A stretch of 64,000 nucleotides of DNA from Pseudomonas phage PhiPA3. Where the stretch lies: the sequence record HQ630627.1; one strand, given 5' to 3'. How positions within the stretch are numbered: the stretch's first letter is position 1; each line of letters starts with the position of its first letter. The position numbers and the translations under genes are program-made. The notes beneath the pieces are model-generated. The model made no database searches and was not told where the DNA came from. It saw only the letters and a program-made list of their open reading frames with translations. Shown here piece by piece: positions 1 through 64,000 of the stretch.

Positions 1-12
1 TGTCTAGACATA

Positions 13-384
13 ATGCAAAAGGACTTTTTCATGCCTTTATACCAAGCGATTCAACCGCTTATTGAAGCACATCCTTGGACCAAGAACGGTGATCACCCAA
101 TGGATCGTACCGTTAATAACATCAACGAAGGGGCCGTCGTAGGGCGACATCCTTCTAGTTGGGACCCCACAGGTGACACGGTTTGTAAAACGTGTGATCG
201 TCCCATGAGAGAACACGGTATCCTGAAAATTGCCGCTAAAGATAGCCCATCTGTGGTCTGTCCAGGCGATTATATTGAAACAATACGTGATCCGAAACAA
301 CGGATCATGGGTTATCGCCTACACCACAAGAAAAGCTTTGAGTCTAAGTTTGAAAAAGTAATCACACAAAAGGTTAAGAAATGA
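13..384 (+). CDS. hypothetical protein (Cys-containing: CKTC...C...VCPGD)
   Basis: 123-aa ORF; stop overlaps next start (ATGA) suggesting translational coupling. Confidence 0.5.
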   Translation: MQKDFFMPLYQAIQPLIEAHPWTKNGDHPMDRTVNNINEGAVVGRHPSSWDPTGDTVCKTCDRPMREHGILKIAAKDSPSVVCPGDYIETIRDPKQRIMGYRLHHKKSFESKFEKVITQKVKK

Positions 385-974
385 CTGACGTCGCCTACCC
401 CTACCTGGAAACCTCCACTCTGTTTGACAATATCGTCAAAGGGCAGATTCTTGAACCAGATGCAGAGAGTCCCCAACTGAGTCATGTTCTGAAGATTACC
501 GATGCGGCTGGTATTGGCCACGAGGTAACGTTCTTCCAGTTATCGATTCTGTTGGCTATTTTGCAAGGCAATAAACATGAGCTGACTGACAATCAACCAC
601 ATCAATATCTGGTCAACCAATGGGTGCTGACTGATCTGCACAACATCTACGATGAAGGCTACGTGATGACCTCTCATCGGGTTATCGTAGATCACGTTGA
701 AGAAGTCGCTACCTTCACAGGTACTCTGGTACACCAGAAGACAATCCGTTCCCACCCGAACTGGCAGGAAGGCTTCACCGCACCGGTTAAAGAATTTGAG
801 TTCAATCTGGAGAACTTCGGGATTTTCCATCAGATCGTTTTCAGTCAGTGTATTGCTAACCTGACTCCGGAACTGGACTGGGTGGCGCGCACCTTCGGTC
901 ATTCGTACATCTTTGAGATGGAAGGGCGTAACGTTCGAGTAGCTAGCATTCAGGAAGAAGGAACCACTGAATGA
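381..974 (+). CDS. hypothetical protein
   Basis: 197-aa ORF, ATGA overlaps at both ends with flanking genes. Confidence 0.5.
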   Translation: MTDVAYPYLETSTLFDNIVKGQILEPDAESPQLSHVLKITDAAGIGHEVTFFQLSILLAILQGNKHELTDNQPHQYLVNQWVLTDLHNIYDEGYVMTSHRVIVDHVEEVATFTGTLVHQKTIRSHPNWQEGFTAPVKEFEFNLENFGIFHQIVFSQCIANLTPELDWVARTFGHSYIFEMEGRNVRVASIQEEGTTE

Positions 975-1492
975 AGCTTGCGTTAATCGTAGCTGCTTCT
1001 AAGAACGAGGTCATCGGTGTGAATGGGGAAATCCCATGGCACATCCCCGAAGACTTCAAATGGTTCAAAGAGAAAACCTTGGGCCATCCAGTGATCATGG
1101 GTCGTAAGACCTGGGAATCCATTGGTCGTCCTTTGCCGGGTCGTCTGAATATCGTGGTCAGTTCTACGATGACGCGTGGCCACGAGAACATCATCGTCGT
1201 ACCGACTCTACAAGCTGGTATTAAGCTGGCTGAAGAACAAGGTGCTGAGAAAGCCTTTGTGATCGGTGGGGAACGGATGTACCATGAAGCCCGTCCGTGG
1301 GTTAACGATATCTATCTGACACAAGTAGATACCCTGGTGGAGTACACGGCTGGAGCTGACGTGGCTAAGTTCCCCATTCGTCATCAGTTCCCTCCGGTAC
1401 ATTGGCGTCTTCAATCTGGCGTCAAAGGTGTGACTCAAGCAGAACGTAATCCGGGACTGGGTTATGAACTCCAGCATTGGGTAAGGAGATAA
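971..1492 (+). CDS. folA: dihydrofolate reductase
   Basis: Translation contains [26 protein letters not shown] nearly identical to E. coli FolA [26 protein letters not shown]; N-terminal [18 protein letters not shown], VIGG and a LYLT-like block; size 173 aa. Confidence 0.9.
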   Translation: [173 protein letters not shown]

Positions 1493-1493
1493 C

Positions 1494-1709
1494 ATGTACC
1501 TGATCGGTTGTCTAGCTGCAATCGTAATGGTTGCCTCATTGATCTACATGATCGCTGGCTCTATTACCCAGGACTACCATGCACATTTCCACAAGATCTT
1601 TCCAGACAACTGGTCAGCTTATGGTCTCCGTTGGTTGTTCGGTAGCTGCGCAGTGATGTTGCTTACCTGGGGACCCCTTAAGGATATTTCCTTAACGGTG
1701 TGTCATTAA
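1494..1709 (+). CDS. small hydrophobic (membrane) protein
   Basis: 71 aa, strong RBS AAGGAG 8 nt upstream, N-terminal TM segment LIGCLAAIVMVASLIYMIAG. Confidence 0.5.
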   Translation: MYLIGCLAAIVMVASLIYMIAGSITQDYHAHFHKIFPDNWSAYGLRWLFGSCAVMLLTWGPLKDISLTVCH

Positions 1710-1715
1710 CATATC

Positions 1716-1745
1716 GCCCAGCTTCGGCTGGGCTTTATGCCGCAA
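1716..1745 (+). terminator. hairpin GCCCAGC-TTCG-GCTGGGC followed by TTTATGCC
   Basis: Perfect 7-bp stem with UUCG tetraloop; near-identical to the element at 29036. Confidence 0.55.
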
Positions 1746-1777
1746 TTTTATGCGGGGTTCATTATAAGGAAATGGCT

Positions 1778-2272
1778 ATGAGCGACTTCACAAGGTTCAG
1801 TGGTGACCTGGACACAACGTATGACAAGGCTGCTTCTAAAGAGCTGGGTAAAGATTACTGGCGAGTAACGACCGCGTTCGACTACAAGATCGGTTCGGAA
1901 GACTCTAACAAGAAAGTCTCGATTGCTAAAGGCTATCTGACTGATGGCGCTTCGGTTCCGTTCTTTCTGTGGTGGCTGTTGCCGGCCTGGGGTGAGTACG
2001 GCCAAGCAGCTGTCGTGCATGACAAGCTCTGTGAGACATGGAAGATTATTGAGATTGTTGAAGGTAACGAAATCGAGCGAGACATTGATCGGGCCGAGTG
2101 TGATCGCATTCTCTATGAAGCGATGCGAGTACTGGAAGTAGAAGCCTGGCGGCGTGTGGCTATTCAGATTGGAGTAGACCTGTATCGGTTCCTGCGGCGT
2201 CCATCCAAACCAACCAAGAACAAAAAGAAGCTCCAACTCGAAAAGGGCTATGGACTTCCTGTTGCAGCTTGA
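1778..2272 (+). CDS. DUF1353-like phage protein
   Basis: Motif YLTDGASVPFF...W...AAVVHDKLCE resembles the DUF1353 signature (DGASxP...HD); start chosen at ATG 1778 downstream of the hairpin/TTTATGCC element at 1716-1745 with RBS AAGGA (ORF track starts at 1700, inside the terminator). Confidence 0.45.
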   Translation: MSDFTRFSGDLDTTYDKAASKELGKDYWRVTTAFDYKIGSEDSNKKVSIAKGYLTDGASVPFFLWWLLPAWGEYGQAAVVHDKLCETWKIIEIVEGNEIERDIDRAECDRILYEAMRVLEVEAWRRVAIQIGVDLYRFLRRPSKPTKNKKKLQLEKGYGLPVAA

Positions 2273-2278
2273 TATACT

Positions 2279-2308
2279 GGCCTCTCCTTCGGGAGAGGCT
2301 TTTTATAT
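2279..2308 (+). terminator. intrinsic terminator
   Basis: GGCCTCTCC-TTCG-GGAGAGGC followed by TTTTTATATT. Confidence 0.7.
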
Positions 2309-2325
2309 TCGAAGTGTTTAAAAGC

Positions 2326-2335
2326 CTATATTACA
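2326..2335 (+). promoter_or_regulatory. promoter-like motif CTATATTACA (class A)
   Basis: One of five near-identical copies (2326, 13721, 20300, 48678, 60360), each 23-53 nt upstream of a + strand start, sharing context A..(C/T)CTATATTACA..TG; resembles the AT-rich phiKZ early-promoter consensus TATATTAC as I recall it. Confidence 0.5.
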
Positions 2336-2387
2336 ACCGTGATGTTCAAGAGAATATCATCGATCCAAAACCAAAAGGAGCTTTACT

Positions 2388-2612
2388 TTGGATAAATTAA
2401 GACTCATGAACAGCATGACGCTTCTGGTTCTTCGAGGGCAGCGTCAAATCCAATTGCCTCGCTATCGTCTGGTGGTGATGCAAGATGGAATCAACGTCTA
2501 CAAAGACGGTGTGCTGGTTGAGAAGCTGGAGCATGAAAAAGCTCCAGAGATGCCAACCGATGAACTGCAAACGGTTCTGGACCTCGCCATCGAGGTCACG
2601 GCAAAGTTCTAA
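2388..2612 (+). CDS. hypothetical protein (TTG start uncertain)
   Basis: 74-aa ORF between promoter-like motif 2326-2335 and terminator 2619; RBS AAGGAG at 2371. Confidence 0.4.
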   Translation: MDKLRLMNSMTLLVLRGQRQIQLPRYRLVVMQDGINVYKDGVLVEKLEHEKAPEMPTDELQTVLDLAIEVTAKF

Positions 2613-2618
2613 CACTAC

Positions 2619-2660
2619 GGCCCTCTCCTTCGGGAGAGGGCTTTATGCCATATTTTTTTT
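2619..2660 (+). terminator. intrinsic terminator (first of a tandem pair)
   Basis: GGCCCTCTCC-TTCG-GGAGAGGGC, then CTTTATGCCATATTTTTTTT. Confidence 0.7.
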
Positions 2661-2661
2661 G

Positions 2662-2714
2662 CGTTATAAAGCCCCTCCATTACGGAGGGGCCATATGTCG
2701 TTTTTCTTTTACCA
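2662..2714. terminator. bidirectional terminator hairpin
   Basis: GCCCCTCC-ATTA-CGGAGGGGC; T-runs on both strands (TTTTTCTTTT on +, TTTATAACGC on -); terminates the minus-strand terminase gene. Confidence 0.6.
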
Positions 2715-4910
2715 GCTAAAACTATTGGCGTGGCGTCGAGTCCGTTCAGTGCCGTAGATACGGTCATCACGGAAACGATTAGTCCGCACTTTACGGGTAC
2801 GTTCATCCTTGACCTGTTTGATCATGGCGTCAATACCCACGCCAGCTTGTTCTTCCAAGTCAATGTGTTTCGACAGGGAACGTAGACGCATCTCCAACTT
2901 AGTGATAACGAATGGGTTGGCTTCAGCTTTAAGCTGTTCCAGCAATTCATCAAACTCGGCTTTCTGTTGTTTCTTCTTGTCTTCCTTATACTTCTCCAGA
3001 GCGGTAGGTTCTGTGTCACGCAGAACAGCGCGAGAGAAGATAGTTGACGGGTTAATACCGTAGTAGGACAAGTGTTGGCCACGGATCAATACCCAGTGAG
3101 CCAGCAACATCGATACGACCATGTCATCATGATTATCGCGAGTGTGGTCAATCCGACCATTCTTGATAATCATAGCCAGTAGCTCAACAATAAGCTGTTT
3201 GTCTTTCATCCGACGAGAACCAAACTCCATCGAGCTTGGAAGGGCTTCTAAGAACAAGCTGTTACGAGAATAACGACCACCACCAGAAGTATTGAAACCG
3301 AAGTAACGCTTGAAGCGATCGTAGAACCCAGCGTGCCGCATAGACAGCGGAGTTTGGATATCACGGAACTCAGATTCAAGTACTGTGTGTTCATCCACAA
3401 TCCGGTTAAAGATACGTTTGAATGGGTCAATACCGACTTTGTGTAGCTCAAGGATAACAATGTCAATCAGAGCTGTACCCATCGACTTGCGTTCAGGAAC
3501 CCACAGGATGTTTGGGTATTTGATCAGCATCTGAGCAAAGAACTTAGCTAGAACCGGAACCGAAGTTTCGTTATAGCGACCAGCACAAATCACTTCGTGG
3601 GTTTCAACGTCAATCACTACAGCACCAGTAGCATCGTTGTCTTTACCGAGTAGTTCACTCGGGTCAGTACCCATGACAAATCTACCATTAGCCATTCTCA
3701 ATTCAATTTCTGGTTTCGGTATGTACCAACGTAAGGCGTAACCGTCAGCTGTCAGTTCAGTCCACAGTGGTTCGTTCTCAGATTCCTTCAGTTGTTTCTT
3801 CTGCTCGGGGCTTAGCGGAGAACCTTCACCCCCCACAGTCCAGACATTGAAGAAGTCGCGGTCTGCAATTTCCCCGAACGAACCAGATTCACGTAGTGTA
3901 TTGAACATCCATTGATCATCGCGTCCCAACTGTCTATGGTTAAACGCACCATAGATCAGAGGCTTCTTACCGGTCGAGCCTTTCTCTACCACCAGATGAA
4001 GCGCACGTTCGTTTGGTAGGTCAAAGTAAGATTCATCCCAGATTGCCCCACCCGTCAGGAACTTGTGAGCGAACTCACCATCACGTGTAGTGATGTTACC
4101 CGCGGTAGTTGTGAAGATGTTACCGTAAGGTTGGTTATTCATTCGCGCTTCGTCACGTGCAGCAGAACCTGACGCCAGTGCTACCGGAAGCGATACTTCA
4201 ATCAAGTTGATGTAGGCAAATTCGTCAAACTGCATGATTGGTACAGTAAGACCACGACCCAGTTTGTCTGCGGCAATACGGTCGTTACGACCTACAGCTG
4301 ATTTGTAACGATTACCAAGACGAACACATGTGAGCATCTCGGAATTGTCCACGTCATCACGGCTGATCATGTCGATGTAATCCGGGAGCAGTTCCCGCAT
4401 CTCTTTCAAACGCTCAATGTTCGCATTTCGCAGTTTGTTATCTTTCGTGATCAGGTTAATCGTGGTTTTCTCACCCCAGATATACATCATGCCGGTGTTG
4501 AGAATGTCAGTGGATACTGATTTACCTGTCTGACGTGGTTGAAGTAGTCCGAAGTCAACATGGTTAAAGAAACTCCAGTACAGTGCAATGTTTCCCCGAT
4601 TGGCACGGAACCTAGCTGGAACGCTACCAGAAGTCGCCGGCACACGAGCCACCTCACGGAAGTAATACCACGGGTTATATTTGCACTCTAAAGCGATCTT
4701 TATTTTGGTTGCGTCGTCCAAGTTCGGGTCGTATGGATCAACTCCCTGAAGATCTGGCTGAAGCAATGCAAGAATGAATTTCCAGTTCTCAACTTTCAGT
4801 TTATTCTTGTAAAGATCTGCGAGTTTTAGGAAGGTCTTATTTGAAGTTTTGGTGTCTGCAATGGCGGTTGGGAAGCGTTCCCAATCGCTGCGGAATAAAA
4901 TAACATCCAT
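2709..4910 (-). CDS. terL: terminase large subunit (T4 gp17-like)
   Basis: 733 aa; Walker A-like LLQPRQTGKSVS (compare T4 gp17 SRQLGKT), Walker B-like VPIMQFDEFAY (hhhhDE), acidic nuclease-like C-terminal half. Confidence 0.8.
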   Translation of the reverse strand: MDVILFRSDWERFPTAIADTKTSNKTFLKLADLYKNKLKVENWKFILALLQPDLQGVDPYDPNLDDATKIKIALECKYNPWYYFREVARVPATSGSVPARFRANRGNIALYWSFFNHVDFGLLQPRQTGKSVSTDILNTGMMYIWGEKTTINLITKDNKLRNANIERLKEMRELLPDYIDMISRDDVDNSEMLTCVRLGNRYKSAVGRNDRIAADKLGRGLTVPIMQFDEFAYINLIEVSLPVALASGSAARDEARMNNQPYGNIFTTTAGNITTRDGEFAHKFLTGGAIWDESYFDLPNERALHLVVEKGSTGKKPLIYGAFNHRQLGRDDQWMFNTLRESGSFGEIADRDFFNVWTVGGEGSPLSPEQKKQLKESENEPLWTELTADGYALRWYIPKPEIELRMANGRFVMGTDPSELLGKDNDATGAVVIDVETHEVICAGRYNETSVPVLAKFFAQMLIKYPNILWVPERKSMGTALIDIVILELHKVGIDPFKRIFNRIVDEHTVLESEFRDIQTPLSMRHAGFYDRFKRYFGFNTSGGGRYSRNSLFLEALPSSMEFGSRRMKDKQLIVELLAMIIKNGRIDHTRDNHDDMVVSMLLAHWVLIRGQHLSYYGINPSTIFSRAVLRDTEPTALEKYKEDKKKQQKAEFDELLEQLKAEANPFVITKLEMRLRSLSKHIDLEEQAGVGIDAMIKQVKDERTRKVRTNRFRDDRIYGTERTRRHANSFSW

Positions 4911-4939
4911 GATGCTTTCCTTAGAATAAGCATAGCTCT

Positions 4940-4976
4940 ATACCGTTAGGGCATAAAAGCCCCGCCAATAGCGGGG
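4940..4976 (-). terminator. minus-strand terminator
   Basis: GCCCCGC-TATTG-GCGGGGC on the minus strand followed by TTTTATGCCC. Confidence 0.6.
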
Positions 4977-4989
4977 CTCGTATGTTTTG

Positions 4990-6648
4990 TTACGACCTAC
5001 GGTATACTGGGACAGCAGTCATAGCCAGCTGTAAGTCCTGCGATGCGAGACGTTTAATCCACTGTATATACAAGAGTTCACCATTGTTCAGCAGATCGTT
5101 GTTAACCCGCAGAACCTGGTTCCATTGCTCAACCGAGAACTCGTACGTGTTGTGCAGGAAGATACAACGGAAGTGAGTCGGGGTTGGTGCCACGGCTTCA
5201 GAAGCCGGGTTGACCAACGGCTCAGCCGCCTCGTACATCTTGCGTAGCCACGCTTCTTTGGTACTGGCACCGTTTGCCAAACGCAGATCCCATGCGTTGG
5301 TCTGAATGTAATCCAGATCAGCAATGAGATCACGGCCATAGCTGGCACCGGAGTCTGGACGCGGGTAGACTTCCCACTTCGCTTGAGTCTCACCCGATTG
5401 CAGCAAGGCAATCTGGAAGGTCGTGGTGAAGCGGTGAGGTGCAAAGCGACCATCAACCTTGTTCAGGTTAACAGCGTATTGCAGTGTCTGAAGAGTACCA
5501 TAGGCTTTCGGGTCGTACGGAGCCGAGTTGGTACCCAGTTCCACCAGAGCGGTAACGTTGTAGAAACGTGCACGATCCAGGTTGTACAGCCAGAACTCCA
5601 GACGGTAACCGGTGATAGCGTTGACCCATACTGGATAGACGAACAGACGACACTCATAAGCGCCATCAGCTGCTACCGTACGAGCTACGTAGTTCTCAGT
5701 AACCGAGCGATCAGCCGTTGGAGTAAGGGCGTAAGAGATCTCATCTTCGGCCAGCTTGTATACCAGCGTTAGAGGGAACTCTTGATCAATCTCGGTAGCG
5801 ATGTAATTCTCCAGACCCAACAGAGACATTTGGGTGGTGTTAATACCCAGACGAATCTGATTCCCGCCACGGTACGTTACCACACCGGTCATCGGGAGCG
5901 ACTCAACAGTAACGTTAAGTGGGAACTCGATTACCTTCGGATCAGAAGCAGACAGGAACGGAGTATCAATGGAGATACCCTTGACGTAACGTTTTGACTT
6001 GTCGGATTGGCGAATGGCTTCAGTATTCTGAATAAGAAGCTGGGCAATCGAAACCACCCCACCCTTATCGTCATACGCTACCAGTGTAACCTTCTCACCG
6101 TCGGTCAGTTCTTCAGCAGTGAATCCAACCATCGGAGCTTTGATGACCGTCTGAGCACTACCCGGTACCGGTACAGTTTCAACCGGTATCATCGGACCCA
6201 TGTATTCACCCGAGGGATCGTAGAAGGCCGAAATGATCTTACCGAACTCTTCCGAGATATCACTACCCAGGAAGACTTTGTAGCCAGCGACCATCGAACC
6301 ATAGAAATGTAACCGACGATCAGGGGCTAAGGTGTGAGGGGTAACCGAGGTGTCCAGGAAGCAACGATAACTTTCCGAACTGTAACCTGGACCAACACCC
6401 ACCAGAACGTTTTCATCGCCATCAGGATCACTGGCCGCCGGTGGAGACCACGGAGCCAGTTTAGCAATGTAGGTACCCAGTTCCAGTTCCGTTACACGGA
6501 AGAAACCTTGTGCCCAGTCTACGACACCATCCCCAACATTGGGGATGTATTTATCGGTCTGACCTACTTCCTGCTTAATCTGATCCCGACTCCACCAACG
6601 GAACGATCGAGTGGGATCATAAAAGTTTGTTTTGTCATAATCAGCCAT
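4990..6648 (-). CDS. hypothetical protein (possibly virion/structural)
   Basis: 552-aa ORF in a minus-strand operon upstream of the terminase; followed by minus-strand terminator at 4940-4976. Confidence 0.55.
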   Translation of the reverse strand: MADYDKTNFYDPTRSFRWWSRDQIKQEVGQTDKYIPNVGDGVVDWAQGFFRVTELELGTYIAKLAPWSPPAASDPDGDENVLVGVGPGYSSESYRCFLDTSVTPHTLAPDRRLHFYGSMVAGYKVFLGSDISEEFGKIISAFYDPSGEYMGPMIPVETVPVPGSAQTVIKAPMVGFTAEELTDGEKVTLVAYDDKGGVVSIAQLLIQNTEAIRQSDKSKRYVKGISIDTPFLSASDPKVIEFPLNVTVESLPMTGVVTYRGGNQIRLGINTTQMSLLGLENYIATEIDQEFPLTLVYKLAEDEISYALTPTADRSVTENYVARTVAADGAYECRLFVYPVWVNAITGYRLEFWLYNLDRARFYNVTALVELGTNSAPYDPKAYGTLQTLQYAVNLNKVDGRFAPHRFTTTFQIALLQSGETQAKWEVYPRPDSGASYGRDLIADLDYIQTNAWDLRLANGASTKEAWLRKMYEAAEPLVNPASEAVAPTPTHFRCIFLHNTYEFSVEQWNQVLRVNNDLLNNGELLYIQWIKRLASQDLQLAMTAVPVYRRS

Positions 6649-6663
6649 GTGATTACGTCCTCG

Positions 6664-9348
6664 TTAAGAAACGGTAAAGAATGGGGAGATATCCATCGGC
6701 TGACGTAGATACAGCTTAATGATCCTGACGTAGTAGTCATACTCATCGCTGGTCAAACTCACCGGGGAAGTCTCCCAATGTGGGAAAACTTTCACATGGT
6801 TGGTGTTGTAACCGTTGTTGAGGATGTCGTACTCTTGTAACCACTCGTAAGACTTGAGTTGGTCTACGATGTCTTGATCTGAGTAATGACCATTGACAAA
6901 CGGAGGCTTGAGGTTACCATTCTTGATCTCTTTCACAATACGGTTCGAGAAAGCCGAATATACCGTGTAGTGATCAGTGATCAAGTCGTCGGACGTATGG
7001 ACTGTCTGACCGAAGTAAGCCGTCAAGTAATCGCTGGCTTGCTGGTCTTTCTCATCATCAATGATTCGGGCTTTAGTGTCCGTATCGTAAACGTCTTTGA
7101 AAGTAACCTGTGGGGTTTGGATCTGGAACGGGGCACCGTTACGCTCGCCGGGAGTGGTGAGTGTATTACGGTCTTCATCAAACACAATGTCCGCCGGATC
7201 TTTATAGTGTCCGTCAATGATAATTCTCTGCATCTTGTTGGTATGGATGTTGAACCTGGAGTCAGACGACACCAAACCATACTCGATGAAGCCAATTTCA
7301 CCCGGTGGATACTGCTTAAGATCAGTAGTACAGAAACCTGTACCACGAACCAGAACTGTGTTGATCCCACCTACATTACGATATTCAAGGTTAGACATCA
7401 CAGTACGTGTCCCTTTCTGGATATAGTCCAACCCACTGATAACCGGACGGTTATTCAGGAATACGTCGTACTGACCAAATGGGATTTCTAGCAGTTTGTT
7501 AACTGCCTCGCCATTATGGGTTTCCCAGTTATCCAAAGCCCACCAGATTAAGCCAGCATCGTCACTGAACCGCATTTCCTTCATGTAGAAGCGGTGATCA
7601 CGTCGAACATAGCCGTACCACTTCGTTGGATCGATAGTCCACTGCCAAATCGGTTCATCGCCTGTATTGTCCAAAAACCCCCAATCACTGCGGTTTTCTA
7701 ACTCCGTAATGTCTTTCCATTCATTGGTGACAACACCCGCCCACACAGGGGAGACATAGACACGGAAGTTATAACCGCCAGGAAGGGGTACAGGAGCGTT
7801 ACCATAAGTGCCATCAAGATCAGTCGAGCCTTGACCTGTGATCGCCTCGATCATCGCACAGTCGGCGTTTTGGATAGGCCAACGCTTACCCGCAGTATGG
7901 TAGTAATACCCCAACAGAATTCCTTGCGCATTATACTCGAAGATGGTGGCATCTTCCCAGTAGTTGTATGCAAGATCAGCATATCGCTGTGTCTGGTCGG
8001 TATAGACCTTACTCGGATTATGCGCTTGGATATTAGCCGCTTCGTGATAACCGAAGACATCTCCTGCAAAGTTCTGTGCTGCTACCTTACCACTGGAAGT
8101 TGCATCAGGATCTTGGAAAGCGATTGGGTAGATCACATCCGGATGAGCCGACATGAACTGAACATACGCTGCACGTTCTAAGTTCTCAGCTCGCCAGATC
8201 GGACAAGTAGCATCCGCGCCAGTCATAGCGCGAACGATGTCCTGATCTTTCAATCGATACAGTAGATTGATGCGAGATGATTCCGCTACCAATGGTCGAT
8301 CATAACCGGAATGGCGAATATACAAACGTAGTACCAATCCAGCTGTACCAGTCCACTTGTCAGAAGGCCACCGAGTTGGGTTAGCTGCATGTCGAGGATC
8401 TTCCGGATGGTTAACGATGAAGGTATCAATGCGCGCGACTGGGACTGAGTAGTCCTTGTGCGTCAGCATACGCATCCAATTACCTTCATTGTGATGGTAC
8501 ATAACACCCATGAACCGATCCGCCGTGGAACCAGTTTTGATTAGATAAGCATCGATATCATCGAAGTAATCTATCGTTTTTACTGTGGGGTCATTGTAGT
8601 GCAGGATGTACTTACGTTCTTGGTCGAGACTCGAATTAAACACCGGCAATGAGGAAATCGGGAAATCCACGACTTTCTTAATCGATGGGTCCAGTACGAA
8701 TTCACAATAGTCTCCGACGCCTGCGGTGGTGAGAGAGATCTCATTGACGATACGACCGTTAACGAAATACTGGGGATATCCACCCTTCTCTGCCACCAGA
8801 TCCATCAAGGTGATCTGGAATGCACGCAGTTCCGCATCTGATTTCGGTACGAGTGTCCGCACATCGATCCAACGTTTATTAGCATCACTGCTACGTTTTG
8901 ATTCGAAATAGGCGTTGGAATATACGTGTAGATAAGGTTTGAATGTATCGAGGTCTGGATACCGATCATTGATACGAACAGCAATGAGCAGGTTCTGACT
9001 CGATGTGATCATCAGGAAAGTTTCAGAGCGGGGGAATTGAATGCCACTTGTGACATACACCTCACTCAACAGCTGGTACGTATTGGCAAGAGCAGTAAGC
9101 GACATCCATTGATTCTTCAGTTTGGGTAAACCCATGAGCTGAGGAACCATTTGGCCGATCTGGTAAACATGCCAGAAGTCTTTAAAGCTTACGGTCGGTA
9201 AAGCAATACGTTCATGATCGACCACGTAGTTTCCCCGCACACCGTAGCGCGGGGTAAGTTGGCGAATTTCATAAACGTATTGTTTATCTTGCGTTGGGTT
9301 ACACCAGACTGTATCGATCGCATGACGCAAAAGATAGTCGTTCATCAT
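6664..9348 (-). CDS. large hypothetical protein (Trp-rich; possible structural)
   Basis: 894-aa ORF, tightly packed with neighbours (15-nt and 8-nt spacers). Confidence 0.55.
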   Translation of the reverse strand: MMNDYLLRHAIDTVWCNPTQDKQYVYEIRQLTPRYGVRGNYVVDHERIALPTVSFKDFWHVYQIGQMVPQLMGLPKLKNQWMSLTALANTYQLLSEVYVTSGIQFPRSETFLMITSSQNLLIAVRINDRYPDLDTFKPYLHVYSNAYFESKRSSDANKRWIDVRTLVPKSDAELRAFQITLMDLVAEKGGYPQYFVNGRIVNEISLTTAGVGDYCEFVLDPSIKKVVDFPISSLPVFNSSLDQERKYILHYNDPTVKTIDYFDDIDAYLIKTGSTADRFMGVMYHHNEGNWMRMLTHKDYSVPVARIDTFIVNHPEDPRHAANPTRWPSDKWTGTAGLVLRLYIRHSGYDRPLVAESSRINLLYRLKDQDIVRAMTGADATCPIWRAENLERAAYVQFMSAHPDVIYPIAFQDPDATSSGKVAAQNFAGDVFGYHEAANIQAHNPSKVYTDQTQRYADLAYNYWEDATIFEYNAQGILLGYYYHTAGKRWPIQNADCAMIEAITGQGSTDLDGTYGNAPVPLPGGYNFRVYVSPVWAGVVTNEWKDITELENRSDWGFLDNTGDEPIWQWTIDPTKWYGYVRRDHRFYMKEMRFSDDAGLIWWALDNWETHNGEAVNKLLEIPFGQYDVFLNNRPVISGLDYIQKGTRTVMSNLEYRNVGGINTVLVRGTGFCTTDLKQYPPGEIGFIEYGLVSSDSRFNIHTNKMQRIIIDGHYKDPADIVFDEDRNTLTTPGERNGAPFQIQTPQVTFKDVYDTDTKARIIDDEKDQQASDYLTAYFGQTVHTSDDLITDHYTVYSAFSNRIVKEIKNGNLKPPFVNGHYSDQDIVDQLKSYEWLQEYDILNNGYNTNHVKVFPHWETSPVSLTSDEYDYYVRIIKLYLRQPMDISPFFTVS

Positions 9349-9356
9349 TCACCCAG

Positions 9357-10298
9357 TCAAACTTGGTTAGAGAATTGTTCCGCAACTGCCTTGAAAACAA
9401 GGTCAGTGAACTGACGATCTTCATTACCCCGAGCAAGAGTTTCAGCTCGTTGGGTAATTACTGTTTTACGGTATGAGCGTTCCGCAAATGCCATATACAA
9501 CATCGCAGTAAATGTTGGCAAATGTTCAAGTGCTACACCTACGTTTTCACGGGCATTTACCCCGAACCACGAAGTCGATAGCAACAAGAACAAATCCGCG
9601 AACTTCAGGTCGCCTGTGCGGTCTTGACGAGAGTTCGTCGACATCTCATGGACAAGGTCAGTTGCATTACGTAGCGGACCCAATACGTCAGCGATATCCA
9701 TCACGAACTCAATCGGAACAGAAGTTGCTTTGGCGACGATCGGTGCAAAGCGGTGACGAAAGTCAACGTTTACATCACGAAGTTCCGGAACGCACATCGC
9801 ATAGAAGTAGTATGCAGTGATCACATACAGTGCCATCTGGGATTCCGGAGGCAGGTTGTATTTAGTAATCAATGCACCACTAACCCAACGGTTGAATACT
9901 TTAGCGGGCAGATCGCCCAGGCGGCTAAAGAATCCTTCGTCACCCAAGATCAGGCGATTGGTCAGTGCCAAACGAACACACTGGAATTGCCAGTCGTTAT
10001 TTGCAACCAATCTGTATTGCTCTGATCGCGGATCATATTTCATGTATTGGCGACTGTCTACAAGAAGGCGCGGTTTATTCGGTTCGCCGATATTGATAAT
10101 CTGAGTGAAGTTCTGAATATCTTCATGCTCATCTCGGGGCGTTACGAAACCAGAACTAGCCAACGTGTTTCCATGGGGTGTCATCACCGCAGGAAAAGGC
10201 AACGTTAGCTCTGCCCTTTTGACTTGATTGAAAAGTTGGTCAAGTTTGTTCTTGGGATAGATACTGCAAACAGTCGTCTGATACGGTAGTGTAAACAT
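9357..10298 (-). CDS. hypothetical protein
   Basis: 313-aa ORF, first gene of the minus operon diverging from the sheath gene. Confidence 0.5.
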   Translation of the reverse strand: MFTLPYQTTVCSIYPKNKLDQLFNQVKRAELTLPFPAVMTPHGNTLASSGFVTPRDEHEDIQNFTQIINIGEPNKPRLLVDSRQYMKYDPRSEQYRLVANNDWQFQCVRLALTNRLILGDEGFFSRLGDLPAKVFNRWVSGALITKYNLPPESQMALYVITAYYFYAMCVPELRDVNVDFRHRFAPIVAKATSVPIEFVMDIADVLGPLRNATDLVHEMSTNSRQDRTGDLKFADLFLLLSTSWFGVNARENVGVALEHLPTFTAMLYMAFAERSYRKTVITQRAETLARGNEDRQFTDLVFKAVAEQFSNQV

Positions 10299-10428
10299 TA
10301 CCGTTACTCCTTAAAGGGTAGAAAAATTTAACTAGGGCAGCCATCTATGTTTAATATCTATGATTGACTGTTTTAGTTAACACTCATAACATCGAGTTTA
10401 AAGCTCCACATCTGGGAGAAACAAAGAG

Positions 10429-12525
10429 ATGTCCACGTACTTCAACGCTACCCCTAAGGTTGTGTTCAACGGGATTCGAGATCGTAGCCGCCGGCCGCTT
10501 ATTCGTCCGGATGTTACCTTCGCCCAACACACTCCTTTGCTGCGTCTTTTCACCGAGACTGGTCCGTCCGAAACTACTTACGTAGGTGATTCGGATGACG
10601 GTTTCGCTTCTGTGTTTGGTCAAAATTCCCTTGACTACCGTAGCAAGTATTTCAACCAGCAATCGCTGCTTGCTCTGCAAATGCTCGGCCAGGGTAATGG
10701 TTTCTACGTCAAACGTCTGAAACCTGAAGATGCTGCCAACCCGGCACGTATCATTGTTGCTCTGGACCTGGTCCAGGACAATATCCCGCTGACCATCACT
10801 CAACTGAGTGGTTTCAACTATCCCGATACCGTGCAAGACACTGGTAACGGTCCGGTAGCTTCGGCTAGCGATAAGGTTGAAGGTCTGCGTGCTCGTCTGA
10901 CCCTGATTCACGACAACGTGTCCGAAGTAGGTACCCAGCGCGTACTGCCAGGCAACCTGACTTCCACCATCGACAATACCCAGTCCACCCTGTATCCGCT
11001 GTTCGAGCTGCCCGCTTCGTTCTTCGGTGCACCAGGTAACAACCTGGGTATGCGGATCTGGGCTCCGACTGAAATCGATCCGGATGGTTACGACCAAGCC
11101 ACTGCGGCTAAGTTCCTGACCCGTCTGTACCGCATTCAATTCGTTGAACTGATGGATGGCTTCAACACCCCGACAATCATTAAAACTGCCAACGAAGAAG
11201 ACTACGTTAACGTATCCTTCGATGAAGGCGTTTGGTCCGCTTCTTATGATCGCGACCTGACTGTCGACCAAGTACTGATCGATCAGTATGCTGACGACGG
11301 CGTTGAATCGGGTCTGTCTCCGCTGTACAGTCCGTTCAGTGAATTCTACGTTTACCGCGACAACATCCGCTTGGTCCAAGAGCTTATCTACGACAACGAA
11401 GTACGGGTTAACCCGGCTATCGCTGCTGCTGTAACTGCTCCGACTCAAATCGACTTCCTGACCATGCTGCAAGAAGACGGCGATGCTTATCGTTCTGTTC
11501 TGCTTGAAGGTGCACTGGAAGGCGGCGTTGTCCTGGGCAAGAACTACACCATCTACGCCAGTGGCGGTACCGATGGTACTACCTCGCTCGACGAGTATGT
11601 CAAGCAGGTAGACATCGAGAACCTGAACTTCGGTAAACTGGGTGACCAGTACGAGAACGTTGCAAAATACCAATTCGGTGTTCTGTACGACTCGGGTCTA
11701 CCGATGGAATCCAAGTACAAGGCCATGAACGTGCTCGCTGCTCGTCGTGACCTGCAATACTTCTTCACTACCTTCGTAGAAAGCGACAAACGTCTGCCGA
11801 CTGCCTCGGAAGAAGTATCCCGCGTACAGGCTCTGATGACTCGTCTGAAGGCCTTCCCGGAATCTACTCTGTACGGTACTCCGGTTTGCCGAGCCATGAT
11901 TGTTATGCAATCGGGTCGACTGGTTGGCGGTGGTTATAACAAGTTCGTCCCGCAACTACTCGATGTAGCTGTAATGTGGGCCAAATATGCTGGCGCCGGT
12001 ACCGGCGTACTGCGTCCTGGTCTGGAGATGGACGTTGATCCGAACAACCGTGTCACCATGGTTAAGAACCTGAACGTTCCGTTCTTCAATGCTCGGACTT
12101 CGGCCAACCTGTGGGCCAATGGTGCAACCTATTCGTCCTCCTATGACCATCGTAGCTCGTACTATCCGTGCCTGCGTTCGGTGTACCTGGATGACACATC
12201 GGTTCTGCTCAGCCCCGTGACCGTTAACATCTGCTGCGTGATCATGCGTCTGATCCACAAGATCCACGCTAAGTTCTCGGGTAATGCCTTCCTGACCAAG
12301 GAACAACTCGTTGAGCGTTGCGACCAGGAAATTCTGGATCGCACCCGCGATATGTTCGGTGGTCGTGTGGATATCATCCCGCGCACCGAGATCACTCCGA
12401 TCGATGAAAACAACGGCTTCAGCTGGACTTGCACCGTGACTGTTGCGGCTAACAACCCGCGCACCGTTCTGGACTTCCGCCTGGAAACTGTACGTCGTGA
12501 GAACGTTACTGCGGATCAGCAATGA
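10429..12525 (+). CDS. putative contractile tail sheath protein
   Basis: 698 aa (phiKZ sheath gp29 is about 695 aa); strongly biased high-expression codon usage; followed by a roughly 290-aa putative tube gene. Confidence 0.5.
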
Positions 12526-12556
12526 TCCCAGTAACACACTCTTTTGAGGATTTAAA

Positions 12557-13432
12557 ATGAGACGTTATTCTGACCCGATCGCTCCTCAGTCTGGTTATGG
12601 TGCTGGTGGTTCTCGTAACACCATCAACATGGCTCAGGCTGGTACGGACGTAATGCGTCCTGATCTGGCCAACCTGGCGAGCAACACCCCTTACGTAGGT
12701 CGAAACGTGATCCCCTTCCTTCTGGAAGCTCCGCGTTTCTTCCAATACGCTAAGAACAGTCGTCAGCTGGTCCGTTCGCTCAAGGCTCTTATCGAGAACC
12801 ATGTGCGGACTATCGATGGTCTCCAGCAGACCATCACTGTCGACACCGCAGAAGCTCCGTGGGGCGGCTCCGGTGAAGCAATCCAAGCTGCCACCAACGT
12901 TACCCGTGCCCGTTCGACTCCGTCGCTGGGTTGCTGGGAACTGCAAGGTCGTGCTATCCAGCGCTTCCTGAAGTGGTGGATCACCTACGGTATCGGCGAC
13001 GAGAACACCAAGTATCCGCGCATCATTGCCGAAGGTAATGTACCGCCGGAGAAATACGATGCCACCTTCTACGGTGCCACCGTGCTGTTTGTCGAACCCG
13101 ACCCGACCTTCCAAGACGTTGTTAGCGCATACCTGTGCACCAACATGTTCCCGCTGTCCACTGGTCCGTGGGAATCCCGTAAGGATGCCGCTCAGATTGG
13201 TCAGAACCTCGATCTGTCGATTGAGTTCTCTGCCATGACTGACGTATCTGAAGGTGTGATCATGTACGCTCGTCAGCTGTTCCGTACCCTGAACATCAAG
13301 GGCATGAACCCCAACGACCAGCGTTCCTGGATCGAAAGCATTAGTGCTGACGTCCGTGCTGCGAACCTGGGTCTGGCTGACCAGCTGAACAACAGTGCTT
13401 CCAACCGCGTTACCTACGATGGAGCTGACTGA
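12557..13432 (+). CDS. putative tail tube protein
   Basis: 291 aa immediately downstream of the putative sheath, same codon bias; position-based. Confidence 0.35.
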
Positions 13433-13659
13433 TGGAATTCCCCCTAGTCGCTGAGACTGACCAAGTACAATCTACTGGTAAGACCCCGATGGCTACGGGG
13501 GATGCCACTGAAGCCTATCGTAACTTCCTAAGCCCAGATGTGGCTGCTGAAGACGTTGGTTTGATTTACCAGTTGAACACAGCCGTGAAGAACGACATTG
13601 CGACATTGGATCAATCTAACCAAAGCCTCGTGGTCGAGGCTGGCGGCCAGTACGCTTGA
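13432..13659 (+). CDS. hypothetical protein
   Basis: 75 aa, ATGA overlap with the previous gene, followed by terminator. Confidence 0.4.
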   Translation: MEFPLVAETDQVQSTGKTPMATGDATEAYRNFLSPDVAAEDVGLIYQLNTAVKNDIATLDQSNQSLVVEAGGQYA

Positions 13660-13665
13660 CATATT

Positions 13666-13695
13666 GCCCCACCTTTTCGGGTGGGGCTTTATGCC
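13666..13695 (+). terminator. terminator hairpin followed by TTTATGCC
   Basis: GCCCCACC-TTTTCG-GGTGGGGC then TTTATGCCG. Confidence 0.6.
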
Positions 13696-13720
13696 GTCTA
13701 GATTTAAAGCATTTAAAACC

Positions 13721-13730
13721 CTATATTACA
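13721..13730 (+). promoter_or_regulatory. promoter-like motif CTATATTACA (class A)
   Basis: AAAACCCTATATTACAAATGTG, 43 nt upstream of gene 13773. Confidence 0.5.
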
Positions 13731-13772
13731 AATGTGATCTAACCCTTTCAAATACCAATAGGAATCTTCAAA

Positions 13773-14165
13773 ATGCAACAGATTAAAAACGCCATGGTTA
13801 CTCTGGTTGATACCATCCAACAAGGACTCATCAACCGTCCACAAAATTTCAACCATGGTCAAAGTACCTTGGTGGTTCGCGGTCTCAAAGAAGACAATGC
13901 ACGAGTAATCCAGTATGGTAACTCGCTTGAAATTATTCAACATGAGCAAAAGATCGCCCGTCTAAAAGTGACGTTTACCCACACCGATAATAATCATATC
14001 GTCACCACTGTAGGTGTACATGTAGATGGTGCAAACATCACTTACCTCAATGACAGTGATGTACTTGATACCACCGCACTGGTGGATGACTTTAAAACAG
14101 AAGCCGATATTTCTCAACGTTTGGATAACGTCGCTTCTCTGATGTGTAAGTTCTATTCCCACTAA
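13773..14165 (+). CDS. hypothetical protein
   Basis: 130-aa ORF 43 nt downstream of the CTATATTACA motif; RBS AGGAATCTTCAAAATG. Confidence 0.5.
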   Translation: MQQIKNAMVTLVDTIQQGLINRPQNFNHGQSTLVVRGLKEDNARVIQYGNSLEIIQHEQKIARLKVTFTHTDNNHIVTTVGVHVDGANITYLNDSDVLDTTALVDDFKTEADISQRLDNVASLMCKFYSH

Positions 14166-14175
14166 GGAAATTCAA

Positions 14176-14562
14176 ATGGCTATTTCCAAGGCGCAGCTGC
14201 AAGAAATGATTACTGAGTTGGACAACGGTTTGCGTACCAACCCAGATATGTTCAACATGGTTGCTGATGAACCGCCGTTTTATATTGATGACGGTCGTTC
14301 GGTAAACCAACTCGGCAACAACCTGTTCTTCACCTCTGGCATGCATACCACGGCCAATATCATGGTCATGACGCGTATCAATGACGAGGGTAGGCGTTTC
14401 GTACATGGGATCAACGTGGTCAACATGCACAACAACATCGTCTACTCACTAGCCATGGAAGAACCTGATGAGACCGATCACATTACATTCGATCAAATGA
14501 TCGAACTGGTGCGCGGTCTGTACAACCTTCCCAAGAAAAACAAGGAAAATGATGATGCGTAA
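14176..14562 (+). CDS. hypothetical protein
   Basis: 128-aa ORF with RBS AAGGAAATTCAAATG. Confidence 0.5.
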   Translation: MAISKAQLQEMITELDNGLRTNPDMFNMVADEPPFYIDDGRSVNQLGNNLFFTSGMHTTANIMVMTRINDEGRRFVHGINVVNMHNNIVYSLAMEEPDETDHITFDQMIELVRGLYNLPKKNKENDDA

Positions 14563-14899
14563 AATTCTCGTAAGTGTTCTGTTCGCTCTGGTACCTTGTG
14601 TAGTACAAGCCGAGGACAACCCTGACTTGCTCACCCAGATGTACCTGGACTCTGAGCTGGTCTACTGCAAGACCGGGGAATGCGTAGTAGTTGACACTGG
14701 TGAGACCTGGGAACAACCAGATATCACTGACGGCGTCTACAGTATCGCTTTCCCGGAAAACAAGTACACCGAGCAACAGATCGCAGACAGCGGTCCGTTT
14801 ATCTCCGACGCATGGCGCACTCGCATCGAAATGATGGAGCGCGACTGCACCCCACCGACCATCTCTCAGAAGTACAAGGACATGGTTGGTTGCCAATAA
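14549..14899 (+). CDS. small secreted/periplasmic protein
   Basis: N-terminal signal peptide MMMRKILVSVLFALVPCVVQA|EDN; four Cys in the mature part. Confidence 0.5.
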   Translation: MMMRKILVSVLFALVPCVVQAEDNPDLLTQMYLDSELVYCKTGECVVVDTGETWEQPDITDGVYSIAFPENKYTEQQIADSGPFISDAWRTRIEMMERDCTPPTISQKYKDMVGCQ

Positions 14900-14907
14900 C
14901 GGCATAA

Positions 14908-14950
14908 GCCCTCCCTTCGGGGAGGGCATTATGTTGTTTTTCTTTTTAGG
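14908..14950. terminator. terminator at a convergent gene junction
   Basis: GCCCTCCC-TTCG-GGGAGGGC, then CATTATGTTGTTTTTCTTTTT. Confidence 0.7.
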
Positions 14951-16196
14951 TTCGAGTGTAATAGTTCTTACACATCGCCCTCAAGATAACATAGAGCATC
15001 AAACCTGTTCGAGTAGCCGCAATGTGGCCTGCATATCGGTTACCGGTTGCATCACGTACCATCTTCTCCCCTGTGTCACGAATGAACAGGACTTGCTCGT
15101 TCGTGGTCTTAGAGGCCATGATCTTAGCTCGGATCTTCGTCAGCAGACCAATGAGATCGTTGTTACGTTGAACCGAGGTACGGATCGACTGCATGTAGTC
15201 AAAAGCGTAAAGCAGGGATTCATCGATGAATTTCTCAATGAACTCCATCCGCTTCAATCCCACGTTACGAGAAATATACTGAAGCGTGGGGACGAGCATG
15301 TGCTCTGGCATGGTGGGCATTGCTTTGTAGATCACTGACAGCAATTCTGGACGAATGAACGATTGCTCTGATGTCACCACCCCATGCATGTACCGCAGGT
15401 AGCTGGCGTAACCTGATGACTTGTCTTTAAGGACTTGTTCGCCATCGGTGTTCACTTGGACATCGGATGTAATGATCACCTTGGCTCCAGACTGAAGTGT
15501 CTGGATGTAAACACTGTAATACTTGTTGACGAGTTCACGAATACGGGACTGCGTGTCTGTTACGATTCGCTTAGCCCAATACGTGTCATCACGTTCACGG
15601 TCCAACAGATAGTTCTGATAGATATTCTCGTGGGTATTTGCAACAATCCCTTCAGCACGTTGACGGATGAGTTTACCCCAACTACCAATCGCTTTGATAT
15701 CGAACTTGTAGTTCAATGCAGCGAAGGTAGCTTCAGCAACTTCCCGACGAGCCGGATATTTGAAACGTCGAACCAATAGTGAGGTCAAGTACTTAAAGTG
15801 CAGGACCATAAAAGCACTGACCATTGCCTCGTGACGAATGTTCAGGGGAATGTTGGTTTCTTTGTTCAAGCGCATTGTGATATACCCTGGAAGGTAGTTG
15901 AATGCGTCTGAAGCAACAATGTGTGATGTATCGATTCCCTCTGCACGGTCGAAGTCGTGTTTGAGTAGATCGTCATCTACTCCGAGCACGTCATCAAACC
16001 AAAGCTCCCGATCTGTGTCGTAGAACTTAATCTCGTTCACACCCATCAACACTCCACCAAAGAACGCGGAGTGATCTTCGTTTCGGTTCATGAACCGAAC
16101 ACAATAATCGGTGATTCGTTTGCAGAGGTCACGATCAAACTTGACACCCTCGAAATGCTTGTCGAGTGTCTCGCGGACGGTGAGAGCCATGACCAA
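14946..16196 (-). CDS. hypothetical protein
   Basis: 416-aa ORF on the minus strand whose 3' end abuts the bidirectional hairpin at 14908. Confidence 0.55.
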   Translation of the reverse strand: MVMALTVRETLDKHFEGVKFDRDLCKRITDYCVRFMNRNEDHSAFFGGVLMGVNEIKFYDTDRELWFDDVLGVDDDLLKHDFDRAEGIDTSHIVASDAFNYLPGYITMRLNKETNIPLNIRHEAMVSAFMVLHFKYLTSLLVRRFKYPARREVAEATFAALNYKFDIKAIGSWGKLIRQRAEGIVANTHENIYQNYLLDRERDDTYWAKRIVTDTQSRIRELVNKYYSVYIQTLQSGAKVIITSDVQVNTDGEQVLKDKSSGYASYLRYMHGVVTSEQSFIRPELLSVIYKAMPTMPEHMLVPTLQYISRNVGLKRMEFIEKFIDESLLYAFDYMQSIRTSVQRNNDLIGLLTKIRAKIMASKTTNEQVLFIRDTGEKMVRDATGNRYAGHIAATRTGLMLYVILRAMCKNYYTRT

Positions 16197-16240
16197 ACCT
16201 CATTGATTAATCAGATCATTGTAGTAAAAAATATTTAAGA

Positions 16241-16250
16241 ACTATATCAC
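16241..16250 (+). promoter_or_regulatory. promoter-like motif ACTATATCAC (class B)
   Basis: Member of the (A)TCTATATCA(T/C)(A/G)G family; here it ends 1 nt before ATG 16251. Confidence 0.35.
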
Positions 16251-17273
16251 ATGGCTGCATTGACATTAACTGAACAAGGACATGCAATGAAATTCAATGA
16301 TTACAAATACGAGGAATGGAACCCGCAGGCGTCTGGGTTTGATATTTTTGAATCCAGTACTCAGTTCACGGAAGGTAAGCTGTTTATTTCCCCATGGCAA
16401 TTCGAGAACGATCAGAGGACTATCGTCGACAAGCGTCATCCGGGTGCATTCAACCAGTTCTTCGTGAACCCTGAAACCCGTGTGGCACTTGCCAGCATCC
16501 GCGTAAGTCTGGCGGGTGGTATGTACTGGCGTGGGGATAGTCTCGGTTACTCGGATGTCGACGAGTACGATACTGAGGCATCACCACATAAGTTCGTCCA
16601 ACGTTCGACCGATGTTTCCAAGTTCGCTTTCGAGGAATTCCTCAATCGTCAACTGGGGCGTGCTGAGATCAGCGCGTATGATCGGACCGTAGTGAAGAAT
16701 CTCGCTAAGATGTATACCAAGCTCGCCCGCGAAGGCGAGATCACGGAGATGCAGTTCCACGATGCATACCCCGACGTTGGATACCATTACGTACATGTCC
16801 GCATCGATGGCCACATTGGTGACATCAATGTCTCCATGAATGGCTATCTTGGTCTTGGCGACAAGGTTGATTTCAAATGGCTGTCTAAATGTGGTAGCTT
16901 GTTTGCCGTGGCCGATATATTAAACTACGCACATATCCGTCAAATGTTCGGGAATATGTGCGTCAGGATCTACAAAGCATCGGGGGATGTAACGTATGCT
17001 CTGGCTTCACTTGGCAAATATGCGATAAATGATCCGGACAATAATCCTGGTGTTCTACATCAGCTCCATACTGCCAATCATTTACAGGAACTTATGGTTG
17101 AGTCGGATAACCCGAATGCCGGGTTAATCATCGAACTGGTGAATACCGCCATTAAGGAACTGGGTCTTCTCACCTACCAAGGTTCAGATCTGAATGTTCT
17201 GAAGTACGGAACTCAATTGCGTTTGAACTACGCGAGTGCCAGCCACCAATACACCTTCACCGTAGACCATTAA
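16251..17273 (+). CDS. hypothetical protein
   Basis: 340-aa ORF; the ACTATATCAC motif ends 1 nt before the ATG. Confidence 0.55.
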   Translation: MAALTLTEQGHAMKFNDYKYEEWNPQASGFDIFESSTQFTEGKLFISPWQFENDQRTIVDKRHPGAFNQFFVNPETRVALASIRVSLAGGMYWRGDSLGYSDVDEYDTEASPHKFVQRSTDVSKFAFEEFLNRQLGRAEISAYDRTVVKNLAKMYTKLAREGEITEMQFHDAYPDVGYHYVHVRIDGHIGDINVSMNGYLGLGDKVDFKWLSKCGSLFAVADILNYAHIRQMFGNMCVRIYKASGDVTYALASLGKYAINDPDNNPGVLHQLHTANHLQELMVESDNPNAGLIIELVNTAIKELGLLTYQGSDLNVLKYGTQLRLNYASASHQYTFTVDH

Positions 17274-17295
17274 TTCACACCAAGGGGAAAATGCC

Positions 17296-17958
17296 ATGTT
17301 TCTCACCAACGCCCTAATTGAAGAACTGGGTAAGCGCCTGATGAGCGGTAACCGTGATGAAAACGATCTAGGTAGTATGTTCGCTTATATCTTGGGTAGC
17401 GGCTTCGTTCAAGATGGATCCAATGTCACTCAGGAAGAACGTTCGTTCTATCTGAATATGGAAGACGGCACTACGGGTGAGTGGGAAATTGAGGTAAGTT
17501 CCCGAGATCGGTTCAACTGGCATAATCCTCGTCTGCGTGAGATTAACAACCAGGAGCGTTGGCGTACGATCCTCCATGGGAAAGATGAGGTATGGCAACT
17601 CAGTGCACGTCTTGCATTTAATGCGCTAAGATACGTGCAAGAAGCGATTATGTGGCATCGTTTGGAACATGAGTTCGTTCCTGAGATCTCCGTCTTCGCT
17701 GATACCGAACTGGGTCGCACGTACTTCATGTGCGGTAAATTCGTACTGTGCATCAGCTATCGCTCTGACCCCACCCAAGCAATCTCCAGCAATGGAATCT
17801 TTGCTTGGTTGGATGCGATGGAGAACCATTACGGTGCGGTGAGTGATGATGACATCGTGTGTGCACTGATCGATAATGGTAACGTGGTTATTTCAGTAAA
17901 TGGCATTCGCTATGACACCGGGATGAAACGTCATCAGTTCTCGGCAATGTTCGACTGA
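17296..17958 (+). CDS. hypothetical protein
   Basis: 220-aa ORF, RBS AAGGGGAAAATGCCATG, terminator follows. Confidence 0.55.
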   Translation: MFLTNALIEELGKRLMSGNRDENDLGSMFAYILGSGFVQDGSNVTQEERSFYLNMEDGTTGEWEIEVSSRDRFNWHNPRLREINNQERWRTILHGKDEVWQLSARLAFNALRYVQEAIMWHRLEHEFVPEISVFADTELGRTYFMCGKFVLCISYRSDPTQAISSNGIFAWLDAMENHYGAVSDDDIVCALIDNGNVVISVNGIRYDTGMKRHQFSAMFD

Positions 17959-17964
17959 TATAAC

Positions 17965-18005
17965 GCCCTCCCTTCGGGGAGGGCTTTATGCCGTTTTTCT
18001 TTTTA
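17965..18005 (+). terminator. intrinsic terminator
   Basis: GCCCTCCC-TTCG-GGGAGGGC, then TTTATGCCGTTTTTCTTTTT. Confidence 0.75.
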
Positions 18006-18046
18006 TCATGTGTAAGCATTCCCTAAATATCATAAAAGAGGTGCGT

Positions 18047-18805
18047 ATGGGCTGTTGTAAAGATAGGCCGGCTCCTGACACGAACGTTCCGTTCGATCAG
18101 ATGGGGTCCAGCTGTGGCGTCTATGCACATCTGCATGACATGTTTGTTTATTTTAAAGATGAACGGGCTGGGGCTATCCCCTGCGATACTTCTCGCTACG
18201 CCGTTGAATGGATCGGTATTGATGCTTCGACGTATGGTTATATCGTGACGGACAAGCTGACTGGTGAAACTCTGGAATATCAGGTTGTAAAAGAGTTCAC
18301 CAAGGAAGGCCCTCAGGAGGCGTTTGAGCGCGATTGGCGAGATCGTGAGCTACGCTATAACAGAGGCATCAATCGTGCGTTAGAGGACCATTTAGAGGCC
18401 TTGCAGGACAACTCCCCTGATAAAGACTATAAACTGGTTCGAGATAGTGAAGGTTACAAGATTATTCGAGCACTCGATGATAAGCTTGGAGTGGTGTTGT
18501 TCCGTGTAGATTATCGTCATGAACTGCTCGATGGTCCGGTACCCCTGTTTACCGAGATCCCCGAATTCCCCGAGATTCCTGGTGAAGTGGGTCGTTCATT
18601 TGATCGTCTGGTTAAGCGATTCAACAAACTGGGTGTGTTCTTTGATCCACCGGTAATCGAAGAAGTCAAGGACTATCACAAAGTGAGCATGTCTGGCAAA
18701 GCTTATCGGAACTCTACGACCAAGAATATCGTAACCATTACCTACCAAGAACTTCTGATGTCAGATGATGACCTGAGACGCTACCATGCCTACTACTCCA
18801 TCTAA
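18047..18805 (+). CDS. hypothetical protein
   Basis: Start moved to ATG 18047 (MGCCKD...) with RBS AGAGGTG; the ORF track's 18008 start lies in the terminator T-run. Confidence 0.5.
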   Translation: MGCCKDRPAPDTNVPFDQMGSSCGVYAHLHDMFVYFKDERAGAIPCDTSRYAVEWIGIDASTYGYIVTDKLTGETLEYQVVKEFTKEGPQEAFERDWRDRELRYNRGINRALEDHLEALQDNSPDKDYKLVRDSEGYKIIRALDDKLGVVLFRVDYRHELLDGPVPLFTEIPEFPEIPGEVGRSFDRLVKRFNKLGVFFDPPVIEEVKDYHKVSMSGKAYRNSTTKNIVTITYQELLMSDDDLRRYHAYYSI

Positions 18806-19109
18806 CTTAGTTCCTGTAACTGTTGAAGAGATCAGAGCCGCGTTAGCGGTACCGATCGGCTACACCCGTGAGACCATTCATCGACTGTTCAATATTTCCA
18901 ACAACGATCCGCTGCCAGATACCTTGAAGTTCTTTAAGCAGGTCGAACAAGCCAACGGTTATCGTTACATTGCACGTGAACCCAATAGCATGACCATCGG
19001 CATTACCTTGGGGGATGAGGCTGTAACCAAAGCTAACATCCTGGCCTACATCAAGAAAGCTGCACCTAATGTGATCGACTTGAGTCCTTGGGCTACAGCT
19101 GAGACCTAA
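18786..19109 (+). CDS. hypothetical protein
   Basis: 107-aa ORF overlapping the upstream gene by 20 nt. Confidence 0.5.
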   Translation: MPTTPSNLVPVTVEEIRAALAVPIGYTRETIHRLFNISNNDPLPDTLKFFKQVEQANGYRYIAREPNSMTIGITLGDEAVTKANILAYIKKAAPNVIDLSPWATAET

Positions 19110-19115
19110 CATAAC

Positions 19116-19145
19116 GCCCTCCCTTCGGGGAGGGCTTATGCTGTA
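19116..19145 (+). terminator. terminator hairpin followed by TTATGC
   Basis: GCCCTCCC-TTCG-GGGAGGGC then TTATGCTG; weak U-tract. Confidence 0.55.
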
Positions 19146-19191
19146 ATTAATTTCAGATCTACATTACAACAGTGCATTTATCCCAAACCAA

Positions 19192-19974
19192 TTGGAGCGT
19201 TTAATGTCTAAGCTGAAGAACATTTCGGACCTGGTTAACATCCCATCGAAAGTAATCGACCATTACGCCGCCATCTACCTGCGGACCTATAACACGCATG
19301 GTGACCGACAGTTTTACTGGGAAGTCAGTGAATCACACGGTACGGTCGCTCCGATGTTGCTCATGGACAAAGCCTCCATTGCACGTATTCGCTGTAATGC
19401 ACCATTTGGTTCAGCCGAATACGACATTGCATGCGCTGAAGCAATCGAAAAGGTTATGCTTACCCCCAGCGTTTGGAACATTCCTCGGGTGCGCCGGGCG
19501 TTTGCCGATCTTGAGGAAGATGTTGTTGAAATGGATCTGGGCTTCGACAGCAACTGCATCTACAAATATATCCCTGAAGATGGGGATAGGAAATCGTTCC
19601 GTATCAAGCTGGTGAATTTTGAATCCAGTTTTGATGTATCGAACAAGACGCTGGTATCCAGCCATGAATACACCATTGGTCAGCCTACCAATGACACTGT
19701 TTGGCCACAGTGGCTGCTACTGAGTGCTGAACGGTTGATGGCAGTAGCTATGCTTCGCGCAGCTAAAGAATACAACATGCAACTCAAGCCTTGGTTCTAT
19801 CTGGAGGCAAATGGTGACCGATGGTTCACCCTCACGAATGAGAGTGCTAATCTGGGTGAAAATGCTAAGGGTGTGGGGATTGTAATCCACATCCCCAACA
19901 ACCCTTACATTGACATGGAAACATGCAAGCTGCGTAAGGAGTTTGTTCGGGTTGTTCAAGAGATGGTTGTTTAA
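19192..19974 (+). CDS. hypothetical protein
   Basis: 260-aa ORF flanked by terminators at 19116 and 19983; RBS GGAGCGTTTAATG. Confidence 0.55.
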   Translation: MERLMSKLKNISDLVNIPSKVIDHYAAIYLRTYNTHGDRQFYWEVSESHGTVAPMLLMDKASIARIRCNAPFGSAEYDIACAEAIEKVMLTPSVWNIPRVRRAFADLEEDVVEMDLGFDSNCIYKYIPEDGDRKSFRIKLVNFESSFDVSNKTLVSSHEYTIGQPTNDTVWPQWLLLSAERLMAVAMLRAAKEYNMQLKPWFYLEANGDRWFTLTNESANLGENAKGVGIVIHIPNNPYIDMETCKLRKEFVRVVQEMVV

Positions 19975-19982
19975 GGCATAAT

Positions 19983-20021
19983 AGCCCTCCCTTCGGGGAG
20001 GGTTTTAAACCGTTTTTTTTT
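19983..20021 (+). terminator. intrinsic terminator
   Basis: GCCCTCCC-TTCG-GGGAGGG, then TTTTAAACCGTTTTTTTTT. Confidence 0.7.
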
Positions 20022-20045
20022 CGCGGCCGGGCCCGGCGCCGCGCG
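20022..20045. other. GC-only palindrome CGCGGCCGGGCCCGGCGCCGCGCG
   Basis: Perfect palindrome core GCCGGGCCCGGC between a terminator and a 300-nt AT-rich region. Confidence 0.5.
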
Positions 20046-20299
20046 TAATATATCTTGTTTAAAGAGGTTAAGTACTCCGATAGGAGGAATTTTCTCTTAT
20101 TTTGTTTTTCTTTAAGAAAAGATTTACTCAGATAAATAGTAATTATATGTGGGGGGACCCTTTGGGGGGGTCCCATATATAATTTCCTTATTCTTAGCTT
20201 TAGCTAAGTTTAAGGGAAATATACCAATATGACCTATTTTAATAGAAGAGGGTGTTGGGACTCCAAGTCCCATTCCACCCATTAAATATTATTTTAAAT

Positions 20300-20309
20300 C
20301 TATATTACC
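20300..20309 (+). promoter_or_regulatory. promoter-like motif CTATATTACC (class A)
   Basis: TTAAATCTATATTACCTAGTTG, 38 nt upstream of gene 20347. Confidence 0.5.
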
Positions 20310-20346
20310 TAGTTGTATTTCATAAAAATCTAAAAGGACTATCACA

Positions 20347-20589
20347 ATGACCAAAACTCTGATCTATGACAAACTCTATTTGGTAGAGAGTCTCATTGAC
20401 CTTTCTGATCTCATTGAACAAGTAAAAGAAAAGCAAAAAGTTGATGAAGTCAGTTATCATACTGCCACGGGTCGTAGACCCTTATTCTCATCCTCCTTTC
20501 CCCAAGTAGTCTTGTTGGAGATTGATCGGGAGTATGCCTCCCCCACGATCCTGCGAGTCTACCACGTTCCTCCCTCTGAAATCGTCTAA
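20347..20589 (+). CDS. hypothetical protein
   Basis: 80-aa ORF 38 nt downstream of the CTATATTAC motif in a long AT-rich leader. Confidence 0.4.
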   Translation: MTKTLIYDKLYLVESLIDLSDLIEQVKEKQKVDEVSYHTATGRRPLFSSSFPQVVLLEIDREYASPTILRVYHVPPSEIV

Positions 20590-20598
20590 GGACTGAAC

Positions 20599-20730
20599 AT
20601 GCTGAATCTCAATCGCCTACTGCAAGAAGCCATCGATAACGGTTATACCCTAGAGTTGGTTGTAGGGCGTGAAGGGTATTGTAATCTTCGTGTTATCCCT
20701 CACCCGGTGGAAAAACAGGAAGCGGCGTAA
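20599..20730 (+). CDS. possible small ORF (43 aa, below ORF-track cutoff)
   Basis: ATG at 20599 preceded by AGGACTGAAC; its TAA stop overlaps the ATG of the next gene (TAATG) at 20730, typical coupling; fills an otherwise empty 140-nt gap. Confidence 0.3.
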   Translation: MLNLNRLLQEAIDNGYTLELVVGREGYCNLRVIPHPVEKQEAA

Positions 20731-21200
20731 TGGATAAGCTCAGACTCCTGGTTGATCGATACCAGATGCAACAACACTTCATCCAGGAACGGTTTCATGT
20801 TCCGATGTATGAGTTGCAACGATTGGAACAACGGATTCGAAAGACAGTGGAATCTGGTGGGTATTACTACATGACCCATCTGTCGTCTGGTGAAGGGTAT
20901 GCCTGGTTGTTCTTCTCCAATGAGGATGGCTTTAAGTCTCAGATCGAAATCCGTCGCCCTAAAGCTGACCCAGCTACAAAGATCCCCAAATTGGAATGGT
21001 TGAAGGAATTCCTTCGTCCACTTAGGGAATTGGATGTAACTGACGAAGCCAAAGAGCTCCTGACCAAGATCACCAAGCACATTCGTGATGGGGGTGAATG
21101 GGAGCCTTATGTTGGGAATGGCTACAACCAAGTTCGCCTGTCGTTCAAAGGAGAGCTTAAAACCACACTGACTTATCATCAAGAGGTTAATGCGCTATGA
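20730..21200 (+). CDS. hypothetical protein
   Basis: 156-aa ORF. Confidence 0.55.
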   Translation: MDKLRLLVDRYQMQQHFIQERFHVPMYELQRLEQRIRKTVESGGYYYMTHLSSGEGYAWLFFSNEDGFKSQIEIRRPKADPATKIPKLEWLKEFLRPLRELDVTDEAKELLTKITKHIRDGGEWEPYVGNGYNQVRLSFKGELKTTLTYHQEVNAL

Positions 21201-21913
21201 GTAAGCTCCTTCCGTACTTGTTGCCCCTGAACAAAACTCGCAACTACATTGACAAGAATTATCAGTACTGGATTGATGGCAGTAACTTCGCTTGGCTGGA
21301 AATGGTTACTGAAACCCAGAAAGCCAGTGAAGCTATCGAGACCAAAGGACTGGGTAAAGAACTGACCGAGCGTTGTGCCCTGAAGATCTCCATTGATCTC
21401 GCACGTCTGGTAACCGATTATCGGTTCATGCAGCAAGCCCAAACCTTCCACAACCTGATCGACAATCTGCGTCATGCGCAAAACGTGTATCTGTACAACT
21501 ACCAGCTTACGCAACGCCATGGCACTGACGTGATTCGCATTACGGCATTGATTGTGACTCCGGGGCTGCCGCAGGCTGAAGAATGTCATTTCACCTTCAC
21601 GGCTACCCACCGTACGTTTAATGACGTTGCTCAACCCAGTGACGGCTGGTACCGCATCGAGCATGACGCGCAAGCTATGCCCTCGCGGGTTAGCTGGTTG
21701 GTTGGCGTTCGCCTGACAGCTGACCTGTATCTGCGTTATAATAACGTTTGTCAGCTGAATACTGTACAGCCGCTGGCCCTTAGTGCGTATCACCTCGATA
21801 ATATCTCCAGCCAGAGCTTCCGCCATTACGTGGACAGCTCGGAGATTGAACTCGATGGGTTCTACGAGGGCAACCGCGTTAACGCCACGTACTGGGTTTA
21901 CCATCAACTTTAA
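21197..21913 (+). CDS. hypothetical protein
   Basis: 238-aa ORF, ATGA overlap with the upstream gene. Confidence 0.55.
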   Translation: MSKLLPYLLPLNKTRNYIDKNYQYWIDGSNFAWLEMVTETQKASEAIETKGLGKELTERCALKISIDLARLVTDYRFMQQAQTFHNLIDNLRHAQNVYLYNYQLTQRHGTDVIRITALIVTPGLPQAEECHFTFTATHRTFNDVAQPSDGWYRIEHDAQAMPSRVSWLVGVRLTADLYLRYNNVCQLNTVQPLALSAYHLDNISSQSFRHYVDSSEIELDGFYEGNRVNATYWVYHQL

Positions 21914-21992
21914 AGGTAACGGAGATCGAAGGAAGTTAATACCGCGGTCTCCGTTAGTATGTGAGTAACCAAATTCCACAACTGGAAGAAAC

Positions 21993-22322
21993 ATGACGAC
22001 CGCTACTAGCGAATCGCCCCTCGGTAATATCCATTTCGGTTTCGGTACTAAGACTATCGCATTCGATGCCAAAGAAGGCATTGACGCTATGGTTCGTGAT
22101 GCCGGGATTCGGGATTATGCTGGGTGCAATATTCTGGCTCGTGAACTGCTTAAGGTTAAATGTCCCGAGCAGTTCAAGAACATGAGTGAAGAAGAACTGA
22201 GCAAATGGGCACTGGGCGGTATGTCCCGTGAGCTGGCTCAGTACCTGAATTCGTTCATGACGAACGAACCTACCCGAGAAGTTGTCGAAGTAATTGAAAC
22301 TCCCTTGATTGAAGAGGCTTAA
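21993..22322 (+). CDS. hypothetical protein
   Basis: 109-aa ORF, RBS GGAAGAAACATG. Confidence 0.5.
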   Translation: MTTATSESPLGNIHFGFGTKTIAFDAKEGIDAMVRDAGIRDYAGCNILARELLKVKCPEQFKNMSEEELSKWALGGMSRELAQYLNSFMTNEPTREVVEVIETPLIEEA

Positions 22323-22324
22323 GC

Positions 22325-23272
22325 ATGTCCAAAGTTAAAACTCGCGTTTACTGCTGTGGTGGTACCGGTATGGATATCGGTGTCAATCTGCAATGGCACC
22401 CGGATCTGGTATTCATCGATACCTGCGATAAGAACGTCACCGCAGATCATGACCTGGAGCGCGTGTTCCTGACCGAGGGCACTCGTGGTGCAGGTAAGAA
22501 TCGTCGCTACATGTTGCCGATCATCCGTCCACAAGTTCCTGGCTTCCTGGAACGGTACCCGGCTGGTGATTTCAATATTGTGGTGTTCGGTCTGGGTGGT
22601 GGTAGTGGTTCGACCATTGGTCCGGTAATCGTATCGGAACTGGCGAAAGCTGGCGAATCGGTTGCTGTGGTTTGCATGAGTGGTATCGAAGCTACCGAAG
22701 TCCTGCAAAACGACATCGATACTTTGAAAACTCTTGAAGGCATTGCAGCGGCTACCAATACCCCGGTTGTCATCAACCATATCGAGAACGTGAACGGCGT
22801 ACCGTACACCGAACTCGATAAGGAAGCGATCTTCAATATCCATGCACTGATCAATCTGACCAGTCAGAAACATGTTCGTCTGGATAAGCTGGATATCGAC
22901 AACTGGATCAACTTCACCAAGAAGCATAACCAGATTCAACCCCAGCTGTGCCAACTACATATCTCCAACAATCGTCAGGAGGCTACCTCTGTTCCTGAGC
23001 CCATTGCGATTGCTTCGTTGTTTGCTGACGCCTCTCGGGAAGTGGCCTTTGGCACTCCGTTCGTCCGTACCGTTGGTATCTCTGATGTGAGCGATCCTGA
23101 TCTGCTGGCTGACCAGCTGCACTTCGTGATCAACTCGATTGGTGTTGCTAGTTTGTTCGGTTCTCTGACCAAACAAAAACAAGAACTGGAAGCTGCACAA
23201 GTGCGCTACCAACAGCGCAACGCCATTATCGATATCGATGACAATCGTACCGACGACGGCTTCGTGGTCTAA
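22325..23272 (+). CDS. phuZ: PhuZ phage tubulin (nucleus-centering spindle)
   Basis: 315 aa; tubulin/FtsZ GTP-binding signature GLGGGSGS; blocks CCGGTGMDIG, TCDKNV, TRGAGKNR, NDIDTLKTLE, HFVINS; acidic C-terminal tail NAIIDIDDNRTDDGFVV, matching the PhuZ family of phiKZ-like phages as I recall it. Confidence 0.9.
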   Translation: MSKVKTRVYCCGGTGMDIGVNLQWHPDLVFIDTCDKNVTADHDLERVFLTEGTRGAGKNRRYMLPIIRPQVPGFLERYPAGDFNIVVFGLGGGSGSTIGPVIVSELAKAGESVAVVCMSGIEATEVLQNDIDTLKTLEGIAAATNTPVVINHIENVNGVPYTELDKEAIFNIHALINLTSQKHVRLDKLDIDNWINFTKKHNQIQPQLCQLHISNNRQEATSVPEPIAIASLFADASREVAFGTPFVRTVGISDVSDPDLLADQLHFVINSIGVASLFGSLTKQKQELEAAQVRYQQRNAIIDIDDNRTDDGFVV

Positions 23273-23280
23273 AGATAACG

Positions 23281-23318
23281 GGGGAGCTTCGGCTCCCCTT
23301 TTATCCGTCTTTTATTTT
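23281..23318 (+). terminator. intrinsic terminator after phuZ
   Basis: GGGGAGC-TTCG-GCTCCCC then TTTTATCCGTCTTTTATTTT. Confidence 0.75.
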
Positions 23319-23328
23319 GGAGGAGTAA

Positions 23329-23765
23329 TGAGCATGTTAGACATTTTTGTACAACGTGAACTGCGCACTAAGATCGAAAACATTCTGTGGGAAGAAATCG
23401 TTGCTCGCCAACCACCCCTGTCCATTCAGGAACTGATCGATCGGCTGAACATGGGGATCGACCGCCAGACTCTGGAATCGTTCCTGATCTGGCACTACAA
23501 GTCCCCAGGACGTGGAAATATCATCAAAGATCTGATCTGGATGATCAAAGGCGAAACCCCGACAGAGATCCGTTACGGTTTCCCACCCCTGCGCTTTATG
23601 CAACATGTCCTGGGACACGAATACAGTTACCACACGCCAGAGCATCAGCTTTGCATGAACAGCTGGAAACAACGTGCTCGGGAAGACTACGTCCAGCAGT
23701 ATAAGTACGACAGTATCATCAGCGACAATGTCAACCGGTTTATTTCGTCTCGGGTTAAAGAATAA
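23329..23765 (+). CDS. hypothetical protein
   Basis: Start set at ATG 23329 after RBS GGAGGAG; the ORF track's 23238 start overlaps phuZ and its terminator. Confidence 0.5.
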
Positions 23766-23852
23766 CTGAGAGTGTAATGATCTGTAATACGTTTTACTTT
23801 AGTAGAAGGAACAGCTCAGTGAAACCAGATTAAACACCTCTTAGGAGGGGTT

Positions 23853-24347
23853 ATGGCTAAGACAGCAGCAAAAAAGCTCGATGAGCTTATGGCAGCTGAG
23901 CTTAACCTCAAACTCCCCGTCCAAACAGCGATGATACACCACGCGGTATCACTCAAGGGTAGTATGGAAGGATTCATCTTTGCTTACGAGCACGATGGCC
24001 TTGTGTTCTATGATCGAGTGGACATGTGGGACGAAGTTAACGGAATGCGTTTGAGGATAGCTCGCTTTAAGTCGCATCCAGTAATCGAGGATCGGCTGAA
24101 CAAAAGGTTGTATCGGCGTTGGTATGTTTGGGGAAACGGGTTATTAGTGCCTGTCAACATATGCAAAGTCGACGATTTGAAAGACCGCTTTTACTTTTTG
24201 ATTGATGATGACCCCAGTTATCGTACCATCAACGTCATGCCTGATGAGACATTGTTTATTCGGAAGAAGCCTTTACAACACTTAGCAAGAGTGCACCCAG
24301 GCTGGGGTGTGAAGTTTAACAGAGTTCGTGAATGTGCAGTGGCATAA
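23853..24347 (+). CDS. hypothetical protein
   Basis: 164-aa ORF, RBS TTAGGAGGGGTTATG. Confidence 0.5.
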   Translation: MAKTAAKKLDELMAAELNLKLPVQTAMIHHAVSLKGSMEGFIFAYEHDGLVFYDRVDMWDEVNGMRLRIARFKSHPVIEDRLNKRLYRRWYVWGNGLLVPVNICKVDDLKDRFYFLIDDDPSYRTINVMPDETLFIRKKPLQHLARVHPGWGVKFNRVRECAVA

Positions 24348-24350
24348 AGT

Positions 24351-24376
24351 GCTCTCCCTTTGGGGAGAGCGTTATG
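24351..24376 (+). terminator. hairpin followed by GTTATGTC (weak terminator)
   Basis: GCTCTCCC-TTTG-GGGAGAGC, no U-tract. Confidence 0.45.
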
Positions 24377-24396
24377 TCATCAAGGAGGGTACTTAA

Positions 24397-24761
24397 TGCA
24401 GTATCACAATACAATTTCAACAAAAGGAGCTACGTTGAATAACTACACAGCTAATCTCGTTAGAGAAGTTGTGTTAGAAGTCGACATGCATTTAAATGGT
24501 CGAGTAGTTAAACGTCAATCTGGCGTCTGGACTATGAAAACCATCCTGGGAGAAGCAGCTGATGTTTTGTGGTTGTATAAGGGGGAGTGGAAAACTCGAC
24601 CCAAGGGCGATCATCTAATGGAGTTCTACTTCGACGAACAGCACACCTTGAACAACTCAGTCGAGATCGACGTGGTTGAAAAGAAAGTCATCATCCGGGC
24701 CTCGGGTGTGACGCTGGAAGAAGTACGACACATTCTGCAAGCCCCTTGGATAGAAAAGTAA
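24397..24761 (+). CDS. hypothetical protein
   Basis: Start at ATG 24397 with RBS CAAGGAGGG; the ORF track's 24360 start lies inside terminator hairpin 24351-24370. Confidence 0.5.
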
Positions 24762-24769
24762 GGAATACC

Positions 24770-25033
24770 ATGCTCTCCCAAATCTGCGATGCCGCCAAGC
24801 TTCAACGTGAATGCCCGGAAACTCGGGTTGCTGGGGTTTCCAAAGGTCAGTATCTGGTTGTGTTCCCAGAGAACCAACCCACAGTTGTGCGTATCATCGA
24901 TACTAAAAAACCTGGCCTGCATATCCTGGCGGATATCGATTATCGCCACCGCTCCATTTCCCGTGCCCAAGAAGAAAATGATCAACTGCTGTTGGAAATC
25001 CTTCAGGACGTCCATAAGCCATCAATGCAATAA
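24770..25033 (+). CDS. hypothetical protein
   Basis: ATG 24770 with RBS AAGGAATACC just after the upstream stop. Confidence 0.45.
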   Translation: MLSQICDAAKLQRECPETRVAGVSKGQYLVVFPENQPTVVRIIDTKKPGLHILADIDYRHRSISRAQEENDQLLLEILQDVHKPSMQ

Positions 25034-25042
25034 GGAATCTTT

Positions 25043-25240
25043 ATGATCACCATCCCTGTTTCCCGTCTTGTAGGTTTCCGTAAACCTGAAGGCCAACGTC
25101 TTGGTCAAGCCGTACACAATCTGCTACAACTTTGTAAGGTCACCAATCCTGAGGACAAGGAATGGTGTGATCGGCTGTGGAACGCCGATGGTGAGGTCGC
25201 CCAGAGAATGATTGATGAGCGACTTGACAGAGAAAATTAA
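25043..25240 (+). CDS. hypothetical small protein
   Basis: 65 aa, RBS AAGGAATCTTTATG. Confidence 0.4.
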   Translation: MITIPVSRLVGFRKPEGQRLGQAVHNLLQLCKVTNPEDKEWCDRLWNADGEVAQRMIDERLDREN

Positions 25241-25333
25241 CTGACCAAGCGTATCGTGTGTTAGAAGTTACCCTGTTTGTCTGCCTGCTCTTTGCAAAGG
25301 TGCAATTCGCACAGACGACACAGGAAACTGAAA

Positions 25334-25660
25334 ATGTATTACGGTTGCTTTAAATCCCTAGAGGATGTCCTCGACTTCTATCACATCGAAGAATCTGATC
25401 TCATCGGTTGTACTATTCTGTTTGCAGCTTACGATGACTCTGAAGGTTACTCGGGTTATTCTTTCGTGCTCTTTGAGCGCGAAGGTAAACTTTACGAGGT
25501 AAACGCAAGTCATTGCAGTGGCTACGACTTAGAAGGCCAGTGGGAACCGGAGGAAACGACGATAGAGGCGTTGGAAGTTACCAGAGGGGGTTACTTTGTT
25601 GGCATCTATGATGACCAACTGAAAGACTTCCTCACCGCATTTAAACAGGGCAACCAATGA
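25334..25660 (+). CDS. hypothetical protein
   Basis: ATG 25334 with RBS CAGGAAACTGAAAATG; acidic small protein. Confidence 0.45.
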   Translation: MYYGCFKSLEDVLDFYHIEESDLIGCTILFAAYDDSEGYSGYSFVLFEREGKLYEVNASHCSGYDLEGQWEPEETTIEALEVTRGGYFVGIYDDQLKDFLTAFKQGNQ

Positions 25661-25668
25661 CAAACATA

Positions 25669-25695
25669 GCCCCGGCTTCGGCTGGGGTTTATGCC
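25669..25695 (+). terminator. hairpin followed by TTTATGCC
   Basis: GCCCCGGC-TTCG-GCTGGGGT (one G.U) then TTATGCCG. Confidence 0.5.
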
Positions 25696-25718
25696 GACAT
25701 GTTCAAGAGGAAACTGTA

Positions 25719-25961
25719 ATGACCATTATCCAAATGATCTTCCAACAAGCCCTCGAAGTAAAGCGTCGTTTCTTTGATGAAGTCATCGATTACGGTAATA
25801 TGGAAGTCCACGTGAATGGTGCTTCTATCACCTTCAACGATGATGATGGTAACGATGTAGCCAAAGTGGATTTCATGACTAATGAAGTCGTGTGCTACCG
25901 TTGTGACACCACCCAGGTTTACGACGTACTGAAAGCAATTGCTGACCAAGAGGAAGACTGA
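25719..25961 (+). CDS. hypothetical small acidic protein
   Basis: 80 aa, RBS AAGAGGAAACTGTAATG. Confidence 0.45.
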   Translation: MTIIQMIFQQALEVKRRFFDEVIDYGNMEVHVNGASITFNDDDGNDVAKVDFMTNEVVCYRCDTTQVYDVLKAIADQEED

Positions 25962-26536
25962 TGTTCTGGTTACTCTTTACAGCTATCACTGTAGTTGGCG
26001 GTATGCTTGCTGTACCAATCCATTACCACTACCTCTACAATACATTCGATGGCATCAAGACAGCGCGTAAGATCCTGATGAAGCATTACGTGACGTTAAT
26101 GCATAACCGCTACAATCAGCATGTACTCTACTTGATCAAAAGTGAGTACGGTATAAAGGCGATACTGGCAAACCATAACAGGAACACTGAGAAAAGTGAG
26201 TTGTTTAAGTTATGCCGTGAAATGGAGAAAACCATTACCGAATGGACAGGCGGCATCAAGGGACTAGACTTCTTGGAATTTGCTACTCTAAGAGACAATT
26301 TCCCCGCTGAGATGTACGATGAATGGATTCACCAATGGACCGCGGTGCTGGTGCAATTGCATGGTGAGTTCAACAATAATTTTGCTGACCTCAAGTTGTC
26401 ATACGCGATGGTTACTCCACAGAATGAACTGGTTATAGCCGAGTATCCAGCTATCAAAGAAGAAATGATCATGACCTTGGTACGAACTTCCCCCGATAAA
26501 CTGGATAAGATTCGTCGATGGGCTAACGCGTCATAG
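25961..26536 (+). CDS. hypothetical protein (N-terminal TM helix)
   Basis: 191 aa; ATGA-type overlap (GACTGATG); N-terminal hydrophobic segment FWLLFTAITVVGGMLAV. Confidence 0.5.
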   Translation: MFWLLFTAITVVGGMLAVPIHYHYLYNTFDGIKTARKILMKHYVTLMHNRYNQHVLYLIKSEYGIKAILANHNRNTEKSELFKLCREMEKTITEWTGGIKGLDFLEFATLRDNFPAEMYDEWIHQWTAVLVQLHGEFNNNFADLKLSYAMVTPQNELVIAEYPAIKEEMIMTLVRTSPDKLDKIRRWANAS

Positions 26537-26543
26537 GAAATAA

Positions 26544-26588
26544 GCCCCCTCCATTACGGAGGGGGTCTATTCCGTTTTTCTTTTTTAG
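26544..26588. terminator. terminator at a convergent junction
   Basis: GCCCCCTCC-ATTA-CGGAGGGGG, then TCTATTCCGTTTTTCTTTTTT. Confidence 0.7.
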
Positions 26589-26601
26589 ATCGACCTGATC
26601 A

Positions 26602-27402
26602 TTACGGTGCTGCCATGATAGTTCGAATGTGGTGACGATTGCCTTCCGGATCGTTGAAGTTCCGGGAGATCTTCCGCCAGCGTTTGAGCTCTTCGTCGTA
26701 GAGGTCATTCGCTTCAGCCCATTCGTAAACTTTATCACGGAATACGCCAAGCTCTTGGCCACCTGAAAGTTGAGCCTCGGCCATCTGAATATACAGTTCA
26801 TTGTAGCAATAAGCTTTAACAGCGTATTCTACCAGCTTACTGAACGGTTTGATGGATTGAGGACGGATATTAAGTAGTTCATCATCATTACCCAGCCGGC
26901 AGGCCAAATACGCAGCGTGACTAGGTAAATAAATGAACCTAACCATAACCGTATTATGGTTGATCAGGCTGATGTACGATGTTTGTGCTACTGGGAGTCG
27001 CCTTGCAGCATCCAGAACCTTTCGAGTTTCAGCACCCATGCTCGATTCGTTATAATGCATGGCATAACCAGAGTTCTGATAACCCAGCAACCCAAAGTGT
27101 ATACTGAATACCTGAACGATCGGACGTTGTTGGGTGTACTCATCGGGGATGTAGTACACGACAGTGTAAGGATCAACGTATTCAGACTTGACGGGAAAGT
27201 CCAGTGGGATGTATGTTTTAGAACCACCAATCAAGTTAATGTCGGGCATTACCCGCGCTTCAATCACCATTTCACGAATACGATGTTCCAGTGATACGGC
27301 TGCACCACAAGCATTCATGTCTTGGCTAATAAATACTTGTTCTAGAATCTGTTTTGGGATTCTGAACTTCAGGTCAGAGAGTGCATGTTGAATAGCATTC
27401 AT
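26602..27402 (-). CDS. hypothetical protein
   Basis: 266-aa ORF on the minus strand between bidirectional terminator 26544 and divergent promoter region 27403-27550. Confidence 0.55.
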
Positions 27403-27490
27403 TTTAACGGCCTCTAAGGCCCCTTCCTGAGGCGATCGTACGGGAGATAATACCTACAATGGGTATAGTATACGAACGCCTAAATTCGGG

Positions 27491-27521
27491 GCATTACAAA
27501 AGATTTCAAATCTATATCATG
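27491..27521 (+). repeat. 30-nt dispersed repeat GCATTACAAAAGATTTCAAATCTATATCATG
   Basis: Matches 37469-37499 (CCATTGCAAAAGATTTCAAATCTATATCATGG) at 28 of 30 positions; both lie in divergent promoter regions. Confidence 0.7.
27511..27521 (+). promoter_or_regulatory. promoter-like motif TCTATATCATG (class B)
   Basis: In divergent intergenic region, 31 nt upstream of gene 27551; part of a 30-nt repeat shared with 37469-37499. Confidence 0.5.
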
Positions 27522-27550
27522 ATCCTGAAGAAATTCTTGGAAGACTTCAA

Positions 27551-28000
27551 ATGAACATTCACGAAACTTTAACAACAGAGCGTGAAAAGGAGATCATCGA
27601 TCGTGTCCTCGATGGAAAAGGTTTCGACCTCCATGCGTTCGATATTGGTCTGGTGTTATCTGAACTGAAGAACCACGAGTTCCGTACCTTTGTTCTGGAG
27701 CGAGTAAAGGCCAGTATCGGTATGGACGATATCGAAATCGGGCATGCCCTTGCTACGCACACTGAGCTGCTCATCGACGAGATGTTGATGCAGATTATCG
27801 AAACATTTGAACAGTGCTACGTAGCCAGAATCACTCGATTCTTGACCCGTGAAGAAATGGCCTGGTTGGCAACTTCGGTACCTGCCATGCGGGCAGCTAA
27901 ACTGTTGTATGAAACACTCGTAATCCCAGATTCGGCGTCAGGTCGTTTCGTCCGTATGCAACGGGTAGGAACGACTCTATACCTGGTCTACCCTAATTAG
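27551..28000 (+). CDS. hypothetical protein
   Basis: 149-aa ORF 31 nt after the TCTATATCATG motif. Confidence 0.5.
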   Translation: MNIHETLTTEREKEIIDRVLDGKGFDLHAFDIGLVLSELKNHEFRTFVLERVKASIGMDDIEIGHALATHTELLIDEMLMQIIETFEQCYVARITRFLTREEMAWLATSVPAMRAAKLLYETLVIPDSASGRFVRMQRVGTTLYLVYPN

Positions 28001-28017
28001 CCAATTGGAGCACTACA

Positions 28018-29031
28018 ATGTCTAAGCGGTTTGTTATGCTGGAAACTCAGCCTCAGGTTGAATTGGTGCATGAATACCTGCGCCACTTCATCTCTGTAAA
28101 TCCGGCTGCTGGGTTGCCAGTAGCTAACAAAACTACTGCCCTCAAGGTCGTCTTTAGTTTGGTGGAAAACCTACTGATCGGACGCAGTGCGTTCGAAGAC
28201 GAATACAACCTTGATGTAAAAGTCGCAGCGGCAATCTACGGGCTTGCCGAGACTGGTCTTAAGGACAAGCATTTCAAAACAGCACAATTGTTCATGGATA
28301 ATCCGTTGTTTGATGGTATTATCCAAGACCTGGATACCCAGCTCGATCCACATATTGAACGACGTACTTACACCATATGGAAAGTCATTCAGTTCGCCGG
28401 TGTGATCGGTATAGCTGAAGGTGAAGACCATCGTATCAGTGAATACTATCGACTGACCGATCAGAACAACGGTGACGATAATGCGGTGCTGGCATTGAAC
28501 TGTCAGAACCTCGTTTCGTTCCTGATGACTGAGTTCATAAAGAGTTTCAATGCGGTCTTAAGTGACCCACGTACTGCTCAGCGTATTGCAGCGTTGTATA
28601 GCAACGACGAAAAACAAATGCTGCGGATGCTGAACGAGCTGGCTCACCCGTATCGACAAGTTATCGCCTTGTTCTTAGATACGTTGACTACCATGTATCC
28701 CATGGTTGAGTTGGCTCCGGAGTGTCCTCAGCTCAATGAAGACTTCTTTGCAGTGATCGGGCTGATCAACATCAATGAGTTCAAACAGAACTACGTGCGC
28801 AAAGTCATTGCGGCATTTGGTCTGTCGTACTTCAGTGCTTACCTCAAGAAAGACAAACGCTACCTACTGGAATACAGCGCTGCTAACATCATGGCATTGT
28901 ACGAGCAAACGATCACCAACAAGACGGAGAAAGATATGCATCAACTGCTGCAATCTCTGATCAATGGGGATTACCTGCCTCCGGAAGAACGAGCTATCGC
29001 CGAACGTCTATATCAGGAAAGCAATCGATAA
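28018..29031 (+). CDS. hypothetical protein
   Basis: 337-aa ORF, RBS TTGGAGCACTACAATG. Confidence 0.55.
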   Translation: MSKRFVMLETQPQVELVHEYLRHFISVNPAAGLPVANKTTALKVVFSLVENLLIGRSAFEDEYNLDVKVAAAIYGLAETGLKDKHFKTAQLFMDNPLFDGIIQDLDTQLDPHIERRTYTIWKVIQFAGVIGIAEGEDHRISEYYRLTDQNNGDDNAVLALNCQNLVSFLMTEFIKSFNAVLSDPRTAQRIAALYSNDEKQMLRMLNELAHPYRQVIALFLDTLTTMYPMVELAPECPQLNEDFFAVIGLININEFKQNYVRKVIAAFGLSYFSAYLKKDKRYLLEYSAANIMALYEQTITNKTEKDMHQLLQSLINGDYLPPEERAIAERLYQESNR

Positions 29032-29035
29032 CATG

Positions 29036-29065
29036 GAGCCCAGCTTCGGCTGGGCTTTATGCGCG
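29036..29065 (+). terminator. hairpin followed by TTTATGCG
   Basis: GAGCCCAGC-TTCG-GCTGGGCT. Confidence 0.5.
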
Positions 29066-29073
29066 GAGCCCAA

Positions 29074-29487
29074 ATGAACAGTCTAGCCATCTATATAGAC
29101 GCTTACGAGTATGTCCGGTTTTTAGATCCCGGTTACATCTTTGCTGCCGCCGCTTTGGGGCGTGATCCTCTAATCGAGATCATTGGTAGTATTGCATGTG
29201 CTAGATCTTTTGACGATGTAGGTGACCTCGACCACGAGGAATCCATTCGTTTATTTCTAGGTTACCACAGTTGGGATGGTAATGATGAAGAAACCGAAAT
29301 CATCGTAGACCACATCATGACCTGTGCCAGAAGTATCAAGGCTTACATTCCGGATGTTGGAGTGACGGTCTTGAAGAAAGTGATATGGGATACGCTACAT
29401 GAAGGTGGCGTACTACCCAAGGATAAAGTCCTACTGTTGGTGAATCACTATGACGAGAAAGAATATACTGGTGAGGTTGTCCCCTGA
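29074..29487 (+). CDS. hypothetical protein
   Basis: Start at ATG 29074; the ORF track's ATG 29059 is the ATG of the terminator-associated TTTATGCGC motif. Confidence 0.45.
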   Translation: MNSLAIYIDAYEYVRFLDPGYIFAAAALGRDPLIEIIGSIACARSFDDVGDLDHEESIRLFLGYHSWDGNDEETEIIVDHIMTCARSIKAYIPDVGVTVLKKVIWDTLHEGGVLPKDKVLLLVNHYDEKEYTGEVVP

Positions 29488-29815
29488 GATCCTGATTGGA
29501 GAAGATAAGGTCCAAGCTGAACTGCTTTCCGACCTGACAGGCATCAGTATGTCAGATCTGTACAGCTTTGTTTTACAAGTGGCAGATCTTTATTTAAGTA
29601 GAGAACAAATCTACGACGAGCATGAACTCGTGGAAGTGTTCTTCATGGGTCGAAGCGAAGCTTGGGATTTCCTAAAGCAAATCGAAAAACAGCTACCTGA
29701 AATTATGTCGTTCTTCCCAGATCGTGTACAAGAAATCAGGTACCTGCGAACTATGGATAACGGCGTCTATGCAATCGGATCTTACACAACTGATCTACCG
29801 ACTGGACAAAGCTAA
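29450..29815 (+). CDS. hypothetical protein
   Basis: 121-aa ORF overlapping the upstream gene by 38 nt and the downstream ORF by 92 nt in other frames. Confidence 0.4.
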   Translation: MTRKNILVRLSPEILIGEDKVQAELLSDLTGISMSDLYSFVLQVADLYLSREQIYDEHELVEVFFMGRSEAWDFLKQIEKQLPEIMSFFPDRVQEIRYLRTMDNGVYAIGSYTTDLPTGQS

Positions 29816-30242
29816 CTATTTTCCTCACTACGAGGAATTAGAGAAACTTTACCGACAGGTGTACCTGATCAAGAAAACGTTCAGTGGTTACGGCCCTGGC
29901 GGCGTGTTCGATGATGTAATTCAATGGGTCAAGGAAGCCTCCAGTAGACTCTCTATTGATCCTAAGACAATCCCCACGGATTTGGTCATACCTAATCTAA
30001 CCAGCAGCGGGAAGCGAGCTGAGCGTTATCGGGAACTGTTCCTGGAAGCTGCAATCTCTCTCCTGCGGTTATTACCACGGGGATTGATTGACCTGTTTCC
30101 AGTCATGTCCAAAGGTGACGCTATCGTCTTTCTGCTGACTTTCACCGGCAGGACTTTTTTACAACATGAAATCGTTGCTAGTTTTCGAGTCGAAGACTTT
30201 TGTAACACAACTGACAAAAGAGGAAGATCCAAGGTTAGTTAA
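29724..30242 (+). CDS. hypothetical protein (start may be ATG 29769)
   Basis: 172-aa ORF; long out-of-frame overlaps with both neighbours. Confidence 0.4.
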   Translation: MYKKSGTCELWITASMQSDLTQLIYRLDKANYFPHYEELEKLYRQVYLIKKTFSGYGPGGVFDDVIQWVKEASSRLSIDPKTIPTDLVIPNLTSSGKRAERYRELFLEAAISLLRLLPRGLIDLFPVMSKGDAIVFLLTFTGRTFLQHEIVASFRVEDFCNTTDKRGRSKVS

Positions 30243-30600
30243 GCATGTACTGCATCAATACCTGGAGTGCATCGTTCTACATTCGAAGTATTCTACACCG
30301 CCACCTTGGGGTGCGTTCTTTGAAACCTTCATGGAAGATGCCTATCTCGCGTTGATAATGGATGAGAGCCTCAGTTTACCCACAATCGATGAAGATGGCG
30401 TCATTACCAATCTAAGACTTCGTTTTCGTGAATTAATCGAGGTTTTAGCCAATGGTTACACTGATGAACTTGCTGCAACATTACGTGGATTCACGTCTAG
30501 CGGTGAGAAAATAGTTACCATTGATGTAGTAGGTTATGACAAATACAAACTCACCCTGTTGGTAACTACCGAGGTTCCCAAACATGTCGAACAATCCTGA
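30166..30600 (+). CDS. hypothetical protein
   Basis: 144-aa ORF, 77-nt overlap with the upstream ORF. Confidence 0.4.
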   Translation: MKSLLVFESKTFVTQLTKEEDPRLVKHVLHQYLECIVLHSKYSTPPPWGAFFETFMEDAYLALIMDESLSLPTIDEDGVITNLRLRFRELIEVLANGYTDELAATLRGFTSSGEKIVTIDVVGYDKYKLTLLVTTEVPKHVEQS

Positions 30601-31096
30601 ACAGATAGTTCTCCCCGAGTACAATGTCGGGGTGATGGTTGACCACAAAGATATCGACACCCATCTCACCAGAATGTGCGATGTCATTCGTAACGTGGCT
30701 TTACAGACCTTCGTCCCCAAAGACGAAAACGACGAGATCATGCCAGAGGACTCCGTTAAAGTACTTCTACATACCTGTGTAAATGAGTACATGCAGTATG
30801 TGTTCTCTCAACCACCAAAGGTCAACATGCCCTTCGTAAACTACCTGGACGAACATTTCGCTCGGGTAGCTGAGCCAATTAAGAACGACCCACAGAAACT
30901 GAACTATCTGGAAACCAAGTTTGCTCAGGCGTGTGGTGCCGTAGGTAATTGCTTGATTCCAGCAGCCAATGAGCTGGCTCAACAAGGTTATGCCGTAGAG
31001 CAGGTACAGAACTTCCACGTGGGTTATAACAACACTTACTACGTTCTGACGGGTGAAGATTTCGGCATTGAAGCTGAGATGGATGAAAATAGCTAA
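30584..31096 (+). CDS. hypothetical protein
   Basis: 170-aa ORF. Confidence 0.5.
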   Translation: MSNNPEQIVLPEYNVGVMVDHKDIDTHLTRMCDVIRNVALQTFVPKDENDEIMPEDSVKVLLHTCVNEYMQYVFSQPPKVNMPFVNYLDEHFARVAEPIKNDPQKLNYLETKFAQACGAVGNCLIPAANELAQQGYAVEQVQNFHVGYNNTYYVLTGEDFGIEAEMDENS

Positions 31097-31548
31097 TGGA
31101 TAACAAAACTCACTATGAACTGGTGGTTCTTGGGAGTATCTCTGGCGCTCAGCTAGCTGAGTGGTTTCGCCTTAAATTCTACCAAGACCACCTAGCGGAA
31201 GAACACGACGCCACTGAACTCGAAGATCTCATGGGTATGATGCGGCGCCGCAAAAAACACACAATAGGAGAAATCAGAAAGAACATCCTGCATTTTTTCC
31301 AACGTACAGTGATGACCAACTTCGGGGAAACCATACTGGAAACCGCTGCAAACTTGGAAGACCTGTTGGACGACGATGATCATTCGGTGGTGATGACATA
31401 CAAAACCTACAAGGAATTTAAGCTCAATAACCCATTCCTGGATGTTGTTGCCATGTTCCCTTTGGACATGAATGGGACCTTTGGGTTCGTGGTCTGTCGT
31501 AACAATATGACCGCAGATTCGTTCAGGACCCTGACCCATGGCAATTGA
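31096..31548 (+). CDS. hypothetical protein
   Basis: 150-aa ORF starting at the upstream stop (TAATG). Confidence 0.5.
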   Translation: MDNKTHYELVVLGSISGAQLAEWFRLKFYQDHLAEEHDATELEDLMGMMRRRKKHTIGEIRKNILHFFQRTVMTNFGETILETAANLEDLLDDDDHSVVMTYKTYKEFKLNNPFLDVVAMFPLDMNGTFGFVVCRNNMTADSFRTLTHGN

Positions 31549-31948
31549 TATTCAGACGGTCCCTATTGGGACCAAGATCTCCTTTGAACTTTACCCGTCG
31601 TCCCAATATGGTAACAACTTCCAGAACGTAACGCTAGCAGCTACGATGGATTCTCGCCTGGCCCAAAAGCTGGGCTTTGATCCTATAGCAGCACATCAAA
31701 ACGTATGGCCCTCACTACCATCTGGTGTACCGAACGACGCCACTCAGTACAATTACTTCCAAGTCGACTTCGATAATGGTAGTAGTCAAATCCTGGGTAT
31801 TCCATGGATTCGTGCTGACTCGTTGACTATTCACAACGGTAAAACGTTGACACTGGTCTTCGAGGATATTGACGAAACGCGTAAAGACCGCATCATCAAA
31901 GCGGTTAAAGCGCAGAACGAGAACCCGTCATCGGTAACGTTCGTGTGA
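31538..31948 (+). CDS. hypothetical protein
   Basis: 136-aa ORF, followed by tandem terminators. Confidence 0.5.
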   Translation: MAIDIQTVPIGTKISFELYPSSQYGNNFQNVTLAATMDSRLAQKLGFDPIAAHQNVWPSLPSGVPNDATQYNYFQVDFDNGSSQILGIPWIRADSLTIHNGKTLTLVFEDIDETRKDRIIKAVKAQNENPSSVTFV

Positions 31949-31953
31949 AATAT

Positions 31954-31985
31954 AGCCCCTCCTTCGGGAGGGGCTATATGTCGTT
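31954..31985 (+). terminator. hairpin followed by CTATATGTCG (first of a tandem pair)
   Basis: AGCCCCTCC-TTCG-GGAGGGGCT. Confidence 0.5.
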
Positions 31986-32049
31986 AAAGTTTTACCTGCG
32001 TGCTTCTCCCTATGTGAATGTAATTTGATGTGTAACCAATTGAGCCTTT

Positions 32050-32076
32050 GGACACCTTAGGGTGTCCTTATTTTTC
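32050..32076 (+). terminator. intrinsic terminator
   Basis: GGACACC-TTAG-GGTGTCC then TTATTTTT. Confidence 0.7.
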
Positions 32077-32129
32077 CAGTCGCTCAGAACACATTACATT
32101 CTAAGAATTAGAAATTCATTGAGGGGCAA

Positions 32130-34283
32130 GTGATGGGCACGCAATTCCAACCGAATCCTTTTATTCGTCCGGTCGACGAGTATTGTCGTGATCTGGAGAT
32201 CATCGATGCGTATCTAAACGACCAAGCATTGTATCTGTCTGCCATGACAGGGGATCCGGTAGAACAATGCCTTGAGTTTGTAAAGGCTCAATCTCGTCCT
32301 GAGGGAGCAATGGCACTTCAGAATCCGAAGGCCTTGATCCTAGATAAGAATCCCGCAGGTGACCGTGAACTGAAAGAAACTACGTTCATGGGTTTCCTGA
32401 ATCGAGTGAAGAAGCAAGAACTCTTGTTATCGCCGAGCATGACTGTGTACATGCCGGAATCGCAACGTCAGTCTACACACTCGCAATACATTGCCGAAGG
32501 CGTGGCTAACCGCAAACGCGTAAAGAAAGAACAAATGCGTTTGGAAGGTGAAGGTACCACTGAAGCACTCGAATTAGCCCAGGTTCGTAAAGGCGAACAA
32601 GAGAACTTCAAAATTAACAATAACTCTTACAGTGGGGCAACTGTAAGTGCGGCAACTATTCTGTACTACAAGTCGACTCACTCGTCTCTGACGTCCACTT
32701 GCCGTACCGCAACCTCGTATGCGAACGCCAACAACGAGAAGTTCATCATGGGGAACCGGCACTACTACACGCCGGAGATCACCAAAGCCAACCTGCTGTC
32801 GATTGCCAACATCACCGACCTTAAGAAGCTGCAAGAGTGCATGGATCACTTCCAGATGCATTATCCGACCGCTGACGAAGTCGTTGAGATGGTACTGCGT
32901 TCGACTGCACACTACTGGCAGAACCAAGATTACACTGCCCAGATCCACACCATGGTTAGTGGCTTCACTCCACTGCAACGAGCTGCTGTTGTTTATGTCG
33001 GTGATCTGTACCACACCTACAAACACAACAAAGATCTGATCCGAAACTTCCTGATGGAACTGTCTCAAATCGGACGGCCTGATCAAGTTATTTCCAAGGA
33101 AGAATACAATACTTACGATGGCGACATGGATCTGCTGGCTAACTTCATTTGCTATGATCTGGTTAAAGGTCGTAACAAAGAGAAACTGGCAGCCGAGAAC
33201 CCGGAAGTGTTTGACACCATCTACGCTACTGGTAAGAATATTTCGGAAGTCTTGCACAAGTACAAGTTGATCATTGAAGCATTGCTTTTGACCAATAACG
33301 TTCCATCTAGTATTCATGCCTTCCCGACTATTTATCGTCGCGCAGCAGTGATTTCTGACACTGACTCAACCATGTTCACCATGCAGTATTGGGTGGAAGA
33401 GTTCTTTGGTCGTGTCTGCTTTACTTCGGAAGCTAAACGTCTGGTGTTCGCACTGGTGTTCTTGGTATCTGAAGTAGTGATGCACATCCTGGCGATTCAA
33501 TCGGCCAATATGGGTGTATCCAAAGAGAAGCTTCGTCTGCTGGCGATGAAGAACGAATACTACTTTGCTGTACTGTCATTGACCACACGTTCCAAACACT
33601 ATTACGCATCCCAGGATGCGCAGGAGGGCGTAATGTTCGCTAAAGCGCGAATGGAAGTGAAGGGTGTCGGTCTTCGTGACTCTAAGGTACCCCCGAAGAT
33701 CAACAAGGCTGCGAAGAAGATGATGGAGAACATCATCAAATCGGTTAAGGAAGAGATCCCATTGGATCTCCCAGCAATGTTGAAAGAAGTGGCTGATTTC
33801 GAACGTGACATCATCAACTCGATCTTCTCGGGTAAATCTGAATACCTGACCACCGGTAAGTGTAAGAAGCTTAACGCGTATAAGTCAGAAGACAACGCTA
33901 CGTACGCTAAACACCGATTCTGGGCTGAGGTATTTGGTCCGTCTTATGGTGGCACTGAAGAACCACCTTACTCGTTCGTTAAGGTATCGGTTACCGTCGA
34001 TAACCGTACTCGCTTCAACGAATGGGTAGAGTCCATCGAAGATAAAGGTCTGGCGATGCGCCTGAAGAAATGGGCTATGGAAAACGATAAGTCCGGCATC
34101 ACCACGTTCCACGTACCAATGACCGTTGTAGAGAACCATGGTATCCCGAGTGAGATTACTCGTGTGGCGGATGTACGTACTGTAATCTCCAACACCATGG
34201 GTGTGTTCTACCTGATACTCGAATCGCTGGGGATCTTCCTCATCGACAAAGATAACTCCCGTCTGATCTCTGACTTTTATTAA
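32130..34283 (+). CDS. large hypothetical protein, possible polymerase/nucleotidyltransferase-like
   Basis: 717 aa; contains KINNNSYSG (resembles family-B polymerase motif B Kx3NSxYG, offset by one) and AAVISDTDSTMF (DTDS, motif C-like); no motif A found, so the assignment is weak. Confidence 0.55.
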   Translation: MMGTQFQPNPFIRPVDEYCRDLEIIDAYLNDQALYLSAMTGDPVEQCLEFVKAQSRPEGAMALQNPKALILDKNPAGDRELKETTFMGFLNRVKKQELLLSPSMTVYMPESQRQSTHSQYIAEGVANRKRVKKEQMRLEGEGTTEALELAQVRKGEQENFKINNNSYSGATVSAATILYYKSTHSSLTSTCRTATSYANANNEKFIMGNRHYYTPEITKANLLSIANITDLKKLQECMDHFQMHYPTADEVVEMVLRSTAHYWQNQDYTAQIHTMVSGFTPLQRAAVVYVGDLYHTYKHNKDLIRNFLMELSQIGRPDQVISKEEYNTYDGDMDLLANFICYDLVKGRNKEKLAAENPEVFDTIYATGKNISEVLHKYKLIIEALLLTNNVPSSIHAFPTIYRRAAVISDTDSTMFTMQYWVEEFFGRVCFTSEAKRLVFALVFLVSEVVMHILAIQSANMGVSKEKLRLLAMKNEYYFAVLSLTTRSKHYYASQDAQEGVMFAKARMEVKGVGLRDSKVPPKINKAAKKMMENIIKSVKEEIPLDLPAMLKEVADFERDIINSIFSGKSEYLTTGKCKKLNAYKSEDNATYAKHRFWAEVFGPSYGGTEEPPYSFVKVSVTVDNRTRFNEWVESIEDKGLAMRLKKWAMENDKSGITTFHVPMTVVENHGIPSEITRVADVRTVISNTMGVFYLILESLGIFLIDKDNSRLISDFY

Positions 34284-34296
34284 TAGGTACCCTGAA

Positions 34297-34644
34297 GTGA
34301 AAGGTCAAGAATACATTGCCAAAAAGGGTGATGCCGTTAAGGTTATTTTCCATTCGGGTATAGGTTCTATTAATGCAGGACGCATTAAGTTAGACAAAGA
34401 ATACGATGCTACGATTTCTTACTTCTCGGATAAAGCTACGCACATGATGTTTAGCTTTACTAGGGAGGACGGTGAGAAAGGTGAGTTGATGCGCCACGTT
34501 ACTGGTAGCGATACTACATGGACGCTCATTCTGACAGAAGACGAGGCACGGCGCCGTAAACAAAAGGTCATTCAACGTCGTACTAAACAGGCCGAAGATC
34601 AATGCAAACGCAAGATCATTGAAGCCAACATGTTGTTCGATTAA
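34297..34644 (+). CDS. hypothetical protein
   Basis: 115-aa ORF, basic C-terminus. Confidence 0.45.
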   Translation: MKGQEYIAKKGDAVKVIFHSGIGSINAGRIKLDKEYDATISYFSDKATHMMFSFTREDGEKGELMRHVTGSDTTWTLILTEDEARRRKQKVIQRRTKQAEDQCKRKIIEANMLFD

Positions 34645-34649
34645 CATAA

Positions 34650-34675
34650 GGGGAGCTTCGGCTCCCACTTATGCC
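34650..34675 (+). terminator. hairpin followed by ACTTATGCC
   Basis: GGGAGC-TTCG-GCTCCC. Confidence 0.45.
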
Positions 34676-34689
34676 ATTAGGTGAATACA

Positions 34690-35814
34690 ATGATTGAACA
34701 AAGAAGCGCTTACGAAGAAGCTGTATTACACGGCTTCAAAGGTTCTCAGGATGATTGGTTCCGTAGCTTAGAGGGACGTAAGCATCCGTACGACACGCTG
34801 GATACAGTGGTCAATGCTTCGCAGGCACACTTCGATTACATCGCTAGTAAAATAGCACCAGGGATGAGTAGCCTGTTTATCGAACAGAAGTTCGACCTCG
34901 CCCTAGATGAAAAGAACTACCTCGACAAAGTCGTTGAACTCTACAACGACGAATGCTCGGATCTGGATAACGCCGACCGTGCTCGTCTTTTCAACATGGT
35001 CAAGGCAGCTCGTTACCTGATCAAAGGCATTATCTACGGACGTCCCTACTCCCAACCCCGTTTACTAGAAGCTTGGGCACAATGTCCGAAGAGTCGTTTT
35101 GACTATTTCAAGGATAAAGTACCCAGGTACGATACCGAATGTACACAGGTACACCCTGATATCGATCTCACATGGCGTCTTAACAAAGGAAAAGACATGC
35201 AAGCTTCTCAGAACACTCTTCGTGGCCAAACCTCAAGCATCACCCACATGGACGACGCTATGTTTATGTCTACCCACAAGATACCTGAACTCCTGACCCC
35301 GGTCGAAGAGATTTCCACCGCTGACGTACCCCCGGCAAATCAGTCTATTCCTCAGGGTAACCGTAAGGAACGTCGTATCGCTGGTAAGAAACAAAAGAAC
35401 AAACGCAAGAAACACATCGCCAACTGTAAGTCTGGTTTCCACAAAGCAGTAATGGGTTCTATGGTCCTCAGTCGCCTTGGTCGTGTCCAACAAGATACCC
35501 AAGACAACCTGAAGAAAGCCCTGCTCAAAGACCATGCCATGGCTGATGTCGTGGAAGCGGCCACCGGTGAGAAGCTCCCAGCTTATCAACGTAATCTGTT
35601 GAACCAAATGCAAGAGCGTGCTCAGCATGGTAAATCGATCGTCGAAGAACACGAAAGACTGGTCAGCGAAGAGGATGCCGAAATGTTCGTCAATAAGGGA
35701 GTCCCTGAGGAAGTCCTCGATGGGCAGTTTAATCTGGTACCAGCTGGAGATAGCAGCGCAGAAGAGTCTGACGAAGGACTGGAAGTAGACGACGGCGTAG
35801 CCGATCGCGATTAA
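34690..35814 (+). CDS. hypothetical protein with basic segment and acidic C-terminus
   Basis: ATG 34690 (GTG 34681 is an alternative); segment RKERRIAGKKQKNKRKKH; C-terminal DSSAEESDEGLEVDDGVADRD. Confidence 0.5.
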   Translation: MIEQRSAYEEAVLHGFKGSQDDWFRSLEGRKHPYDTLDTVVNASQAHFDYIASKIAPGMSSLFIEQKFDLALDEKNYLDKVVELYNDECSDLDNADRARLFNMVKAARYLIKGIIYGRPYSQPRLLEAWAQCPKSRFDYFKDKVPRYDTECTQVHPDIDLTWRLNKGKDMQASQNTLRGQTSSITHMDDAMFMSTHKIPELLTPVEEISTADVPPANQSIPQGNRKERRIAGKKQKNKRKKHIANCKSGFHKAVMGSMVLSRLGRVQQDTQDNLKKALLKDHAMADVVEAATGEKLPAYQRNLLNQMQERAQHGKSIVEEHERLVSEEDAEMFVNKGVPEEVLDGQFNLVPAGDSSAEESDEGLEVDDGVADRD

Positions 35815-35820
35815 CATAAC

Positions 35821-35850
35821 GCTCCTGCTTCGGCAGGAGCTTATGCCAAT
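35821..35850 (+). terminator. hairpin followed by TTATGCC
   Basis: GCTCCTGC-TTCG-GCAGGAGC. Confidence 0.5.
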
Positions 35851-35864
35851 TTAAGGAAAATACA

Positions 35865-36335
35865 ATGGCCAAAGTAATCATGCCGTCTCAGTTGAAGAAA
35901 TTCAACTCGTTCAACATCATGTACATGCTCCGCTCGGTATTCTGCCTGTACAACATCCAACAGAGCGAGATGTACGCTCTGAACGATACCGCCATGTTGT
36001 TGAATGGCAAACTGGTGGAAATCCCCGAGATCGAGATTGGCGTCCCTGCACCGATCTTTGATCGCGTCCACAAAGCCTTCCCTCAGCTGTTCGATCCCAA
36101 GAAAAAGGTATTGCGTCTTCGTGAACGGTTGATTGCCCGTCGACTGGAAGTGATCAAGAAGAGTGAGTACCAATATCAAGGCCCTTACTACATTCGTAAG
36201 TTGGAAGTATTGATCCGTGATGCTGAGGATGCTCTGCGTTGCCCCTCACTGTCTCAAGCCAAGCAGAAGCGTGTAACTACTAACTTGTTGATCATGAAGG
36301 ATAAAACTATCCAACATCGGGTCTACAACCGCTAA
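35865..36335 (+). CDS. hypothetical protein
   Basis: 156 aa, RBS AAGGAAAATACAATG. Confidence 0.5.
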   Translation: MAKVIMPSQLKKFNSFNIMYMLRSVFCLYNIQQSEMYALNDTAMLLNGKLVEIPEIEIGVPAPIFDRVHKAFPQLFDPKKKVLRLRERLIARRLEVIKKSEYQYQGPYYIRKLEVLIRDAEDALRCPSLSQAKQKRVTTNLLIMKDKTIQHRVYNR

Positions 36336-36385
36336 CGACATAAACCCCTCTCCTTCGGGAGAGGGGCGTTATGCATTTATTTTTT
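36334..36385 (+). repeat. 52-nt exact dispersed repeat spanning a terminator
   Basis: AACGACATAAACCCCTCTCCTTCGGGAGAGGGGCGTTATGCATTTATTTTTT is identical at 61381-61432. Confidence 0.8.
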
Positions 36386-36386
36386 C
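36345..36386. terminator. terminator at a convergent junction (copy 1 of a 52-nt repeat)
   Basis: CCCCTCTCC-TTCG-GGAGAGGGG, then CGTTATGCATTTATTTTTTC. Confidence 0.7.
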
Positions 36387-37477
36387 AGATCAGCGATTGT
36401 CTCAGCAATCTGTTTGTTGAATTGTTTCACGAATTCAGAACTACCCATGTTGCGGTAGACTTGGTCGTTAGAGCTATCGATCAGATCAATCATAACTTCA
36501 TTCAACTGCGAACGATCATAGCCATGGTTCTGTTGCATCATGCGAATCAGGTAACGAATGTAGGGTAAGCGGGCCATGGTAATAGCCCATTCGTTCTGAT
36601 ACGTCACTGGTTCACGTGGTAGCTTGATGACATCAAACAGATCGTTCTTAACGATCATCGGGGTAATAGCAGCCAACCCTTCGAGTTCAATCCCTTTCAG
36701 AATAGCTTCTTTGTTAATGTATTCAGCAAGCGTATCCAGACGGGGAGACATGTCGGTTAAGTAGAAGGGATGCGATACCGGGAACTTCGGGTTATCGATA
36801 TGCTGGGAAGCGCGATCCAGTCTATTAAAGAAGGCGATATCCAGATAACTCTCGATCATGTTGGGTAGTACAATACTCCCTACAAACCTGTAAGCGTTCT
36901 CTTTTTGATCTACGCCGTTTTGTATTTGCCATCTGAGCCAATAACGATACTGCACCAACAGCATGGGAATATTAACTGAGATCACGCCGTAGGCTCGCCC
37001 TTGGGTGGTGTTGTTCATGATCGGGAGGTTAACGTCTGTCCGTGTGTGGTACAGATACTTAACTGGCTGGAGATCCCGCCATGTTTTCCCCAGTCCTTTG
37101 GTCTCGAATCGTTCTAGGCTCGCCATTGCGACTTCTTCAGACTTGGGTCCTAGGGTGATTCCCCCTTCGTGGATTTTCCCTTTGTGAATGGAAGATGTCA
37201 TACCAAAGACACGGTACACGCCCTTAGCGTAATCTTCAACTTTCTTTGCCCAAGCGGCGTCATCAATCTTCCAATCGATCACAAACTGCTGACACAGTAA
37301 AGCAAACATATTGGAAGAGTCCACGTATTTCGGAGCTTTCCGATAATACGTTTGCACATCTTTAATAAGAGTTTTGTAGGTCCGACGAATATAGACAATT
37401 CGAGGATCCAAAGCTTGGCCTAAGCGACGCGTGGGTGCGTCTCTGAAGAGCATGTACATGTTAGTCGCCCATTGCAA
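36377..37477 (-). CDS. hypothetical protein
   Basis: 366-aa minus-strand ORF between bidirectional terminator 36345 and the divergent promoter region. Confidence 0.55.
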   Translation of the reverse strand: MQWATNMYMLFRDAPTRRLGQALDPRIVYIRRTYKTLIKDVQTYYRKAPKYVDSSNMFALLCQQFVIDWKIDDAAWAKKVEDYAKGVYRVFGMTSSIHKGKIHEGGITLGPKSEEVAMASLERFETKGLGKTWRDLQPVKYLYHTRTDVNLPIMNNTTQGRAYGVISVNIPMLLVQYRYWLRWQIQNGVDQKENAYRFVGSIVLPNMIESYLDIAFFNRLDRASQHIDNPKFPVSHPFYLTDMSPRLDTLAEYINKEAILKGIELEGLAAITPMIVKNDLFDVIKLPREPVTYQNEWAITMARLPYIRYLIRMMQQNHGYDRSQLNEVMIDLIDSSNDQVYRNMGSSEFVKQFNKQIAETIADLKK

Positions 37478-37499
37478 AAGATTTCAAATCTATATCATG
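37469..37499 (+). repeat. 30-nt dispersed repeat (second copy)
   Basis: See 27491-27521. Confidence 0.7.
37488..37498 (+). promoter_or_regulatory. promoter-like motif TCTATATCATG (class B)
   Basis: 44 nt upstream of gene 37541; in a divergent region. Confidence 0.5.
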
Positions 37500-37540
37500 G
37501 TTTTGATAAGTCACCCCTTACATCTAAATAGGAAACTATA

Positions 37541-39274
37541 ATGCATTCCAATTATACCCCCACCCGTAAAAGCGTTACAGGTATTACCATCGGTAATATG
37601 CAAAACATCGCCTTACTCCATATGCCGAACATGTATAACCAGGTTTCTGAGCTGTTCCTTTATAGTACCTATTTCCATGGGATGGACCTCACCCGCTGTA
37701 ACCGCGATGCAGTCGAGTGGTTCATGACTCACCTCGCTGATGCTGTCCAACACGATTTCGATAATCTTGATGGCGAACAACTGGACGATCGAATCAAGGC
37801 ACGCATCGCCGGTTTGCAGGACGTAATCCAGCAAGCCTTAACTGGTGAAGGCGTGCTGTGTGAACAGCCAGGCGCCATCAAAGTGGAAGTTAATGGTATT
37901 CATCGCTTTATCCAGATGAACCATGATTTCAACCGGGTGAAGATGGCTGTACAAAAACTGATTACAGGTGCCATTGGCGTAATCCGCCCAGGCGTCACCA
38001 CCCATCAAGTCCGTGATCTCGAAAAGGTCCTTAGCAAAGAGTGGACTGTAATGACCAACAGTGCCCGTAAGGAGGCTTTGGTTAATTACATTGCTTTGCT
38101 GGCGAATTGCCATAACAACTCGCAGACTAACCAACTTCTACCGGAAGCTAAAGTCCCCCAACGTATTTTCCTCAACCCCCGTAACAGGAGTACTATCATG
38201 CAACACGATGATGAAAACATTCGTTCTGGTACTAGCGATAGCTTCGAAGATACCAACAACGAAAGAACAGGCCTTCCCCGTCTTAACGAGCGTCTACGGA
38301 GCAATCGAGCCACCAAAGTCGATATCACGGATGCTCCGGATCTGACTGATGCTCGTTACAGCGACAACGGTGATATTCATCTGAAGAAGATCTTCCTGAA
38401 CATCTCCGCTACCGCTATTGCTAAGGCAGGCCTACTCATCGAGAATTTCACTGACGACAACTTCGATCGCATCGTTAATCACGCTGCCTCCTTGTTTGGT
38501 CCTTGTTTGGATACCAACAGCGAAGAACTCATTAACAATCAGCTGTCTATCCTGGCCACCTTCGTCAGAGACGTTTACGATGAGCAGACTAAAAGCACTG
38601 GAGAACCCCGTGAGCTGTCTCTGATCGAGCGCAAATTCAGTGGGAACATTCCGCTGGATATCGACAAAGGTTACCTGTCCATCCAACGTAATGACACTGA
38701 AAGCTCCGATCAAATCGGTTTCGTCTACAATGACGAAAACCGTGAGTTCACGAAGGCATCTTCGGAAGAAGAACAGCGCATGCGTGACGAGATCGTAGCT
38801 ATTTGTTCTGGTCCGAGTATCGACGCTTTGCACCACAAAGCTGCTCTGGATTACCAGCGTGCTATTCAAGAAGCCAATGACGTCCGTGCGGAGGGTTCTA
38901 ATACCTCGCATATGAAGTACAAGCAGTTGATGCAGAAAGCTCGTGCACATTACCTGCAAACGGTTGAGATGATCGACAAAGGCGTCATGGTGGAGAACGA
39001 TGGTCTACTGGCCACCAACGTCATTAATGCCCGTACTCGCCTGGCAGCTTATCGCTGCAATGGTAATGAACTGGTTAAACTGCATCGTGAGGTGGTGGAA
39101 CGTCGAGATGCGCTTCAAGCGGCTGAAGAATGCCGACTGACCCAGGAACGTGGAGAGCTGATCCGCGACATCATGGAAAAGGTCATCAGCCGAATCATGG
39201 ATGCACAGCGCCAGGGCGAACTCACCGAAATTGTTCGCAACCTGATCGATGAGTTGAACGTCCACGCGAAATAA
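37541..39274 (+). CDS. hypothetical protein (charged, predicted helical/coiled-coil C-terminal half)
   Basis: 577-aa ORF 44 nt after the TCTATATCATGG motif. Confidence 0.55.
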   Translation: MHSNYTPTRKSVTGITIGNMQNIALLHMPNMYNQVSELFLYSTYFHGMDLTRCNRDAVEWFMTHLADAVQHDFDNLDGEQLDDRIKARIAGLQDVIQQALTGEGVLCEQPGAIKVEVNGIHRFIQMNHDFNRVKMAVQKLITGAIGVIRPGVTTHQVRDLEKVLSKEWTVMTNSARKEALVNYIALLANCHNNSQTNQLLPEAKVPQRIFLNPRNRSTIMQHDDENIRSGTSDSFEDTNNERTGLPRLNERLRSNRATKVDITDAPDLTDARYSDNGDIHLKKIFLNISATAIAKAGLLIENFTDDNFDRIVNHAASLFGPCLDTNSEELINNQLSILATFVRDVYDEQTKSTGEPRELSLIERKFSGNIPLDIDKGYLSIQRNDTESSDQIGFVYNDENREFTKASSEEEQRMRDEIVAICSGPSIDALHHKAALDYQRAIQEANDVRAEGSNTSHMKYKQLMQKARAHYLQTVEMIDKGVMVENDGLLATNVINARTRLAAYRCNGNELVKLHREVVERRDALQAAEECRLTQERGELIRDIMEKVISRIMDAQRQGELTEIVRNLIDELNVHAK

Positions 39275-39485
39275 GAAAAGATACTGGGGTTTATCATTTA
39301 ATACAGGAGTTGGCCGTAAGGTACGATCCTGCACTAAAAGCTATGCCCCAGTGTCCACTGTTTGCAAATCGTTTTCAACTTAAGGAAGCGATTATGTAAT
39401 ACAGTATGTGGAAGTTCTGCTACCACAATGACCTAGCTTTTATAGCGGGTTTCGTGGTTTATAGCCCATTGAAAAAAATCTCACA

Positions 39486-39496
39486 TCTATATCACA
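39486..39496 (+). promoter_or_regulatory. promoter-like motif TCTATATCACA (class B)
   Basis: 76 nt upstream of the candidate chimallin gene. Confidence 0.45.
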
Positions 39497-39570
39497 GGTG
39501 TGCACTCGTTCCCGAAAGGTTCTGAGTCTACTTGATCAAGTATTGAAATACCATCGTAAAGGAAAAAGAC

Positions 39571-41454
39571 ATGTCTATTCGTGATAGCGAAAACAACAAC
39601 GGCCAACAGCAGCAGACCGCGCAAACTGCCGCCCCCGCCCCGCAAATGCAACAGACCCAACAAGGACCCAAAGTGCAAACTCAAACTCTCCAAGGCGGTG
39701 CTGGTAACCTGAACAGCATCTTCCAGCGTTCCGGCCGTACCGACGGTGGTGACGCTCGTGCCAGCGAAGCGCTGGCTGTGTTCAACAAACTGAAAGAAGA
39801 GGCAATCGCTCAGCAAGATCTGCATGACGATTTCCTGGTCTTCCGTTTCGACCGCGATCAGAACCGCGTAGGTTACTCCGCTCTGCTGGTTGTTAAGCGT
39901 GCCGCTATCAACGGTCAACAAGTCATCGTTACCCGCCCGCTGGTAATGCCGAACGATCAGATCACTCTGCCGACCAAGAAACTGACCATCCAAAACGGGA
40001 TGCATCAGGAAACCATCGAAGCGGAAGCTGACGTACAAGACGTGTTCACCACCCAGTACTGGAACCGCATCTGCGACTCCATTCGTCAGCAAACTGGCAA
40101 GCACGACGCCATGGTCATCAACGCTGGTCCGACCGTCATCCCCGCAGATTTCGATCTGAAAGATGAACTGGTTCTGAAGCAGCTGCTGATCAAATCCGTC
40201 AACCTGTGCGATGACATGCTGGCCAAGCGTTCCGGCGAACAGCCCTTCTCCGTTGCCATGCTCAAAGGCACCGACGAGACCCTGGCTGCCCGTCTGAACT
40301 TCACTGGTAAGCCGATGCATGACAGTCTGGGCTATCCGATCCGTTCGGACATCCTGGTATCCCTGAACCGCGTCAAGAAGCCGGGCCAGCAGGAGAACGA
40401 ATTCTACGAAGCCGAAGATAAGCTGAACCAAGTCAGCTGCTTCGTCAACCTGGAATACACTCCTCAGCCGCAACAAGCCATCTACGGTGCTCCGCAGCAA
40501 ACCCAACAGCTGCCTCCGCTCACTCCGGCCATCGTCATCACCGACGTACGTCAGGCTGAGTGGCTGAAAGCAAACACCATGGAACTGTACCTGTTCGCTC
40601 TGAGCAACGCATTCCGTGTAACTGCTAACCAGTCCTGGGCACGTAGCCTGCTGCCGCAACTGGGTAAGGTCAAGGACATGCGCGATATCGGTGCAATCGG
40701 CTACCTGAGCCGTCTTGCAGCGCGCGTTGAAACCAAGACCGAAACCTTCACCGACCAGAACTTCGCCGAACTTCTGTACAACATGGTTCGTCCGTCTCCG
40801 GTGTTCATGTCCGACCTGAACCGCTTCGGCGACAACGCTGCGATCGAGAACGTCTTCATCGACGCCCTCGGTGGTGTAAACCAGCAGCGCGCTGTAGCGG
40901 CTATCATTGCCGGTGTGAACAACCTGATTGGTGGTGGCTTCGAGAAGTTCTTCGATCACAACACCATGCCGATCATCCAGCCGTACGGCACCGACATCCA
41001 GCTGGGCTACTACCTGGATGGCGAGGGTGAGAAGCAAGACCGTCGTGACCTGGACGTCCTGGGCGCTCTGAACGCCAGCGACGGCAACATCCAGGAATGG
41101 ATGAGCTGGTACGGCACTCAGTGCAACGTCGCAGTACATCCGGAACTGCGTGCTCGCCAGTCGAAGAACTTCGACCGTCAGTACCTGGGTAACTCCGTCA
41201 CCTACACCACCCGTGCACATCGTGGTATCTGGAACCCGAAATTCATCGAGGCTCTGGACAAAGCGATCGCGTCGGTTGGCCTGACCGTAGCCATGGACAA
41301 CGTGGCTCAGGTGTTCGGTGCTCAGCGCTTCAGCGGCAACCTGGCTATCGCCGACTACGCCGTTACTGGTACCGCTCAGGTATCCAGCGGCCTGGTTTCC
41401 AACGGTGGCTACAACCCGCAGTTCGGTGTAGGTCAAGGCTCGGGCTTCTATTAA
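39571..41454 (+). CDS. chmA: candidate chimallin (phage nucleus shell protein, phiKZ gp54-like)
   Basis: 627 aa, matching chimallin size; Q-rich disordered N-terminus; extreme high-expression codon bias; immediately upstream of the nvRNAP beta' N-terminal fragment gene, as gp54-gp55 are arranged in phiKZ; a 296-nt leader carries the promoter motif. Assignment rests on synteny and size, not recognised sequence. Confidence 0.45.
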   Translation: MSIRDSENNNGQQQQTAQTAAPAPQMQQTQQGPKVQTQTLQGGAGNLNSIFQRSGRTDGGDARASEALAVFNKLKEEAIAQQDLHDDFLVFRFDRDQNRVGYSALLVVKRAAINGQQVIVTRPLVMPNDQITLPTKKLTIQNGMHQETIEAEADVQDVFTTQYWNRICDSIRQQTGKHDAMVINAGPTVIPADFDLKDELVLKQLLIKSVNLCDDMLAKRSGEQPFSVAMLKGTDETLAARLNFTGKPMHDSLGYPIRSDILVSLNRVKKPGQQENEFYEAEDKLNQVSCFVNLEYTPQPQQAIYGAPQQTQQLPPLTPAIVITDVRQAEWLKANTMELYLFALSNAFRVTANQSWARSLLPQLGKVKDMRDIGAIGYLSRLAARVETKTETFTDQNFAELLYNMVRPSPVFMSDLNRFGDNAAIENVFIDALGGVNQQRAVAAIIAGVNNLIGGGFEKFFDHNTMPIIQPYGTDIQLGYYLDGEGEKQDRRDLDVLGALNASDGNIQEWMSWYGTQCNVAVHPELRARQSKNFDRQYLGNSVTYTTRAHRGIWNPKFIEALDKAIASVGLTVAMDNVAQVFGAQRFSGNLAIADYAVTGTAQVSSGLVSNGGYNPQFGVGQGSGFY

Positions 41455-41906
41455 TAGAAGCCTAACCAAATAACTCCCTCGGTAGATAGGGGTGTACGAA
41501 GGCGTACATCCCGATTCTAATGCGTATACTTAGGCCAACTCGAAAGAGATCGCCTAGAGATAGGTAGGTTCCGTGGTAGCCCCAGCTTTATCGGAAACTG
41601 ATTTATTGCAGACCTTGGTCATTGCCAGAGCGCTTATCTACGTTGTGGGGTAGGTTGATAAGACGACAATGACTCGGAGTGAGGCCCACTCTCCTTAACA
41701 GTGCAATTGGATCAAGTCTGGTCAGGCAGCGCTATCACTACACGAGTTGTGAGTTAGAACCACTTAACCCAAAAGGCGTCACTCTAGGGAGACGTTGTGG
41801 TTCACATGGGGCATGGAATCACCTAGCAGGCTTGATGGTAAAACATTAAGGTAACCAGCCGTGGAGGATACCCAACCCAAAATAGGGGTAACCCCCTGGG
41901 ATAAAG

Positions 41907-41946
41907 GCGGCTCCTTCGGGAGCCGCTTATATCTCCTTTTTTTGTC
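41907..41946 (+). terminator. intrinsic terminator upstream of the RNAP beta' N-terminal fragment gene
   Basis: GCGGCTCC-TTCG-GGAGCCGC, then TTATATCTCCTTTTTTT. Confidence 0.7.
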
Positions 41947-41969
41947 GTCGTAGTGGAGGGAATAACGAC

Positions 41970-43436
41970 ATGGGTCTGTATGCGGCAATCGTCAATCACG
42001 ACGAGATGCTTGCCAATGCAACTGGCAAGATCGTATTCGCAAATGACTTCAATACCAGTAACGCAGAACAGAAGGAGGAATTCACGCGACATCTGTATTC
42101 GCATTATCAGGATGCAGACGCCATTGAGAACTCGGCCTCGTGTGAATGTGAACACATCACAGATGCACACAAGCTCGGCGTAATCTGTGAAGTTTGTGGT
42201 ACACCTGTTGTTAGTACATCTAATCGTCCCATTGTTCCATCGATGTGGGTACGTGCACCGGAAGGGGTGGTGAGTCTGGTTAGTCCGGAACTCTGGATCA
42301 TGCTCAGTGGGTATATGACCATGAAGGAGTTCGACTTCCTGGAATATCTCACAAACACGGGCTATAGTTACGACTACGACACCATCAGCTCCAAAGAAAC
42401 CAAAAAGAAACTTGACAAGCTGTTACAACGTGGGTTTACTCGCGGCTTGAACCATTTCATCGAGAACTTTGATGAGATTTTTCAGTTCTTGCTTGATGCA
42501 AACATTATTAACAATAACAAAGGCGAGATGTATGCCTTTGTACAACAGAACAAACATAAGCTGTTCCCGAAGAATCTTCCAATCCCCTCCAAACTGTGTT
42601 TTGTGGTAGAATCAACCACATCGGGTACGTACATCGATAAACCAATTGCTGCTGCAATTGATGCGGTGTTGACCATCAGTTCGATTGGTTCATCTCCGAT
42701 TGAACTTAAGTCGATCGTTGTCCAAAATCGGGTAGCGCGATTCCTCAAATTGAATGCTACCTTCCACGAGAACTATGACAAACAACGGATAGCTCAGAAA
42801 CAGGGCCTGATTCGTCGACACGTCTTGGGTGGCCGTCTTAACCTGACCGCTCGGGCAGTAATCACCTCGATCAGTTCTCCGCATGATTACGATGAACTGC
42901 ATATCCCGTGGGGTGTTGGCTGTCAGCTATTGAAGTATCACCTGGTCAACAAGCTGAAACGTAAGTTCCGTATGACCACCCGAGATGCGATGTCCTACAT
43001 CTATTCGAAGGTACTAGCGTACGATCCGATGCTCGATAGCCTCTTCAAGGAAATCATTGCAGAATCCAAGTACAAAGGCCTGGCTGCGGTATTCCACCGT
43101 AACCCGACTCTACAACGTGGTTCGACTCAGCAGTTCTTCATCACCAAAGTGAAGAGCGACATCAGGGATAATTCCATCAGCATGTCTGTGCTATGTCTGA
43201 AGGCACCTAACGCGGATTTTGACGGCGATCAACTGAACTTGACGCTGATGCCTGATAACTATCTGGCTGATGCAACTGACCGAATCGCTCCTTGGAGCTG
43301 GGTACTGAGTACGGATGATCCCCATGAAATTTCGGGGAACTTGGAATTACAAGGCCCGGTTGTCGAGACGATCATTAACTTTGCTCACGAGGACTATCTC
43401 CCGCCGCTCGAAGAGTGGTTGAAGATGGCTGCCTAA
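41970..43436 (+). CDS. multisubunit RNA polymerase beta' subunit, N-terminal fragment (non-virion RNAP, phiKZ gp55-like)
   Basis: Zn-finger CECEH-x11-CEVC near the N-terminus; universal catalytic motif NADFDGDQLNL at residues about 405-415; ends shortly after, as in phiKZ-type split beta'. Confidence 0.85.
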   Translation: MGLYAAIVNHDEMLANATGKIVFANDFNTSNAEQKEEFTRHLYSHYQDADAIENSASCECEHITDAHKLGVICEVCGTPVVSTSNRPIVPSMWVRAPEGVVSLVSPELWIMLSGYMTMKEFDFLEYLTNTGYSYDYDTISSKETKKKLDKLLQRGFTRGLNHFIENFDEIFQFLLDANIINNNKGEMYAFVQQNKHKLFPKNLPIPSKLCFVVESTTSGTYIDKPIAAAIDAVLTISSIGSSPIELKSIVVQNRVARFLKLNATFHENYDKQRIAQKQGLIRRHVLGGRLNLTARAVITSISSPHDYDELHIPWGVGCQLLKYHLVNKLKRKFRMTTRDAMSYIYSKVLAYDPMLDSLFKEIIAESKYKGLAAVFHRNPTLQRGSTQQFFITKVKSDIRDNSISMSVLCLKAPNADFDGDQLNLTLMPDNYLADATDRIAPWSWVLSTDDPHEISGNLELQGPVVETIINFAHEDYLPPLEEWLKMAA

Positions 43437-43456
43437 ATCAACAGGAGACAATCGTA

Positions 43457-44068
43457 ATGAATTCGGCCTACGGCGTGGATTTGATGGACATCGCCGCTGG
43501 TGGACACCTGGATCAGCAAACAACCAACTGGCTAGGCTCGCGCATTGAAACCATGCGCAATACATTGTCTAGCGCGGCAATGGGGTTCTTTGACCAAGCG
43601 CGCAACATGTACCAGATGATCAGCGCCAACGATGCGGTTCAGGCTCTACGGAATCTGAATGCAAAAGTGGATAACGTCTGGAATGCCAACAACGTACACT
43701 ACTGCAACAGTCTGGAGCAGATTCAAACTGCGAACCCGATCATGCAGCGGTGGATTATGGCCATGCCCACAGTTCGTTCAATGTATCTGAACAACTCGCT
43801 GGAAGGATACGCTGATTCGTATGTGAATCACCACGGTGACGCCATTGGCGCAGCTCATTATGACTATCGTCGTGTAATGGACGGCATTGTTGAGGTCGCT
43901 GATGACCACTTCAAGGTTACTCATTATTACGAAGAGACGCCTGCTGAGGAGCGCCCGTTCACTCTCCACGAACAAGTGGATATCATTCGGACTTGGAACC
44001 TGGTTCAACAGGAACTGGATAAGAATGAGATGGATCCGACCAGTCCGGTCGGAAACATGATGGGTTAA
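43457..44068 (+). CDS. hypothetical protein
   Basis: ATG 43457 with RBS CAGGAGACAATCGTAATG; the ORF track's 43415 start overlaps the beta' gene. Confidence 0.5.
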   Translation: MNSAYGVDLMDIAAGGHLDQQTTNWLGSRIETMRNTLSSAAMGFFDQARNMYQMISANDAVQALRNLNAKVDNVWNANNVHYCNSLEQIQTANPIMQRWIMAMPTVRSMYLNNSLEGYADSYVNHHGDAIGAAHYDYRRVMDGIVEVADDHFKVTHYYEETPAEERPFTLHEQVDIIRTWNLVQQELDKNEMDPTSPVGNMMG

Positions 44069-44076
44069 CGCCATAA

Positions 44077-44120
44077 GAGAGAGCCCTTCGGGGCTCTCTC
44101 GCTTTATTTTATTTTGTTTG
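44077..44120 (+). terminator. intrinsic terminator (first of a tandem pair)
   Basis: GAGAGAGCCC-TTCG-GGGCTCTCTC, then GCTTTATTTTATTTTG. Confidence 0.7.
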
Positions 44121-44166
44121 GAGTAGTCATGGACCTTTACCATTCCTGCTTAATCATGTGAGCCCT

Positions 44167-44208
44167 GCGGAGTCTTCGGACTCCGCTTCAATTCCCTAAT
44201 TTTTTTTG
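44167..44208 (+). terminator. intrinsic terminator (second of a tandem pair)
   Basis: GCGGAGTC-TTCG-GACTCCGC, T8 run 14 nt downstream. Confidence 0.55.
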
Positions 44209-44217
44209 GGTGTTCAC

Positions 44218-44619
44218 ATGCCTGCTATCCCAACTTTAGACAGCCAAGGCTGGCTTTCGGACGTAGCCTCGAAGGCAGACTACGTTTTGTCATGCTTCCT
44301 AGCCACTAACCGTTCGCAATCCACACTGCACCGTGAACAAAATACCTCGATGCAATATCTGTTGAAGAAGAATGCCAATCGCACCCAATCCCTAGAGACA
44401 GATCTTCAGAATGCCTTACTGGAGAAACTGCAAACCACATTCGATGAAACGGCACAAGCTATCGTCACTGTGGAAGTATCTGATCCAAATGTACCGGACC
44501 AATACTCCATTCGGTTTACTGGGATTGTTTACGATGGCACTAAACAGTATACAGTCGGAAAACTGGTTCAGTTCCAGAATTCTCGTATCATCAACATCGC
44601 AGCTATCAACAACGGTTAA
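44218..44619 (+). CDS. hypothetical protein
   Basis: ATG 44218 after tandem terminators at 44077 and 44167. Confidence 0.45.
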   Translation: MPAIPTLDSQGWLSDVASKADYVLSCFLATNRSQSTLHREQNTSMQYLLKKNANRTQSLETDLQNALLEKLQTTFDETAQAIVTVEVSDPNVPDQYSIRFTGIVYDGTKQYTVGKLVQFQNSRIINIAAINNG

Positions 44620-44633
44620 TACAATGTCCGAAC

Positions 44634-45163
44634 AAGTTCATAATCCGAATGACCCCATCGATCAACTGTCTATTGAAGTCAACCGTTTGCGTCAAGAGAA
44701 TGATGCACTGAGTAAGCGGTTGGTTATGACTGAGAAAGCGGTACAAGAGCTCCTTACTCATACTCGTACCTCCATTGAACTGCAGGAACTAGTGATTACA
44801 CGTGTTCTGCATAAGTTCTTTGATGGTCTGACCCATTCGCTGGAACATTCCATCACGGCTGCTCAAACCGAATACATGAACCGCAAGCGTGGTTTCGAGA
44901 TTCGGGTAGTTGATGGCATTGAAGAGAAAGAGACTCCACACTCGATCATTGTTACCAAGAATGAAGACGGCACGTACGACTTCGCTGCTTCGTCAACTCC
45001 AGACAAGATCGATAATTCCAACACCGAACGTTTCGTTGATTTTCTGAACCACGAACCACAACTGTTCGAATCGAGTAACCAGATCCTGATTAACATCTAT
45101 GCCCATACAGAGCATGTGAAGGCAGTCGAGGAGCAACTCAATGAGCAGCAAACAGCCAACTAA
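44634..45163 (+). CDS. hypothetical protein (predicted coiled-coil)
   Basis: Start at ATG 44634 just after the upstream stop; the ORF track's 44411 start would overlap the previous gene by 209 nt. Confidence 0.45.
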
Positions 45164-45779
45164 GGGTAGCCTTGAATACTACGAGGCGATACGTAACCAA
45201 CAGGCTACTATTGAAATTGAAGACGTGATGAATGTGATTATTGGGAACGATGAGCGACAACAACCCATCGTTACTGAAGACGTATTCGTCTCACGTATTC
45301 TCCCATTGTTGGTTCATCCGTGGAATATAGATAACCTTCGTATCTATCAGAGTTACGTAATCGAGCTTACTAATCCTCTGCGTGTAGCGGGACTGGTTGA
45401 CGGTAAAACGGAAGTTCTCTTTACTGTTCCCCCATTGTATCCGCGTCCAGATCTAACGCGTGCAGATGGACCAGGTACTGCCACTCTGGCTCACGTGTTT
45501 GATCACATTGCAATCCTTCGGTCCCGTACCTCAGACCAAGAGCAATTTGAACCGCAGATTGCGGCCTATCTGCATGACGTCTCTGTTCGCACTCCGATCG
45601 AGAAGTCGACTCTTGGTCCGCTTGCTCTAATTTTGGCCCGCTATGGTCGTGTGTTCGAAGATGCTGAAGGCAACCCACTGTATACGCTCGACGGTACAGT
45701 TGTTACTCAGGGTGGTCAAAGTACACACGCAACAGCGGAGCCGATGAGTTCCATTGTTGAAGGCGAATATGAAGACTGA
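45141..45779 (+). CDS. hypothetical protein
   Basis: 212-aa ORF. Confidence 0.5.
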   Translation: MSSKQPTKGSLEYYEAIRNQQATIEIEDVMNVIIGNDERQQPIVTEDVFVSRILPLLVHPWNIDNLRIYQSYVIELTNPLRVAGLVDGKTEVLFTVPPLYPRPDLTRADGPGTATLAHVFDHIAILRSRTSDQEQFEPQIAAYLHDVSVRTPIEKSTLGPLALILARYGRVFEDAEGNPLYTLDGTVVTQGGQSTHATAEPMSSIVEGEYED

Positions 45780-46914
45780 TAAGACTAAAAAGCCTGGTCA
45801 GTTCCGTTACATTAGTTTTGGCGATGTCCATCTGGGGCATCGCCAGACTCCTACGGACAAGATTATCCAGAACCTTGATCTGGTGATCACGGACGACTTG
45901 CTTAAAGAATTGGATATGGTCATCATTACCGGCGATCTGTTTGATAGACAGCTGAATAATGGTGATGAAGTAGTACACCAGATCAACCGCTGGATGACGA
46001 TGTTTATGTTCCGTTGTGCGGCGTACAACGTCATGCTCCGTGTAGTTGAAGGCACACCAAGTCATGACCGGGAACAGTCTCAGTTCTTCGTAGAGCAGAA
46101 AGTAAACGCCAATATTCCGGTAGACCTCTATTACACCAAAGAACTAAGCATCGAGTACAATCAACGACTCGATGCACATTTCCTTTATGTCCCTGATAAG
46201 TGGCGACCGACCACACAGGAGACATTAGCCGAAGTTCGCGGTTTAATGGCGGAACGCAGCCTAGAGCAGGTCGACTTTGCAATAATGCATGGCGCATTTA
46301 GTTACCAGCTTCCCAGCATTGTTCCCGAACCTACTCACGATGAAAACGTGTATCTGGAGTTAGTTAAACACCAAATCCTGATTGGACATGTGCACAACAT
46401 GACCGTACACGAACGCATCTACGCAGCTGGATCGTTCGATCGGATTTGCCATGGGGATGAAATCCCTAAAGGCATGTTTGACTTTACAGTGTACGACAAC
46501 GGTAGTTACACAGCCACGTTCGTGGAGAACAAACGAGCTAAGCAGTTTGTTACTCTGGACGTCCACGGGTTCGATACCAAGCAATTGGCATTAACCGTCC
46601 GTGAGAAAGTCTCGGAACTTCCCAAGTATTCTGCCATTCGACTGCGTTGTGATCCAAACGACGTGGCTAACGGCGATATTGAAACCTTCCGTCGAGAATA
46701 TCCCAACATTGAGTGGTCGACGAAGGTAGAAAAACCTACCGCTAAGAAGAATACTGTGTTGGAAAGCATGAAGAACTTCGACATGTCTGAATTTGTCCCC
46801 ATCACTAAGGATAACATATCCCTTTTAATCGCAGAAGAAATGCGGCGACAAGGTGTCGATGAGGTACGAATTCAACGTAGTCAAGCACGCTTCGATAAAC
46901 TCAACCAGGTATAA
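45769..46914 (+). CDS. calcineurin-like metallophosphoesterase, SbcD/Mre11-like nuclease
   Basis: Phosphoesterase motifs in order: FGDVHLG (D-x-H), ITGDLFD (GDxxD), GTPSHD (GNHD-like), AIMHGAF, IGHVHN (GHxH); 381 aa from ATG 45769. Confidence 0.7.
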   Translation: MKTDKTKKPGQFRYISFGDVHLGHRQTPTDKIIQNLDLVITDDLLKELDMVIITGDLFDRQLNNGDEVVHQINRWMTMFMFRCAAYNVMLRVVEGTPSHDREQSQFFVEQKVNANIPVDLYYTKELSIEYNQRLDAHFLYVPDKWRPTTQETLAEVRGLMAERSLEQVDFAIMHGAFSYQLPSIVPEPTHDENVYLELVKHQILIGHVHNMTVHERIYAAGSFDRICHGDEIPKGMFDFTVYDNGSYTATFVENKRAKQFVTLDVHGFDTKQLALTVREKVSELPKYSAIRLRCDPNDVANGDIETFRREYPNIEWSTKVEKPTAKKNTVLESMKNFDMSEFVPITKDNISLLIAEEMRRQGVDEVRIQRSQARFDKLNQV

Positions 46915-46917
46915 AAC

Positions 46918-47748
46918 ATGGATCTCATTGAAAGAGAGGTTGGACAGATTCCTGTCAGCATCGGGACTTCTCTTGCCTTTGAGGGAATCTTGGGGATTCA
47001 TCCTGCGGAACCCAAGCAACCTATTGACGTTAAGTCGGTTAAGGAGATTTGGGTCAACCTTCGTACGTTGGCTCGAAATCTCTGGTCTGCTGTATCTACA
47101 TCAGATGTCCACTCTGTTAACCCTCGGGACGCAGTGGAGATACTGCTAAATGAGGTGCAGACAATTCCGGTGGCTCTGCTGCAAGCGAACTCCAAAATCA
47201 AGGTACGCTATTACATCGCGTCTACTGATGAGGTGAAATGGCTGTTCCCTAAGGCAGCTTTCAAAGAAGCCAAAACGCCAAAACAAATGGCATACGAAGT
47301 TTACGAACGATACGCCGCAATCGAATTACTCCAGCGCATGAAGGAGGAAAACATTGAGGTCATGGAGATTGCTCGTAAACCACCAAGAGCAGACGGAACG
47401 GTTGCGTTGCTCACCCACTTTCCACATGAACTACTATGGAAAGAACATTTCAACCGTCTTTTATTGTTAGAATCTCACACAGGGAAAATCAAGCCATACC
47501 AAATGTGGTATACAAAGCTACATGGTATCAAGGCGGACGATCAGCAACTCCCATTTACCAAGTTTACACTACAGGTGTTTGGTGATGGCGTTTTGCTAGA
47601 ACCGCAGTCCAAGGCTATAAAAGGTCAGCTTAAACAGTTGGCTAAGACCCGGAAATGGACTCCGGTCACCACCCAAGATAAGCTCTACCATGATATCCAA
47701 ACCCATGGTAGCAAAGAACTCAAAGAAGCTTACGCGCTATTGAGATGA
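46918..47748 (+). CDS. hypothetical protein
   Basis: 276-aa ORF immediately after the nuclease gene; no ATPase motifs, so not an obvious SbcC/Rad50. Confidence 0.5.
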   Translation: MDLIEREVGQIPVSIGTSLAFEGILGIHPAEPKQPIDVKSVKEIWVNLRTLARNLWSAVSTSDVHSVNPRDAVEILLNEVQTIPVALLQANSKIKVRYYIASTDEVKWLFPKAAFKEAKTPKQMAYEVYERYAAIELLQRMKEENIEVMEIARKPPRADGTVALLTHFPHELLWKEHFNRLLLLESHTGKIKPYQMWYTKLHGIKADDQQLPFTKFTLQVFGDGVLLEPQSKAIKGQLKQLAKTRKWTPVTTQDKLYHDIQTHGSKELKEAYALLR

Positions 47749-47833
47749 GTAGCTGGGGAAAAATACCTGCTTCCTCAATAGTACGTAGAACACTTTGCGC
47801 AAAGTGAATAATATTTCCAATTGGAGTTACACC

Positions 47834-48592
47834 ATGTCTCAACAACCTAATGCACCGGCTCTAAACGCTTTCTCGGTAATGTCCACCTGGCTCAGTGCCG
47901 ATCCAGTGGAGGGGGCACAGAAGCGACCGAGTCTGCGTTTCGGTGTATTCGGCAACGTACCGCGGATCTCTGTGAAGACCAACGTACCCAACGACCTCAA
48001 TAACGGTAAGATCGACTTCCGTTGCGATCTGGCTACCTTTGCTGCGGCGATGACTTACGCCGATGATCTGGTCAATGATAAACCAGGCGTACCTCAGGAA
48101 CGCAAGTTCATCTTCCAAGATGATTTCGTTGCTGGTAAGAAAATGGACAAAGTGATTCCGATCACTTCGTTGGTAATTGGTCGAGAGGCCAGTACTGGCC
48201 GCATCTACATCGCTGTGCTGTCTACCCAGCAACAGCGCCCCAAAATCAAGTTCTACTTTGGTCCGTCGAAGTTCCACAACATCCTCAATGGCGATGGTTC
48301 TCAGATCTCACCGAAGGAAATGTCGGAAGCTTACGCGGCTGGTTTCCTGAAACCAGCAACCGCAATCGTTTACCACATGATGGTTTCCGCATTTGATCCT
48401 AACGCCAAGAACGTAGCCAACCCGGCTAATTTTAACGGTGGCGGCAACGGTGGTGGAAATAACTACAACCGCGGCAATGGCGGCGGCAATTACAACCGTG
48501 GTAACAACGGCGGTGGTAATGGTGGTTATCAGAAGCCTTCTAGTGGTGGGTTCAGCGATTCTGGTTTCGACGACGAAATCCCGAACTTCTAA
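47834..48592 (+). CDS. ssb: single-stranded DNA-binding protein-like
   Basis: Gly/Asn-rich C-terminal linker (NGGGNGGGNNYNRGNGGGNYNRGNNGGGNGG) ending in acidic tip GFDDEIPNF, resembling the bacterial/phage SSB DDDIPF tail; high-expression codon bias; start at ATG 47834. Confidence 0.55.
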   Translation: MSQQPNAPALNAFSVMSTWLSADPVEGAQKRPSLRFGVFGNVPRISVKTNVPNDLNNGKIDFRCDLATFAAAMTYADDLVNDKPGVPQERKFIFQDDFVAGKKMDKVIPITSLVIGREASTGRIYIAVLSTQQQRPKIKFYFGPSKFHNILNGDGSQISPKEMSEAYAAGFLKPATAIVYHMMVSAFDPNAKNVANPANFNGGGNGGGNNYNRGNGGGNYNRGNNGGGNGGYQKPSSGGFSDSGFDDEIPNF

Positions 48593-48602
48593 TCTTAACG
48601 TA

Positions 48603-48645
48603 CAGCATCTCTTGGGACAAAAACCCGGAGATGCTGTATGCCCTC
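48603..48645 (+). terminator. long-loop hairpin followed by TATGCC
   Basis: CAGCATCTC-(19-nt loop)-GAGATGCTG then TATGCCCTC, after ssb. Confidence 0.4.
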
Positions 48646-48677
48646 TCGGTCTCCAGCCAATAGAAAAAATCTTAGAT

Positions 48678-48687
48678 CTATATTACA
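48678..48687 (+). promoter_or_regulatory. promoter-like motif CTATATTACA (class A)
   Basis: TTAGATCTATATTACAGCTGTG, 35 nt upstream of ATG 48722. Confidence 0.5.
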
Positions 48688-48721
48688 GCTGTGTACCACC
48701 GGCAGTAACAAGGAGATAACA

Positions 48722-50299
48722 ATGCAGATCACCGTCACGGGTGTACAAGGCTCTGGATTCGTTGAGTGTACCATTAGCCATAAAGGCCAGTCCATCACAT
48801 GGAGCACCCGTGCTTATAGCAAGGTGAAACTTCAAGATCCAACACGAGTATTCAAGGAGATTAACGACTACCTGGAATATGCTGGAGAAGATGTACAGGA
48901 CAAGATTTGGAACGAATACAAACGTATTCGCGATCTGTTCAACATGGACTTTGATCCAAGCCACATCACTGCAACGCTGATTCATTATATCCAACAAATC
49001 TACAGCGTGTTGCCGATGAACAACATGCGTCGTTGGTTGTTGACCGTAGGTAACCTACACATCCCAGCAGATATTCAGAAAACCATCACAGAAGACTCCC
49101 GTTACAACAAACGCGAACAAACTTATCTACAGCACGACTACATCAACCTGGCAACGGTAGCATTGGCTCTGCGCGTCATGATTCCGATCTGGGGCGAGTA
49201 CATGGATCAAGGTACTGACCAAGATCTGTATCGTGAAAACGATGTCGTTGGTTTGATCTCTCGTTGTGAAGTGGCCAACTGGCCGGCGATGGAAACAGAT
49301 ACCGTGGGAGAGCCCGTAGATACAGCGTTCGACAAGCTGGAAGGGTACGTGCGCTTCTGCGTTGAAGATGAACCCACCACGTTGGGTCGTCTATGGTCTG
49401 GTATGTCGTCGGTAGAAATCCCAGTGCATCTACAGTCCAAGGTATTGGTTCGTCGTCTGACTATCGTTCCACTGAATGATCCGAGTTCCCACTCGATCGT
49501 TGCGAACGTATTCCGTTACGTACGTTCCAACCTGAACCCCACTGAACGCAGTACGGCTGATCGTGTAAACGAAAAGCGTCCTGAAGGAGGTAGCGGTGAT
49601 GAGGATGATAAAACTTCATTCATTGAAGCTCACAAGACTAAGGGTCGAGTGAGTCCAGGTGATATCGAAGCATTTAACATAGATGCAATGGACTATGAGC
49701 TTCTGGCTGAAACCGTAGACCCCACCATTAACAAAGCCATGCTCAAGGCATGCATCAACTGCATTGATTACATTGCTAACAAGGAAATTCGCCCACACCA
49801 AGTGCTCTTAGCACAATGGGTAATGGCTAAAGCATTTCCAGCACGGGCGTTCTATCACATCGATAAGATGCCGGTGAACCATCTGCTGGCAACCACCCAA
49901 GCACTACTGTGGCATTGGGGTTTCCTCGATGTAGCGATCTTCATGCAGGTTGAGCCACTGTATCATGGCGATCATCAATCATCCAACCAACTTAGCCAAA
50001 CCCGCAGCGGTGCCCGCATTGCTAACCGGTATAAGCCGATGTTGGATGAGCTGTATCCACACATGAAACTTGCGAAGGTCCCCCAAAGCGGTGAAATACC
50101 CAAACCAGACAACATGGCCGGTATTGCGATCAATAGCGCAAATGCTTCCATCCGTTCGTCTAACTGGGTTTTCCGCGGCCCGCCTGAGCTCTTCAATGCC
50201 GCCAATCAGGTAGCGCAGAATGATGTTCTAATGGTTCCACCTAACATCAAGCATGCCCTCACTGAGATGGTAATGCATTTGGCCAAGATCAACCAGTAA
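48722..50299 (+). CDS. hypothetical protein
   Basis: Start at ATG 48722 with RBS AAGGAGATAACAATG, 35 nt after the CTATATTACA motif; the ORF track's 48638 start lies in a terminator. Confidence 0.55.
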   Translation: MQITVTGVQGSGFVECTISHKGQSITWSTRAYSKVKLQDPTRVFKEINDYLEYAGEDVQDKIWNEYKRIRDLFNMDFDPSHITATLIHYIQQIYSVLPMNNMRRWLLTVGNLHIPADIQKTITEDSRYNKREQTYLQHDYINLATVALALRVMIPIWGEYMDQGTDQDLYRENDVVGLISRCEVANWPAMETDTVGEPVDTAFDKLEGYVRFCVEDEPTTLGRLWSGMSSVEIPVHLQSKVLVRRLTIVPLNDPSSHSIVANVFRYVRSNLNPTERSTADRVNEKRPEGGSGDEDDKTSFIEAHKTKGRVSPGDIEAFNIDAMDYELLAETVDPTINKAMLKACINCIDYIANKEIRPHQVLLAQWVMAKAFPARAFYHIDKMPVNHLLATTQALLWHWGFLDVAIFMQVEPLYHGDHQSSNQLSQTRSGARIANRYKPMLDELYPHMKLAKVPQSGEIPKPDNMAGIAINSANASIRSSNWVFRGPPELFNAANQVAQNDVLMVPPNIKHALTEMVMHLAKINQ

Positions 50300-50320
50300 T
50301 TAAACAAGAGGTAGCTTACA

Positions 50321-51967
50321 ATGAACGGCTTCATCATGGGCGCCACTCCCGGTAATGGAAAGCTCCGGATCACGAAAATGATTGCAGTGCAGACGGGCAC
50401 CTATCAGGAACAACACGTCCGTCCGTTCAATATTAACGCCAACAAGGAGGCGGTACAACGCCTGGATATCGCTACTCGTGGTGGTAACAACTTGGGCGTT
50501 CAAGCTGTACAAGAAGTTGCCTCGGACATCATCGTTCCGCAAGCGATGGTAGAAGGCGTAGTTGGCATCAAAGAAGGCTGGCGTTCTCGCCGATTCCGTT
50601 TCATGATGAATGTGAATGAAACCCATCCATTCATTCAGGGTACTGTTACTCAGCGTATCTTCTTTGGTTATTCCGACCACTGCGATGCGTCTGCTCAGTA
50701 CCTGCCTGACGACATGCGTGTCTACTTCAACTCCGAAACGATCGTGGTGTCTGCTATTCAAAACACTGTGAATGGCCCTCAACGGGTCGTTAACATCGTC
50801 GGTACCAACCAGATCGTGTCTCCAGTCGATATGATGGGTGGTAGTAACGGCATGTTTGCCCGAGCTACTTCACATCTGTGCCGTCCTGAAGACATGTTCA
50901 ACATTCAACAAACCCAGACTGTTGCACAGCGCCTTCAGGACTCGGGTATGTTCGATGGAGTGATTGCTCGTTCGATCGATCACCGTACTATGGTTGGTGA
51001 AGGCGGCGCATTCAAATACAGTACGCGTCGTGATACCTCTCCTGTTCGTTATCTTTCCAACAGCTTGAATGCCTACCAGCATTCGGTCAAGGAACTGGCA
51101 ATGGCGGAGCATGGTGATGACATGTTCGGTCAGCCATCGCAGGAAGTTCTGTTCGGTGAAGCTGCATCTCACTGCCGTAATGCCAGTATTCACAGCAACA
51201 CTTTCCTGGCAATGCTGAAAGATCATGCAGGTTACATGGAACGTGGTTACGTTACTTGGGGTGAGTTGCGTGCGATCTTCCCGGAGCTGAACCAATATGG
51301 CCAGGGTGGTGTTACCAACTTCGCAATGGACAACGGCCGTTCGATTCAGAAAGTTTCGATGGCTGAAGACTCCGCTGGTTGGGCAGGTGCGGACTATACC
51401 TCCATTGGGGCAAGCCTGCTTGCACAAGCGATTCCATCGATCATGATGGACACCTATCTGCGCCGCATCAGCTTTGCTGTTACCAACGGCATGGGTCCGA
51501 ACAACTACGCTGTCGAAATTCATCCAACTGGTACCAAATCCATCATCGATGACCTGGACACAGCCACCATTACCAAACACATCATGGAATTCGAACGTCG
51601 TTTGGGTACTGACATTCTGAATAACATCAGTCGCGGTAACCAGATTCCGTTTAAGATTTCCATGGCCTCCGATCTGGCTGGTGATTCCGTAATCGATATC
51701 AGTGTTGGCGGTGAACCGGTTGCTCGATTCGTAGCACCGACTTTCTCCGACAGCCTGTTCTCGCCGGTAATCACTCGTAATGATCAACTACCGACTAACA
51801 TGTCTGGTGACCTGACTTGGTTGGTCCAACAAGTCATCCCGAATCAAATGCAAAATCAAGCAATCAACATGGTTGGCTATAACCACCCAGTTGCACCTGC
51901 CGCTACCATGTCTGCCAATACCAATCAAGGAGTAATGAATAATGTCGCTGACCTTGGACTGCTATAA
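50321..51967 (+). CDS. hypothetical protein (possibly structural)
   Basis: 548-aa ORF, RBS AAGAGGTAGCTTACAATG, biased codon usage. Confidence 0.55.
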   Translation: MNGFIMGATPGNGKLRITKMIAVQTGTYQEQHVRPFNINANKEAVQRLDIATRGGNNLGVQAVQEVASDIIVPQAMVEGVVGIKEGWRSRRFRFMMNVNETHPFIQGTVTQRIFFGYSDHCDASAQYLPDDMRVYFNSETIVVSAIQNTVNGPQRVVNIVGTNQIVSPVDMMGGSNGMFARATSHLCRPEDMFNIQQTQTVAQRLQDSGMFDGVIARSIDHRTMVGEGGAFKYSTRRDTSPVRYLSNSLNAYQHSVKELAMAEHGDDMFGQPSQEVLFGEAASHCRNASIHSNTFLAMLKDHAGYMERGYVTWGELRAIFPELNQYGQGGVTNFAMDNGRSIQKVSMAEDSAGWAGADYTSIGASLLAQAIPSIMMDTYLRRISFAVTNGMGPNNYAVEIHPTGTKSIIDDLDTATITKHIMEFERRLGTDILNNISRGNQIPFKISMASDLAGDSVIDISVGGEPVARFVAPTFSDSLFSPVITRNDQLPTNMSGDLTWLVQQVIPNQMQNQAINMVGYNHPVAPAATMSANTNQGVMNNVADLGLL

Positions 51968-53267
51968 GGAAGTCCTGACCTCGCTTTCGTGTGTCTTCGA
52001 TGACGATGGTCTGATCTCCGTAGAAGCCCCAACCGGCTCTGCCAAGCCTGTTAAAGTCGAGGGGCGACGTCTGGTGCTCCCGACTAAAGAATGGCTGCGT
52101 AAAGGCTTCGGTGAAGACTACCAACCGTTCCACCCGCTGTGTGAGTCTCTGTCCCGTCGTGGTACCTCTCCGGTTATGCAGTTTATTCAGCGTTCCGTGA
52201 AGGCCAACCTGTCACACATCGTGGTATTCATGGCCACTAACCTGCTGCGAATTGCAGTAGATCAATCCACTCACAAGGATCTCCCGCCAGATACAACCGA
52301 CTTCCTCAAGAAGTTGGCTGACGCTGACAAGTCCTGCCTGACAGCTTTCGAGAAACTGATCGGCTCTGCCGTTAAGAAGAATCGTCTGATGACAGTCTAT
52401 CTGAAGAACGGCGGTACTTTTGACGGTAAGAAAGTGGACCGTATGGCAATCGTACGTTTCCCGATCCTCGAAGATCTGGCTAGCGAAAGCAAAGAAGTTC
52501 TGGGTATCGCATTGACCAAGAAACAACGCAAGGTAATTACTGCCCTGCTGCGCCTGGTCGTGCCTTTCGGCGACAATCCGGAAGAATACGCTTACGGTAC
52601 TCGTAGCCGTGTTGCTCCTTACTTCGAATCGATCCTGCATGCGTATCACAAGATCGCCACTGTACTGAACCAACTGATTCACCATTACGCGGTTCCGCTA
52701 CATATGCCCATCAAACCCATCGAGTTGTACGATCTTAAGATGCTGGAAAGCTTCGGTAAGATCTACAACGAGATTCCGGTTTTGGCTGGCAACGAAGGTG
52801 GTCACTCCGACACCCCGGAAGAAGCAGCAGGTACCACCGAACAGGCGCGAGCAGCTACCCAACCAACCGCCACCCAAACTGTTCAACCATCGCGTACCCC
52901 GGCTGTTACTCAGCAACCTGTCGCTACCACTGTGGCCCAACCTGCACATGGTAAAACCGTGAGCATGTCGGACTTCATGGCTGCGCAGAATCCGGCACCG
53001 ATGATGGCAGTCAATACCATGGTCAACCCCATGACCATGGGTGGAATGAACTCGGGTATGATGGGTATGGGTCAACCGATGATGTCTCCCATGGCTCCGG
53101 CCATGATGCCCATGGGTCAACCTACCGGCGGCATGTACGCGCCAACCAACACCTTGCTCCCATGGCAAGCGCAGCAGCAACAGATGATGCAGGCTCAACA
53201 GCCAGCTAATCCATTTGCGGCAGCAATTGCCCCGATGACCACCGGTGGTGGACTGGGTCTCCTGTAA
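51942..53267 (+). CDS. hypothetical protein with Met/Pro/Gly-rich low-complexity C-terminal tail
   Basis: 441 aa; C-terminal roughly 110 aa is extremely Met-rich (e.g. MMGMGQPMMSPMAPAMMPMGQP). Confidence 0.5.
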   Translation: MSLTLDCYKEVLTSLSCVFDDDGLISVEAPTGSAKPVKVEGRRLVLPTKEWLRKGFGEDYQPFHPLCESLSRRGTSPVMQFIQRSVKANLSHIVVFMATNLLRIAVDQSTHKDLPPDTTDFLKKLADADKSCLTAFEKLIGSAVKKNRLMTVYLKNGGTFDGKKVDRMAIVRFPILEDLASESKEVLGIALTKKQRKVITALLRLVVPFGDNPEEYAYGTRSRVAPYFESILHAYHKIATVLNQLIHHYAVPLHMPIKPIELYDLKMLESFGKIYNEIPVLAGNEGGHSDTPEEAAGTTEQARAATQPTATQTVQPSRTPAVTQQPVATTVAQPAHGKTVSMSDFMAAQNPAPMMAVNTMVNPMTMGGMNSGMMGMGQPMMSPMAPAMMPMGQPTGGMYAPTNTLLPWQAQQQQMMQAQQPANPFAAAIAPMTTGGGLGLL

Positions 53268-53277
53268 GACGGCATAG

Positions 53278-53303
53278 AGCTGGGAGCCTTCGGGCTCCCA
53301 GCT
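53278..53303. terminator. bidirectional terminator hairpin
   Basis: AGCTGGGAGCC-TTCG-GGCTCCCAGCT (11-bp stem); on the minus strand it is followed by CTATGCC. Confidence 0.65.
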
Positions 53304-53309
53304 TAGCCA

Positions 53310-53672
53310 TTAAAATTTTCGACTCTGGTAGAATTGTTGAATGTCGGAAACCATGCTATCTGATGGTCGAATCAACACCGGTCGGTATTCCTTACCTAAG
53401 GGATCTCGTACCTCAGCTGCAAATTCATTGGGATTCATCATCCCGTTAACACGGGTGTATAACCAATGAAGATGGGCAGGAACTCCAATCTCAACAAGGT
53501 AACCATAGAAGTTCCCTTCGTACTGATAAAATAGTTCCAAAGGGATCTCTTCTCTAACCGAGTTCACGTTACGCAGACGGTTCATGTGCGTTTCAAGGAT
53601 CAAACGAAACGCTGGATCATAGAACATATCCGGACCGGGTTGTGCCATCTGGTCAAGAATTGTAAAGGCCAT
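53310..53672 (-). CDS. hypothetical protein
   Basis: 120-aa minus-strand ORF between bidirectional terminator 53278 and the promoter motif at 53698. Confidence 0.5.
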   Translation of the reverse strand: MAFTILDQMAQPGPDMFYDPAFRLILETHMNRLRNVNSVREEIPLELFYQYEGNFYGYLVEIGVPAHLHWLYTRVNGMMNPNEFAAEVRDPLGKEYRPVLIRPSDSMVSDIQQFYQSRKF

Positions 53673-53697
53673 ATTTCACCATAAAAATAATTTAAGA

Positions 53698-53708
53698 TCT
53701 ATATCATG
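53698..53708 (+). promoter_or_regulatory. promoter-like motif TCTATATCATG (class B)
   Basis: 104 nt upstream of RNAP beta exon 1; in a divergent region. Confidence 0.45.
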
Positions 53709-53810
53709 GTTTTGTAGAATCAACAAGGAGTGAGGCCATGAAGCGTTAAGAGTGTAAAATACTCAACATGACATAAGCGGTAGATACCGGCAATAAAAGG
53801 ACAGTTTAAG

Positions 53811-55001
53811 ATGTACGAAGAACACAACCTCCGGCGTGCAGTACGAGAGATCCATGCAAAACTTCTCGGTCATGCTGCACTGGATCCGTATTATGGAACT
53901 ACCTCCGCTGCTCGTGGAGCTATGTTCTTGTCTCACATTGGTCAGGCGCCCGTTGTGGAAGGGAACGAGCCCCGCCGTGTGATGACCGGTATGGAAATGC
54001 GTTATGCCGAATACACGTTCGACGTTCGTCTACCTACGGACTGCACGATTCTGCACAAAGTCCGTAAGTACCCCACTGGGCAAGGGTATGGGGCAATCCA
54101 ACATAACCCTGTAACAACTCTGATCTACGAGAACTATTACGACGAATACAAGACCATCGGCGTACTGCATGTTCCTGAGTACATGAGTTTTCACCAGGAC
54201 TTTGGTTATGAGCTAGTCAAGAACAAAGAAGTATGGGAATCTCTGCAACCTGACCAGATGTTCGCCAAAGATACCGTTATCGCTCAGTCCTCGACTGTAA
54301 AGTCTAACGGATTGTACGGCATGGGTGTAAACGCCAACGTTGCGTTCATGTCTGTGCCTGGTACCATTGAGGACGGTTTTGTCGTCTCCGATGAGTTCTT
54401 GGAACGTATGTCCCCACGTACTTACACCACCGCAGTTTGTGGTGCGGGTAAGAAGGCATTCTTCCTGAACATGTATGGCGATGACAAGATCTACAAACCG
54501 TTCCCGGATATTGGAGAAAAGATTCGGGAAGATGGCGTGATCTTTGCGGTACGCGATTTGGATGATGACTTGGCTCCGGCCGAAATGACTCCGCGCGCCC
54601 TGCGTACGCTGGACCGTACTTTCGATCGCGCTGTTATTGGTGATCCGGGTGCGACTGTAAAAGACATCAAAGTATATTGGGACGAACGTCAGAATCCCAG
54701 TTTCACGCCAAGCGGTATGGATGGTCAACTGCGCAAGTATTACGACGCGTTGTGCACCTATTACCGGGAGATCATCAAGATCTACCGTGGGTTGCTGGCA
54801 CGGCGTAAAGACAAGCTGCGGATCAGCGAAGAGTTCAACCAGCTCCTCGTTGAAGCCATGATCTACCTACCGCAAGCTGAGGGCCAGCGTAAGCTGACTC
54901 GGATGTATCGTCTGGAACAACTGGATGAATGGCGTGTGGAACTCACCTACGAATCCATTAAAGTTCCTGGTGGTGCATATAAGCTCACAGATTTTCACGG
55001 T
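53811..55001 (+). CDS. RNA polymerase beta subunit C-terminal fragment, exon 1 (non-virion RNAP, phiKZ gp71/73-like)
   Basis: Block GVNANVAFMSVPGTIEDGFVVSDEFLERMSPRTYTT aligns with E. coli beta [34 protein letters not shown]; the ORF runs to TGA 55011, but the proposed splice donor follows T55001 (...KLTDFHG). Confidence 0.8.
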
Positions 55002-55445
55002 GGTTCGCTATGAATGTCAATAAACATTGATTAAAGTATACTTATTTGTCCGTGGTATGTTGAACAAGTTGCCGTAGGATAAATAAGTGAAGATTTTAAT
55101 GGATGGATATTCAAAGAAATGTAAGAGCCTGCTTAATCAGCGATGGTTAAGTAATCGTCATCTAATTGCGGGAAACCCCTGAGAGCCTTATCTACTAACT
55201 CAACCCAGCGATGGAGTTGAGGGCCAGTCTAATCCACTGGGTACAGTAAAAATGATAAGGATTGGGCAATCCGCAGCGAAGCTTCTCTTTGAGAAGAACG
55301 TTCAACGACTAACCCCTAACCAGGGTGTAGAACTTAAGCGAGTTCGAAATGGTGACCCTCTCACGCAGAGGAAGATATAGTCTGTTCCCATGTGAAAGCA
55401 TGGGCGGGTGTCATAGCACACCGGGATAGCGTAGCGAACTATCTG
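55002..55445 (+). ncRNA. group I self-splicing intron (ORF-less) interrupting the RNAP beta gene
   Basis: P4 motif AATTGCGGGAAA (55164-55175); P7 halves GACTAA (55307-55312) and ATATAGTC (55375-55382) as in the Tetrahymena intron; GAAA-tetraloop P9 hairpin (55387-55404) followed by two more hairpins (55407-55424, 55425-55443); candidate IGS GCCGT (55071-55075) complementary to the exon end ACGGT with G.U at the splice site; no ORF over 60 aa inside; exact boundaries inferred. Confidence 0.6.
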
Positions 55446-56447
55446 GACAAAAAGAAAGGAGTAGTCTGTGAGGTGAGACCGAAAGCTGATATGCCAGTGG
55501 ACGAATTTGGTAACGTCGTAGACGCTATCATCTTCGGTGGTTCCACCATGCGTCGTTCTAACTATGGTCGGATCTACGAACACGGTTTCGGAGCAGCATC
55601 CCGAGACCTGGCGCAACGTCTACGTGTTGAAGCTGGCCTTCCCCGTCATGGCGTAGTACCGGAGCAAGATCTGAATCGGGTTTGCAGCAATCGAGAGTGG
55701 GTTACTTACGCTTTCGCTGAACTGCAAGAGTTCTATTACATCATCGCGCCAACCATGCACGAGATATTGAGAGAACACCCAAGTCCAGCTGAGTACGTAA
55801 AAACCGTTCTTCGTGATGGTTTCTCGTACATCTACAGCCCGGTAGACGATCCGGTAGACCTGATGAGTTCACTGAACTGCATCATGAACAGTCGTTTCTG
55901 CCCGAACCATACGCGAGTTACCTATCGCGGTCAAGATGGGAAGATGGTCACCACCAAGGACAAAGTTCTGGTTGGTCCGCTGTACATGATGTTGCTGGAG
56001 AAGATCGGTGAAGACTGGTCTGCCGTAGCGTCGGTAAAAGTTCAGCAATTCGGCCTGCCGTCTAAACTGAACAACTCTGACCGTTCCAGCACTCCGGGTC
56101 GGGAATCCGCCATCCGTTCGTTCGGTGAATCGGAAACTCGTTCGTATAACTGCACTGTTGGCCCAGAAGCTACGGTGGAGCTGTTGGACCAGACTAACAA
56201 CCCGAGAGCGCACCTTGCTGTGATCAACTCTATTCTGACTGCTGACAAGCCCAGTAACATTGAGCGTGCAGTGGACAGGACCAAGGTACCGTTCGGTAGT
56301 AGTCGACCGGTGGATCTGCTGGAGCACCTGCTGGAATGTCGCGGTCTTAAGTTTGAATACGCAACCACTGACGGCGTACAGCCTGTTCACACAGCTGTAC
56401 CAATCCGTGCCCAACAAAAGGTTAAGAGTGAGGCAATCGAGGAGTGA
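55446..56447 (+). CDS. RNA polymerase beta subunit C-terminal fragment, exon 2
   Basis: DKKKGVVCEVRPKADMPVDEFGNVVDAIIFGG aligns with E. coli beta [33 protein letters not shown]; later VGPLYMMLLEKIG...FGESETRSY aligns with VGYMYMLKLNHL...FGEMEVWALEAYG; the proposed junction ...KLTDFHG|DKKKGVV restores the near-universal beta block [11 protein letters not shown]. Confidence 0.75.
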   Translation, partial: DKKKGVVCEVRPKADMPVDEFGNVVDAIIFGGSTMRRSNYGRIYEHGFGAASRDLAQRLRVEAGLPRHGVVPEQDLNRVCSNREWVTYAFAELQEFYYIIAPTMHEILREHPSPAEYVKTVLRDGFSYIYSPVDDPVDLMSSLNCIMNSRFCPNHTRVTYRGQDGKMVTTKDKVLVGPLYMMLLEKIGEDWSAVASVKVQQFGLPSKLNNSDRSSTPGRESAIRSFGESETRSYNCTVGPEATVELLDQTNNPRAHLAVINSILTADKPSNIERAVDRTKVPFGSSRPVDLLEHLLECRGLKFEYATTDGVQPVHTAVPIRAQQKVKSEAIEE

Positions 56448-56449
56448 AG

Positions 56450-58420
56450 ATGAACCAGTACAATGCTCGTGATCTCCTCAACATGTCGTATGATGACTTG
56501 TTCGCCATTCCGAATGAGTGGCACAAGATCATCTTCGACGATGGAGAGATTCTCACCAAAGATCGCGCCACTAAACTGTCGATTCTGCTTTGGCATCCGC
56601 TGAAGCAGTTTCCGAATGCTACGCTGTCCGTGAAGTACCACCTGGGAGACACTCGGGTTACCTCGAAGTCCCTAGTGAAACTCCTGAACAGCGTGATCTG
56701 GGGAATTCATGCGTGGAGTAATGAGCAGGTCGATCCGGAGGTTCTGGCCCGTCTCGCAATCGAAGCGAAGAACGTTCTGTATAACGAAGCTACTTCCCGC
56801 CTTGGTGCCTACGTAGCAACGCTGTCCATGTTCGAAATCGCGGAGGTTTACAATCATCCAAAAGTCCGTGAGGCCAACCAAAACATTGAGCCTACCACCC
56901 ACGGCATCGAAACTATTGCTTACGGCAAAATAAAGGAAGCTTTCAACGACCCAACACAGTTCCGCGGTAACAGCATCATCGAGGGTCTGCGCTCCGGGAC
57001 GCAAAAGATGGAACAGTTGCTCCAAGCTTTCGGTCCTCGTGGATTCCCGACCGACATCAACTCCGATATCTTCGCTGAACCTTGTCTGACTGGGTACATT
57101 GATGGTATCTGGGGTCTGTATGAGAACATGATCGAATCGCGTTCTGGTACCAAGGCTCTGTTGTATAACAAAGAGTTGTTGCGGGTAACCGAGTACTTCA
57201 ACCGGAAGTCTCAGCTGATCGCACAATATGTGCAGCGTCTCCATAAGGGTGACTGTGGTGCAGGGTACATTGAGTTCCCGGTCATCAAAGCTTACCTGAA
57301 ATCGCTACGCGGTAAGTTCTACCTGAACGAGGAAACAGGCAAGCGAGAGATCCTGCAAGGAAACGAGACTCATCTGATCGGTAAGAAGATCAAGATGCGT
57401 TCCGTGCTGGGTTGCGTACATCCTGATCCGCAAGGTATTTGTGCAACGTGTTACGGTACGCTAGCCGATAACATTCCGAGAGGCACGAACATCGGCCAAG
57501 TGTCTGCTGTATCCATGGGTGACAAAATCACCTCATCGGTACTGTCGACTAAACACACCGATGCGACTTCCGCTGTAGAGCAATACAAAATCACTGGCGT
57601 TGAAGCTAAGTACCTAAGAGAAGGTCAGGCGCCTGAAACGTTGTACCTGAAGAAGGAGCTTGCTAATAAGGGCTATCGCTTGATGATCGGCCGCAACGAA
57701 GCGCAGAACTTGGCTGACGTGCTGATGATCGATAACTTGAGTGCATATCCACCCACATCTGCATCCGAACTGACTCGTATCGGTTTGGTTCGCACGGTGG
57801 ATGGGATTGATGAGGGGGATGTCCTGACGGTATCGTTGTATAACCGTAAGGCTAGCCTGTCAATCGAATTGCTGCAACATGTGAAGCGTGTTCGCTGGGA
57901 ACTGGACAACCGGGATAACATCGTCATCGACCTGAATGGTTTCGATTTCTCCCTGCCATTCCTGACCCTACCGTACAAGCACGTTAACATGTACGAAGTG
58001 ATGAAGCGGATTCAAAGCTTCTTGCACTCCGGTAGCGACACCGAAGGTTCTAAACTGAGTTCTGATAAGGTAGGATTTACTAGCAAGACTTATCTTAAGA
58101 ACTACAATGACCCCATCGATGCCGTTGCAGCATTTGCTTCTCTGGTCAACGAGAAGATTCAATTGCCAATGCCGCACTGTGAAGTACTGGTTTATGCTAT
58201 GATGGTTCGGTCCACGCAACAGCGTGACTACCGTCTGCCTAAACCGGGTATTTCGGGTCAGTTTGAGAAGTATAACAAGCTGATGCAATCCCGCTCGCTC
58301 GCCGGCGCAATGGCGTTTGAGAAGCAGCATGAGCCGTTGAATAACCCCGGCAGCTTCCTCTATACGCTGAGGAATGACCACCCGTACGACCTTGCGGTCA
58401 AGGGAGGTAAGCTGTACTAA
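56450..58420 (+). CDS. RNA polymerase beta' subunit C-terminal fragment (phiKZ gp74-like)
   Basis: GLRSGTQKMEQLLQAFGPRGF and GYIDGIWGLYENMIESRSGTKA align with the E. coli beta' region [20 protein letters not shown] ... [21 protein letters not shown] (bridge-helix region); start ATG 56450 directly follows the beta stop at 56447. Confidence 0.8.
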   Translation: MNQYNARDLLNMSYDDLFAIPNEWHKIIFDDGEILTKDRATKLSILLWHPLKQFPNATLSVKYHLGDTRVTSKSLVKLLNSVIWGIHAWSNEQVDPEVLARLAIEAKNVLYNEATSRLGAYVATLSMFEIAEVYNHPKVREANQNIEPTTHGIETIAYGKIKEAFNDPTQFRGNSIIEGLRSGTQKMEQLLQAFGPRGFPTDINSDIFAEPCLTGYIDGIWGLYENMIESRSGTKALLYNKELLRVTEYFNRKSQLIAQYVQRLHKGDCGAGYIEFPVIKAYLKSLRGKFYLNEETGKREILQGNETHLIGKKIKMRSVLGCVHPDPQGICATCYGTLADNIPRGTNIGQVSAVSMGDKITSSVLSTKHTDATSAVEQYKITGVEAKYLREGQAPETLYLKKELANKGYRLMIGRNEAQNLADVLMIDNLSAYPPTSASELTRIGLVRTVDGIDEGDVLTVSLYNRKASLSIELLQHVKRVRWELDNRDNIVIDLNGFDFSLPFLTLPYKHVNMYEVMKRIQSFLHSGSDTEGSKLSSDKVGFTSKTYLKNYNDPIDAVAAFASLVNEKIQLPMPHCEVLVYAMMVRSTQQRDYRLPKPGISGQFEKYNKLMQSRSLAGAMAFEKQHEPLNNPGSFLYTLRNDHPYDLAVKGGKLY

Positions 58421-58439
58421 GCTGGAGGACGAAAAGGTT

Positions 58440-58478
58440 GGGGAGCTTCGGCTCCCCTGCCCGCTCGTTGATTTTTTA
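58440..58478 (+). terminator. intrinsic terminator after the RNAP beta' C-terminal fragment gene
   Basis: GGGGAGC-TTCG-GCTCCCC, then TTGATTTTTTA. Confidence 0.6.
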
Positions 58479-60010
58479 TGGAACCGATACTCAAAGCTGA
58501 ACGCTACACGCATGGTGTCCGACTATCTGGGTATACGCGGGAAACGTTTCACAAGATGCAGGGATTCCTCGAAGGCCTGATGTTAAAAGAGCCCAAGAAG
58601 ATCCCAGGTAATCGAGTGATCATGGAACTTAAGAAAAAGTACTATGGTTGCTTCGAAGATACATCCGAAACTTATATCCATCGCAATTGCTTGGAAGACC
58701 TGATCGGTTATCTGGCAAACAAAAATGTTCCACGCGATCGGATTGAAGTAGTCGATATCCCCGTGCCGGAGTCAGCGAAAGCTGTCTACGACATGTACGA
58801 GAAATACGTACTGCGGGAATATCAGGAAATCATTAAGGCGGATATTCTTCGACCGCATCTCCATTCAGCTCGTGTAGACCTGCAAACAGGAAAAGGGAAA
58901 ACGCTTACGAGCTTGGCGGCGCTAGCCGACCTGGGGGTTCGGTGCGTTGTGATGGTTCCACCCAAGTACTTCGGTATTTGGATTGAGGCATTACAGAACA
59001 CTTTCAAAGATATGGCACAGCGTTGGATCACCATCTCTGGCTCGGCTGAACTACAAAAGTTGATTGACCGAGGCATTGAAAATGATCTGGATGGTATTGA
59101 TGTCATTATCGTCTCGTCAACGACCTACAGGGCCTACCTAGATAACTTTGAGAAGTACGGTAATGAGTTGCATACCCTAGGGTATAACGCTCCACCACCG
59201 CGCTTCCACGAGGCTATCAAGGCAGGGTTCCAGATCAACGATGAGATTCAAGAAGACCCAGGCTTAGTATTCAGAACCGACATCTATTCGAACATCGCAT
59301 TGCAGGTTTATCTGTCTGCTACCCCCTACACAGGAAATGCGTACGTTACGAAGATGATTGATAAGATGCTCCCGGAAGAGACCATGTGTCGCCTGCCGGA
59401 TCTAGACGTCTACATCAATTGCATCGGTCTACTGTACAACGAAGCCAAGATCAAACCCAAAGACTACCTAACCCCGTTTAAGAACACCTATAACCATGCC
59501 CGTTACGAAACGGTCATGATGAAGGATCCTAAACGGATGGATCAATACTTCAAGATGGTGGCGAGAGTAGCAGAAGGGGTGTTCATCAAAGATCGGTTAC
59601 CCGGTCAGAAAATGCTGTTCCTTTGTGCAACTGTAGCTTTCATTGAGAAGCTGACCAAGTACCTGAAGTCGCGGTTCCCTGATCTCGTGATCAATGGGCA
59701 CGTCTCTGGGTGCGCCTACGAGCAACTCCTGAAGAATGACATTACTGTCTCGACGATTAAGTCGTCGGGTACCGGCGTGGACATTCCTAACCTACGGGAA
59801 GTGGGGCTGCTCCAAGCAACTGACTCGAAGAAGGATAACATCCAGATTCTGGGTCGACTCCGTAAACTCAGGGACTTCCCTGATGTGACCCCTCGGCTGA
59901 CGTTCATGGTGTGTGAGACTATACCGCATCATGTTCGCTATGCAAAATCGAAGCGGGATCATTTCAACGGAAGAACTCTTAGTTTCAAGTTCATGCGTAT
60001 AGCAATGTAA
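58478..60010 (+). CDS. superfamily-2 helicase/ATPase
   Basis: Motif I DLQTGKGKTLTSLAA; motif II-like DGIDVIIVSST; motif V-like GTGVDIPNL; motif VI QILGRLRKL. Confidence 0.65.
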   Translation: MEPILKAERYTHGVRLSGYTRETFHKMQGFLEGLMLKEPKKIPGNRVIMELKKKYYGCFEDTSETYIHRNCLEDLIGYLANKNVPRDRIEVVDIPVPESAKAVYDMYEKYVLREYQEIIKADILRPHLHSARVDLQTGKGKTLTSLAALADLGVRCVVMVPPKYFGIWIEALQNTFKDMAQRWITISGSAELQKLIDRGIENDLDGIDVIIVSSTTYRAYLDNFEKYGNELHTLGYNAPPPRFHEAIKAGFQINDEIQEDPGLVFRTDIYSNIALQVYLSATPYTGNAYVTKMIDKMLPEETMCRLPDLDVYINCIGLLYNEAKIKPKDYLTPFKNTYNHARYETVMMKDPKRMDQYFKMVARVAEGVFIKDRLPGQKMLFLCATVAFIEKLTKYLKSRFPDLVINGHVSGCAYEQLLKNDITVSTIKSSGTGVDIPNLREVGLLQATDSKKDNIQILGRLRKLRDFPDVTPRLTFMVCETIPHHVRYAKSKRDHFNGRTLSFKFMRIAM

Positions 60011-60019
60011 GAAACAAAA

Positions 60020-60045
60020 GCCCTCCCTTCGGGGAGGGTTTATGT
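60020..60045 (+). terminator. hairpin followed by TTTATGTC
   Basis: GCCCTCCC-TTCG-GGGAGGGT. Confidence 0.5.
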
Positions 60046-60069
60046 CATCATTAACAAAAGGAAAATGCT

Positions 60070-60321
60070 TTGAACTGGGGATCTCTAGTAGATTTTATGT
60101 TTGCCATTGGTGGACCACTGTTGACGGTAGCTACCTACGCCCGACTGATCCACTACTTCCTACTGAAGACTTATTACAAGAAGAGTAGACTCCATCCATT
60201 CGATAAGCGGGTAGCAGGTTGGTTTAAGCGAATGTCCAATATCGCTTTCGTTCTGTATATCCCAGTGCTCTGCTTTTATATCTTCGGCCTTGGGTTAGTC
60301 GCATTCAAACGTCTGCAATGA
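60070..60321 (+). CDS. small membrane protein (start uncertain: TTG 60070 or ATG 60097)
   Basis: 83 aa with two hydrophobic helices. Confidence 0.4.
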   Translation: MNWGSLVDFMFAIGGPLLTVATYARLIHYFLLKTYYKKSRLHPFDKRVAGWFKRMSNIAFVLYIPVLCFYIFGLGLVAFKRLQ

Positions 60322-60359
60322 TGACTTTGAATGCAGCTATATTTAATCCAGTTTAATGC

Positions 60360-60369
60360 CTATATTACA
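60360..60369 (+). promoter_or_regulatory. promoter-like motif CTATATTACA (class A)
   Basis: TAATGCCTATATTACAAGCTTG, 23 nt upstream of membrane-protein gene 60392. Confidence 0.5.
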
Positions 60370-60391
60370 AGCTTGATATAAGGAAAGCCCA

Positions 60392-60682
60392 ATGTACGTT
60401 TTTGTTCAGGTTATGTCCATCGTTACTTTGATTGGTTTGGTCTCAATGTTCTTTGTTGCACAAAACTTTCAAGTAAAGCATCTGCGTGCTCAAACGACCT
60501 TCCTTAAGATAGCTACGCTCAGTGGCAACATCAAGAAGGAAGATTATGAGATCTACCATAAGTGGAAGAAGCTCCAACGTTCCTATCGTATCTTCCGGAA
60601 GATCTATCAGGTCTTTGCATACGCTTTCCTGCTCTTCGTTTCTAATTACTTCATTCTAGAATCCGTCCTCAAAGGAGGCTGA
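60392..60682 (+). CDS. small membrane protein
   Basis: 96 aa, two predicted TM helices; 23 nt after the CTATATTACA motif. Confidence 0.45.
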   Translation: MYVFVQVMSIVTLIGLVSMFFVAQNFQVKHLRAQTTFLKIATLSGNIKKEDYEIYHKWKKLQRSYRIFRKIYQVFAYAFLLFVSNYFILESVLKGG

Positions 60683-60683
60683 T

Positions 60684-60869
60684 ATGGGTTGGACAATCCT
60701 CGTCGTTGTCCATATGGCTGTGTTCGTTGTTGGTCTGATCTTCTTGGGTACAGGCCTGTTCGTGGCTCGTGACTGTGGTACACGTGTTAACTGTTTGGTG
60801 CTCGGTGTTGCTCTAGTGAGTAGCTCGGGCTGGTCTGCAATCGAGTTGTTTCACTTACTCCCCCACTAG
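60684..60869 (+). CDS. small membrane protein
   Basis: 61 aa, two hydrophobic segments, RBS AAAGGAGGCTGATATG. Confidence 0.4.
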   Translation: MGWTILVVVHMAVFVVGLIFLGTGLFVARDCGTRVNCLVLGVALVSSSGWSAIELFHLLPH

Positions 60870-60878
60870 GAAACTCCA

Positions 60879-61139
60879 ATGGAACTATTCCACAATCCGC
60901 TCGCTGTTGTGTACTTCCTGATCTCCCCCATCGGTATTTTCTTGTTCGTACTGATCTTGCTGTGGGGTCTGATCGCCCAACGCTGGATAGTCTATGGCTA
61001 TCCCAAGCATTCGTTCCTGCGCCGTCTGAACTGGTTGGTTTGGCTCGGCATCACACTCCTGTACCTGATGGTGTTCCTGTCGTCTTTGGGATGCGTCTTC
61101 GCTTTCCCGACATCATCGGTGTGCAACGTCTGGGGGTAA
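60879..61139 (+). CDS. small membrane protein
   Basis: 86 aa, two to three hydrophobic helices. Confidence 0.45.
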   Translation: MELFHNPLAVVYFLISPIGIFLFVLILLWGLIAQRWIVYGYPKHSFLRRLNWLVWLGITLLYLMVFLSSLGCVFAFPTSSVCNVWG

Positions 61140-61145
61140 CTCCAA

Positions 61146-61382
61146 ATGAACAACTGGGAACTCATTGAAGTTGGTATTAGCCTGATCGCAGCTGCGGTTA
61201 CTTGCCTCATCGTAATGCGCCGTCGTGATCACACCTACCTTAATCAACCGGTTAAGGTAGAGAAGGTAGATGCAGAATCCAAGAGTGCCTGGGTAACACT
61301 TGGCTTCATCTGCATCTTCTTTCTGATCTTCTTGTTTATTTCTGGATACGGTATCATGAAACTAGTACAGATCCAGTCATAA
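61146..61382 (+). CDS. small membrane protein
   Basis: 78 aa, two TM helices flanking a charged loop. Confidence 0.45.
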   Translation: MNNWELIEVGISLIAAAVTCLIVMRRRDHTYLNQPVKVEKVDAESKSAWVTLGFICIFFLIFLFISGYGIMKLVQIQS

Positions 61383-61432
61383 CGACATAAACCCCTCTCC
61401 TTCGGGAGAGGGGCGTTATGCATTTATTTTTT
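61381..61432 (+). repeat. 52-nt exact dispersed repeat (second copy)
   Basis: See 36334-36385. Confidence 0.8.
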
Positions 61433-61433
61433 T
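61392..61433. terminator. terminator at a convergent junction (copy 2 of a 52-nt repeat)
   Basis: Identical to 36345-36386: CCCCTCTCC-TTCG-GGAGAGGGG, then CGTTATGCATTTATTTTTTT. Confidence 0.7.
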
Positions 61434-61867
61434 GTCATTCCCTGGATTTCTTTCTCCAGTTCTTTGATCTTACTGTCCCCAATAGTTGATTTATATTCAG
61501 CCAACTTCGTTAGGAACAGAGCACGTGGGTACGGTAGTTCGAAGAACTCGTCTATATTCAATCGGCTAATTTCGCCAATATTTAAATTGACGTATTTACG
61601 CATCCACGTGAATTCTGGCCCACCCTCCCAGATGTCCTCCTTTGGATGAAGTTTAACCAAATCCAAAGGAGTTGCATGTGGAGCGCTATGGTCAAATATA
61701 CCGTAGTCATGGTGGTAGGCTTTTCGAGTAAGCATTTCTGCTACCGTTGGCCTTACCGCATCCAAGTTGTTTATCAGCTCAGTTAACTGGACAACCTTGG
61801 TGGAAGGTTCTAACCCGAAAGTGTGCATGCAGATATGTCCGTTAGGGTCGTTCAAATCTACGTTCAA
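61424..61867 (-). CDS. hypothetical protein
   Basis: 147-aa minus-strand ORF, last gene of the minus operon before bidirectional terminator 61392. Confidence 0.5.
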   Translation of the reverse strand: MNVDLNDPNGHICMHTFGLEPSTKVVQLTELINNLDAVRPTVAEMLTRKAYHHDYGIFDHSAPHATPLDLVKLHPKEDIWEGGPEFTWMRKYVNLNIGEISRLNIDEFFELPYPRALFLTKLAEYKSTIGDSKIKELEKEIQGMTKK

Positions 61868-61890
61868 ACGACTCTGACGGATATCTTCAC

Positions 61891-63525
61891 TTACAAGTCC
61901 AGGTGCGAAACTTTCTGGCGCGCCAGGGTAAAAAACACACCTACCATGTCGATCGGTACCAGATGCGGGAAACGTTCACTATGGGTTTTACCTTGCTCAC
62001 CTTTACAAGCTGGGCAATCGTAAGATGGCAACGCCACAATGCCGATGACACTAGAATTCACGTATTCGTGAACTGCCTTGAAGAACGAATCAGCAACCTC
62101 AGCGCTGGTGGCCAGGTTGTCTCGCAGATAAGGAACGATTACTTCGGGATCGTCCGTAACGAACTGATCTTCGAAATCTTCATATTCGTCTTCACGTTCA
62201 TAAATGCCATCAACCCAGTGAGCATACTGAAGTGCAGTAGTGGCTTGAGCAAGGTTATCGATGTAGCGTTGACGCTGTTGACCATGGGGCTGTTCGTTGA
62301 ACGCACCTTGGGTCATGTCGATCAGAGCTTGCATCCACTGACCACCGGAAGCACGGCGTTTCTCAATAGTTGGTACAGCCAAACGAAGACCAATATCGCC
62401 AAACCAGAATACTTTCTTCTGAGTAACGGTGAAGTCTTTGCGATAAGCTTCGAACTCTTCGTCAGTACTCGGTTGGAAACGCTTAGCCAGATGTTTGCGT
62501 TGTTCCTGAGTGAACACAAGGTTATCAAACCAAACGATCGATGACATGTTGAGTTTGAAACGTTCAACGTGGCTACACGTATTCGGATTGGCTACACAAG
62601 GCACAGCGTATTGGAAACCATCCGGGTACATAGCCGCTGCCAACCCGTGATGCAGCAGTACTTCATCATAGATCGATAGTACGGCCTCTAAATCGCTCGG
62701 AGAGACGTACTTGTGGTTAGACGATACTACACAGCTCAGTGCTAGGGTAGTGATCGCATCGAGCATGATAGCGCTGGCATTGGAGAATGCCATACCCTTG
62801 GACTCTGCACCCAACCGCAGCTTGACACTGGCCATCTCTGTGAGCAGTGAAACGATCTCAGCCAGAGTCGGTGCACGCAGACGCAGCCAGATACCGGAAT
62901 GCGGTAGGAAGGTATCGTAGAAACCACCGTTACCAGACTTACGTGCCAGATAAGCCAACATCTCTTCTTTGCTGGCGCGGCGATCTTTGTTCAGCTTCTG
63001 CGACGGGCGACCAGAACGAAGTTCCTGACCTTGTTCACCACCTACCGGCAATACACCCTGACGCCATTCCGAACCAGTACGTTCAGTAGCACGAACTGGT
63101 ACATCACCTAGTTGCAGGTTGGCCATACCACCGATAAGAGTTTCCATCCATGTAGCGTCTTTAATGCTAGCTACAGTATTACCGGTAGAAATGCTTTCGA
63201 TCAGTTCGTTATAGTGGTTCAGGATCTTCATCAAGCTGTTCGGGTTCTCACGAATGAAAGCCAGAACCGCCTCGTCAGCACCTTCAACAGCACTCGAATC
63301 TTTACGAGTCTGAATGAAGTTAATCAGTTGTTGATCAAGAGTCAGTGGTGGGCGCGTATCAACGATTGGACCTTCAGGTATCGTATCATCGACATTAGCT
63401 GGTTCGTCAGGAAGGGTCGGGCCAACCGGTCCGTTCTCCGGCTCAGTACCCGGAGGAACTTGGTCAGCATCCCACTGACCCTCAGCAGGGTAATGATCAT
63501 CTTGATCGAAATCTACTTCACTCAT
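61891..63525 (-). CDS. hypothetical protein with acidic proline-rich N-terminus
   Basis: 544-aa ORF. Confidence 0.55.
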   Translation of the reverse strand: MSEVDFDQDDHYPAEGQWDADQVPPGTEPENGPVGPTLPDEPANVDDTIPEGPIVDTRPPLTLDQQLINFIQTRKDSSAVEGADEAVLAFIRENPNSLMKILNHYNELIESISTGNTVASIKDATWMETLIGGMANLQLGDVPVRATERTGSEWRQGVLPVGGEQGQELRSGRPSQKLNKDRRASKEEMLAYLARKSGNGGFYDTFLPHSGIWLRLRAPTLAEIVSLLTEMASVKLRLGAESKGMAFSNASAIMLDAITTLALSCVVSSNHKYVSPSDLEAVLSIYDEVLLHHGLAAAMYPDGFQYAVPCVANPNTCSHVERFKLNMSSIVWFDNLVFTQEQRKHLAKRFQPSTDEEFEAYRKDFTVTQKKVFWFGDIGLRLAVPTIEKRRASGGQWMQALIDMTQGAFNEQPHGQQRQRYIDNLAQATTALQYAHWVDGIYEREDEYEDFEDQFVTDDPEVIVPYLRDNLATSAEVADSFFKAVHEYVNSSVIGIVALPSYDCPACKGEQGKTHSERFPHLVPIDMVGVFFTLARQKVSHLDL

Positions 63526-63971
63526 TACTTGGTTTCCTCAGTAACCGGATCAGCGAAACTCCAGTTAAGGGTATCGATACCGGCGTCTTGCATGGTTTGA
63601 ATCATACCCAGGAGCAACGGTTGAATGCCCGTCTCCATAGCGGTTTGTAGTTTGGAATAGCCCAGGGACAGAGTAGAGATCAGAGCGATATCATCCAGGG
63701 ACGGCTCGCCTGATTTGTCTTTATGCTGAGTAGCCAGCAGACCCAACGCAGTAATCAGGTTATCCAGATCGACTTGCACGGATTTGAGTTGTGCATCAAA
63801 GCTGGTCGGATCAGGCAGGCGTGCCAGGATGTCATTCAGGTTAGCTAGCACCGGAACCATTACCGGTTGCGTTGCACCAATGAGCCCGGCAACAGACAGA
63901 TACAGTTGACGCAGAATGGCCCAACCATCCGCTTTGAGTAGTTCTTGTGCGACTTCCGCGGATTGTTCCAC
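63525..63971 (-). CDS. hypothetical protein
   Basis: 148-aa ORF near the window edge, ATGA-type overlap with the downstream gene. Confidence 0.5.
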   Translation of the reverse strand: MEQSAEVAQELLKADGWAILRQLYLSVAGLIGATQPVMVPVLANLNDILARLPDPTSFDAQLKSVQVDLDNLITALGLLATQHKDKSGEPSLDDIALISTLSLGYSKLQTAMETGIQPLLLGMIQTMQDAGIDTLNWSFADPVTEETK

Positions 63972-64000
63972 GGCTTGGTCGAGTTGTTCTTTGGCACAGG

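Follow-up and report, generated by a model that had tools for sequence, protein, structure and literature searches.

The chimallin gene of Pseudomonas phage PhiPA3 and a candidate structured RNA in the spacer downstream of it

Genes of the chmA locus

The window analyzed here is a stretch of 64,000 nucleotides from the 309,208-bp genome of Pseudomonas phage PhiPA3 (HQ630627.1). The gene order conserved at the locus is DNA polymerase, a gp52-like gene, a variable slot, chmA (phuN, PhiPA3 gp53; positions 39571–41454, + strand) and the gene of the nvRNAP β′ N-terminal subunit (41970–43436, + strand). The full chmA ORF encodes 627 aa and was confirmed at the coordinates given for a chimallin candidate by the first-pass annotation, which had seen the sequence only. 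It occupies the conserved position of phiKZ gp54, and the phiKZ gp54–gp55 synteny invoked there holds when gene orders are compared. The candidate had also been described as lying directly upstream of the gp55-like gene. The two genes are indeed adjacent, but 515 bp of ORF-free DNA separate them.

The variable slot upstream of chmA is filled in PhiPA3 by an ORFan of 577 aa, in contrast to the 121-aa gp53 upstream of the shell gene in phiKZ. The 577-aa protein has no match in Pfam, PHROG or tblastn searches, and a large protein database returned only the protein itself. On the opposite strand, a 660-aa ORF (39487–41469, − strand) overlaps chmA completely. It matches no family, PHROG included, and is rejected as a gene; this ORF is a "shadow" that exists because the GC3 of chmA is high.

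The codon bias of chmA is the strongest among the 40 ORFs of the window. Its GC3 is 0.692 and its Nc 33.1, compared with 0.534 ± 0.042 and 49.9 ± 5.9 in the other 39 ORFs, and the gene that had been called highly codon-biased is thus extreme for the window. A virion structural protein (Nc 35.2; virion protein at 10429–13432) and the tail sheath (Nc 36.2) come next.

The PhuZ tubulin gene (22325–23272, + strand) lies 17 kb upstream of chmA. Its product is an exact match to PHUZ_BPPA3 and is also recovered by PDB 3r4v/3j5v (E~1e-89) and PHROG 4733; the GGGSGS signature (aa 91–96) and the acidic C-terminal tail (IDIDDNRTDDGFVV), both recorded earlier, are present. In nucleus-forming phages of this group, the phage-nucleus compartment is positioned by PhuZ filaments and houses the active split nvRNAP.

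The β′ N-terminal subunit (488 aa, phiKZ gp55 homologue) matches 7ogp_A over aa 1–485 (E = 2e-240) and the Pfam family RNA_pol_Rpb1_2, and is identical to PhiPA3 YP_009217137.1. The gene is intron-free, whereas phiKZ gp55 carries a group I intron with an HNH gene. The catalytic motif NADFDGD, previously noticed in this fragment, is read at aa 414–420 (43209–43229, + strand). The other nvRNAP ORFs, all on the + strand, are the phiKZ gp68 homologue (48638–50299; PDB 7ogp_B, E = 4.5e-208), the first part of β (53811–55013; phiKZ gp71/73 residues 6–393; 7ogp_C, E = 2.8e-189; PHROG 18919/3295), the second part of β (55392–56447; phiKZ gp71/73 residues 393–698; PDB 7ogp_C, E = 1.7e-143) and the β′ C-terminal subunit (56444–58420; phiKZ gp74 homologue; PDB 7ogp_D, E = 0). 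The first β ORF extends a few codons into a group I intron, the core of which (55111–55404, + strand; RF00028, 79.2 bits, gathering score 50) is the only Rfam match at gathering score in the whole window. The search, which covered gp55, gp68, gp71/73 and gp74, matched four of the five phiKZ nvRNAP subunits. The split-RNAP signature reported earlier is therefore present, but it is spread over five ORFs and not four genes, gp71/73 being split by the intron. The phiKZ nvRNAP subunits are PHIKZ71/73/74/55/123 (Wicke 2020), with gp68 added from 7ogp.

Identity and start of the chimallin

Residues 26–627 of the ORF are 100% identical to MBP-PhuN of PhiPA3 (PDB 8FNE/8FV5; phmmer against PDB sequences, E = 0), that is, to the deposited 602-aa sequence of gp53 and to the cryo-EM construct. 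Exact-sequence look-up of the product returned "nuclear shell protein [Pseudomonas phage PhiPA3]" (YP_009217136.1, UniProt F8SJT5, CHMA_BPPA3). The Pfam family PF25677, "Chimallin_Phikzvirus", covers aa 10–622 of 627 with 951.5 bits (cut-off 27), and PHROG 4795, "nuclear shell protein", matches with E = 3.9e-226. Homologues were found by tblastn in 112 phage records, at one place per record, and many of them are annotated as "nuclear shell protein". At the nucleotide level, megablast of positions 39000–44000 against the phage collection found RVTF4 only (75% identity over 13% of the query). The window is assigned to PhiPA3 by the exact matches of its ChmA, PhuZ and RNAP subunit proteins to entries of that phage.

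Among the other PDB sequences, the 634-residue chimallin of 7sqq (phmmer, E = 6.5e-201) and 8igg (E~1e-200) match the ORF strongly. A more distant chimallin, 7sqt, matches aa 54–621 (phmmer, E = 1.6e-21). The chain of 7SQT/7SQU/7SQV, which we take to be the chimallin of the E. coli phage Goslar, belongs to the same family, the N- and C-terminal tails lying outside the matched region. The 634-residue "Chimallin" chain of 7SQQ/7SQR/7SQS matches gp105 of 201phi2-1 (Laughlin et al. 2022, PMC9365700). This protein is 52–53% identical to that of PhiPA3 over the full length and shares its N-tail/NTS/core/CTS layout, MIRD start and C-terminal Tyr, although the phage belongs to another genus and infects another host (P. 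chlororaphis). Identity to phiKZ gp54 is 47–48%.

On this evidence the ORF at 39571–41454 is almost certainly the PhiPA3 chimallin (ChmA/PhuN, gp53), a full-length member of the family, as the first-pass annotation had proposed. The comparison with known chimallins that it recommended is decisively positive (8fne/8fv5, 7sqq, 7sqt). The protein could instead be part of the virion, a capsid protein or another structural one, considering that it is large and shows a high codon bias, as do the tail sheath and the virion protein at 10429–13432. These are generic features, however, and the probability of such an assignment is practically negligible in view of the identity to PhuN and of the Pfam and PHROG searches, which gave chimallin or nuclear shell protein only, with no match to a capsid, virion or other family. 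It is likewise extremely improbable that the ORF encodes a chimallin-family paralogue with another role and that the gene of the principal shell protein lies in another part of the genome. A second chimallin gene is conceivable, as 64 kb of the genome are in view, but nothing supports it positively, and it is at odds with the conserved gp54 position, with the single tblastn place per phage record and with experiments on this exact sequence: PhiPA3 gp53 forms lattices in vitro and is incorporated into PhiPA3 shells in vivo (PMC9938867).

Published work already covers the protein as well as its structure and function, and the protein itself offers nothing new. Chimallin is synthesized early in infection in very large amounts and self-assembles: its tetramers form a quasi-square lattice of a single layer, which is held together by flexible N- and C-terminal tails inserted into neighboring protomers; the lattice surrounds the replicating phage DNA together with the replication and transcription machinery and keeps out host nucleases and CRISPR-Cas (PMC9938867, PMC9365700). 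The structure of the PhiPA3 PhuN lattice was published in 2023 (Nieweglowska et al., PMC9938867).

The start of the protein probably differs from the deposited one. The chmA ORF begins 25 codons before the latter, and 39571 is the first possible start because an in-frame stop lies at 39544. A Shine-Dalgarno-like AAAGGA (39558–39563, + strand) precedes the ATG at 39571 by 7 nt; inspection of the sequence revealed no Shine-Dalgarno before the ATG at 39646, with which the deposited and structurally studied form begins (39646–41454, + strand; 602 aa, 66.6 kDa, from Met26 of the ORF). The M(S)IRD start of the longer form aligns with the annotated N-termini (MIRD...) of PS119XW, 201phi2-1 and Phabio, and a Logan assembly likewise contains a gene call of 627 aa with this earlier start.

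By composition and alignment, aa 1–45 (39571–39705, + strand) form a Q/T/A/P-rich tail that opens with the conserved M(S)IRD. The Q-rich N-terminus noted earlier is real, with 13 Q among the first 50 residues compared with 8.9% Q overall. In the alignment of chimallins the protein also has a conserved N-terminal segment, RSG..GGDARA.EAL (R53-S-G..G59-x-D-A-R..A67-L), and the C-terminus ends in an invariant Tyr (Y627) after a variable G/S/Q-rich tail.

Translation of chmA probably begins at 39571 and would give a protein of 627 aa and 69.3 kDa, with 25 additional disordered N-terminal residues relative to the deposited sequence. Given the good Shine-Dalgarno and the conserved M(S)IRD at 39571, the 602-aa structural form is probably short at its N-terminus. 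The published mass of PhuN agrees with the 66.6 kDa computed for the 602-aa form; this form was used in the published experiments and still incorporates into shells, and its residues 1–18 have no density in the cryo-EM map (PMC9938867).

The spacer between chmA and the RNA polymerase gene

The 515 bp between the two genes (41455–41969, + strand) are rich in hairpins and contain conserved blocks. They hold no credible ORF, every frame being full of stops, and form a candidate structured 3′UTR RNA. In 201phi2-1 a gene of 188 aa, gp106, stands between the chimallin and RNAP genes, and the 3′UTR has 225 nt compared with the 515 of PhiPA3. An origin of the spacer by decay of gp106 or of Phabio gp083 is rejected, tblastn being empty and stops occurring in all frames. 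In phiKZ the gene order is the same through RNAP β′-N, and a spacer of ~400–500 bp includes homologous blocks and the terminator. The conserved blocks are common to PhiPA3, phiKZ and PS119XW.

The terminator (41906–41943, + strand) consists of the hairpin GGCGGCUCC-UUCG-GGAGCCGC, TTAT (41927–41930) and a T-run (41937–41943). It is unique in the window and 97% identical in phiKZ-like genomes. This layout is present in 8 phages, and the terminator fits the hairpin+TTAT motif described for phiKZ in PMC10914365. A consensus terminator scan missed this + strand terminator, since the T-run begins 10 nt past the stem.

The fold z-score of the spacer is −3.1 in PhiPA3 and ranges from −2.7 to −3.5 in three phages. 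In the three-sequence alignment, 20 of the 109 predicted pairs carry compensatory changes, compared with 1–5 in slid controls, and 89% of cells are paired, compared with 36–45%; the structure was predicted from the very alignment on which these values were obtained, and only three independent sequence types exist, which do not suffice to test significance. The pattern of G-U pairs agrees with the + strand.

Positions 39200–42100 gave no Rfam match at E ≤ 1, and in the loci of phiKZ, PS119XW, 201phi2-1 and phiHQ nothing reached the gathering score except group I introns elsewhere. Pattern scans with two conserved spacer blocks recovered PA7 alone from the viral contigs (viral_contigs) and nothing from the genome contigs (genome_contigs). 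A single metagenome match of a spacer block, opposite a 334-aa ORF (L016, 12457–13461), is dismissed as chance, as the DNA around it is unrelated and offers no chimallin context. Host origin or a wider distribution of the element is not supported, because the scans found only PA7 and this chance match. No description of the element was found in the transcriptome papers examined.

Possible origin and role of the spacer element

The stretch 41455–41905 (~450 nt) could encode a structured RNA that is undescribed, kept by selection and specific to phiKZ-like P. aeruginosa phages (Phikzvirus, Pawinskivirus and PhiPA3), a reading proposed tentatively and with considerable doubt. We lean slightly toward a different origin of the conservation, namely recent exchange of DNA among phages co-infecting P. 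aeruginosa, or a patchwork of stabilizing hairpins and a terminator that does not amount to one functional RNA. The restriction of the element to phiKZ-like phages of P. aeruginosa is in line with such an origin, and so is its modular composition: phiHQ has the 3′ half only, two inserts are present in PhiPA3, and in RVTF4 there is just the terminator. The same is suggested by identities between PS119XW and phiKZ, which reach 84% in the spacer compared with 57–64% in the flanking genes, and by the spacer of PhiPA3, which is no better conserved than its flanks. The small number of independent sequence types and the circularity of the structural comparison point in this direction too. On the other hand, neither exchange nor a patchwork readily accommodates the excess of pairs changed on both sides and of paired cells over the slid controls, the low fold z-scores in three phages or the G-U pattern suited to the + strand. 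The constant position and orientation of the element, at one copy per genome, also argue for a single functional RNA.

If a structured RNA is indeed encoded here, it could be the 3′UTR of the early message that is expressed most abundantly, or it could be processed from the chmA message. The chmA message would have a structured 3′UTR of ~450 nt ending at the terminator, which probably passes only part of transcription into the RNAP gene. Stability, localization or translation of the chmA mRNA could be affected by such an RNA; alternatively, it may set the level of read-through into the RNA polymerase gene.

Synteny, size and codon bias sufficed to recover the chimallin gene, and otherwise its identification matters little. 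If 39571 is the true start, the residue numbering of published PhuN, in the structure as in the deletion mutants, would be offset by 25, and the 25-residue extension would lengthen the disordered tail that faces the cytosol. A structured RNA on the chimallin message, should it exist, would provide a new handle on the very early and very high synthesis of the shell protein, and could also explain the lower expression of the neighboring polymerase gene.

Identity of the nuclear shell gene and its start codon

The 627-aa ORF at 39571–41454 (plus strand, chmA) was proposed in the first-pass annotation as the chimallin gene of this phage on the basis of synteny, size and codon bias, and both the ORF and its assignment stand. 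According to a PDB sequence search, residues 26–627 of the product (ChmA, PhuN or chimallin) are 100% identical to "MBP-PhuN, phiPA3" (8fne, 8fv5). The search also reaches E~1e-200 with the 634-residue chimallin of 7sqq/8igg and E=1.6e-21 with 7sqt, a more remote chimallin, so that the comparison with known chimallins suggested earlier is unambiguously positive. By tblastn, the chmA product is 53% identical to 201phi2-1 gp105, the protein that the 7sqq chain matches. The Pfam family PF25677 (Chimallin_Phikzvirus) is recognized at 951.5 bits (cut-off 27), and the protein also matches PHROG 4795, "nuclear shell protein". All testable defining features of chimallin are found in it. Exact-sequence look-up returns the form starting at Met26 as YP_009217136.1 (UniProt F8SJT5, "Chimallin, Pseudomonas phage PhiPA3"), and the window's PhuZ and RNAP proteins also match PhiPA3 entries exactly. 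These exact matches identify the window as PhiPA3 and, by sequence, the gene as gp53, the published chimallin and not just a member of its family; the protein is already known.

Megablast against a phage DNA collection that lacks the PhiPA3 record gives RVTF4 as the sole match, at 75%. Homologues of the product are detected by tblastn in 112 phage records, many labelled "nuclear shell protein", from phages of Pseudomonas, Erwinia, Ralstonia, Burkholderia, Xanthomonas and other hosts. In the chimallin alignment, the N-terminal segment is conserved and a C-terminal tyrosine is invariant.

Both the database CDS and the construct used for cryo-EM begin at Met26 of the ORF (39646; 602 aa, 66.6 kDa). 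The first possible start is 39571, since an in-frame stop lies at 39544. The intervening extension (39571–39645, plus strand) carries a Shine-Dalgarno sequence and a conserved M(S)IRD: the ATG at 39571 is preceded by AAAGGA with a spacing of 7 nt, and SIRD (residues 2–5) aligns with MIRD, the annotated N-terminus of chimallin in PS119XW, 201phi2-1 and Phabio. In front of the ATG at 39646 stands GCCCCGCAA instead. GC3 of codons 1–25 (0.64) resembles that of the remainder of the gene, and a separate 627-aa gene call is found in a Logan assembly. Taken together, these features indicate that native PhiPA3 chimallin is probably the 627-aa form (69.3 kDa) and not the 602-aa one. The functional effect of the 25 added residues is probably small, because they extend a tail that already lacks density in the cryo-EM map of the 602-aa form (PMC9938867), and the N-tail is dispensable for incorporation in 201phi2-1 (PMC9365700).

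The Q-rich N-terminus and the strong codon bias noted in the first-pass annotation were both confirmed. Thirteen of the first 50 residues are glutamines. GC3 is 0.692 and the effective number of codons (Nc) 33.1, against means of 0.534 (sd 0.042) and 49.9 (sd 5.9) for the remaining 39 large ORFs of the window. Only two genes come near it, both less biased than chmA: the tail sheath, with Nc 36.2, and a virion structural protein, with Nc 35.2 (10429–13432, plus strand). This ranking fits codon bias tracking expression. The high GC3 of chmA also accounts for an antisense ORF of 660 aa spanning the whole gene (39487–41469, minus strand), which was rejected as a gene, being a shadow ORF with no match in the family search.

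Chimallin is the highest-expressed non-virion protein and self-assembles into a two-dimensional quasi-square lattice of tetramers, which surrounds replicating phage DNA and keeps out CRISPR-Cas and restriction enzymes; without the N-terminal 37 residues or the C-terminal tail, the protein fails to assemble and enter the shell or does so poorly (PMC9938867; PMC9365700). The role of the shell in vivo is documented for exactly the PhiPA3 sequence (PMC9938867). Identity and family membership were established here by sequence comparison, and the assembly mechanism is that described in PMC9938867 and PMC9365700.

Neighbouring genes and the split RNA polymerase

In phiKZ, the DNA polymerase gene gp50 is followed by gp52 (minus strand), gp53, the shell protein gene gp54 and the RNAP gene gp55. 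The corresponding order in the window is DNA polymerase (32130–34283), a gp52-like gene (36377–37477, minus strand), a 577-aa gene, chmA and the gp55 homologue. The proposed gp54-like placement holds. PS119XW and RVTF4 share this gene order, whereas 201phi2-1 and Phabio carry one small additional gene between the shell and RNAP genes. Immediately upstream of chmA lies an ORFan of 577 aa (37541–39274, plus strand), which is PhiPA3 "protein 052", given as 550 aa in the annotation. Searches of Pfam, PHROG and 50,697 phage records (tblastn) returned nothing, and among 5.8 billion proteins it matches only itself. The slot holds proteins of similar size in PS119XW (541 aa) and RVTF4 (568 aa), but the three share essentially no relationship, and phiKZ has the 121-aa gp53 there. 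The slot adjoining the shell gene is hypervariable.

PhuZ was correctly recognized at 22325–23272 (plus strand, 315 aa): GGGSGS lies at aa 91–96, the C-terminus is the acidic tail IDIDDNRTDDGFVV, and the protein matches the PhuZ structures of 201phi2-1 and phiKZ.

The gene downstream of chmA (41970–43436, plus strand, 488 aa) encodes, as predicted, the beta' N-terminal fragment of the non-virion RNA polymerase (nvRNAP); it matches PHIKZ055 of the solved phiKZ nvRNAP at E=2e-240 and contains NADFDGD at aa 414–420. Homologues of gp68 (48638–50299), gp71/73 (53811–56447) and gp74 (56444–58420) follow on the plus strand. The "four-gene" signature claimed earlier corresponds to four of the five nvRNAP subunits, carried on five ORFs. 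The gp71/73 homologue is divided into two ORFs, at 53811–55013 (phiKZ chain residues 6–393) and 55392–56447 (residues 393–698), separated by a group I intron with its core at 55111–55404 (plus strand; Rfam RF00028, 79.2 bits). No ORF of at least 150 aa was found inside this intron, which therefore seems to have no endonuclease gene. The beta' N-terminal gene, uninterrupted in PhiPA3, carries a group I intron in phiKZ (locus L001:10416–10737, accompanied by an HNH gene) and in PS119XW (locus L002:6379–6684). Intron presence therefore varies among genes and among phages.

The chmA–RNAP spacer

The chmA stop codon and the RNAP gene are separated by a 515-bp spacer (41455–41969, plus strand) in which no credible ORF was found. 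Its 3' end contains a putative terminator (41906–41943, plus strand) composed of the hairpin GGCGGCUCC-UUCG-GGAGCCGC, TTAT and a T-run, consistent with the hairpin+TTAT motif reported for phiKZ (PMC10914365). The hairpin is unique in the window and 97% identical in phiKZ-like genomes. In eight phages belonging to several genera the elements follow one another in the same way: hairpin, TTAT, T-run, about 20 nt, Shine-Dalgarno sequence and ATG (related-phage loci L001:8100–8177, L002:5071–5148, L003:4918–4995, L004:5331–5408, L006:2179–2256, L007:4952–5029, L009:5070–5147 and L012:4355–4432). With PhiPA3 included, nine phages have a CUCC-UUCG-GGAG hairpin, TTAT and T-run, with the next start codon about 25 nt downstream, and the stem shows compensatory changes across them. 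In PhiPA3 and phiKZ, the CUCC immediately 3' of the hairpin complements the GGAG of the RNAP gene's Shine-Dalgarno sequence; this pairing could mask the ribosome-binding site on read-through transcripts.

Alignment with the PS119XW and phiKZ counterparts reveals long conserved blocks and a nearly invariant 3' end. PS119XW and phiKZ share 84% identity in the spacer versus 57% and 64% in the flanking genes; the PhiPA3 spacer is more diverged (54–63%, on par with the flanks) and has two insertions. Folding of the spacer gives many hairpins, and in each of the three phages the ~450 nt 5' of the terminator fold better than shuffled sequences (z = -3.1, -3.5 and -2.7). Within three independent sequence types, and with the structure derived from the alignment used to test it, the alifold consensus comprises 109 pairs, 20 of them changed on both sides (1–5 with partners slid), and 89% of cells pair, against 36–45% with partners slid; none of 500 shuffles attains the observed values. 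G-U pairs indicate the plus strand.

The element is single-copy and confined to P. aeruginosa phiKZ-like phages. Only the terminator is present in RVTF4, and in relatives from other Pseudomonas hosts the 3'UTR is shorter and of a different, though also hairpin-rich, sequence. Nothing further emerged when viral, metagenomic and genome collections were scanned, Rfam gave no match, and no description of the element was found in the transcriptome papers examined on phiKZ and 201phi2-1. The spacer is a partly swappable mosaic, since in phiHQ (L013:229–764) its 5' half is replaced by ~330 nt of unrelated DNA and its 3' half matches PS119XW.

The spacer is a candidate structured 3'UTR RNA proposed from alignment and folding, and its standing as one functional RNA is tentative and rather doubtful. 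It is slightly more likely that the upstream hairpins are a patchwork of stabilising elements swapped among phages during co-infection than one functional RNA. PHIKZ054 belongs to a six-gene operon (Wicke et al.). In PhiPA3, the preferred reading is that the chmA message carries an extended, structured 3'UTR closed by a partial terminator, which would limit read-through into the polymerase gene.

Follow-up and report, generated by a model that had tools for sequence, protein, structure and literature searches.

What occupies the long gap that follows the chimallin gene of Pseudomonas phage PhiPA3? PhiPA3 and phiKZ serve as the models of the phage nucleus; their key early product is chimallin, and its mRNA is often chosen for knock-down by Cas13 or antisense agents. 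In PhiPA3, eCLIP of the protein ChmC detected unannotated peaks between chmA (gp53) and gp54 (Enustun et al. 2024 NAR; PMC11077065; reads in GEO GSE243675). High read coverage and ChmC cross-linking were reported at this locus, the coverage took the form of discrete peaks in 'short regions', and the authors suggested small regulatory RNAs (PMC11077065). That report concerns the same locus in the same phage and gives no boundaries, structure, homologues or family; to its peaks, the present analysis of a 64,000-nt stretch of the PhiPA3 genome (HQ630627.1; hereafter the window) adds a domain architecture, covariation, a distribution among phages and modular exchange. The initial annotation of the window had suggested that the segment after the chimallin stop is a structured 3′ extension or a non-coding RNA, and this suggestion is supported by homologous non-coding gaps, compensatory changes and a strand signal from G-U pairs.

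The gap between chmA and gp54

The chmA gene (chimallin/PhuN, PhiPA3 gp53) was placed at 39571–41454 on the plus strand by the ORF list, by tblastn to nuclear shell proteins and by a protein cluster that includes the PhiPA3 chimallin. Its stop codon TAA (41452–41454) is followed by an in-frame TAG (41455–41457), and an 8-bp plus-strand hairpin read from the sequence, GGCTTCTA-TTAA-TAGAAGCC (41443–41462), spans these stop codons. The next gene, gp54 (nvRNAP beta′ N-terminal subunit), begins at 41970, with its Shine-Dalgarno sequence GGAGGG and ATG at 41955–41972 (plus strand), 27 nt past the terminator T-run. The full gap from the chmA stop to the gp54 start measures 515 nt, and the ORF-free segment of about 450 nt recognized initially (41455–41906) is the portion of it upstream of the terminator. 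As had been stated, no plus-strand ORF exceeds 60 aa; the longest encodes 56 aa (41679–41849, GTG start), and 7–12 stops were counted in each frame of both strands. Small ORFs of the gap had no match in Pfam or PHROG, a conserved reading frame was sought across the gaps of five phages and none was found, and a tblastn search for a decayed gene, in which the ORFs of 201phi2-1, Phabio and Psa21 were compared with the PhiPA3 region, detected no protein similarity. Thus, by frames, Pfam, PHROG and tblastn, the gap was not recognized as a protein-coding gene or small ORF, and ARAGORN detected no tRNA or tmRNA gene in the window. The G+C content of the gap was measured at 0.49–0.50, close to the 50% first estimated, and compares with 0.55–0.60 for chmA and 0.39–0.41 for the AT-rich spacer upstream of chmA. 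The gap is also unusual for a tightly packed genome, as had been remarked: the median gap is about 28 nt by a rough ORF tiling, and the chmA-gp54 gap is the longest true gap in the window, with the next at 340–380 nt, one of which is a group I intron.

A predicted intrinsic terminator closes the segment on the plus strand (41900–41943). It is composed of a 15-bp stem with one A-A mismatch (41900–41914 with 41919–41933), a UUCG loop, the spacer UCC and a U7 tract (41937–41943), and so presents a G+C-rich stem-loop with a nearby U-tract on the transcribed strand. A terminator at this end had been correctly noted, but at 41907–41946. A simple terminator scanner overlooked the site because three bases lie between the stem and the T-run. 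The PhiPA3 terminator is 97% identical to that of phiKZ (nhmmer E 6e-9), and a terminator after the element is kept in all relatives. The terminator core CTCCTTCGGGAG was also found in five further terminator-like hairpins of the window, and the 3′ arm and spacer, CTTATATCTCC, appear to resemble the early-promoter core CTATATCAC upstream of chmA.

Domain architecture and conserved pairing

The PhiPA3 element was divided into four parts, all on the plus strand: domain D1, domain D2, a lineage-specific domain and the terminator. Domain D1 (41478–41746) is a four-way junction common to the PA1C and phiKZ groups and is closed by P1, in which CUCG (41478–41481) pairs with CGAG (41743–41746); one P1 pair is U-A in PhiPA3 and phiKZ and C-G in PA1C. 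D1 was detected by (i) nhmmer, at E 2e-9 for the 5′ part and E 5e-6 for the 3′ part plus D2; (ii) the D1 covariance model R1, at 39 bits and E 1e-9, with the 3′ closure wrongly put at an internal repeat (41635–41654) instead of at 41731–41746, where MFE folding and nhmmer place it; and (iii) the MFE of 41473–41752 alone, which gives the consensus D1 architecture. The extended hairpin H1 (41483–41519), derived from the alignment, consists of UAGA/UCUA, an internal loop and a 10-bp stem (41489–41498 with 41503–41512) capped by an AAGG loop. The hairpin GGGGTGTACG-AAGG-CGTACATCCC singled out initially is present, with its coordinates corrected from 41488–41510 to 41489–41512. The distal stem of H1 shows compensatory change, with A-U/C-G in PhiPA3, C-G/A-U in PA1C and U-A/A-U in phiKZ, and the bases flanking H1, GAUAGGG...CCCGAUUCUAAU, are invariant. 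Hairpin H2 (41521–41566; MFE and helix table) has the tip CUC-GAAA-GAG, a position occupied in PA1C and phiKZ by UCAC-UUCG-GUGA; its outer pairs involve the GUA of the conserved GUAGGUU, and H2 with its junction is identical between PA1C and phiKZ at 48 of 48 positions. The motif GUAGGUUCCG (41564–41573) is the same in PhiPA3, PA1C and phiKZ, and GGUUCC (41567–41572) forms the unpaired junction between H2 and H3. Helix H3 (41573–41738; MFE) pairs GUGGUAGC (41573–41580) with GCUAUCAC (41731–41738) at its base, which is conserved with phiKZ (GUGAAG/CUAUCAC), and surrounds a branched insertion (41581–41730, about 150 nt) that is specific to PhiPA3. The GTAGGTT repeats mentioned at the outset were found as two copies, at 41564 and 41650, the second of which sits inside this insertion. 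The insertion appears to duplicate some of the 3′ part of D1, with internal similarity (41606–41647 vs 41701–41751) that is weak and gapped, and it had no match when searched against the phage collection.

Domain D2 (41757–41803) is a three-way junction with the closing stem GAACCAC/GUGGUUC in PhiPA3 and GAUCAC/GUGAUC in PA1C and phiKZ. Its first hairpin is CC-AAAA-GG in PhiPA3 and CC-GAAA-GG elsewhere, and its second is CGUC/GACG in PhiPA3 and GUUAC/GUAAC elsewhere; the covariance model R2, built without the PhiPA3 window, located D2 at 41753–41804 (23.6 bits, E 0.01). The lineage-specific 3′ domain D3′ (41804–41899), with a fold taken from MFE only, stands in place of D3, a domain present in PA1C, phiKZ and phiHQ, and nhmmer with the D3 profile found no match in 41804–41899. 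D3′ holds the motif GAUGGUAAAA (41834–41843) and a GGGG-UAA-CCCC hairpin (about 41884–41897), and its GGUAAA motif is shared with the D3 of PA1C and phiKZ. For the D3 of these two phages, a loop-loop contact between GCGGAG and CUCCGU is proposed.

When compared with shuffled sequences, the MFE of the gap had a z of -3.3 on the plus strand (1 of 100 shuffles as good) and a weaker z of -2.2 on the minus strand, and the homologous gaps folded with z values of -3.7 and -3.65. Alignment with related phages, proposed initially as a check for covariation, revealed compensatory changes that keep the predicted helices. Among eight aligned sequences, 98.8% of 900 cells were paired over 113 predicted pairs, with eight pairs altered on both sides vs 0–1 when partners were slid and 0 of 500 shuffles scoring as high; a D2 alignment that included PhiPA3 had 98% of cells paired and three double-changed pairs vs none in the slid controls, the whole covariation sample being small (8–9 distinct sequences, three lineages). 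Compensatory substitutions were thus found beyond the controls, as is expected of a conserved structured RNA, and PhiPA3 keeps the consensus helices with different letters. Among the 113 consensus pairs, 12 consist mostly of G-U, and since these would be C-A mismatches on the opposite strand, a plus-strand RNA is indicated. The junction bases GAUAGGG, CCCGAUUCUAAU, GUAGGUUCCG and CUACACG are invariant though unpaired, which suggests that the RNA adopts a particular tertiary fold or binds a particular partner.

Comparison with Rfam, the other check proposed, gave no family match at the locus. Rfam 15 (4227 models) at gathering thresholds detected only a group I intron (55111–55404) in the whole window; with E up to 10, the best matches in 41300–42100 (E 0.29–5.8) all fell on the terminator hairpin or H1; and on seven homologous loci, true group I introns and tRNAs were returned with no match to the element. 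A twister-sister match was found at the RP13 locus. A group I or II intron was rejected, as RF00028 catches the true introns (55111–55404 and, in phiKZ, 5308–5629 of locus L002) and not the chmA-gp54 gaps, where no group I/II model matched even with E up to 10. A P4/Q-like group I likeness of the module common to Psa21 and phiHQ (AATTGCAGG ... CCTGCCAAAG) was dropped, since it overlaps the covarying helix AGGUC/GACCU and the intron models gave no match. Comparisons made by eye with the 16S rRNA 3′ end, RsmY/Z-type GGA display, CrcZ-type A-rich motifs, k-turns, tetraloop-receptor motifs and a SAM-I-like CUUAUC...GAUAAG P1 all failed. A riboswitch or attenuator was likewise rejected, as no conserved antiterminator pairing overlaps the terminator in PhiPA3, PA1C or phiKZ; the best duplexes competing with the terminator lie at non-homologous places in the three phages, have different sequences and are weaker than the terminator.

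The element is a new RNA family, absent from Rfam, of a known general kind. It resembles GOLLD (RF01998), ROOL (RF03087) and HEARO (RF02033) as a multi-domain, covariation-backed, phage-encoded RNA of several hundred nucleotides, yet it matches none of them and is bound to the 3′ end of one gene in few Pseudomonas jumbo-phage genera. Flavivirus sfRNA offers an analogy, being a chain of autonomous domains in a 3′ UTR, with lineage-specific duplications and swaps, that outlasts the coding part and builds up as a non-coding RNA bound by proteins. The analogy is functional only and implies no homology, since sfRNA belongs to a eukaryotic RNA virus and resists the 5′-to-3′ exonuclease Xrn1. Like HK022 put RNAs and riboswitch-terminator units, the element is a folded nascent RNA ahead of a terminator before a downstream gene; unlike them, it has no conserved terminator pairing, a variable terminator-adjacent domain and no family match. 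Further likeness was found with PAK_P3 ncRNA1 and ncRNA2 and with the phiKZ 3′UTR_PHIKZ298, which are abundant, structured RNAs located past a stop codon on the same strand; they end at the terminator of the gene before them and are not initiated at a separate start site (PMC10914365; PMC8545117). The element is placed as such 3′-UTR-derived RNAs are (same strand, past the stop and at the terminator of the gene), with D1 starting 24 nt after the TAA. However, those RNAs are 90–210 nt with about two stem-loops and no sequence relation to the element, whereas the latter, at 370–490 nt, combines multi-way junctions with invariant junction bases and exchangeable domains.

Distribution and exchange among jumbo phages

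A homologous non-coding gap was found at the same position in the PA1C group, the phiKZ group and phiHQ; a protein-coding gene here in relatives, which would have spoken against an RNA, was not seen in these gaps. An ORF between chmA and the nvRNAP gene does occur as gp106 of 201phi2-1, gp083 of Phabio and a doubtful minus-strand ORF of Psa21. Both gp106 and gp083 lie beyond a separate terminator, and in these two phages a non-coding stretch with its terminator directly follows chmA, ahead of the extra ORF, which speaks for a link to chmA and not to the nvRNAP gene. Noxifer and D6 are without the element; they keep chmA, the terminator and the nvRNAP gene, set just about 85 nt apart, so the element is dispensable for chimallin expression as such. 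When chimallin was used to find related loci, nothing was recovered beyond 201phi2-1 and a 325-kb IMG/VR contig whose non-coding stretch is short and unrelated. R1, run both with its default filters and unfiltered, did not detect D1 in Phabio, 201phi2-1, Psa21, this contig, RP13 or the 5′ half of phiHQ, its best matches there being to terminator hairpins. Pattern scans added no further diversity of the element: (i) CATCCCGATTCNAAT gave at least 119 matches in IMG/VR, all by chance; (ii) two longer motif patterns found only phage PA7 in public collections; (iii) a single metagenome scan gave 22 matches, every one chance on inspection; and (iv) a module-C motif picked up Psa21 alone in IMG/VR, plus five chance matches in genomes.

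The domains were found in different combinations. PhiHQ joins a Psa21-type 5′ module to PA1C-type D2 and D3, and D3a is mosaic, being PA1C-like (2–5 of 50 differences) in the phiKZ-type phages SL2, T2P, W10-2 and PA7, which differ from phiKZ itself at 8–10 of 50 positions. PA1C and phiKZ are 83% identical at the element vs 57–64% in the flanking genes, and within the phiKZ group the pairwise change is 3.15% at the element, 0.5–1.15% in flanking coding sequence and 1.5–2.9% at third positions. Such fast turnover and mosaicism would be expected of an exchangeable accessory element more than of one with a housekeeping role. The junction motifs are invariant between phages with chimallins only 48–67% identical. 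The Psa21/phiHQ module was also found in Ralstonia phage RP13 (82% over 87 nt), where it adjoins a tRNA-Leu gene; such modules can therefore function apart from chmA.

Possible functions of the element

The element is non-coding, has a plus-strand structure conserved with covariation, is homologous over three phage genera, is modular and carries a terminator. We give about an even chance to the reading that the region is a structured 3′ UTR of the chmA mRNA and builds up as a stable non-coding RNA in association with ChmC. D1 begins only 24 nt past the stop, on the chmA strand, which leaves no room for a separate promoter. Transcripts begun at the chmA promoters would extend past the coding part into the element, which would fold co-transcriptionally into autonomous domains (D1 with its inserted branch, D2 and the lineage-specific domain); transcription would end at the strong intrinsic terminator, with part reading through into gp54, and a polycistronic chmA-nvRNAP transcript has been reported in phiKZ (PMC12571901). 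The region would probably outlive the coding part, because the helices and the 15-bp stem would block 3′-to-5′ exonucleases and few single-stranded RNase E sites would be exposed. It may then persist at high abundance, either as one non-coding RNA of about 0.45 kb or in several fragments, and associate with ChmC, an RNA-binding protein of the nuclear shell. In cis, the element would probably protect and adjust the early mRNA that is used most heavily; it would probably also serve as a protein-binding RNA, with ChmC the only partner backed by evidence. ChmC binds phage RNAs with low specificity, so the eCLIP peaks may merely reflect abundance (PMC11077065). This low specificity, the absence of the element from Noxifer and D6, and the fast mosaic change in the phiKZ group count against the 3′ UTR reading, as does the observation that a pure stabilizer would need no invariant unpaired junction bases.

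Several of the same observations would suit a trans-acting accessory RNA, a reading that we consider unlikely; for example, such an RNA could titrate a host factor or defence system as a decoy or sponge, or act in the competition between co-infecting jumbo phages. The site behind the strongest early gene would then serve only for high output, and the domains would be exchanged functional cassettes. The patchy distribution (no element in Noxifer and D6, different content in other genera), the domain swaps of phiHQ and of D3a in SL2, T2P, W10-2 and PA7, the higher PA1C/phiKZ identity at the element than in the flanking genes, the turnover inside the phiKZ group, the occurrence of the Psa21/phiHQ module away from chmA in RP13 and the invariant junction bases, a feature of RNAs that bind a specific ligand or partner, are all consistent with it. 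Known decoys look different, however, in that the element has no CRISPR-repeat-like or ToxI-like tandem repeats and, by our reading, its GGA motifs are neither enriched nor displayed in loops in the manner of RsmY/Z; moreover, its constant place right after the stop codon in five genera argues for a tie to chmA expression. Somewhat more doubtful is a cis-acting leader of gp54, a riboswitch-like sensor, attenuator or put-like antiterminator that sets passage through the terminator. A large conserved fold just upstream of a strong terminator, an essential early gene 27 nt further on, the unpaired conserved junction bases typical of ligand-binding aptamers, and the reported co-transcription of chmA and the nvRNAP cistron as a polycistronic RNA in phiKZ (PMC12571901) would fit such a leader. 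It is opposed by the lack of a conserved alternative pairing with either terminator arm and of a riboswitch family match, by the terminator-adjacent domain that differs between PhiPA3 (D3′) and the other phages (D3), by the distance of D1 from the terminator (>150 nt) and its entire replacement in phiHQ, and by Phabio and 201phi2-1, in which an ORF and a second terminator stand between the chmA-proximal non-coding region and the nvRNAP gene.

A separately transcribed non-coding RNA gene, with a promoter at the end of chmA or within the gap, is in our view very improbable. The discrete eCLIP peaks in 'short regions' (PMC11077065) would agree with it, and promoters of the phiKZ type are short, AT-rich and easily missed; however, only 24 nt lie between the stop codon and P1, and the gap is without the A-rich tract and TATAT(T/C)AC-like early motif that were found upstream of chmA (39470–39500) and at about 20300. 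A sigma-70 scan was also empty in the gap, although such a scan is hardly relevant to these phages. Least probable, and disfavoured, is functionless filler, whether left over from a gene that decayed or from a mobile element or intron, or a spacer in which the hairpins are fortuitous. Some relatives do without the element, it evolves rapidly within the phiKZ group, and introns and HNH genes are common in these genomes; but compensatory changes preserve 98.8% of pairs, the junction motifs stay invariant despite the divergence of the chimallins, the position is kept in three genera, no frame has protein similarity, and no group I/II intron model matches with E up to 10.

If the element controls the stability, export or localization of the chmA mRNA or nvRNAP read-through, it would be part of the building and timing of the nucleus; if it is instead a trans-acting accessory RNA, an RNA-based player would be added to phage-host or phage-phage conflict. 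More speculatively, and with little probability in our estimation, the slot downstream of chmA would receive interchangeable cassettes, namely RNAs that have tertiary structure and specific partners. Such a cassette may be (i) an 'address label' that recruits ChmC so that the chimallin mRNA is exported or is translated near the shell; or (ii) a decoy RNA against host defences or rival jumbo phages. Were this so, nucleus-forming phages would carry an uncharacterized RNA layer of organelle biogenesis or warfare, and the RP13 module by the tRNA gene would be a free-standing member of the same toolbox. The element offers a concrete explanation for the unexplained published eCLIP peaks at gp53-gp54, and with its domain boundaries now defined it is a candidate family for RNA databases. 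A conserved multi-domain RNA of about 0.4–0.5 kb on the chmA mRNA had been missed by annotation, and several genome records annotate spurious small ORFs across it.

Locus organization and homologous gaps

The 627-aa product of the ORF at 39571-41454 was found to group by protein clustering with PhiPA3 chimallin (ChmA/PhuN, gp53), and the 488-aa product of 41970-43436 was identical to PhiPA3 gp54, the nvRNAP beta' subunit (AEH03481.1). In a phage collection without PhiPA3 itself, the nearest chimallins by amino acid identity were those of the PA1C group (Pawinskivirus; 66-67%), followed by Phabio (55%), 201phi2-1 (53%), phiKZ (48%), and Noxifer (43%). On the + strand chmA ends in TAA (41452-41454) followed by TAG, leaving a gap of 515 nt to the gp54 start (41970). 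The initial annotation had described this region as ORF-free, balanced in GC content unlike the AT-rich spacers, and exceptional among tightly packed genes, all of which was borne out: (i) the longest + strand ORF of the gap is 56 aa (GTG start), with 7-12 stops per frame on both strands; (ii) GC content is 0.49-0.50, compared with 0.55-0.60 for chmA and 0.39-0.41 for the spacer upstream of chmA; and (iii) the median intergenic distance is about 28 nt by rough ORF tiling, with no other true gap in the window this long. Small ORFs of the PhiPA3 gap matched no Pfam or PHROG family. A 660-aa minus-strand ORF (39487-41469) covers nearly all of chmA and exceeds it in length; it is not a gene but a shadow ORF that reflects the strong codon bias of the gene opposite, and it confuses naive ORF tiling and conceals part of the chmA-gp54 gap. 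A perfect 8-bp hairpin, GGCTTCTA-TTAA-TAGAAGCC (41443-41462, + strand), surrounds the tandem chmA stop codons, and short palindromes (GGTACC-type) are likewise located at the chmA stop in PA1C and phiKZ.

Conserved pieces of the gap region were detected by blastn in 55 Pseudomonas jumbo phages. The gap from the nuclear-shell gene to the nvRNAP gene spans 427 nt in PA1C, 394 nt in phiKZ, 536 nt in phiHQ, and 435 nt in Psa21. Where a protein gene in relatives had been named as the alternative, the homologous gap proved to be non-coding, with no open frame in any phage compared. ORFs located between chmA and the nvRNAP gene in other genera (201phi2-1 gp106, Phabio gp083, and the doubtful minus-strand Psa21 gp057) showed no similarity at the protein level to the gaps of PhiPA3, PA1C, or phiKZ. 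The 35-62-aa 'hypothetical proteins' called over the region in some genome records lack conservation and should rather be viewed as over-calls. Three-way alignment revealed invariant blocks (CTCGGTAGATAGGG, CATCCCGATTC.AAT, GTAGGTTCCG, CTACACG, CACTTAACC.AAAGG, and the terminator) with variable stems between them.

A conserved multi-domain RNA fold

The structure proposed for this region was supported by folding energy, with an MFE z of -3.3 on the + strand and -2.2 on the minus strand relative to dinucleotide shuffles; the PA1C and phiKZ gap RNAs gave z = -3.7 and -3.65. RNAalifold analysis of eight distinct sequences of the PA1C and phiKZ groups (PA1C, HPP-Temi, phiKZ, KTN4, SL2, T2P, W10-2, and PA7) resolved four units. 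In D1, the P1 stem closes a four-way junction whose arms are H1, H2, and H3; D2 is organized as a three-way junction and includes a CC-GAAA-GG hairpin; D3 forms one long, branched hairpin; and the terminator is the fourth unit. Two D3 loops, GCGGAG and CUCCGU, are complementary and both invariant, and may form a loop-loop contact. Standard pairs occupied 98.8% of the 900 cells of the consensus structure, eight double-sided pair changes were observed compared with 0-1 when the 3' partners were slid by 1-3 columns, and none of 500 column shuffles matched the observed pairing values. Twelve consensus pairs are mainly G-U and would be C-A on the opposite strand; thus, the folded molecule is the + strand RNA. 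No Rfam family matched the element.

The PhiPA3 copy was located by nhmmer with PA1C/phiKZ alignment profiles, which matched the 5' part of D1 (41473-41575, E 2e-9), the 3' part of D1 together with D2 (41707-41798, E 5e-6), and the terminator (41901-41944, E 6e-9); the D3 profile had no match in the window. A D1 covariance model scored 39 bits on PhiPA3 (E 1e-9), and a D2 model built without PhiPA3 located 41753-41804 (23.6 bits, E 0.01), with 98% of cells paired and three double-sided changes (none in controls) once PhiPA3 was aligned. A stand-alone fold of 41473-41752 recovered the consensus architecture, including P1 (41478-81 with 41743-46), H1 (41483-41519), H2 (41521-41566, with a GAAA tip that is UUCG in other phages), the junction GGUUCC (41567-72), and the H3 base (GUGGUAGC 41573-80 with GCUAUCAC 41731-38). 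The hairpin previously placed at 41488-41510 is present as part of H1, with its coordinates corrected to 41489-41512, and the GTAGGTT repeats were found as two copies (41564 and 41650). Helix by helix, pairing is retained with different letters in the distal H1 pairs, the H2 tip, the D2 stem (GAACCAC/GUGGUUC in PhiPA3 versus GAUCAC/GUGAUC in others), and the second D2 hairpin. Specific to PhiPA3 are (i) a branched H3 insertion of some 150 nt (41581-41730), which contains the second GTAGGTT and bears a weak likeness to a duplicated 3' part of D1; and (ii) a domain at 41804-41899 in place of D3, with only the GAUGGUAAA motif common to both. The element is a non-coding + strand multi-domain RNA fold that extends from 24 nt past the chmA stop through the terminator, and covariation shows its conservation across three genera. 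The initial observation is real, and the earlier interpretation as a transcribed structured 3' extension or non-coding RNA holds.

Distribution, exchange, and a second module

As far as seen, D1 and D2 are restricted to PhiPA3, the PA1C group, and the phiKZ group; even with filters off, the D1 model had no match in Phabio, 201phi2-1, Psa21, a 325-kb IMG/VR contig, Ralstonia phage RP13, or the 5' half of the phiHQ gap. Immediately 3' of chmA, Phabio, 201phi2-1, and the IMG/VR contig carry a hairpin-rich non-coding stretch of 190-285 nt and a terminator, while Noxifer and D6 have a terminator only (gaps of about 85 nt). phiHQ is a chimera, with a Psa21-type module in the 5' half and PA1C-type D2 and D3 in the 3' half. 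Between PA1C and phiKZ, identity is 83% in the gap compared with 57% in chmA and 64% in the nvRNAP gene, and this similarity is mosaic, with differences at 0/48 positions of H2 and the junction, 18/54 of H1, and 11/58 of H3. The D3a segment of PA1C (alignment columns 213-262) differs from phiKZ at 10/50 positions and from the phiKZ-type phages SL2, T2P, W10-2, and PA7 at only 2-5/50, while these four differ from phiKZ at 8-10/50, which indicates recombination between the two genera inside the RNA element. Pairwise differences within the phiKZ group were 3.15% in the gap compared with 0.5% and 1.15% in adjacent coding DNA (1.5-2.9% at third codon positions). Overall primary-sequence constraint on the element is therefore not strong. 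The element changes fast and mostly in a pair-preserving manner, only the junction motifs are fixed, and its pieces are exchanged between co-infecting lineages by recombination.

The Psa21-type module is a second structured RNA module, unrelated to the PhiPA3-type element. It follows chmA in phiHQ (locus positions 1029-1335) and Psa21 (4277-4600), and a relative with 82% identity over 87 nt directly precedes tRNA-Leu in RP13 (2817-3097), within a non-coding gap ending ten bases upstream of that gene. Several helices covary, including AGGUC/GACCU (phiHQ, Psa21) versus UAGUC/GACUA (RP13) and CCCAG/CUGGG versus CUCGAU/AUCGAG versus CCAGAU/AUCUGG; a pseudoknot of UACGGU with ACCGUA is possible. 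The module had no Rfam match, and the opposite-strand annotation that overlaps it in Psa21, gp057, is probably not a real gene. RP13 also has a twister-sister ribozyme match (589-664, + strand; RF02681, E 3e-5), which lies about 2.4 kb 5' of the module and scores 36 bits where the gathering score is 34.

Candidate roles and termination signals

The element represents a family of structured RNAs, not characterized before, that is attached to the chimallin gene in those nucleus-forming phages that have been studied most closely. In the main text of transcriptome studies on phiKZ and 201phi2-1, and in two recent reviews, no RNA at the chmA-gp54 locus is described. The one direct mention of the locus is by Enustun et al. 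2024, who found the region to be transcribed and cross-linked to ChmC and proposed small regulatory RNAs as ChmC ligands, a point they did not analyze further (PMC11077065). Gerovac et al. 2025 treat the nvRNAP cistron of phiKZ as co-transcribed with chmA, which lies upstream of it (PMC12571901). Published support thus covers transcription and ChmC association, and does not extend to boundaries, structure, family, or function. The element may be produced as the chmA 3' UTR, with compact domains and a long terminator stem that would withstand 3' exonucleases and RNase E; such resistance would shield the 3' end of chmA mRNA and allow the element to persist as an abundant, protein-binding non-coding species. 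We give this reading an even chance. Structured RNAs derived from viral and phage 3' UTRs are of the same general kind, but the PhiPA3-type element is unusual in its size, domain organization, and exchangeability.

A role more specific than stabilization is suggested by the fixed junction bases, by a distribution that is both patchy and mosaic, and by the occurrence in RP13 of a relative of the Psa21-type module; a trans-acting accessory RNA is therefore the main, if unlikely, rival to a protective 3' UTR. Control of read-through into gp54 by a riboswitch or attenuator-type mechanism appears slightly less probable, as no conserved antiterminator pairing was found and the terminator-adjacent domain is not conserved. 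Only a slim likelihood is assigned to an independent promoter for the element, and a slightly slimmer one to functionless filler.

The terminator recognized in the initial annotation is real and stronger than had been noticed, with a 15-bp stem (41900-41914 with 41919-41933) that carries a UUCG loop and is followed by UCC and then U7. Its core, CTCCTTCGGGAG, occurs at five other sites in the window and is therefore PhiPA3's standard terminator type; the six + strand hairpins with this exact core and a UUCG tetraloop stem lie at 2284, 2625, 31959, 36350, 41911, and 61397. At four of the six (2625, 36350, 41911, and 61397) a T-run is positioned about 10 nt beyond the hairpin, and the intervening spacers (TTATGCATTTA, TTTATGCCATA, and TTATATCTCC) may also function as a phage promoter element, which would give composite terminator-promoter punctuation. 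A 372-nt AT-rich gap at 19975-20346 (+ strand; GC 0.37) contains a series of G+C-rich hairpins (MFE z = -5.5) and ends in AAATCTATATTACC, a sequence similar both to the early promoter of the phiKZ type and to the motif located 5' of chmA (39478-39497, ATCTCACATCTATATCACAG); the gap is probably a cluster of terminators and promoters. Another long 'gap' of the window (55014-55391) is explained by a group I intron at 55111-55404 (+ strand; RF00028, 79 bits, E 1.8e-18), which corresponds to the self-splicing intron reported within the PhiPA3 nvRNAP subunit gene gp65-66 (PMC11077065, Fig. 1 legend). A group I intron match (75.6 bits) was also found near the phiKZ copy of the element, at 5308-5629 (+ strand) of the phiKZ locus, where it overlaps the 3' end of the HNH endonuclease gene PHIKZ056 and runs downstream.

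Follow-up and report, generated by a model that had tools for sequence, protein, structure and literature searches.

Group I introns in the RNA polymerase genes of jumbo phages are an established pattern, and the intron of Pseudomonas phage PhiPA3 described here adds one case to it. Mesyanzhinov et al. 2002 predicted an intron in gp71-gp72-gp73 of phiKZ (cited in PMC10914365). For the phiKZ gp71-73 protein, the residues K386 and K394 were described (PMC8287921). Group I introns at conserved motifs are also found in virion polymerase genes of jumbo phages, namely in gp210 of PhiPA3 and in gp273/274 of 201phi2-1, and the gp210 intron encodes an active nicking HNH enzyme which acts in phage competition (PMC11620839).

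Classical phage introns of the IA type (T4 td/nrdB/sunY, Twort, introns of SPO1/Bastille-group Bacillus phages) share with the PhiPA3 intron a group I architecture with P7.1 and P7.2 and, like it, interrupt an essential gene at a catalytic motif. Between the core (P4-P7) of the PhiPA3 intron and the introns of SPO1-like Bacillus phages the identity is approximately 74%, but the host genes of the classical introns are different ones, encoding DNA polymerase, thymidylate synthase and ribonucleotide reductase.

The interrupted RNA polymerase gene of PhiPA3

The analysed stretch of PhiPA3 DNA has a length of 64 kb (the window). A first, sequence-only reading had recognised in it two ORFs in the same frame and proposed that between them a group I intron without endonuclease ORF splits the RNA polymerase beta gene, at the place where the homologous phiKZ gene (gp71/gp73) carries an HNH-bearing intron. 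Our analysis supports this proposal in all these respects. The ORFs at 53811-55013 (400 aa) and 55392-56447 (351 aa) are located on the plus strand in one frame, and by homology they together encode a non-virion RNA polymerase beta subunit of the phiKZ gp71-73 type, one half each. In tblastn comparisons, the identity of the exons to the genes of phiKZ and PA1C is 70-77%, with syntenic gene order, and exon 2 matches the Pfam family RNA_pol_Rpb2_6.

The Rfam covariance model RF00028 (Intron_gpI) matches positions 55111-55404 of the plus strand with 79.2 bits (gathering score 50; E = 1.8e-18), and the match is complete, covering model positions 1-253 of 253. It is the sole match to an Rfam family in the window, both at the gathering threshold and at E <= 0.1; this sensitive scan revealed no other introns or RNAs, and no tRNAs were found in the window. 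Very probably, the 450 nt at 55005-55454 (plus strand) are an IA-type, self-splicing group I intron which contains a P5abc-like three-way junction and is inserted at the site GGU^AAA in the gene encoding the C-terminal half of beta of the non-virion RNA polymerase (^ marks a splice site here and below), and with a probably mobile ancestor. This reading is based on the RF00028 match, the homologs, the 3' tail and the P1 fold.

Under this model, exon 1 (53811-55004, plus strand; the phiKZ gp71 homolog, C-terminal half of non-virion beta) is defined by the ORF, tblastn and the junction peptide and ends with CAC GGT GGT (H G G). Exon 2 (55455-56447, plus strand; the phiKZ gp73 homolog), for which ORF, Pfam, homologs and PDB 7OGP chain C were considered, starts with AAA GGA GTA (K G V). 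The predicted ligated junction is ...CACGGUGGU^AAAGGAGUA..., i.e. ...GATTTTCACGGTGGT^AAAGGAGTAGTCTGT..., and an intron-less form of the PhiPA3 gene would read ...CACGGTGGTAAAGGAGTA.... The spliced product would have 728 aa, colinear with intron-less PA1C and KEN49 and with 7OGP_C, and would read ...LTDFHGG^KGVVCEV.... Thus, the junction directly precedes the first lysine of exon 2, which is the conserved active-centre lysine of the double-psi beta-barrel (DPBB), K394 in phiKZ and K1073 of E. coli beta in the standard numbering. The upstream ORF is closed by a TGA at 55011-55013, as had been observed before. The downstream ORF is opened by a GTG at 55392, which falls within the P9 hairpin; 21 of its codons, instead of the 18 proposed previously, would be intronic (junction HGG^KGVV).

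Ribozyme fold and covariation

The catalytic core P3-P8 extends over positions 55157-55382 of the plus strand and is based on the Rfam alignment and on covariation counts. P3 (55157-62/55351-56) is 98% paired, with compensatory changes in 5 of its 6 pairs. P7 (55307-11/55378-82), which is pseudoknotted with P3, is 100% paired and shows a U-A to C-G exchange in the IMG/VR introns L018 and L023; P8 (55357-61/55367-71) is also 100% paired (4 of 5 pairs compensatory). P4 (55167-72/55270-75), P5 (55176-78/55264-66), P6 (55276-78/55299-301) and P6a (55282-87/55291-96) were assigned by the Rfam alignment. The motifs AATTGCGGGAAA (55164-55175), GACTAA (55307-55312) and ATATAGTC (55375-55382), listed as hallmarks by the sequence-only reading, are present at these places. 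The consensus junctions at the guanosine-binding site, J3/4 AAUUGCGGGAAA, J6/7 GUUCAAcGACUA and J8/7 GAAGAUAUAGUC, are present with high posterior probability in the Rfam alignment.

Between P7 and P3' two extra hairpins were found, P7.1 (55314-17/55322-25; predicted by folding, 77% paired in the alignment) and P7.2 (55330-34/55341-45; predicted by folding and covarying). The presence of P7.1 and P7.2 is a feature of the IA subgroup and the basis of our IA-type call, with phage IA2 itself being heterogeneous (PMC11878797). The extension of P5 (55186-55260) forms a three-way junction of P5a (55186-92/55254-60), P5b (55199-207/55212-221, capped by a GCGA loop) and P5c (55224-28/55236-40), predicted by folding and accompanied by compensatory changes in L012, L014 and L015. 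On the 5' side of the core, the P2 hairpin CUUAAUC/GGUUAAG (55132-55151) was predicted by folding and shows partial covariation in a poorly aligned region.

The 3' peripheral hairpins (55387-55443) were found by Rfam, folding and covariation. They comprise P9 with a GAAA loop (55387-93/55398-404), P9.1 (55407-11/55418-22) and P9.2 (55425-29/55439-43), and a GAAA-capped hairpin at 55387-55404 followed by two further hairpins had indeed been noticed before. All 25 subfamily copies compared have a fully paired P9.2, with 13 different stem sequences. The minimum free energy (MFE) structure of the whole intron has a z-score of -5.3; the pairing 55005-12/55426-31 in this structure was rejected as a non-conserved alternative, which competes with P9.2.

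In an alignment of 10 introns, with the P3/P7 pseudoknot counted, 83.6% of the cells form pairs, compared to 38-44% for slid partners, and 48 of 88 pairs show compensatory changes, compared to 7-17 when the partners are slid. The observed values were not attained in any of 500 shuffles. P3, P6, P7 and P8 are 98-100% paired. The MAFFT alignment is poor at P2 and P9.1 for phiKZ and L018-type introns, and the low pairing of the helices in the P2/P9.1 region (helices 1, 4, 17 and 18) is due to misalignment and architectural differences and does not disprove these helices.

Splice sites

The intron had originally been placed at 55002-55445, whereas the comparative evidence points to 55005-55454, so that the splice sites differ by 3 and 9 bases. 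The predicted 5' splice site is located after U55004, and the terminal guanosine (omega-G) is G55454. We favour these limits because of the junctions in homologs, the site of the phiKZ and SL2 introns, P9.2 with the tail, and the U55004-G55127 pairing. The intron-less genes of PA1C, KEN49 and seven IMG/VR homologs read TD(F/I)(H/F)GGK(G/S)V without indel, and 7OGP chain C (phiKZ gp71-73) reads TDFHGGK394GVICK. Direct comparison with the near-identical intron-less KEN49 places the phiKZ and SL2 introns at GGT^...G^AAG; unlike the phiKZ and SL2 loci, the intron-less loci have no match to RF00028.

At the 3' end, the 11-nt tail UGGACAAAAAG (55444-55454, plus strand) ends at omega-G. In a comparison of 25 subfamily copies, the tail YGGACAnnnnG is located directly 3' of P9.2 in all of them, with the final G present in 23, while at least 10 different exon contexts follow behind the tail. 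Seven introns were searched for a pairing partner of the GGACA in the tail (P9.0 or a P10-like helix); none was conserved, and no convincing P10 was found.

At the 5' end, GGU^UC (55002-55006, the 5' strand of P1) pairs with the predicted internal guide sequence GAGCC (55125-55129, the 3' strand of P1), both in the unconstrained MFE structure (-49.4 kcal/mol) and in the optimal duplex. In the computed fold P1 is short, with 3 exon and 2 intron base pairs (5 bp), and its only G-U wobble, U55004-G55127, would mark the 5' splice site. The guide adjoins the conserved UG-CUU start of P2 on its 5' side. Its position is homologous to that of AAUUGCC in SL2 and GCCACC in L012, and an equivalent P1 helix exists at the homologous guide position in SL2, L012, L015 and L018.

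It could be argued that the 5' splice site is shifted to U55001 with omega-G remaining at G55454, which would result in TDFHG^KGVV with one Gly fewer. Indeed, the exon contains the tandem GGU GGU, the GCC of the guide can pair with either triplet, the upstream one is the site used by L015 and L018-L024, and relatives with the same 3' tail splice 3 nt upstream. However, exon 2 starts with GGA in those relatives; in PhiPA3 it starts with AAA and not with GGA AAA, so that the conserved Gly would be deleted. Moreover, P1 would have 3 bp instead of 5 bp, and the first intron nucleotide (G55002) would face A55126. Regular use of this site is in our view highly improbable, although U55001 may be used occasionally by pairing of the same GCC with the upstream GGU.

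Even less weight can be given to the junction originally proposed by the sequence-only reading, with splicing after U55001, omega-G at G55445 and the guide GCCGU at 55071-55075, which gives ...TDFHG^DKKKGVV... and at the cDNA level ...CACGGT^GACAAAAAG.... The sequence GCCGT is present at these positions, both boundaries obey the U and G rules, the frame is kept, and on paper ACGGU^GGUU can pair with AGUUGCCGU over 9 bp including four wobbles. However, the product would gain two residues and lose a Gly of the invariant HGxKGV motif, a change seen in no homolog; the intron-less homologs all read HGGKGV without extra residues. The stretch GGACAAAAAG, which would then belong to exon 2, forms a conserved tail of the intron in all 25 copies of the subfamily. 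Further, GCCGU at 55071-55075 is part of the apical loop of a 12-bp stem and is separated from P2 by 55 nt, while the guide abuts P2 in all relatives, and forcing this P1 gives -28.5 kcal/mol compared to -49.4 kcal/mol without constraint, a cost of approximately 21 kcal/mol.

The least probable explanation of all is that no splicing occurs, the gene being truly split or the intron a decayed relic, with the 400-aa and 351-aa polypeptides assembling into the polymerase: RNA polymerase subunits of jumbo phages are already split into several polypeptides, the GTG at 55392 opens an ORF, and spliced reads of the phiKZ introns, including across gp72, were absent from one long-read transcriptome study (PMC10914365), but the break falls within the DPBB active-centre motif, between HGG and K, the core helices and consensus junctions are all intact and covary with those of relatives, the start at 55392 lies within P9 and the first 21 codons behind it have no counterpart in any homolog compared, and the phiKZ polymerase which was studied structurally is a fused gp71-73 chain (7OGP_C; PMC8287921).

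According to the preferred model of an intron at 55005-55454, splicing would proceed as follows. In the pre-mRNA, the exon end GGU and the intron nucleotides UC would pair with the guide GAGCC and present the wobble U55004-G55127. Bound in P7, an exogenous guanosine would attack after U55004, omega-G (G55454) would next take the guanosine site, and the free 3'-OH of exon 1 would attack after G55454. The ligated message ...CAC GGU GGU^AAA GGA GUA... would then be translated into the 728-aa protein with an intact TDFHGG^KGVV active-centre motif.

Comparison with known introns

The phiKZ intron interrupts the same host gene as the PhiPA3 intron and at precisely the same position, GGT^AAR, where it separates HGG from K. 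It matches RF00028, its P6-P9.2 region and 3' tail are homologous to those of the PhiPA3 intron, and its guide GCC is likewise located directly 5' of P2. However, the phiKZ intron, with a length of 1218 nt, harbours in its P1 loop an HNH/NUMOD ORF of 320 aa, while the PhiPA3 intron has 450 nt and lacks such an ORF. The insertion site GGT^...G^AAR, expected of a gp72-type lineage, is common to PhiPA3, phiKZ, SL2 and PA7, but of the architecture only P6-P9.2 and the tail can be aligned: the PhiPA3 intron differs from the phiKZ type by a P5abc insertion of approximately 65 nt, by its P9.1 and by its 5' region, and no P5abc-like extension is present in the phiKZ and SL2 introns. Among the best 40 of 64 records that match the PhiPA3 intron in a blastn search of phage genomes, no intron of the phiKZ group is listed, and the only three Pseudomonas records are HPP-Temi and two copies of 201phi2-1.

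In SL2, PA7, KTN4 and many other Phikzvirus genomes, the same site of the same gene is occupied by an ORF-less intron of 307 nt (RF00028, 84.2 bits). It derives from the phiKZ intron by simple deletion, has a short P1 loop and no P5 extension, and still keeps the last codons of the lost gp72-type ORF. The PhiPA3 intron exceeds it by 143 nt and is a member of a different structural subfamily. Loci with the SL2-type intron are usually annotated as two separate CDSs.

The closest ribozyme relatives were found in IMG/VR. They belong to a subfamily with the P9.1 sequence GGCGGGUGUC..AGCACACCGGG (L012/L013, L014, L015, L021, L030, L054) and have the same P5abc, P9.1, P9.2 and tail as the PhiPA3 intron, several of them at the same codon of the same gene. 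The identity between L012 and the PhiPA3 intron is 86% over P7'-P9-P9.1 and 73% over P4-P5abc-P6, whereas the host genes of this subfamily are only approximately 28-36% identical to the PhiPA3 gene at the protein level. Most of these introns carry ORFs (L012, 265 aa; L014, 311 aa; L030, with exon matches approximately 1.9 kb apart, is also counted as ORF-bearing), and none has the P1 rod of the PhiPA3 intron. Introns at this polymerase codon are common in jumbo phages: an RF00028 intron is located at the codon or 3 nt upstream in 11 of 20 IMG/VR homolog loci.

The 201phi2-1 gp273/274 intron shows 74% identity in its core to positions 266-382 of the PhiPA3 intron, but this intron and that of gp210 interrupt another polymerase gene (virion beta or beta') at another site. 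A megablast comparison of the window with phages revealed 77-82% identity over short stretches only, and the protein of the neighbouring gene had no identical entry on record. A degenerate pattern of tail plus exon gave six metagenome matches, one of which is relevant and distant.

P1 extension and a probable remnant of an endonuclease gene

The extension of P1 (55011-55113) is predicted to form a long imperfect rod of three stems (55011-18/55106-13, 55030-37/55093-100 and 55040-51/55077-88), which is found in the MFE and centroid structures of 54996-55152 (z = -5.5). An exact 32-mer of the rod had no match in metagenomes. The rod occupies the place at which relatives harbour a homing-endonuclease ORF; the ORFs in the phiKZ, L012, L014 and L019 introns are located 21-92 nt from the 5' splice site. 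In the PhiPA3 intron, no endonuclease ORF was found. The longest ORF on the plus strand has 42 aa and runs across core helices, and neither this ORF nor a 104-aa antisense ORF matches a Pfam family. The intron ORFs of four relatives had no tblastn match anywhere in the window, and a hidden or decayed endonuclease gene was not detected in the intron or the window beyond a vestige of 12 codons.

This vestige (55089-55124, plus strand) translates as E D F N G W I F K E M stop and resembles the 3' end of an I-HmuI-like HNH ORF. Its counterparts are E-N-L-D-G-W-I-F at the C-terminus of phiKZ gp72 and K-N-L-D-G-W-I-F in the ORF of the L014 intron, and 19 of 24 nt agree with phiKZ; the match comprises approximately 8 aa or 24 nt, in a stretch which is also constrained by RNA pairing. 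It is a probable remnant of a lost gp72-like HNH gene. Since this vestige is kept in the P1 extension, the intron probably descends from an ORF-bearing mobile intron that invaded the codon and later lost its ORF. Because the homing endonuclease is absent, the intron should be unable to mobilise itself.

Biological implications

The PhiPA3 intron is real but of a familiar kind, with nothing surprising to a specialist. It fits the established pattern in which introns target the catalytic motifs of jumbo-phage polymerases and lose their endonuclease genes after fixation. At the practical level, gene callers will report an essential polymerase subunit as two unrelated ORFs, as is the case in many phiKZ-like GenBank records, and the corrected coordinates should give the true 728-aa product. 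Further, at least two intron architectures share a single polymerase codon as a hotspot, the GGT GGT repeat is used in two registers 3 nt apart, and one intron subfamily has spread among phages with host genes of only approximately 30% identity.

A more far-reaching and rather doubtful reading combines three proposals: that two structurally distinct intron lineages invaded the GGT^AAA codon independently, that the ORF-less copy is kept as immunity, and that the P1 rod is functional. The two lineages may be the phiKZ type and the P5abc-bearing subfamily, which is scattered over many genes of distant jumbo phages. If this is true, the rod of approximately 100 nt would be more than debris and could, for example, control splicing through folding or through coupling to translation. 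The occupied site would confer immunity to gp72-like HNH nucleases of co-infecting jumbo phages, and the intron would thus serve as a passive defence in interference competition of the kind shown for PhiPA3 gp210.

A group I intron splits the RNA polymerase beta gene

The plus strand carries two ORFs in one frame, at 53811-55013 (400 aa) and 55392-56447 (351 aa). The sequence-only reading took them for one RNA polymerase beta gene interrupted by a group I intron, and this was correct. The motifs AATTGCGGGAAA (55164-55175), GACTAA (55307-55312) and ATATAGTC (55375-55382) are all found where it had placed them, as are a GAAA-capped hairpin (55387-55404) and two further 3' hairpins. The Rfam scan it had suggested gave RF00028 at 55111-55404 (+) over the full model length with 79.2 bits (gathering score 50; E = 1.8e-18) and, whether the cut-off was the gathering threshold or E <= 0.1, no other Rfam family across the 64 kb. 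The group I intron feature is far beyond chance and is real. Its boundaries, however, had been misplaced and are corrected here to 55005-55454, with the junction HGG/KGVV.

Exon 2 matches the Pfam family RNA_pol_Rpb2_6, and the joined exons align with PDB 7OGP_C, the gp71-73 chain of the solved phiKZ non-virion polymerase (E = 1.6e-140). In tblastn the joined exons match 311 phage genomes. The best matches are intron-less genes of the PA1C, PS119XW and phiLBG22 group (about 77% identity, in one piece), followed by phiKZ-group genomes (about 70%). A search of the phage, IMG/VR and metagenome collections turned up no near-identical genome; the source is a phiKZ-like jumbo phage. As in both groups, the split beta gene is preceded by a gp70-like ORF and a small antisense ORF and followed by a gp74-like beta' gene. 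The gp70-like ORF (51942-53267) ends in a Q/M/P/G-rich low-complexity tail of about 110 aa (...MMGMGQPMMSPMAPAMMPMGQ...QQQQMMQAQQ...). At the other side, the exon 2 stop codon (56445-56447) is overlapped by a GTG (56444), a candidate start of the beta' gene; an ATG at 56450 is another candidate, and the two genes may be translationally coupled.

Exon junction and splice sites

Intron-less PA1C and KEN49 read TDFHGGKGV(V/I)CK, seven intron-less IMG/VR homologs TD(F/I)(H/F)GGK(G/S)V, and 7OGP_C TDFHGG-K394-GVICK, where K394 is the counterpart of K1073 in the HGNKGV of E. coli beta (standard numbering). K394 is one of two conserved lysines of the double-psi beta-barrel (DPBB) active centre (PMC8287921). 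The PhiPA3 junctions are ...CAC GGT GGT/TCGCTATG...GGACAAAAAG/AAA GGA GTA..., and splicing after U55004 and G55454 would give TDFHGG/KGVVCEVRPKADMP with zero indel, in a protein of 728 aa. The exons of KEN49 are nearly identical to those of SL2 and phiKZ, and by this comparison the phiKZ-type intron sits precisely at ...CAT GGT GGT/AATTAATA...CATAACG/AAG GGC.... At the junction, KEN49 (L004) has GGA GGG AAG GGA GTT and SL2 (L003) and phiKZ have GGT GGT AAG GGC GTC, synonymous differences that would be expected from co-conversion tracts or escape from endonuclease recognition.

In the unconstrained fold of 54996-55152 (z-score -5.5), GGUUC (55002-55006) pairs with GAGCC (55125-55129) to form P1, in which U55004-G55127 is the sole wobble. 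The fold also contains a long rod extending P1 (55011-55113) and P2 (55132-55151), all on the plus strand. The guide GCC lies immediately 5' of the conserved UG-CUU start of P2; at this position the relatives have AAUUGCC (SL2), GCCACC (L012, where it matches GGUGGU perfectly over 6 bp) and GCCG (L015, L018). The optimal duplexes of these four place the splice-site U opposite the guide G, and intron positions +1/+2 covary with the guide (UC/GA in PhiPA3, AA/UU in SL2). In L014, GG/CC was read by eye, while its optimal duplex took another register. In the whole-intron MFE structure the first intron bases UCGCUAUG (55005-55012) pair with AUAGCG of P9.2 (55426-55431) and compete with the conserved P9.2 hairpin, a pairing not seen in SL2.

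P1 is short, and the exon carries a GGU GGU repeat of which either unit is used among the relatives. Site A (GGT GGT/.../AAR) is found in PhiPA3, phiKZ, SL2, PA7, L012-L014, L021, L030 and L054, and site B, 3 nt upstream (CAC GGT/.../GGA AAR, exon 2 beginning with GGA), in L015, L018-L020, L023-L024 and L046. The pattern resembles a slide of the intron by one repeat unit, or else two homing specificities. That PhiPA3 combines the upstream 5' site with G55454 is quite improbable, since its exon 2 begins with AAA and therefore only site A restores the motif.

For the 3' splice site, a probe search with GGCGGGTGTCnnAGCACACCGGG of P9.1 hit about 17 IMG/VR contigs at 30 sites; with that of PhiPA3 there are 25 distinct copies. 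The 5-bp P9.2 stem following this motif covaries: it has 13 different sequences, yet is perfectly paired in all 25 copies. Directly after P9.2 comes an 11-nt tail, YGGACAnnnnG, with the final G in 23 of the 25. Beyond it the similarity ends, and the copies continue into at least 10 exon contexts, four of them starting with TTTGA(Y)GG..., the catalytic FDGD motif of a beta'-like gene (intron directly before FDGD in L035, L036, L037 and L041). The same tail, UGGACAAAAAG, lies at 55444-55454 (+) in PhiPA3, and omega-G would therefore be G55454. The conserved tail supports this predicted 3' splice site independently of the exon junction.

The boundaries of the sequence-only reading, a donor after U55001 and omega-G at G55445, are still less probable than the upstream site. 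Their product, HG/DKKKGVV, loses one Gly and gains two residues within the invariant motif, unlike all intron-less homologs and 7OGP_C, and G55445 falls within the conserved tail. The guide GCCGU (55071-55075) fares no better: forcing the ACGGU/GCCGU pairing gives -28.5 kcal/mol versus -49.4 kcal/mol unconstrained, which is also the energy of the GGUUC/GAGCC model.

Ribozyme structure

RNAalifold of ten introns at this site of the gene found 39 pairs, 23 with compensatory changes. On the same alignment, the full model from P2 through P9.2 (including P5a/b/c, P6a, P7.1 and P7.2) has 83.6% of cells paired versus 38-44% with slid partners, both-sided changes in 48 of 88 pairs (7-17 when slid) and a covariation score of 0.312 (0.045-0.091 when slid), values reached by none of 500 shuffles. 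P3, P6, P7 and P8 are paired in 98-100%, and in P7 U-A is replaced by C-G in L018 and L023. The 450-nt intron folded by itself shows the same helices in its MFE structure (z = -5.3). Judged from P7.1 and P7.2 between P7 and P3', the intron appears to be IA-like.

We consider 55005-55454 a genuine group I intron with the junction HGG/KGVV. According to standard group I chemistry, guanosine would attack after U55004, exon ligation would follow after G55454, and an essential polymerase subunit would be restored. No spliced reads were detected for the predicted phiKZ introns by ONT-cappable-seq (PMC10914365), but the chain in the structurally studied phiKZ polymerase is the fused gp71-73 (PMC8287921); that no splicing occurs at all is the least credible alternative.

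Probable loss of the endonuclease

As the sequence-only reading stated, the intron has no endonuclease ORF, and the phiKZ intron at the matching place has an HNH one. The longest internal ORF, 42 aa, runs across core helices; a Pfam search of the intron ORFs gave zero matches, and neither did the intron ORFs of phiKZ, L012, L014 and L019 match the window. In these four, the ORF lies in the P1 loop and begins 21-92 nt downstream of the 5' splice site (HNH/NUMOD-type in phiKZ, L014 and L019), at the position where PhiPA3 has the ORF-less rod. The 3' flank of the rod (55089-55124) encodes EDFNGWIFKEM-stop, resembling the C-terminal ENLDGWIF of phiKZ gp72, the HNH ORF of that intron, and KNLDGWIF of the L014 HNH ORF; 19 of 24 nt at EDFNGWIF are identical to phiKZ. 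Judging from this short match, 55089-55124 is probably what remains of a gp72-like homing-endonuclease ORF after its deletion; it may have been retained because the same stretch also serves as 3' strand in the P1 extension.

Relation to other introns

The phiKZ intron resides in the same gene at the same codon, but the PhiPA3 intron belongs to a different ribozyme subfamily and has probably lost the endonuclease. The two, and likewise SL2, align over P6-P9.2 and the tail only; unlike phiKZ and SL2, PhiPA3 carries about 65 nt of three-way P5 extension, and its P9.1 differs from theirs. Both features are shared with L012/L013 (86% identity over P7'-P9.1, 73% over P4-P6) and with L014, L015 and L021. 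The core is about 74% identical to that of SPO1-like Bacillus phage introns. The subfamily (P9.1 GGCGGGTGTCnnAGCACACCGGG plus the tail) occurs several times per jumbo-phage contig (L027-L054), for example in IMGVR_UViG_3300046096_000189 and 3300014205_000175. An RF00028 intron is present in 11 of 20 IMG/VR homolog loci, at the same codon or 3 nt upstream. Since the subfamily introns are alike although the beta genes of their phages are only about 28-36% identical to that of PhiPA3, the subfamily has spread horizontally.

HPP-Temi (L025, 235510-235658 of PP968062.1), of the PA1C/PS119XW/phiLBG22 group and classified in Pawinskivirus, has an intron-less polymerase-beta gene. Its DNA polymerase gene is split by an HNH-bearing intron (core about 75% similar over P4-P7) and annotated as separate CDSs.

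It is established that jumbo-phage polymerase genes carry introns and that the endonucleases of these introns have a role in competition (PMC11620839, PMC12908238). The PhiPA3 intron is another case of this known pattern, a group I intron in a jumbo-phage polymerase gene at a familiar codon.
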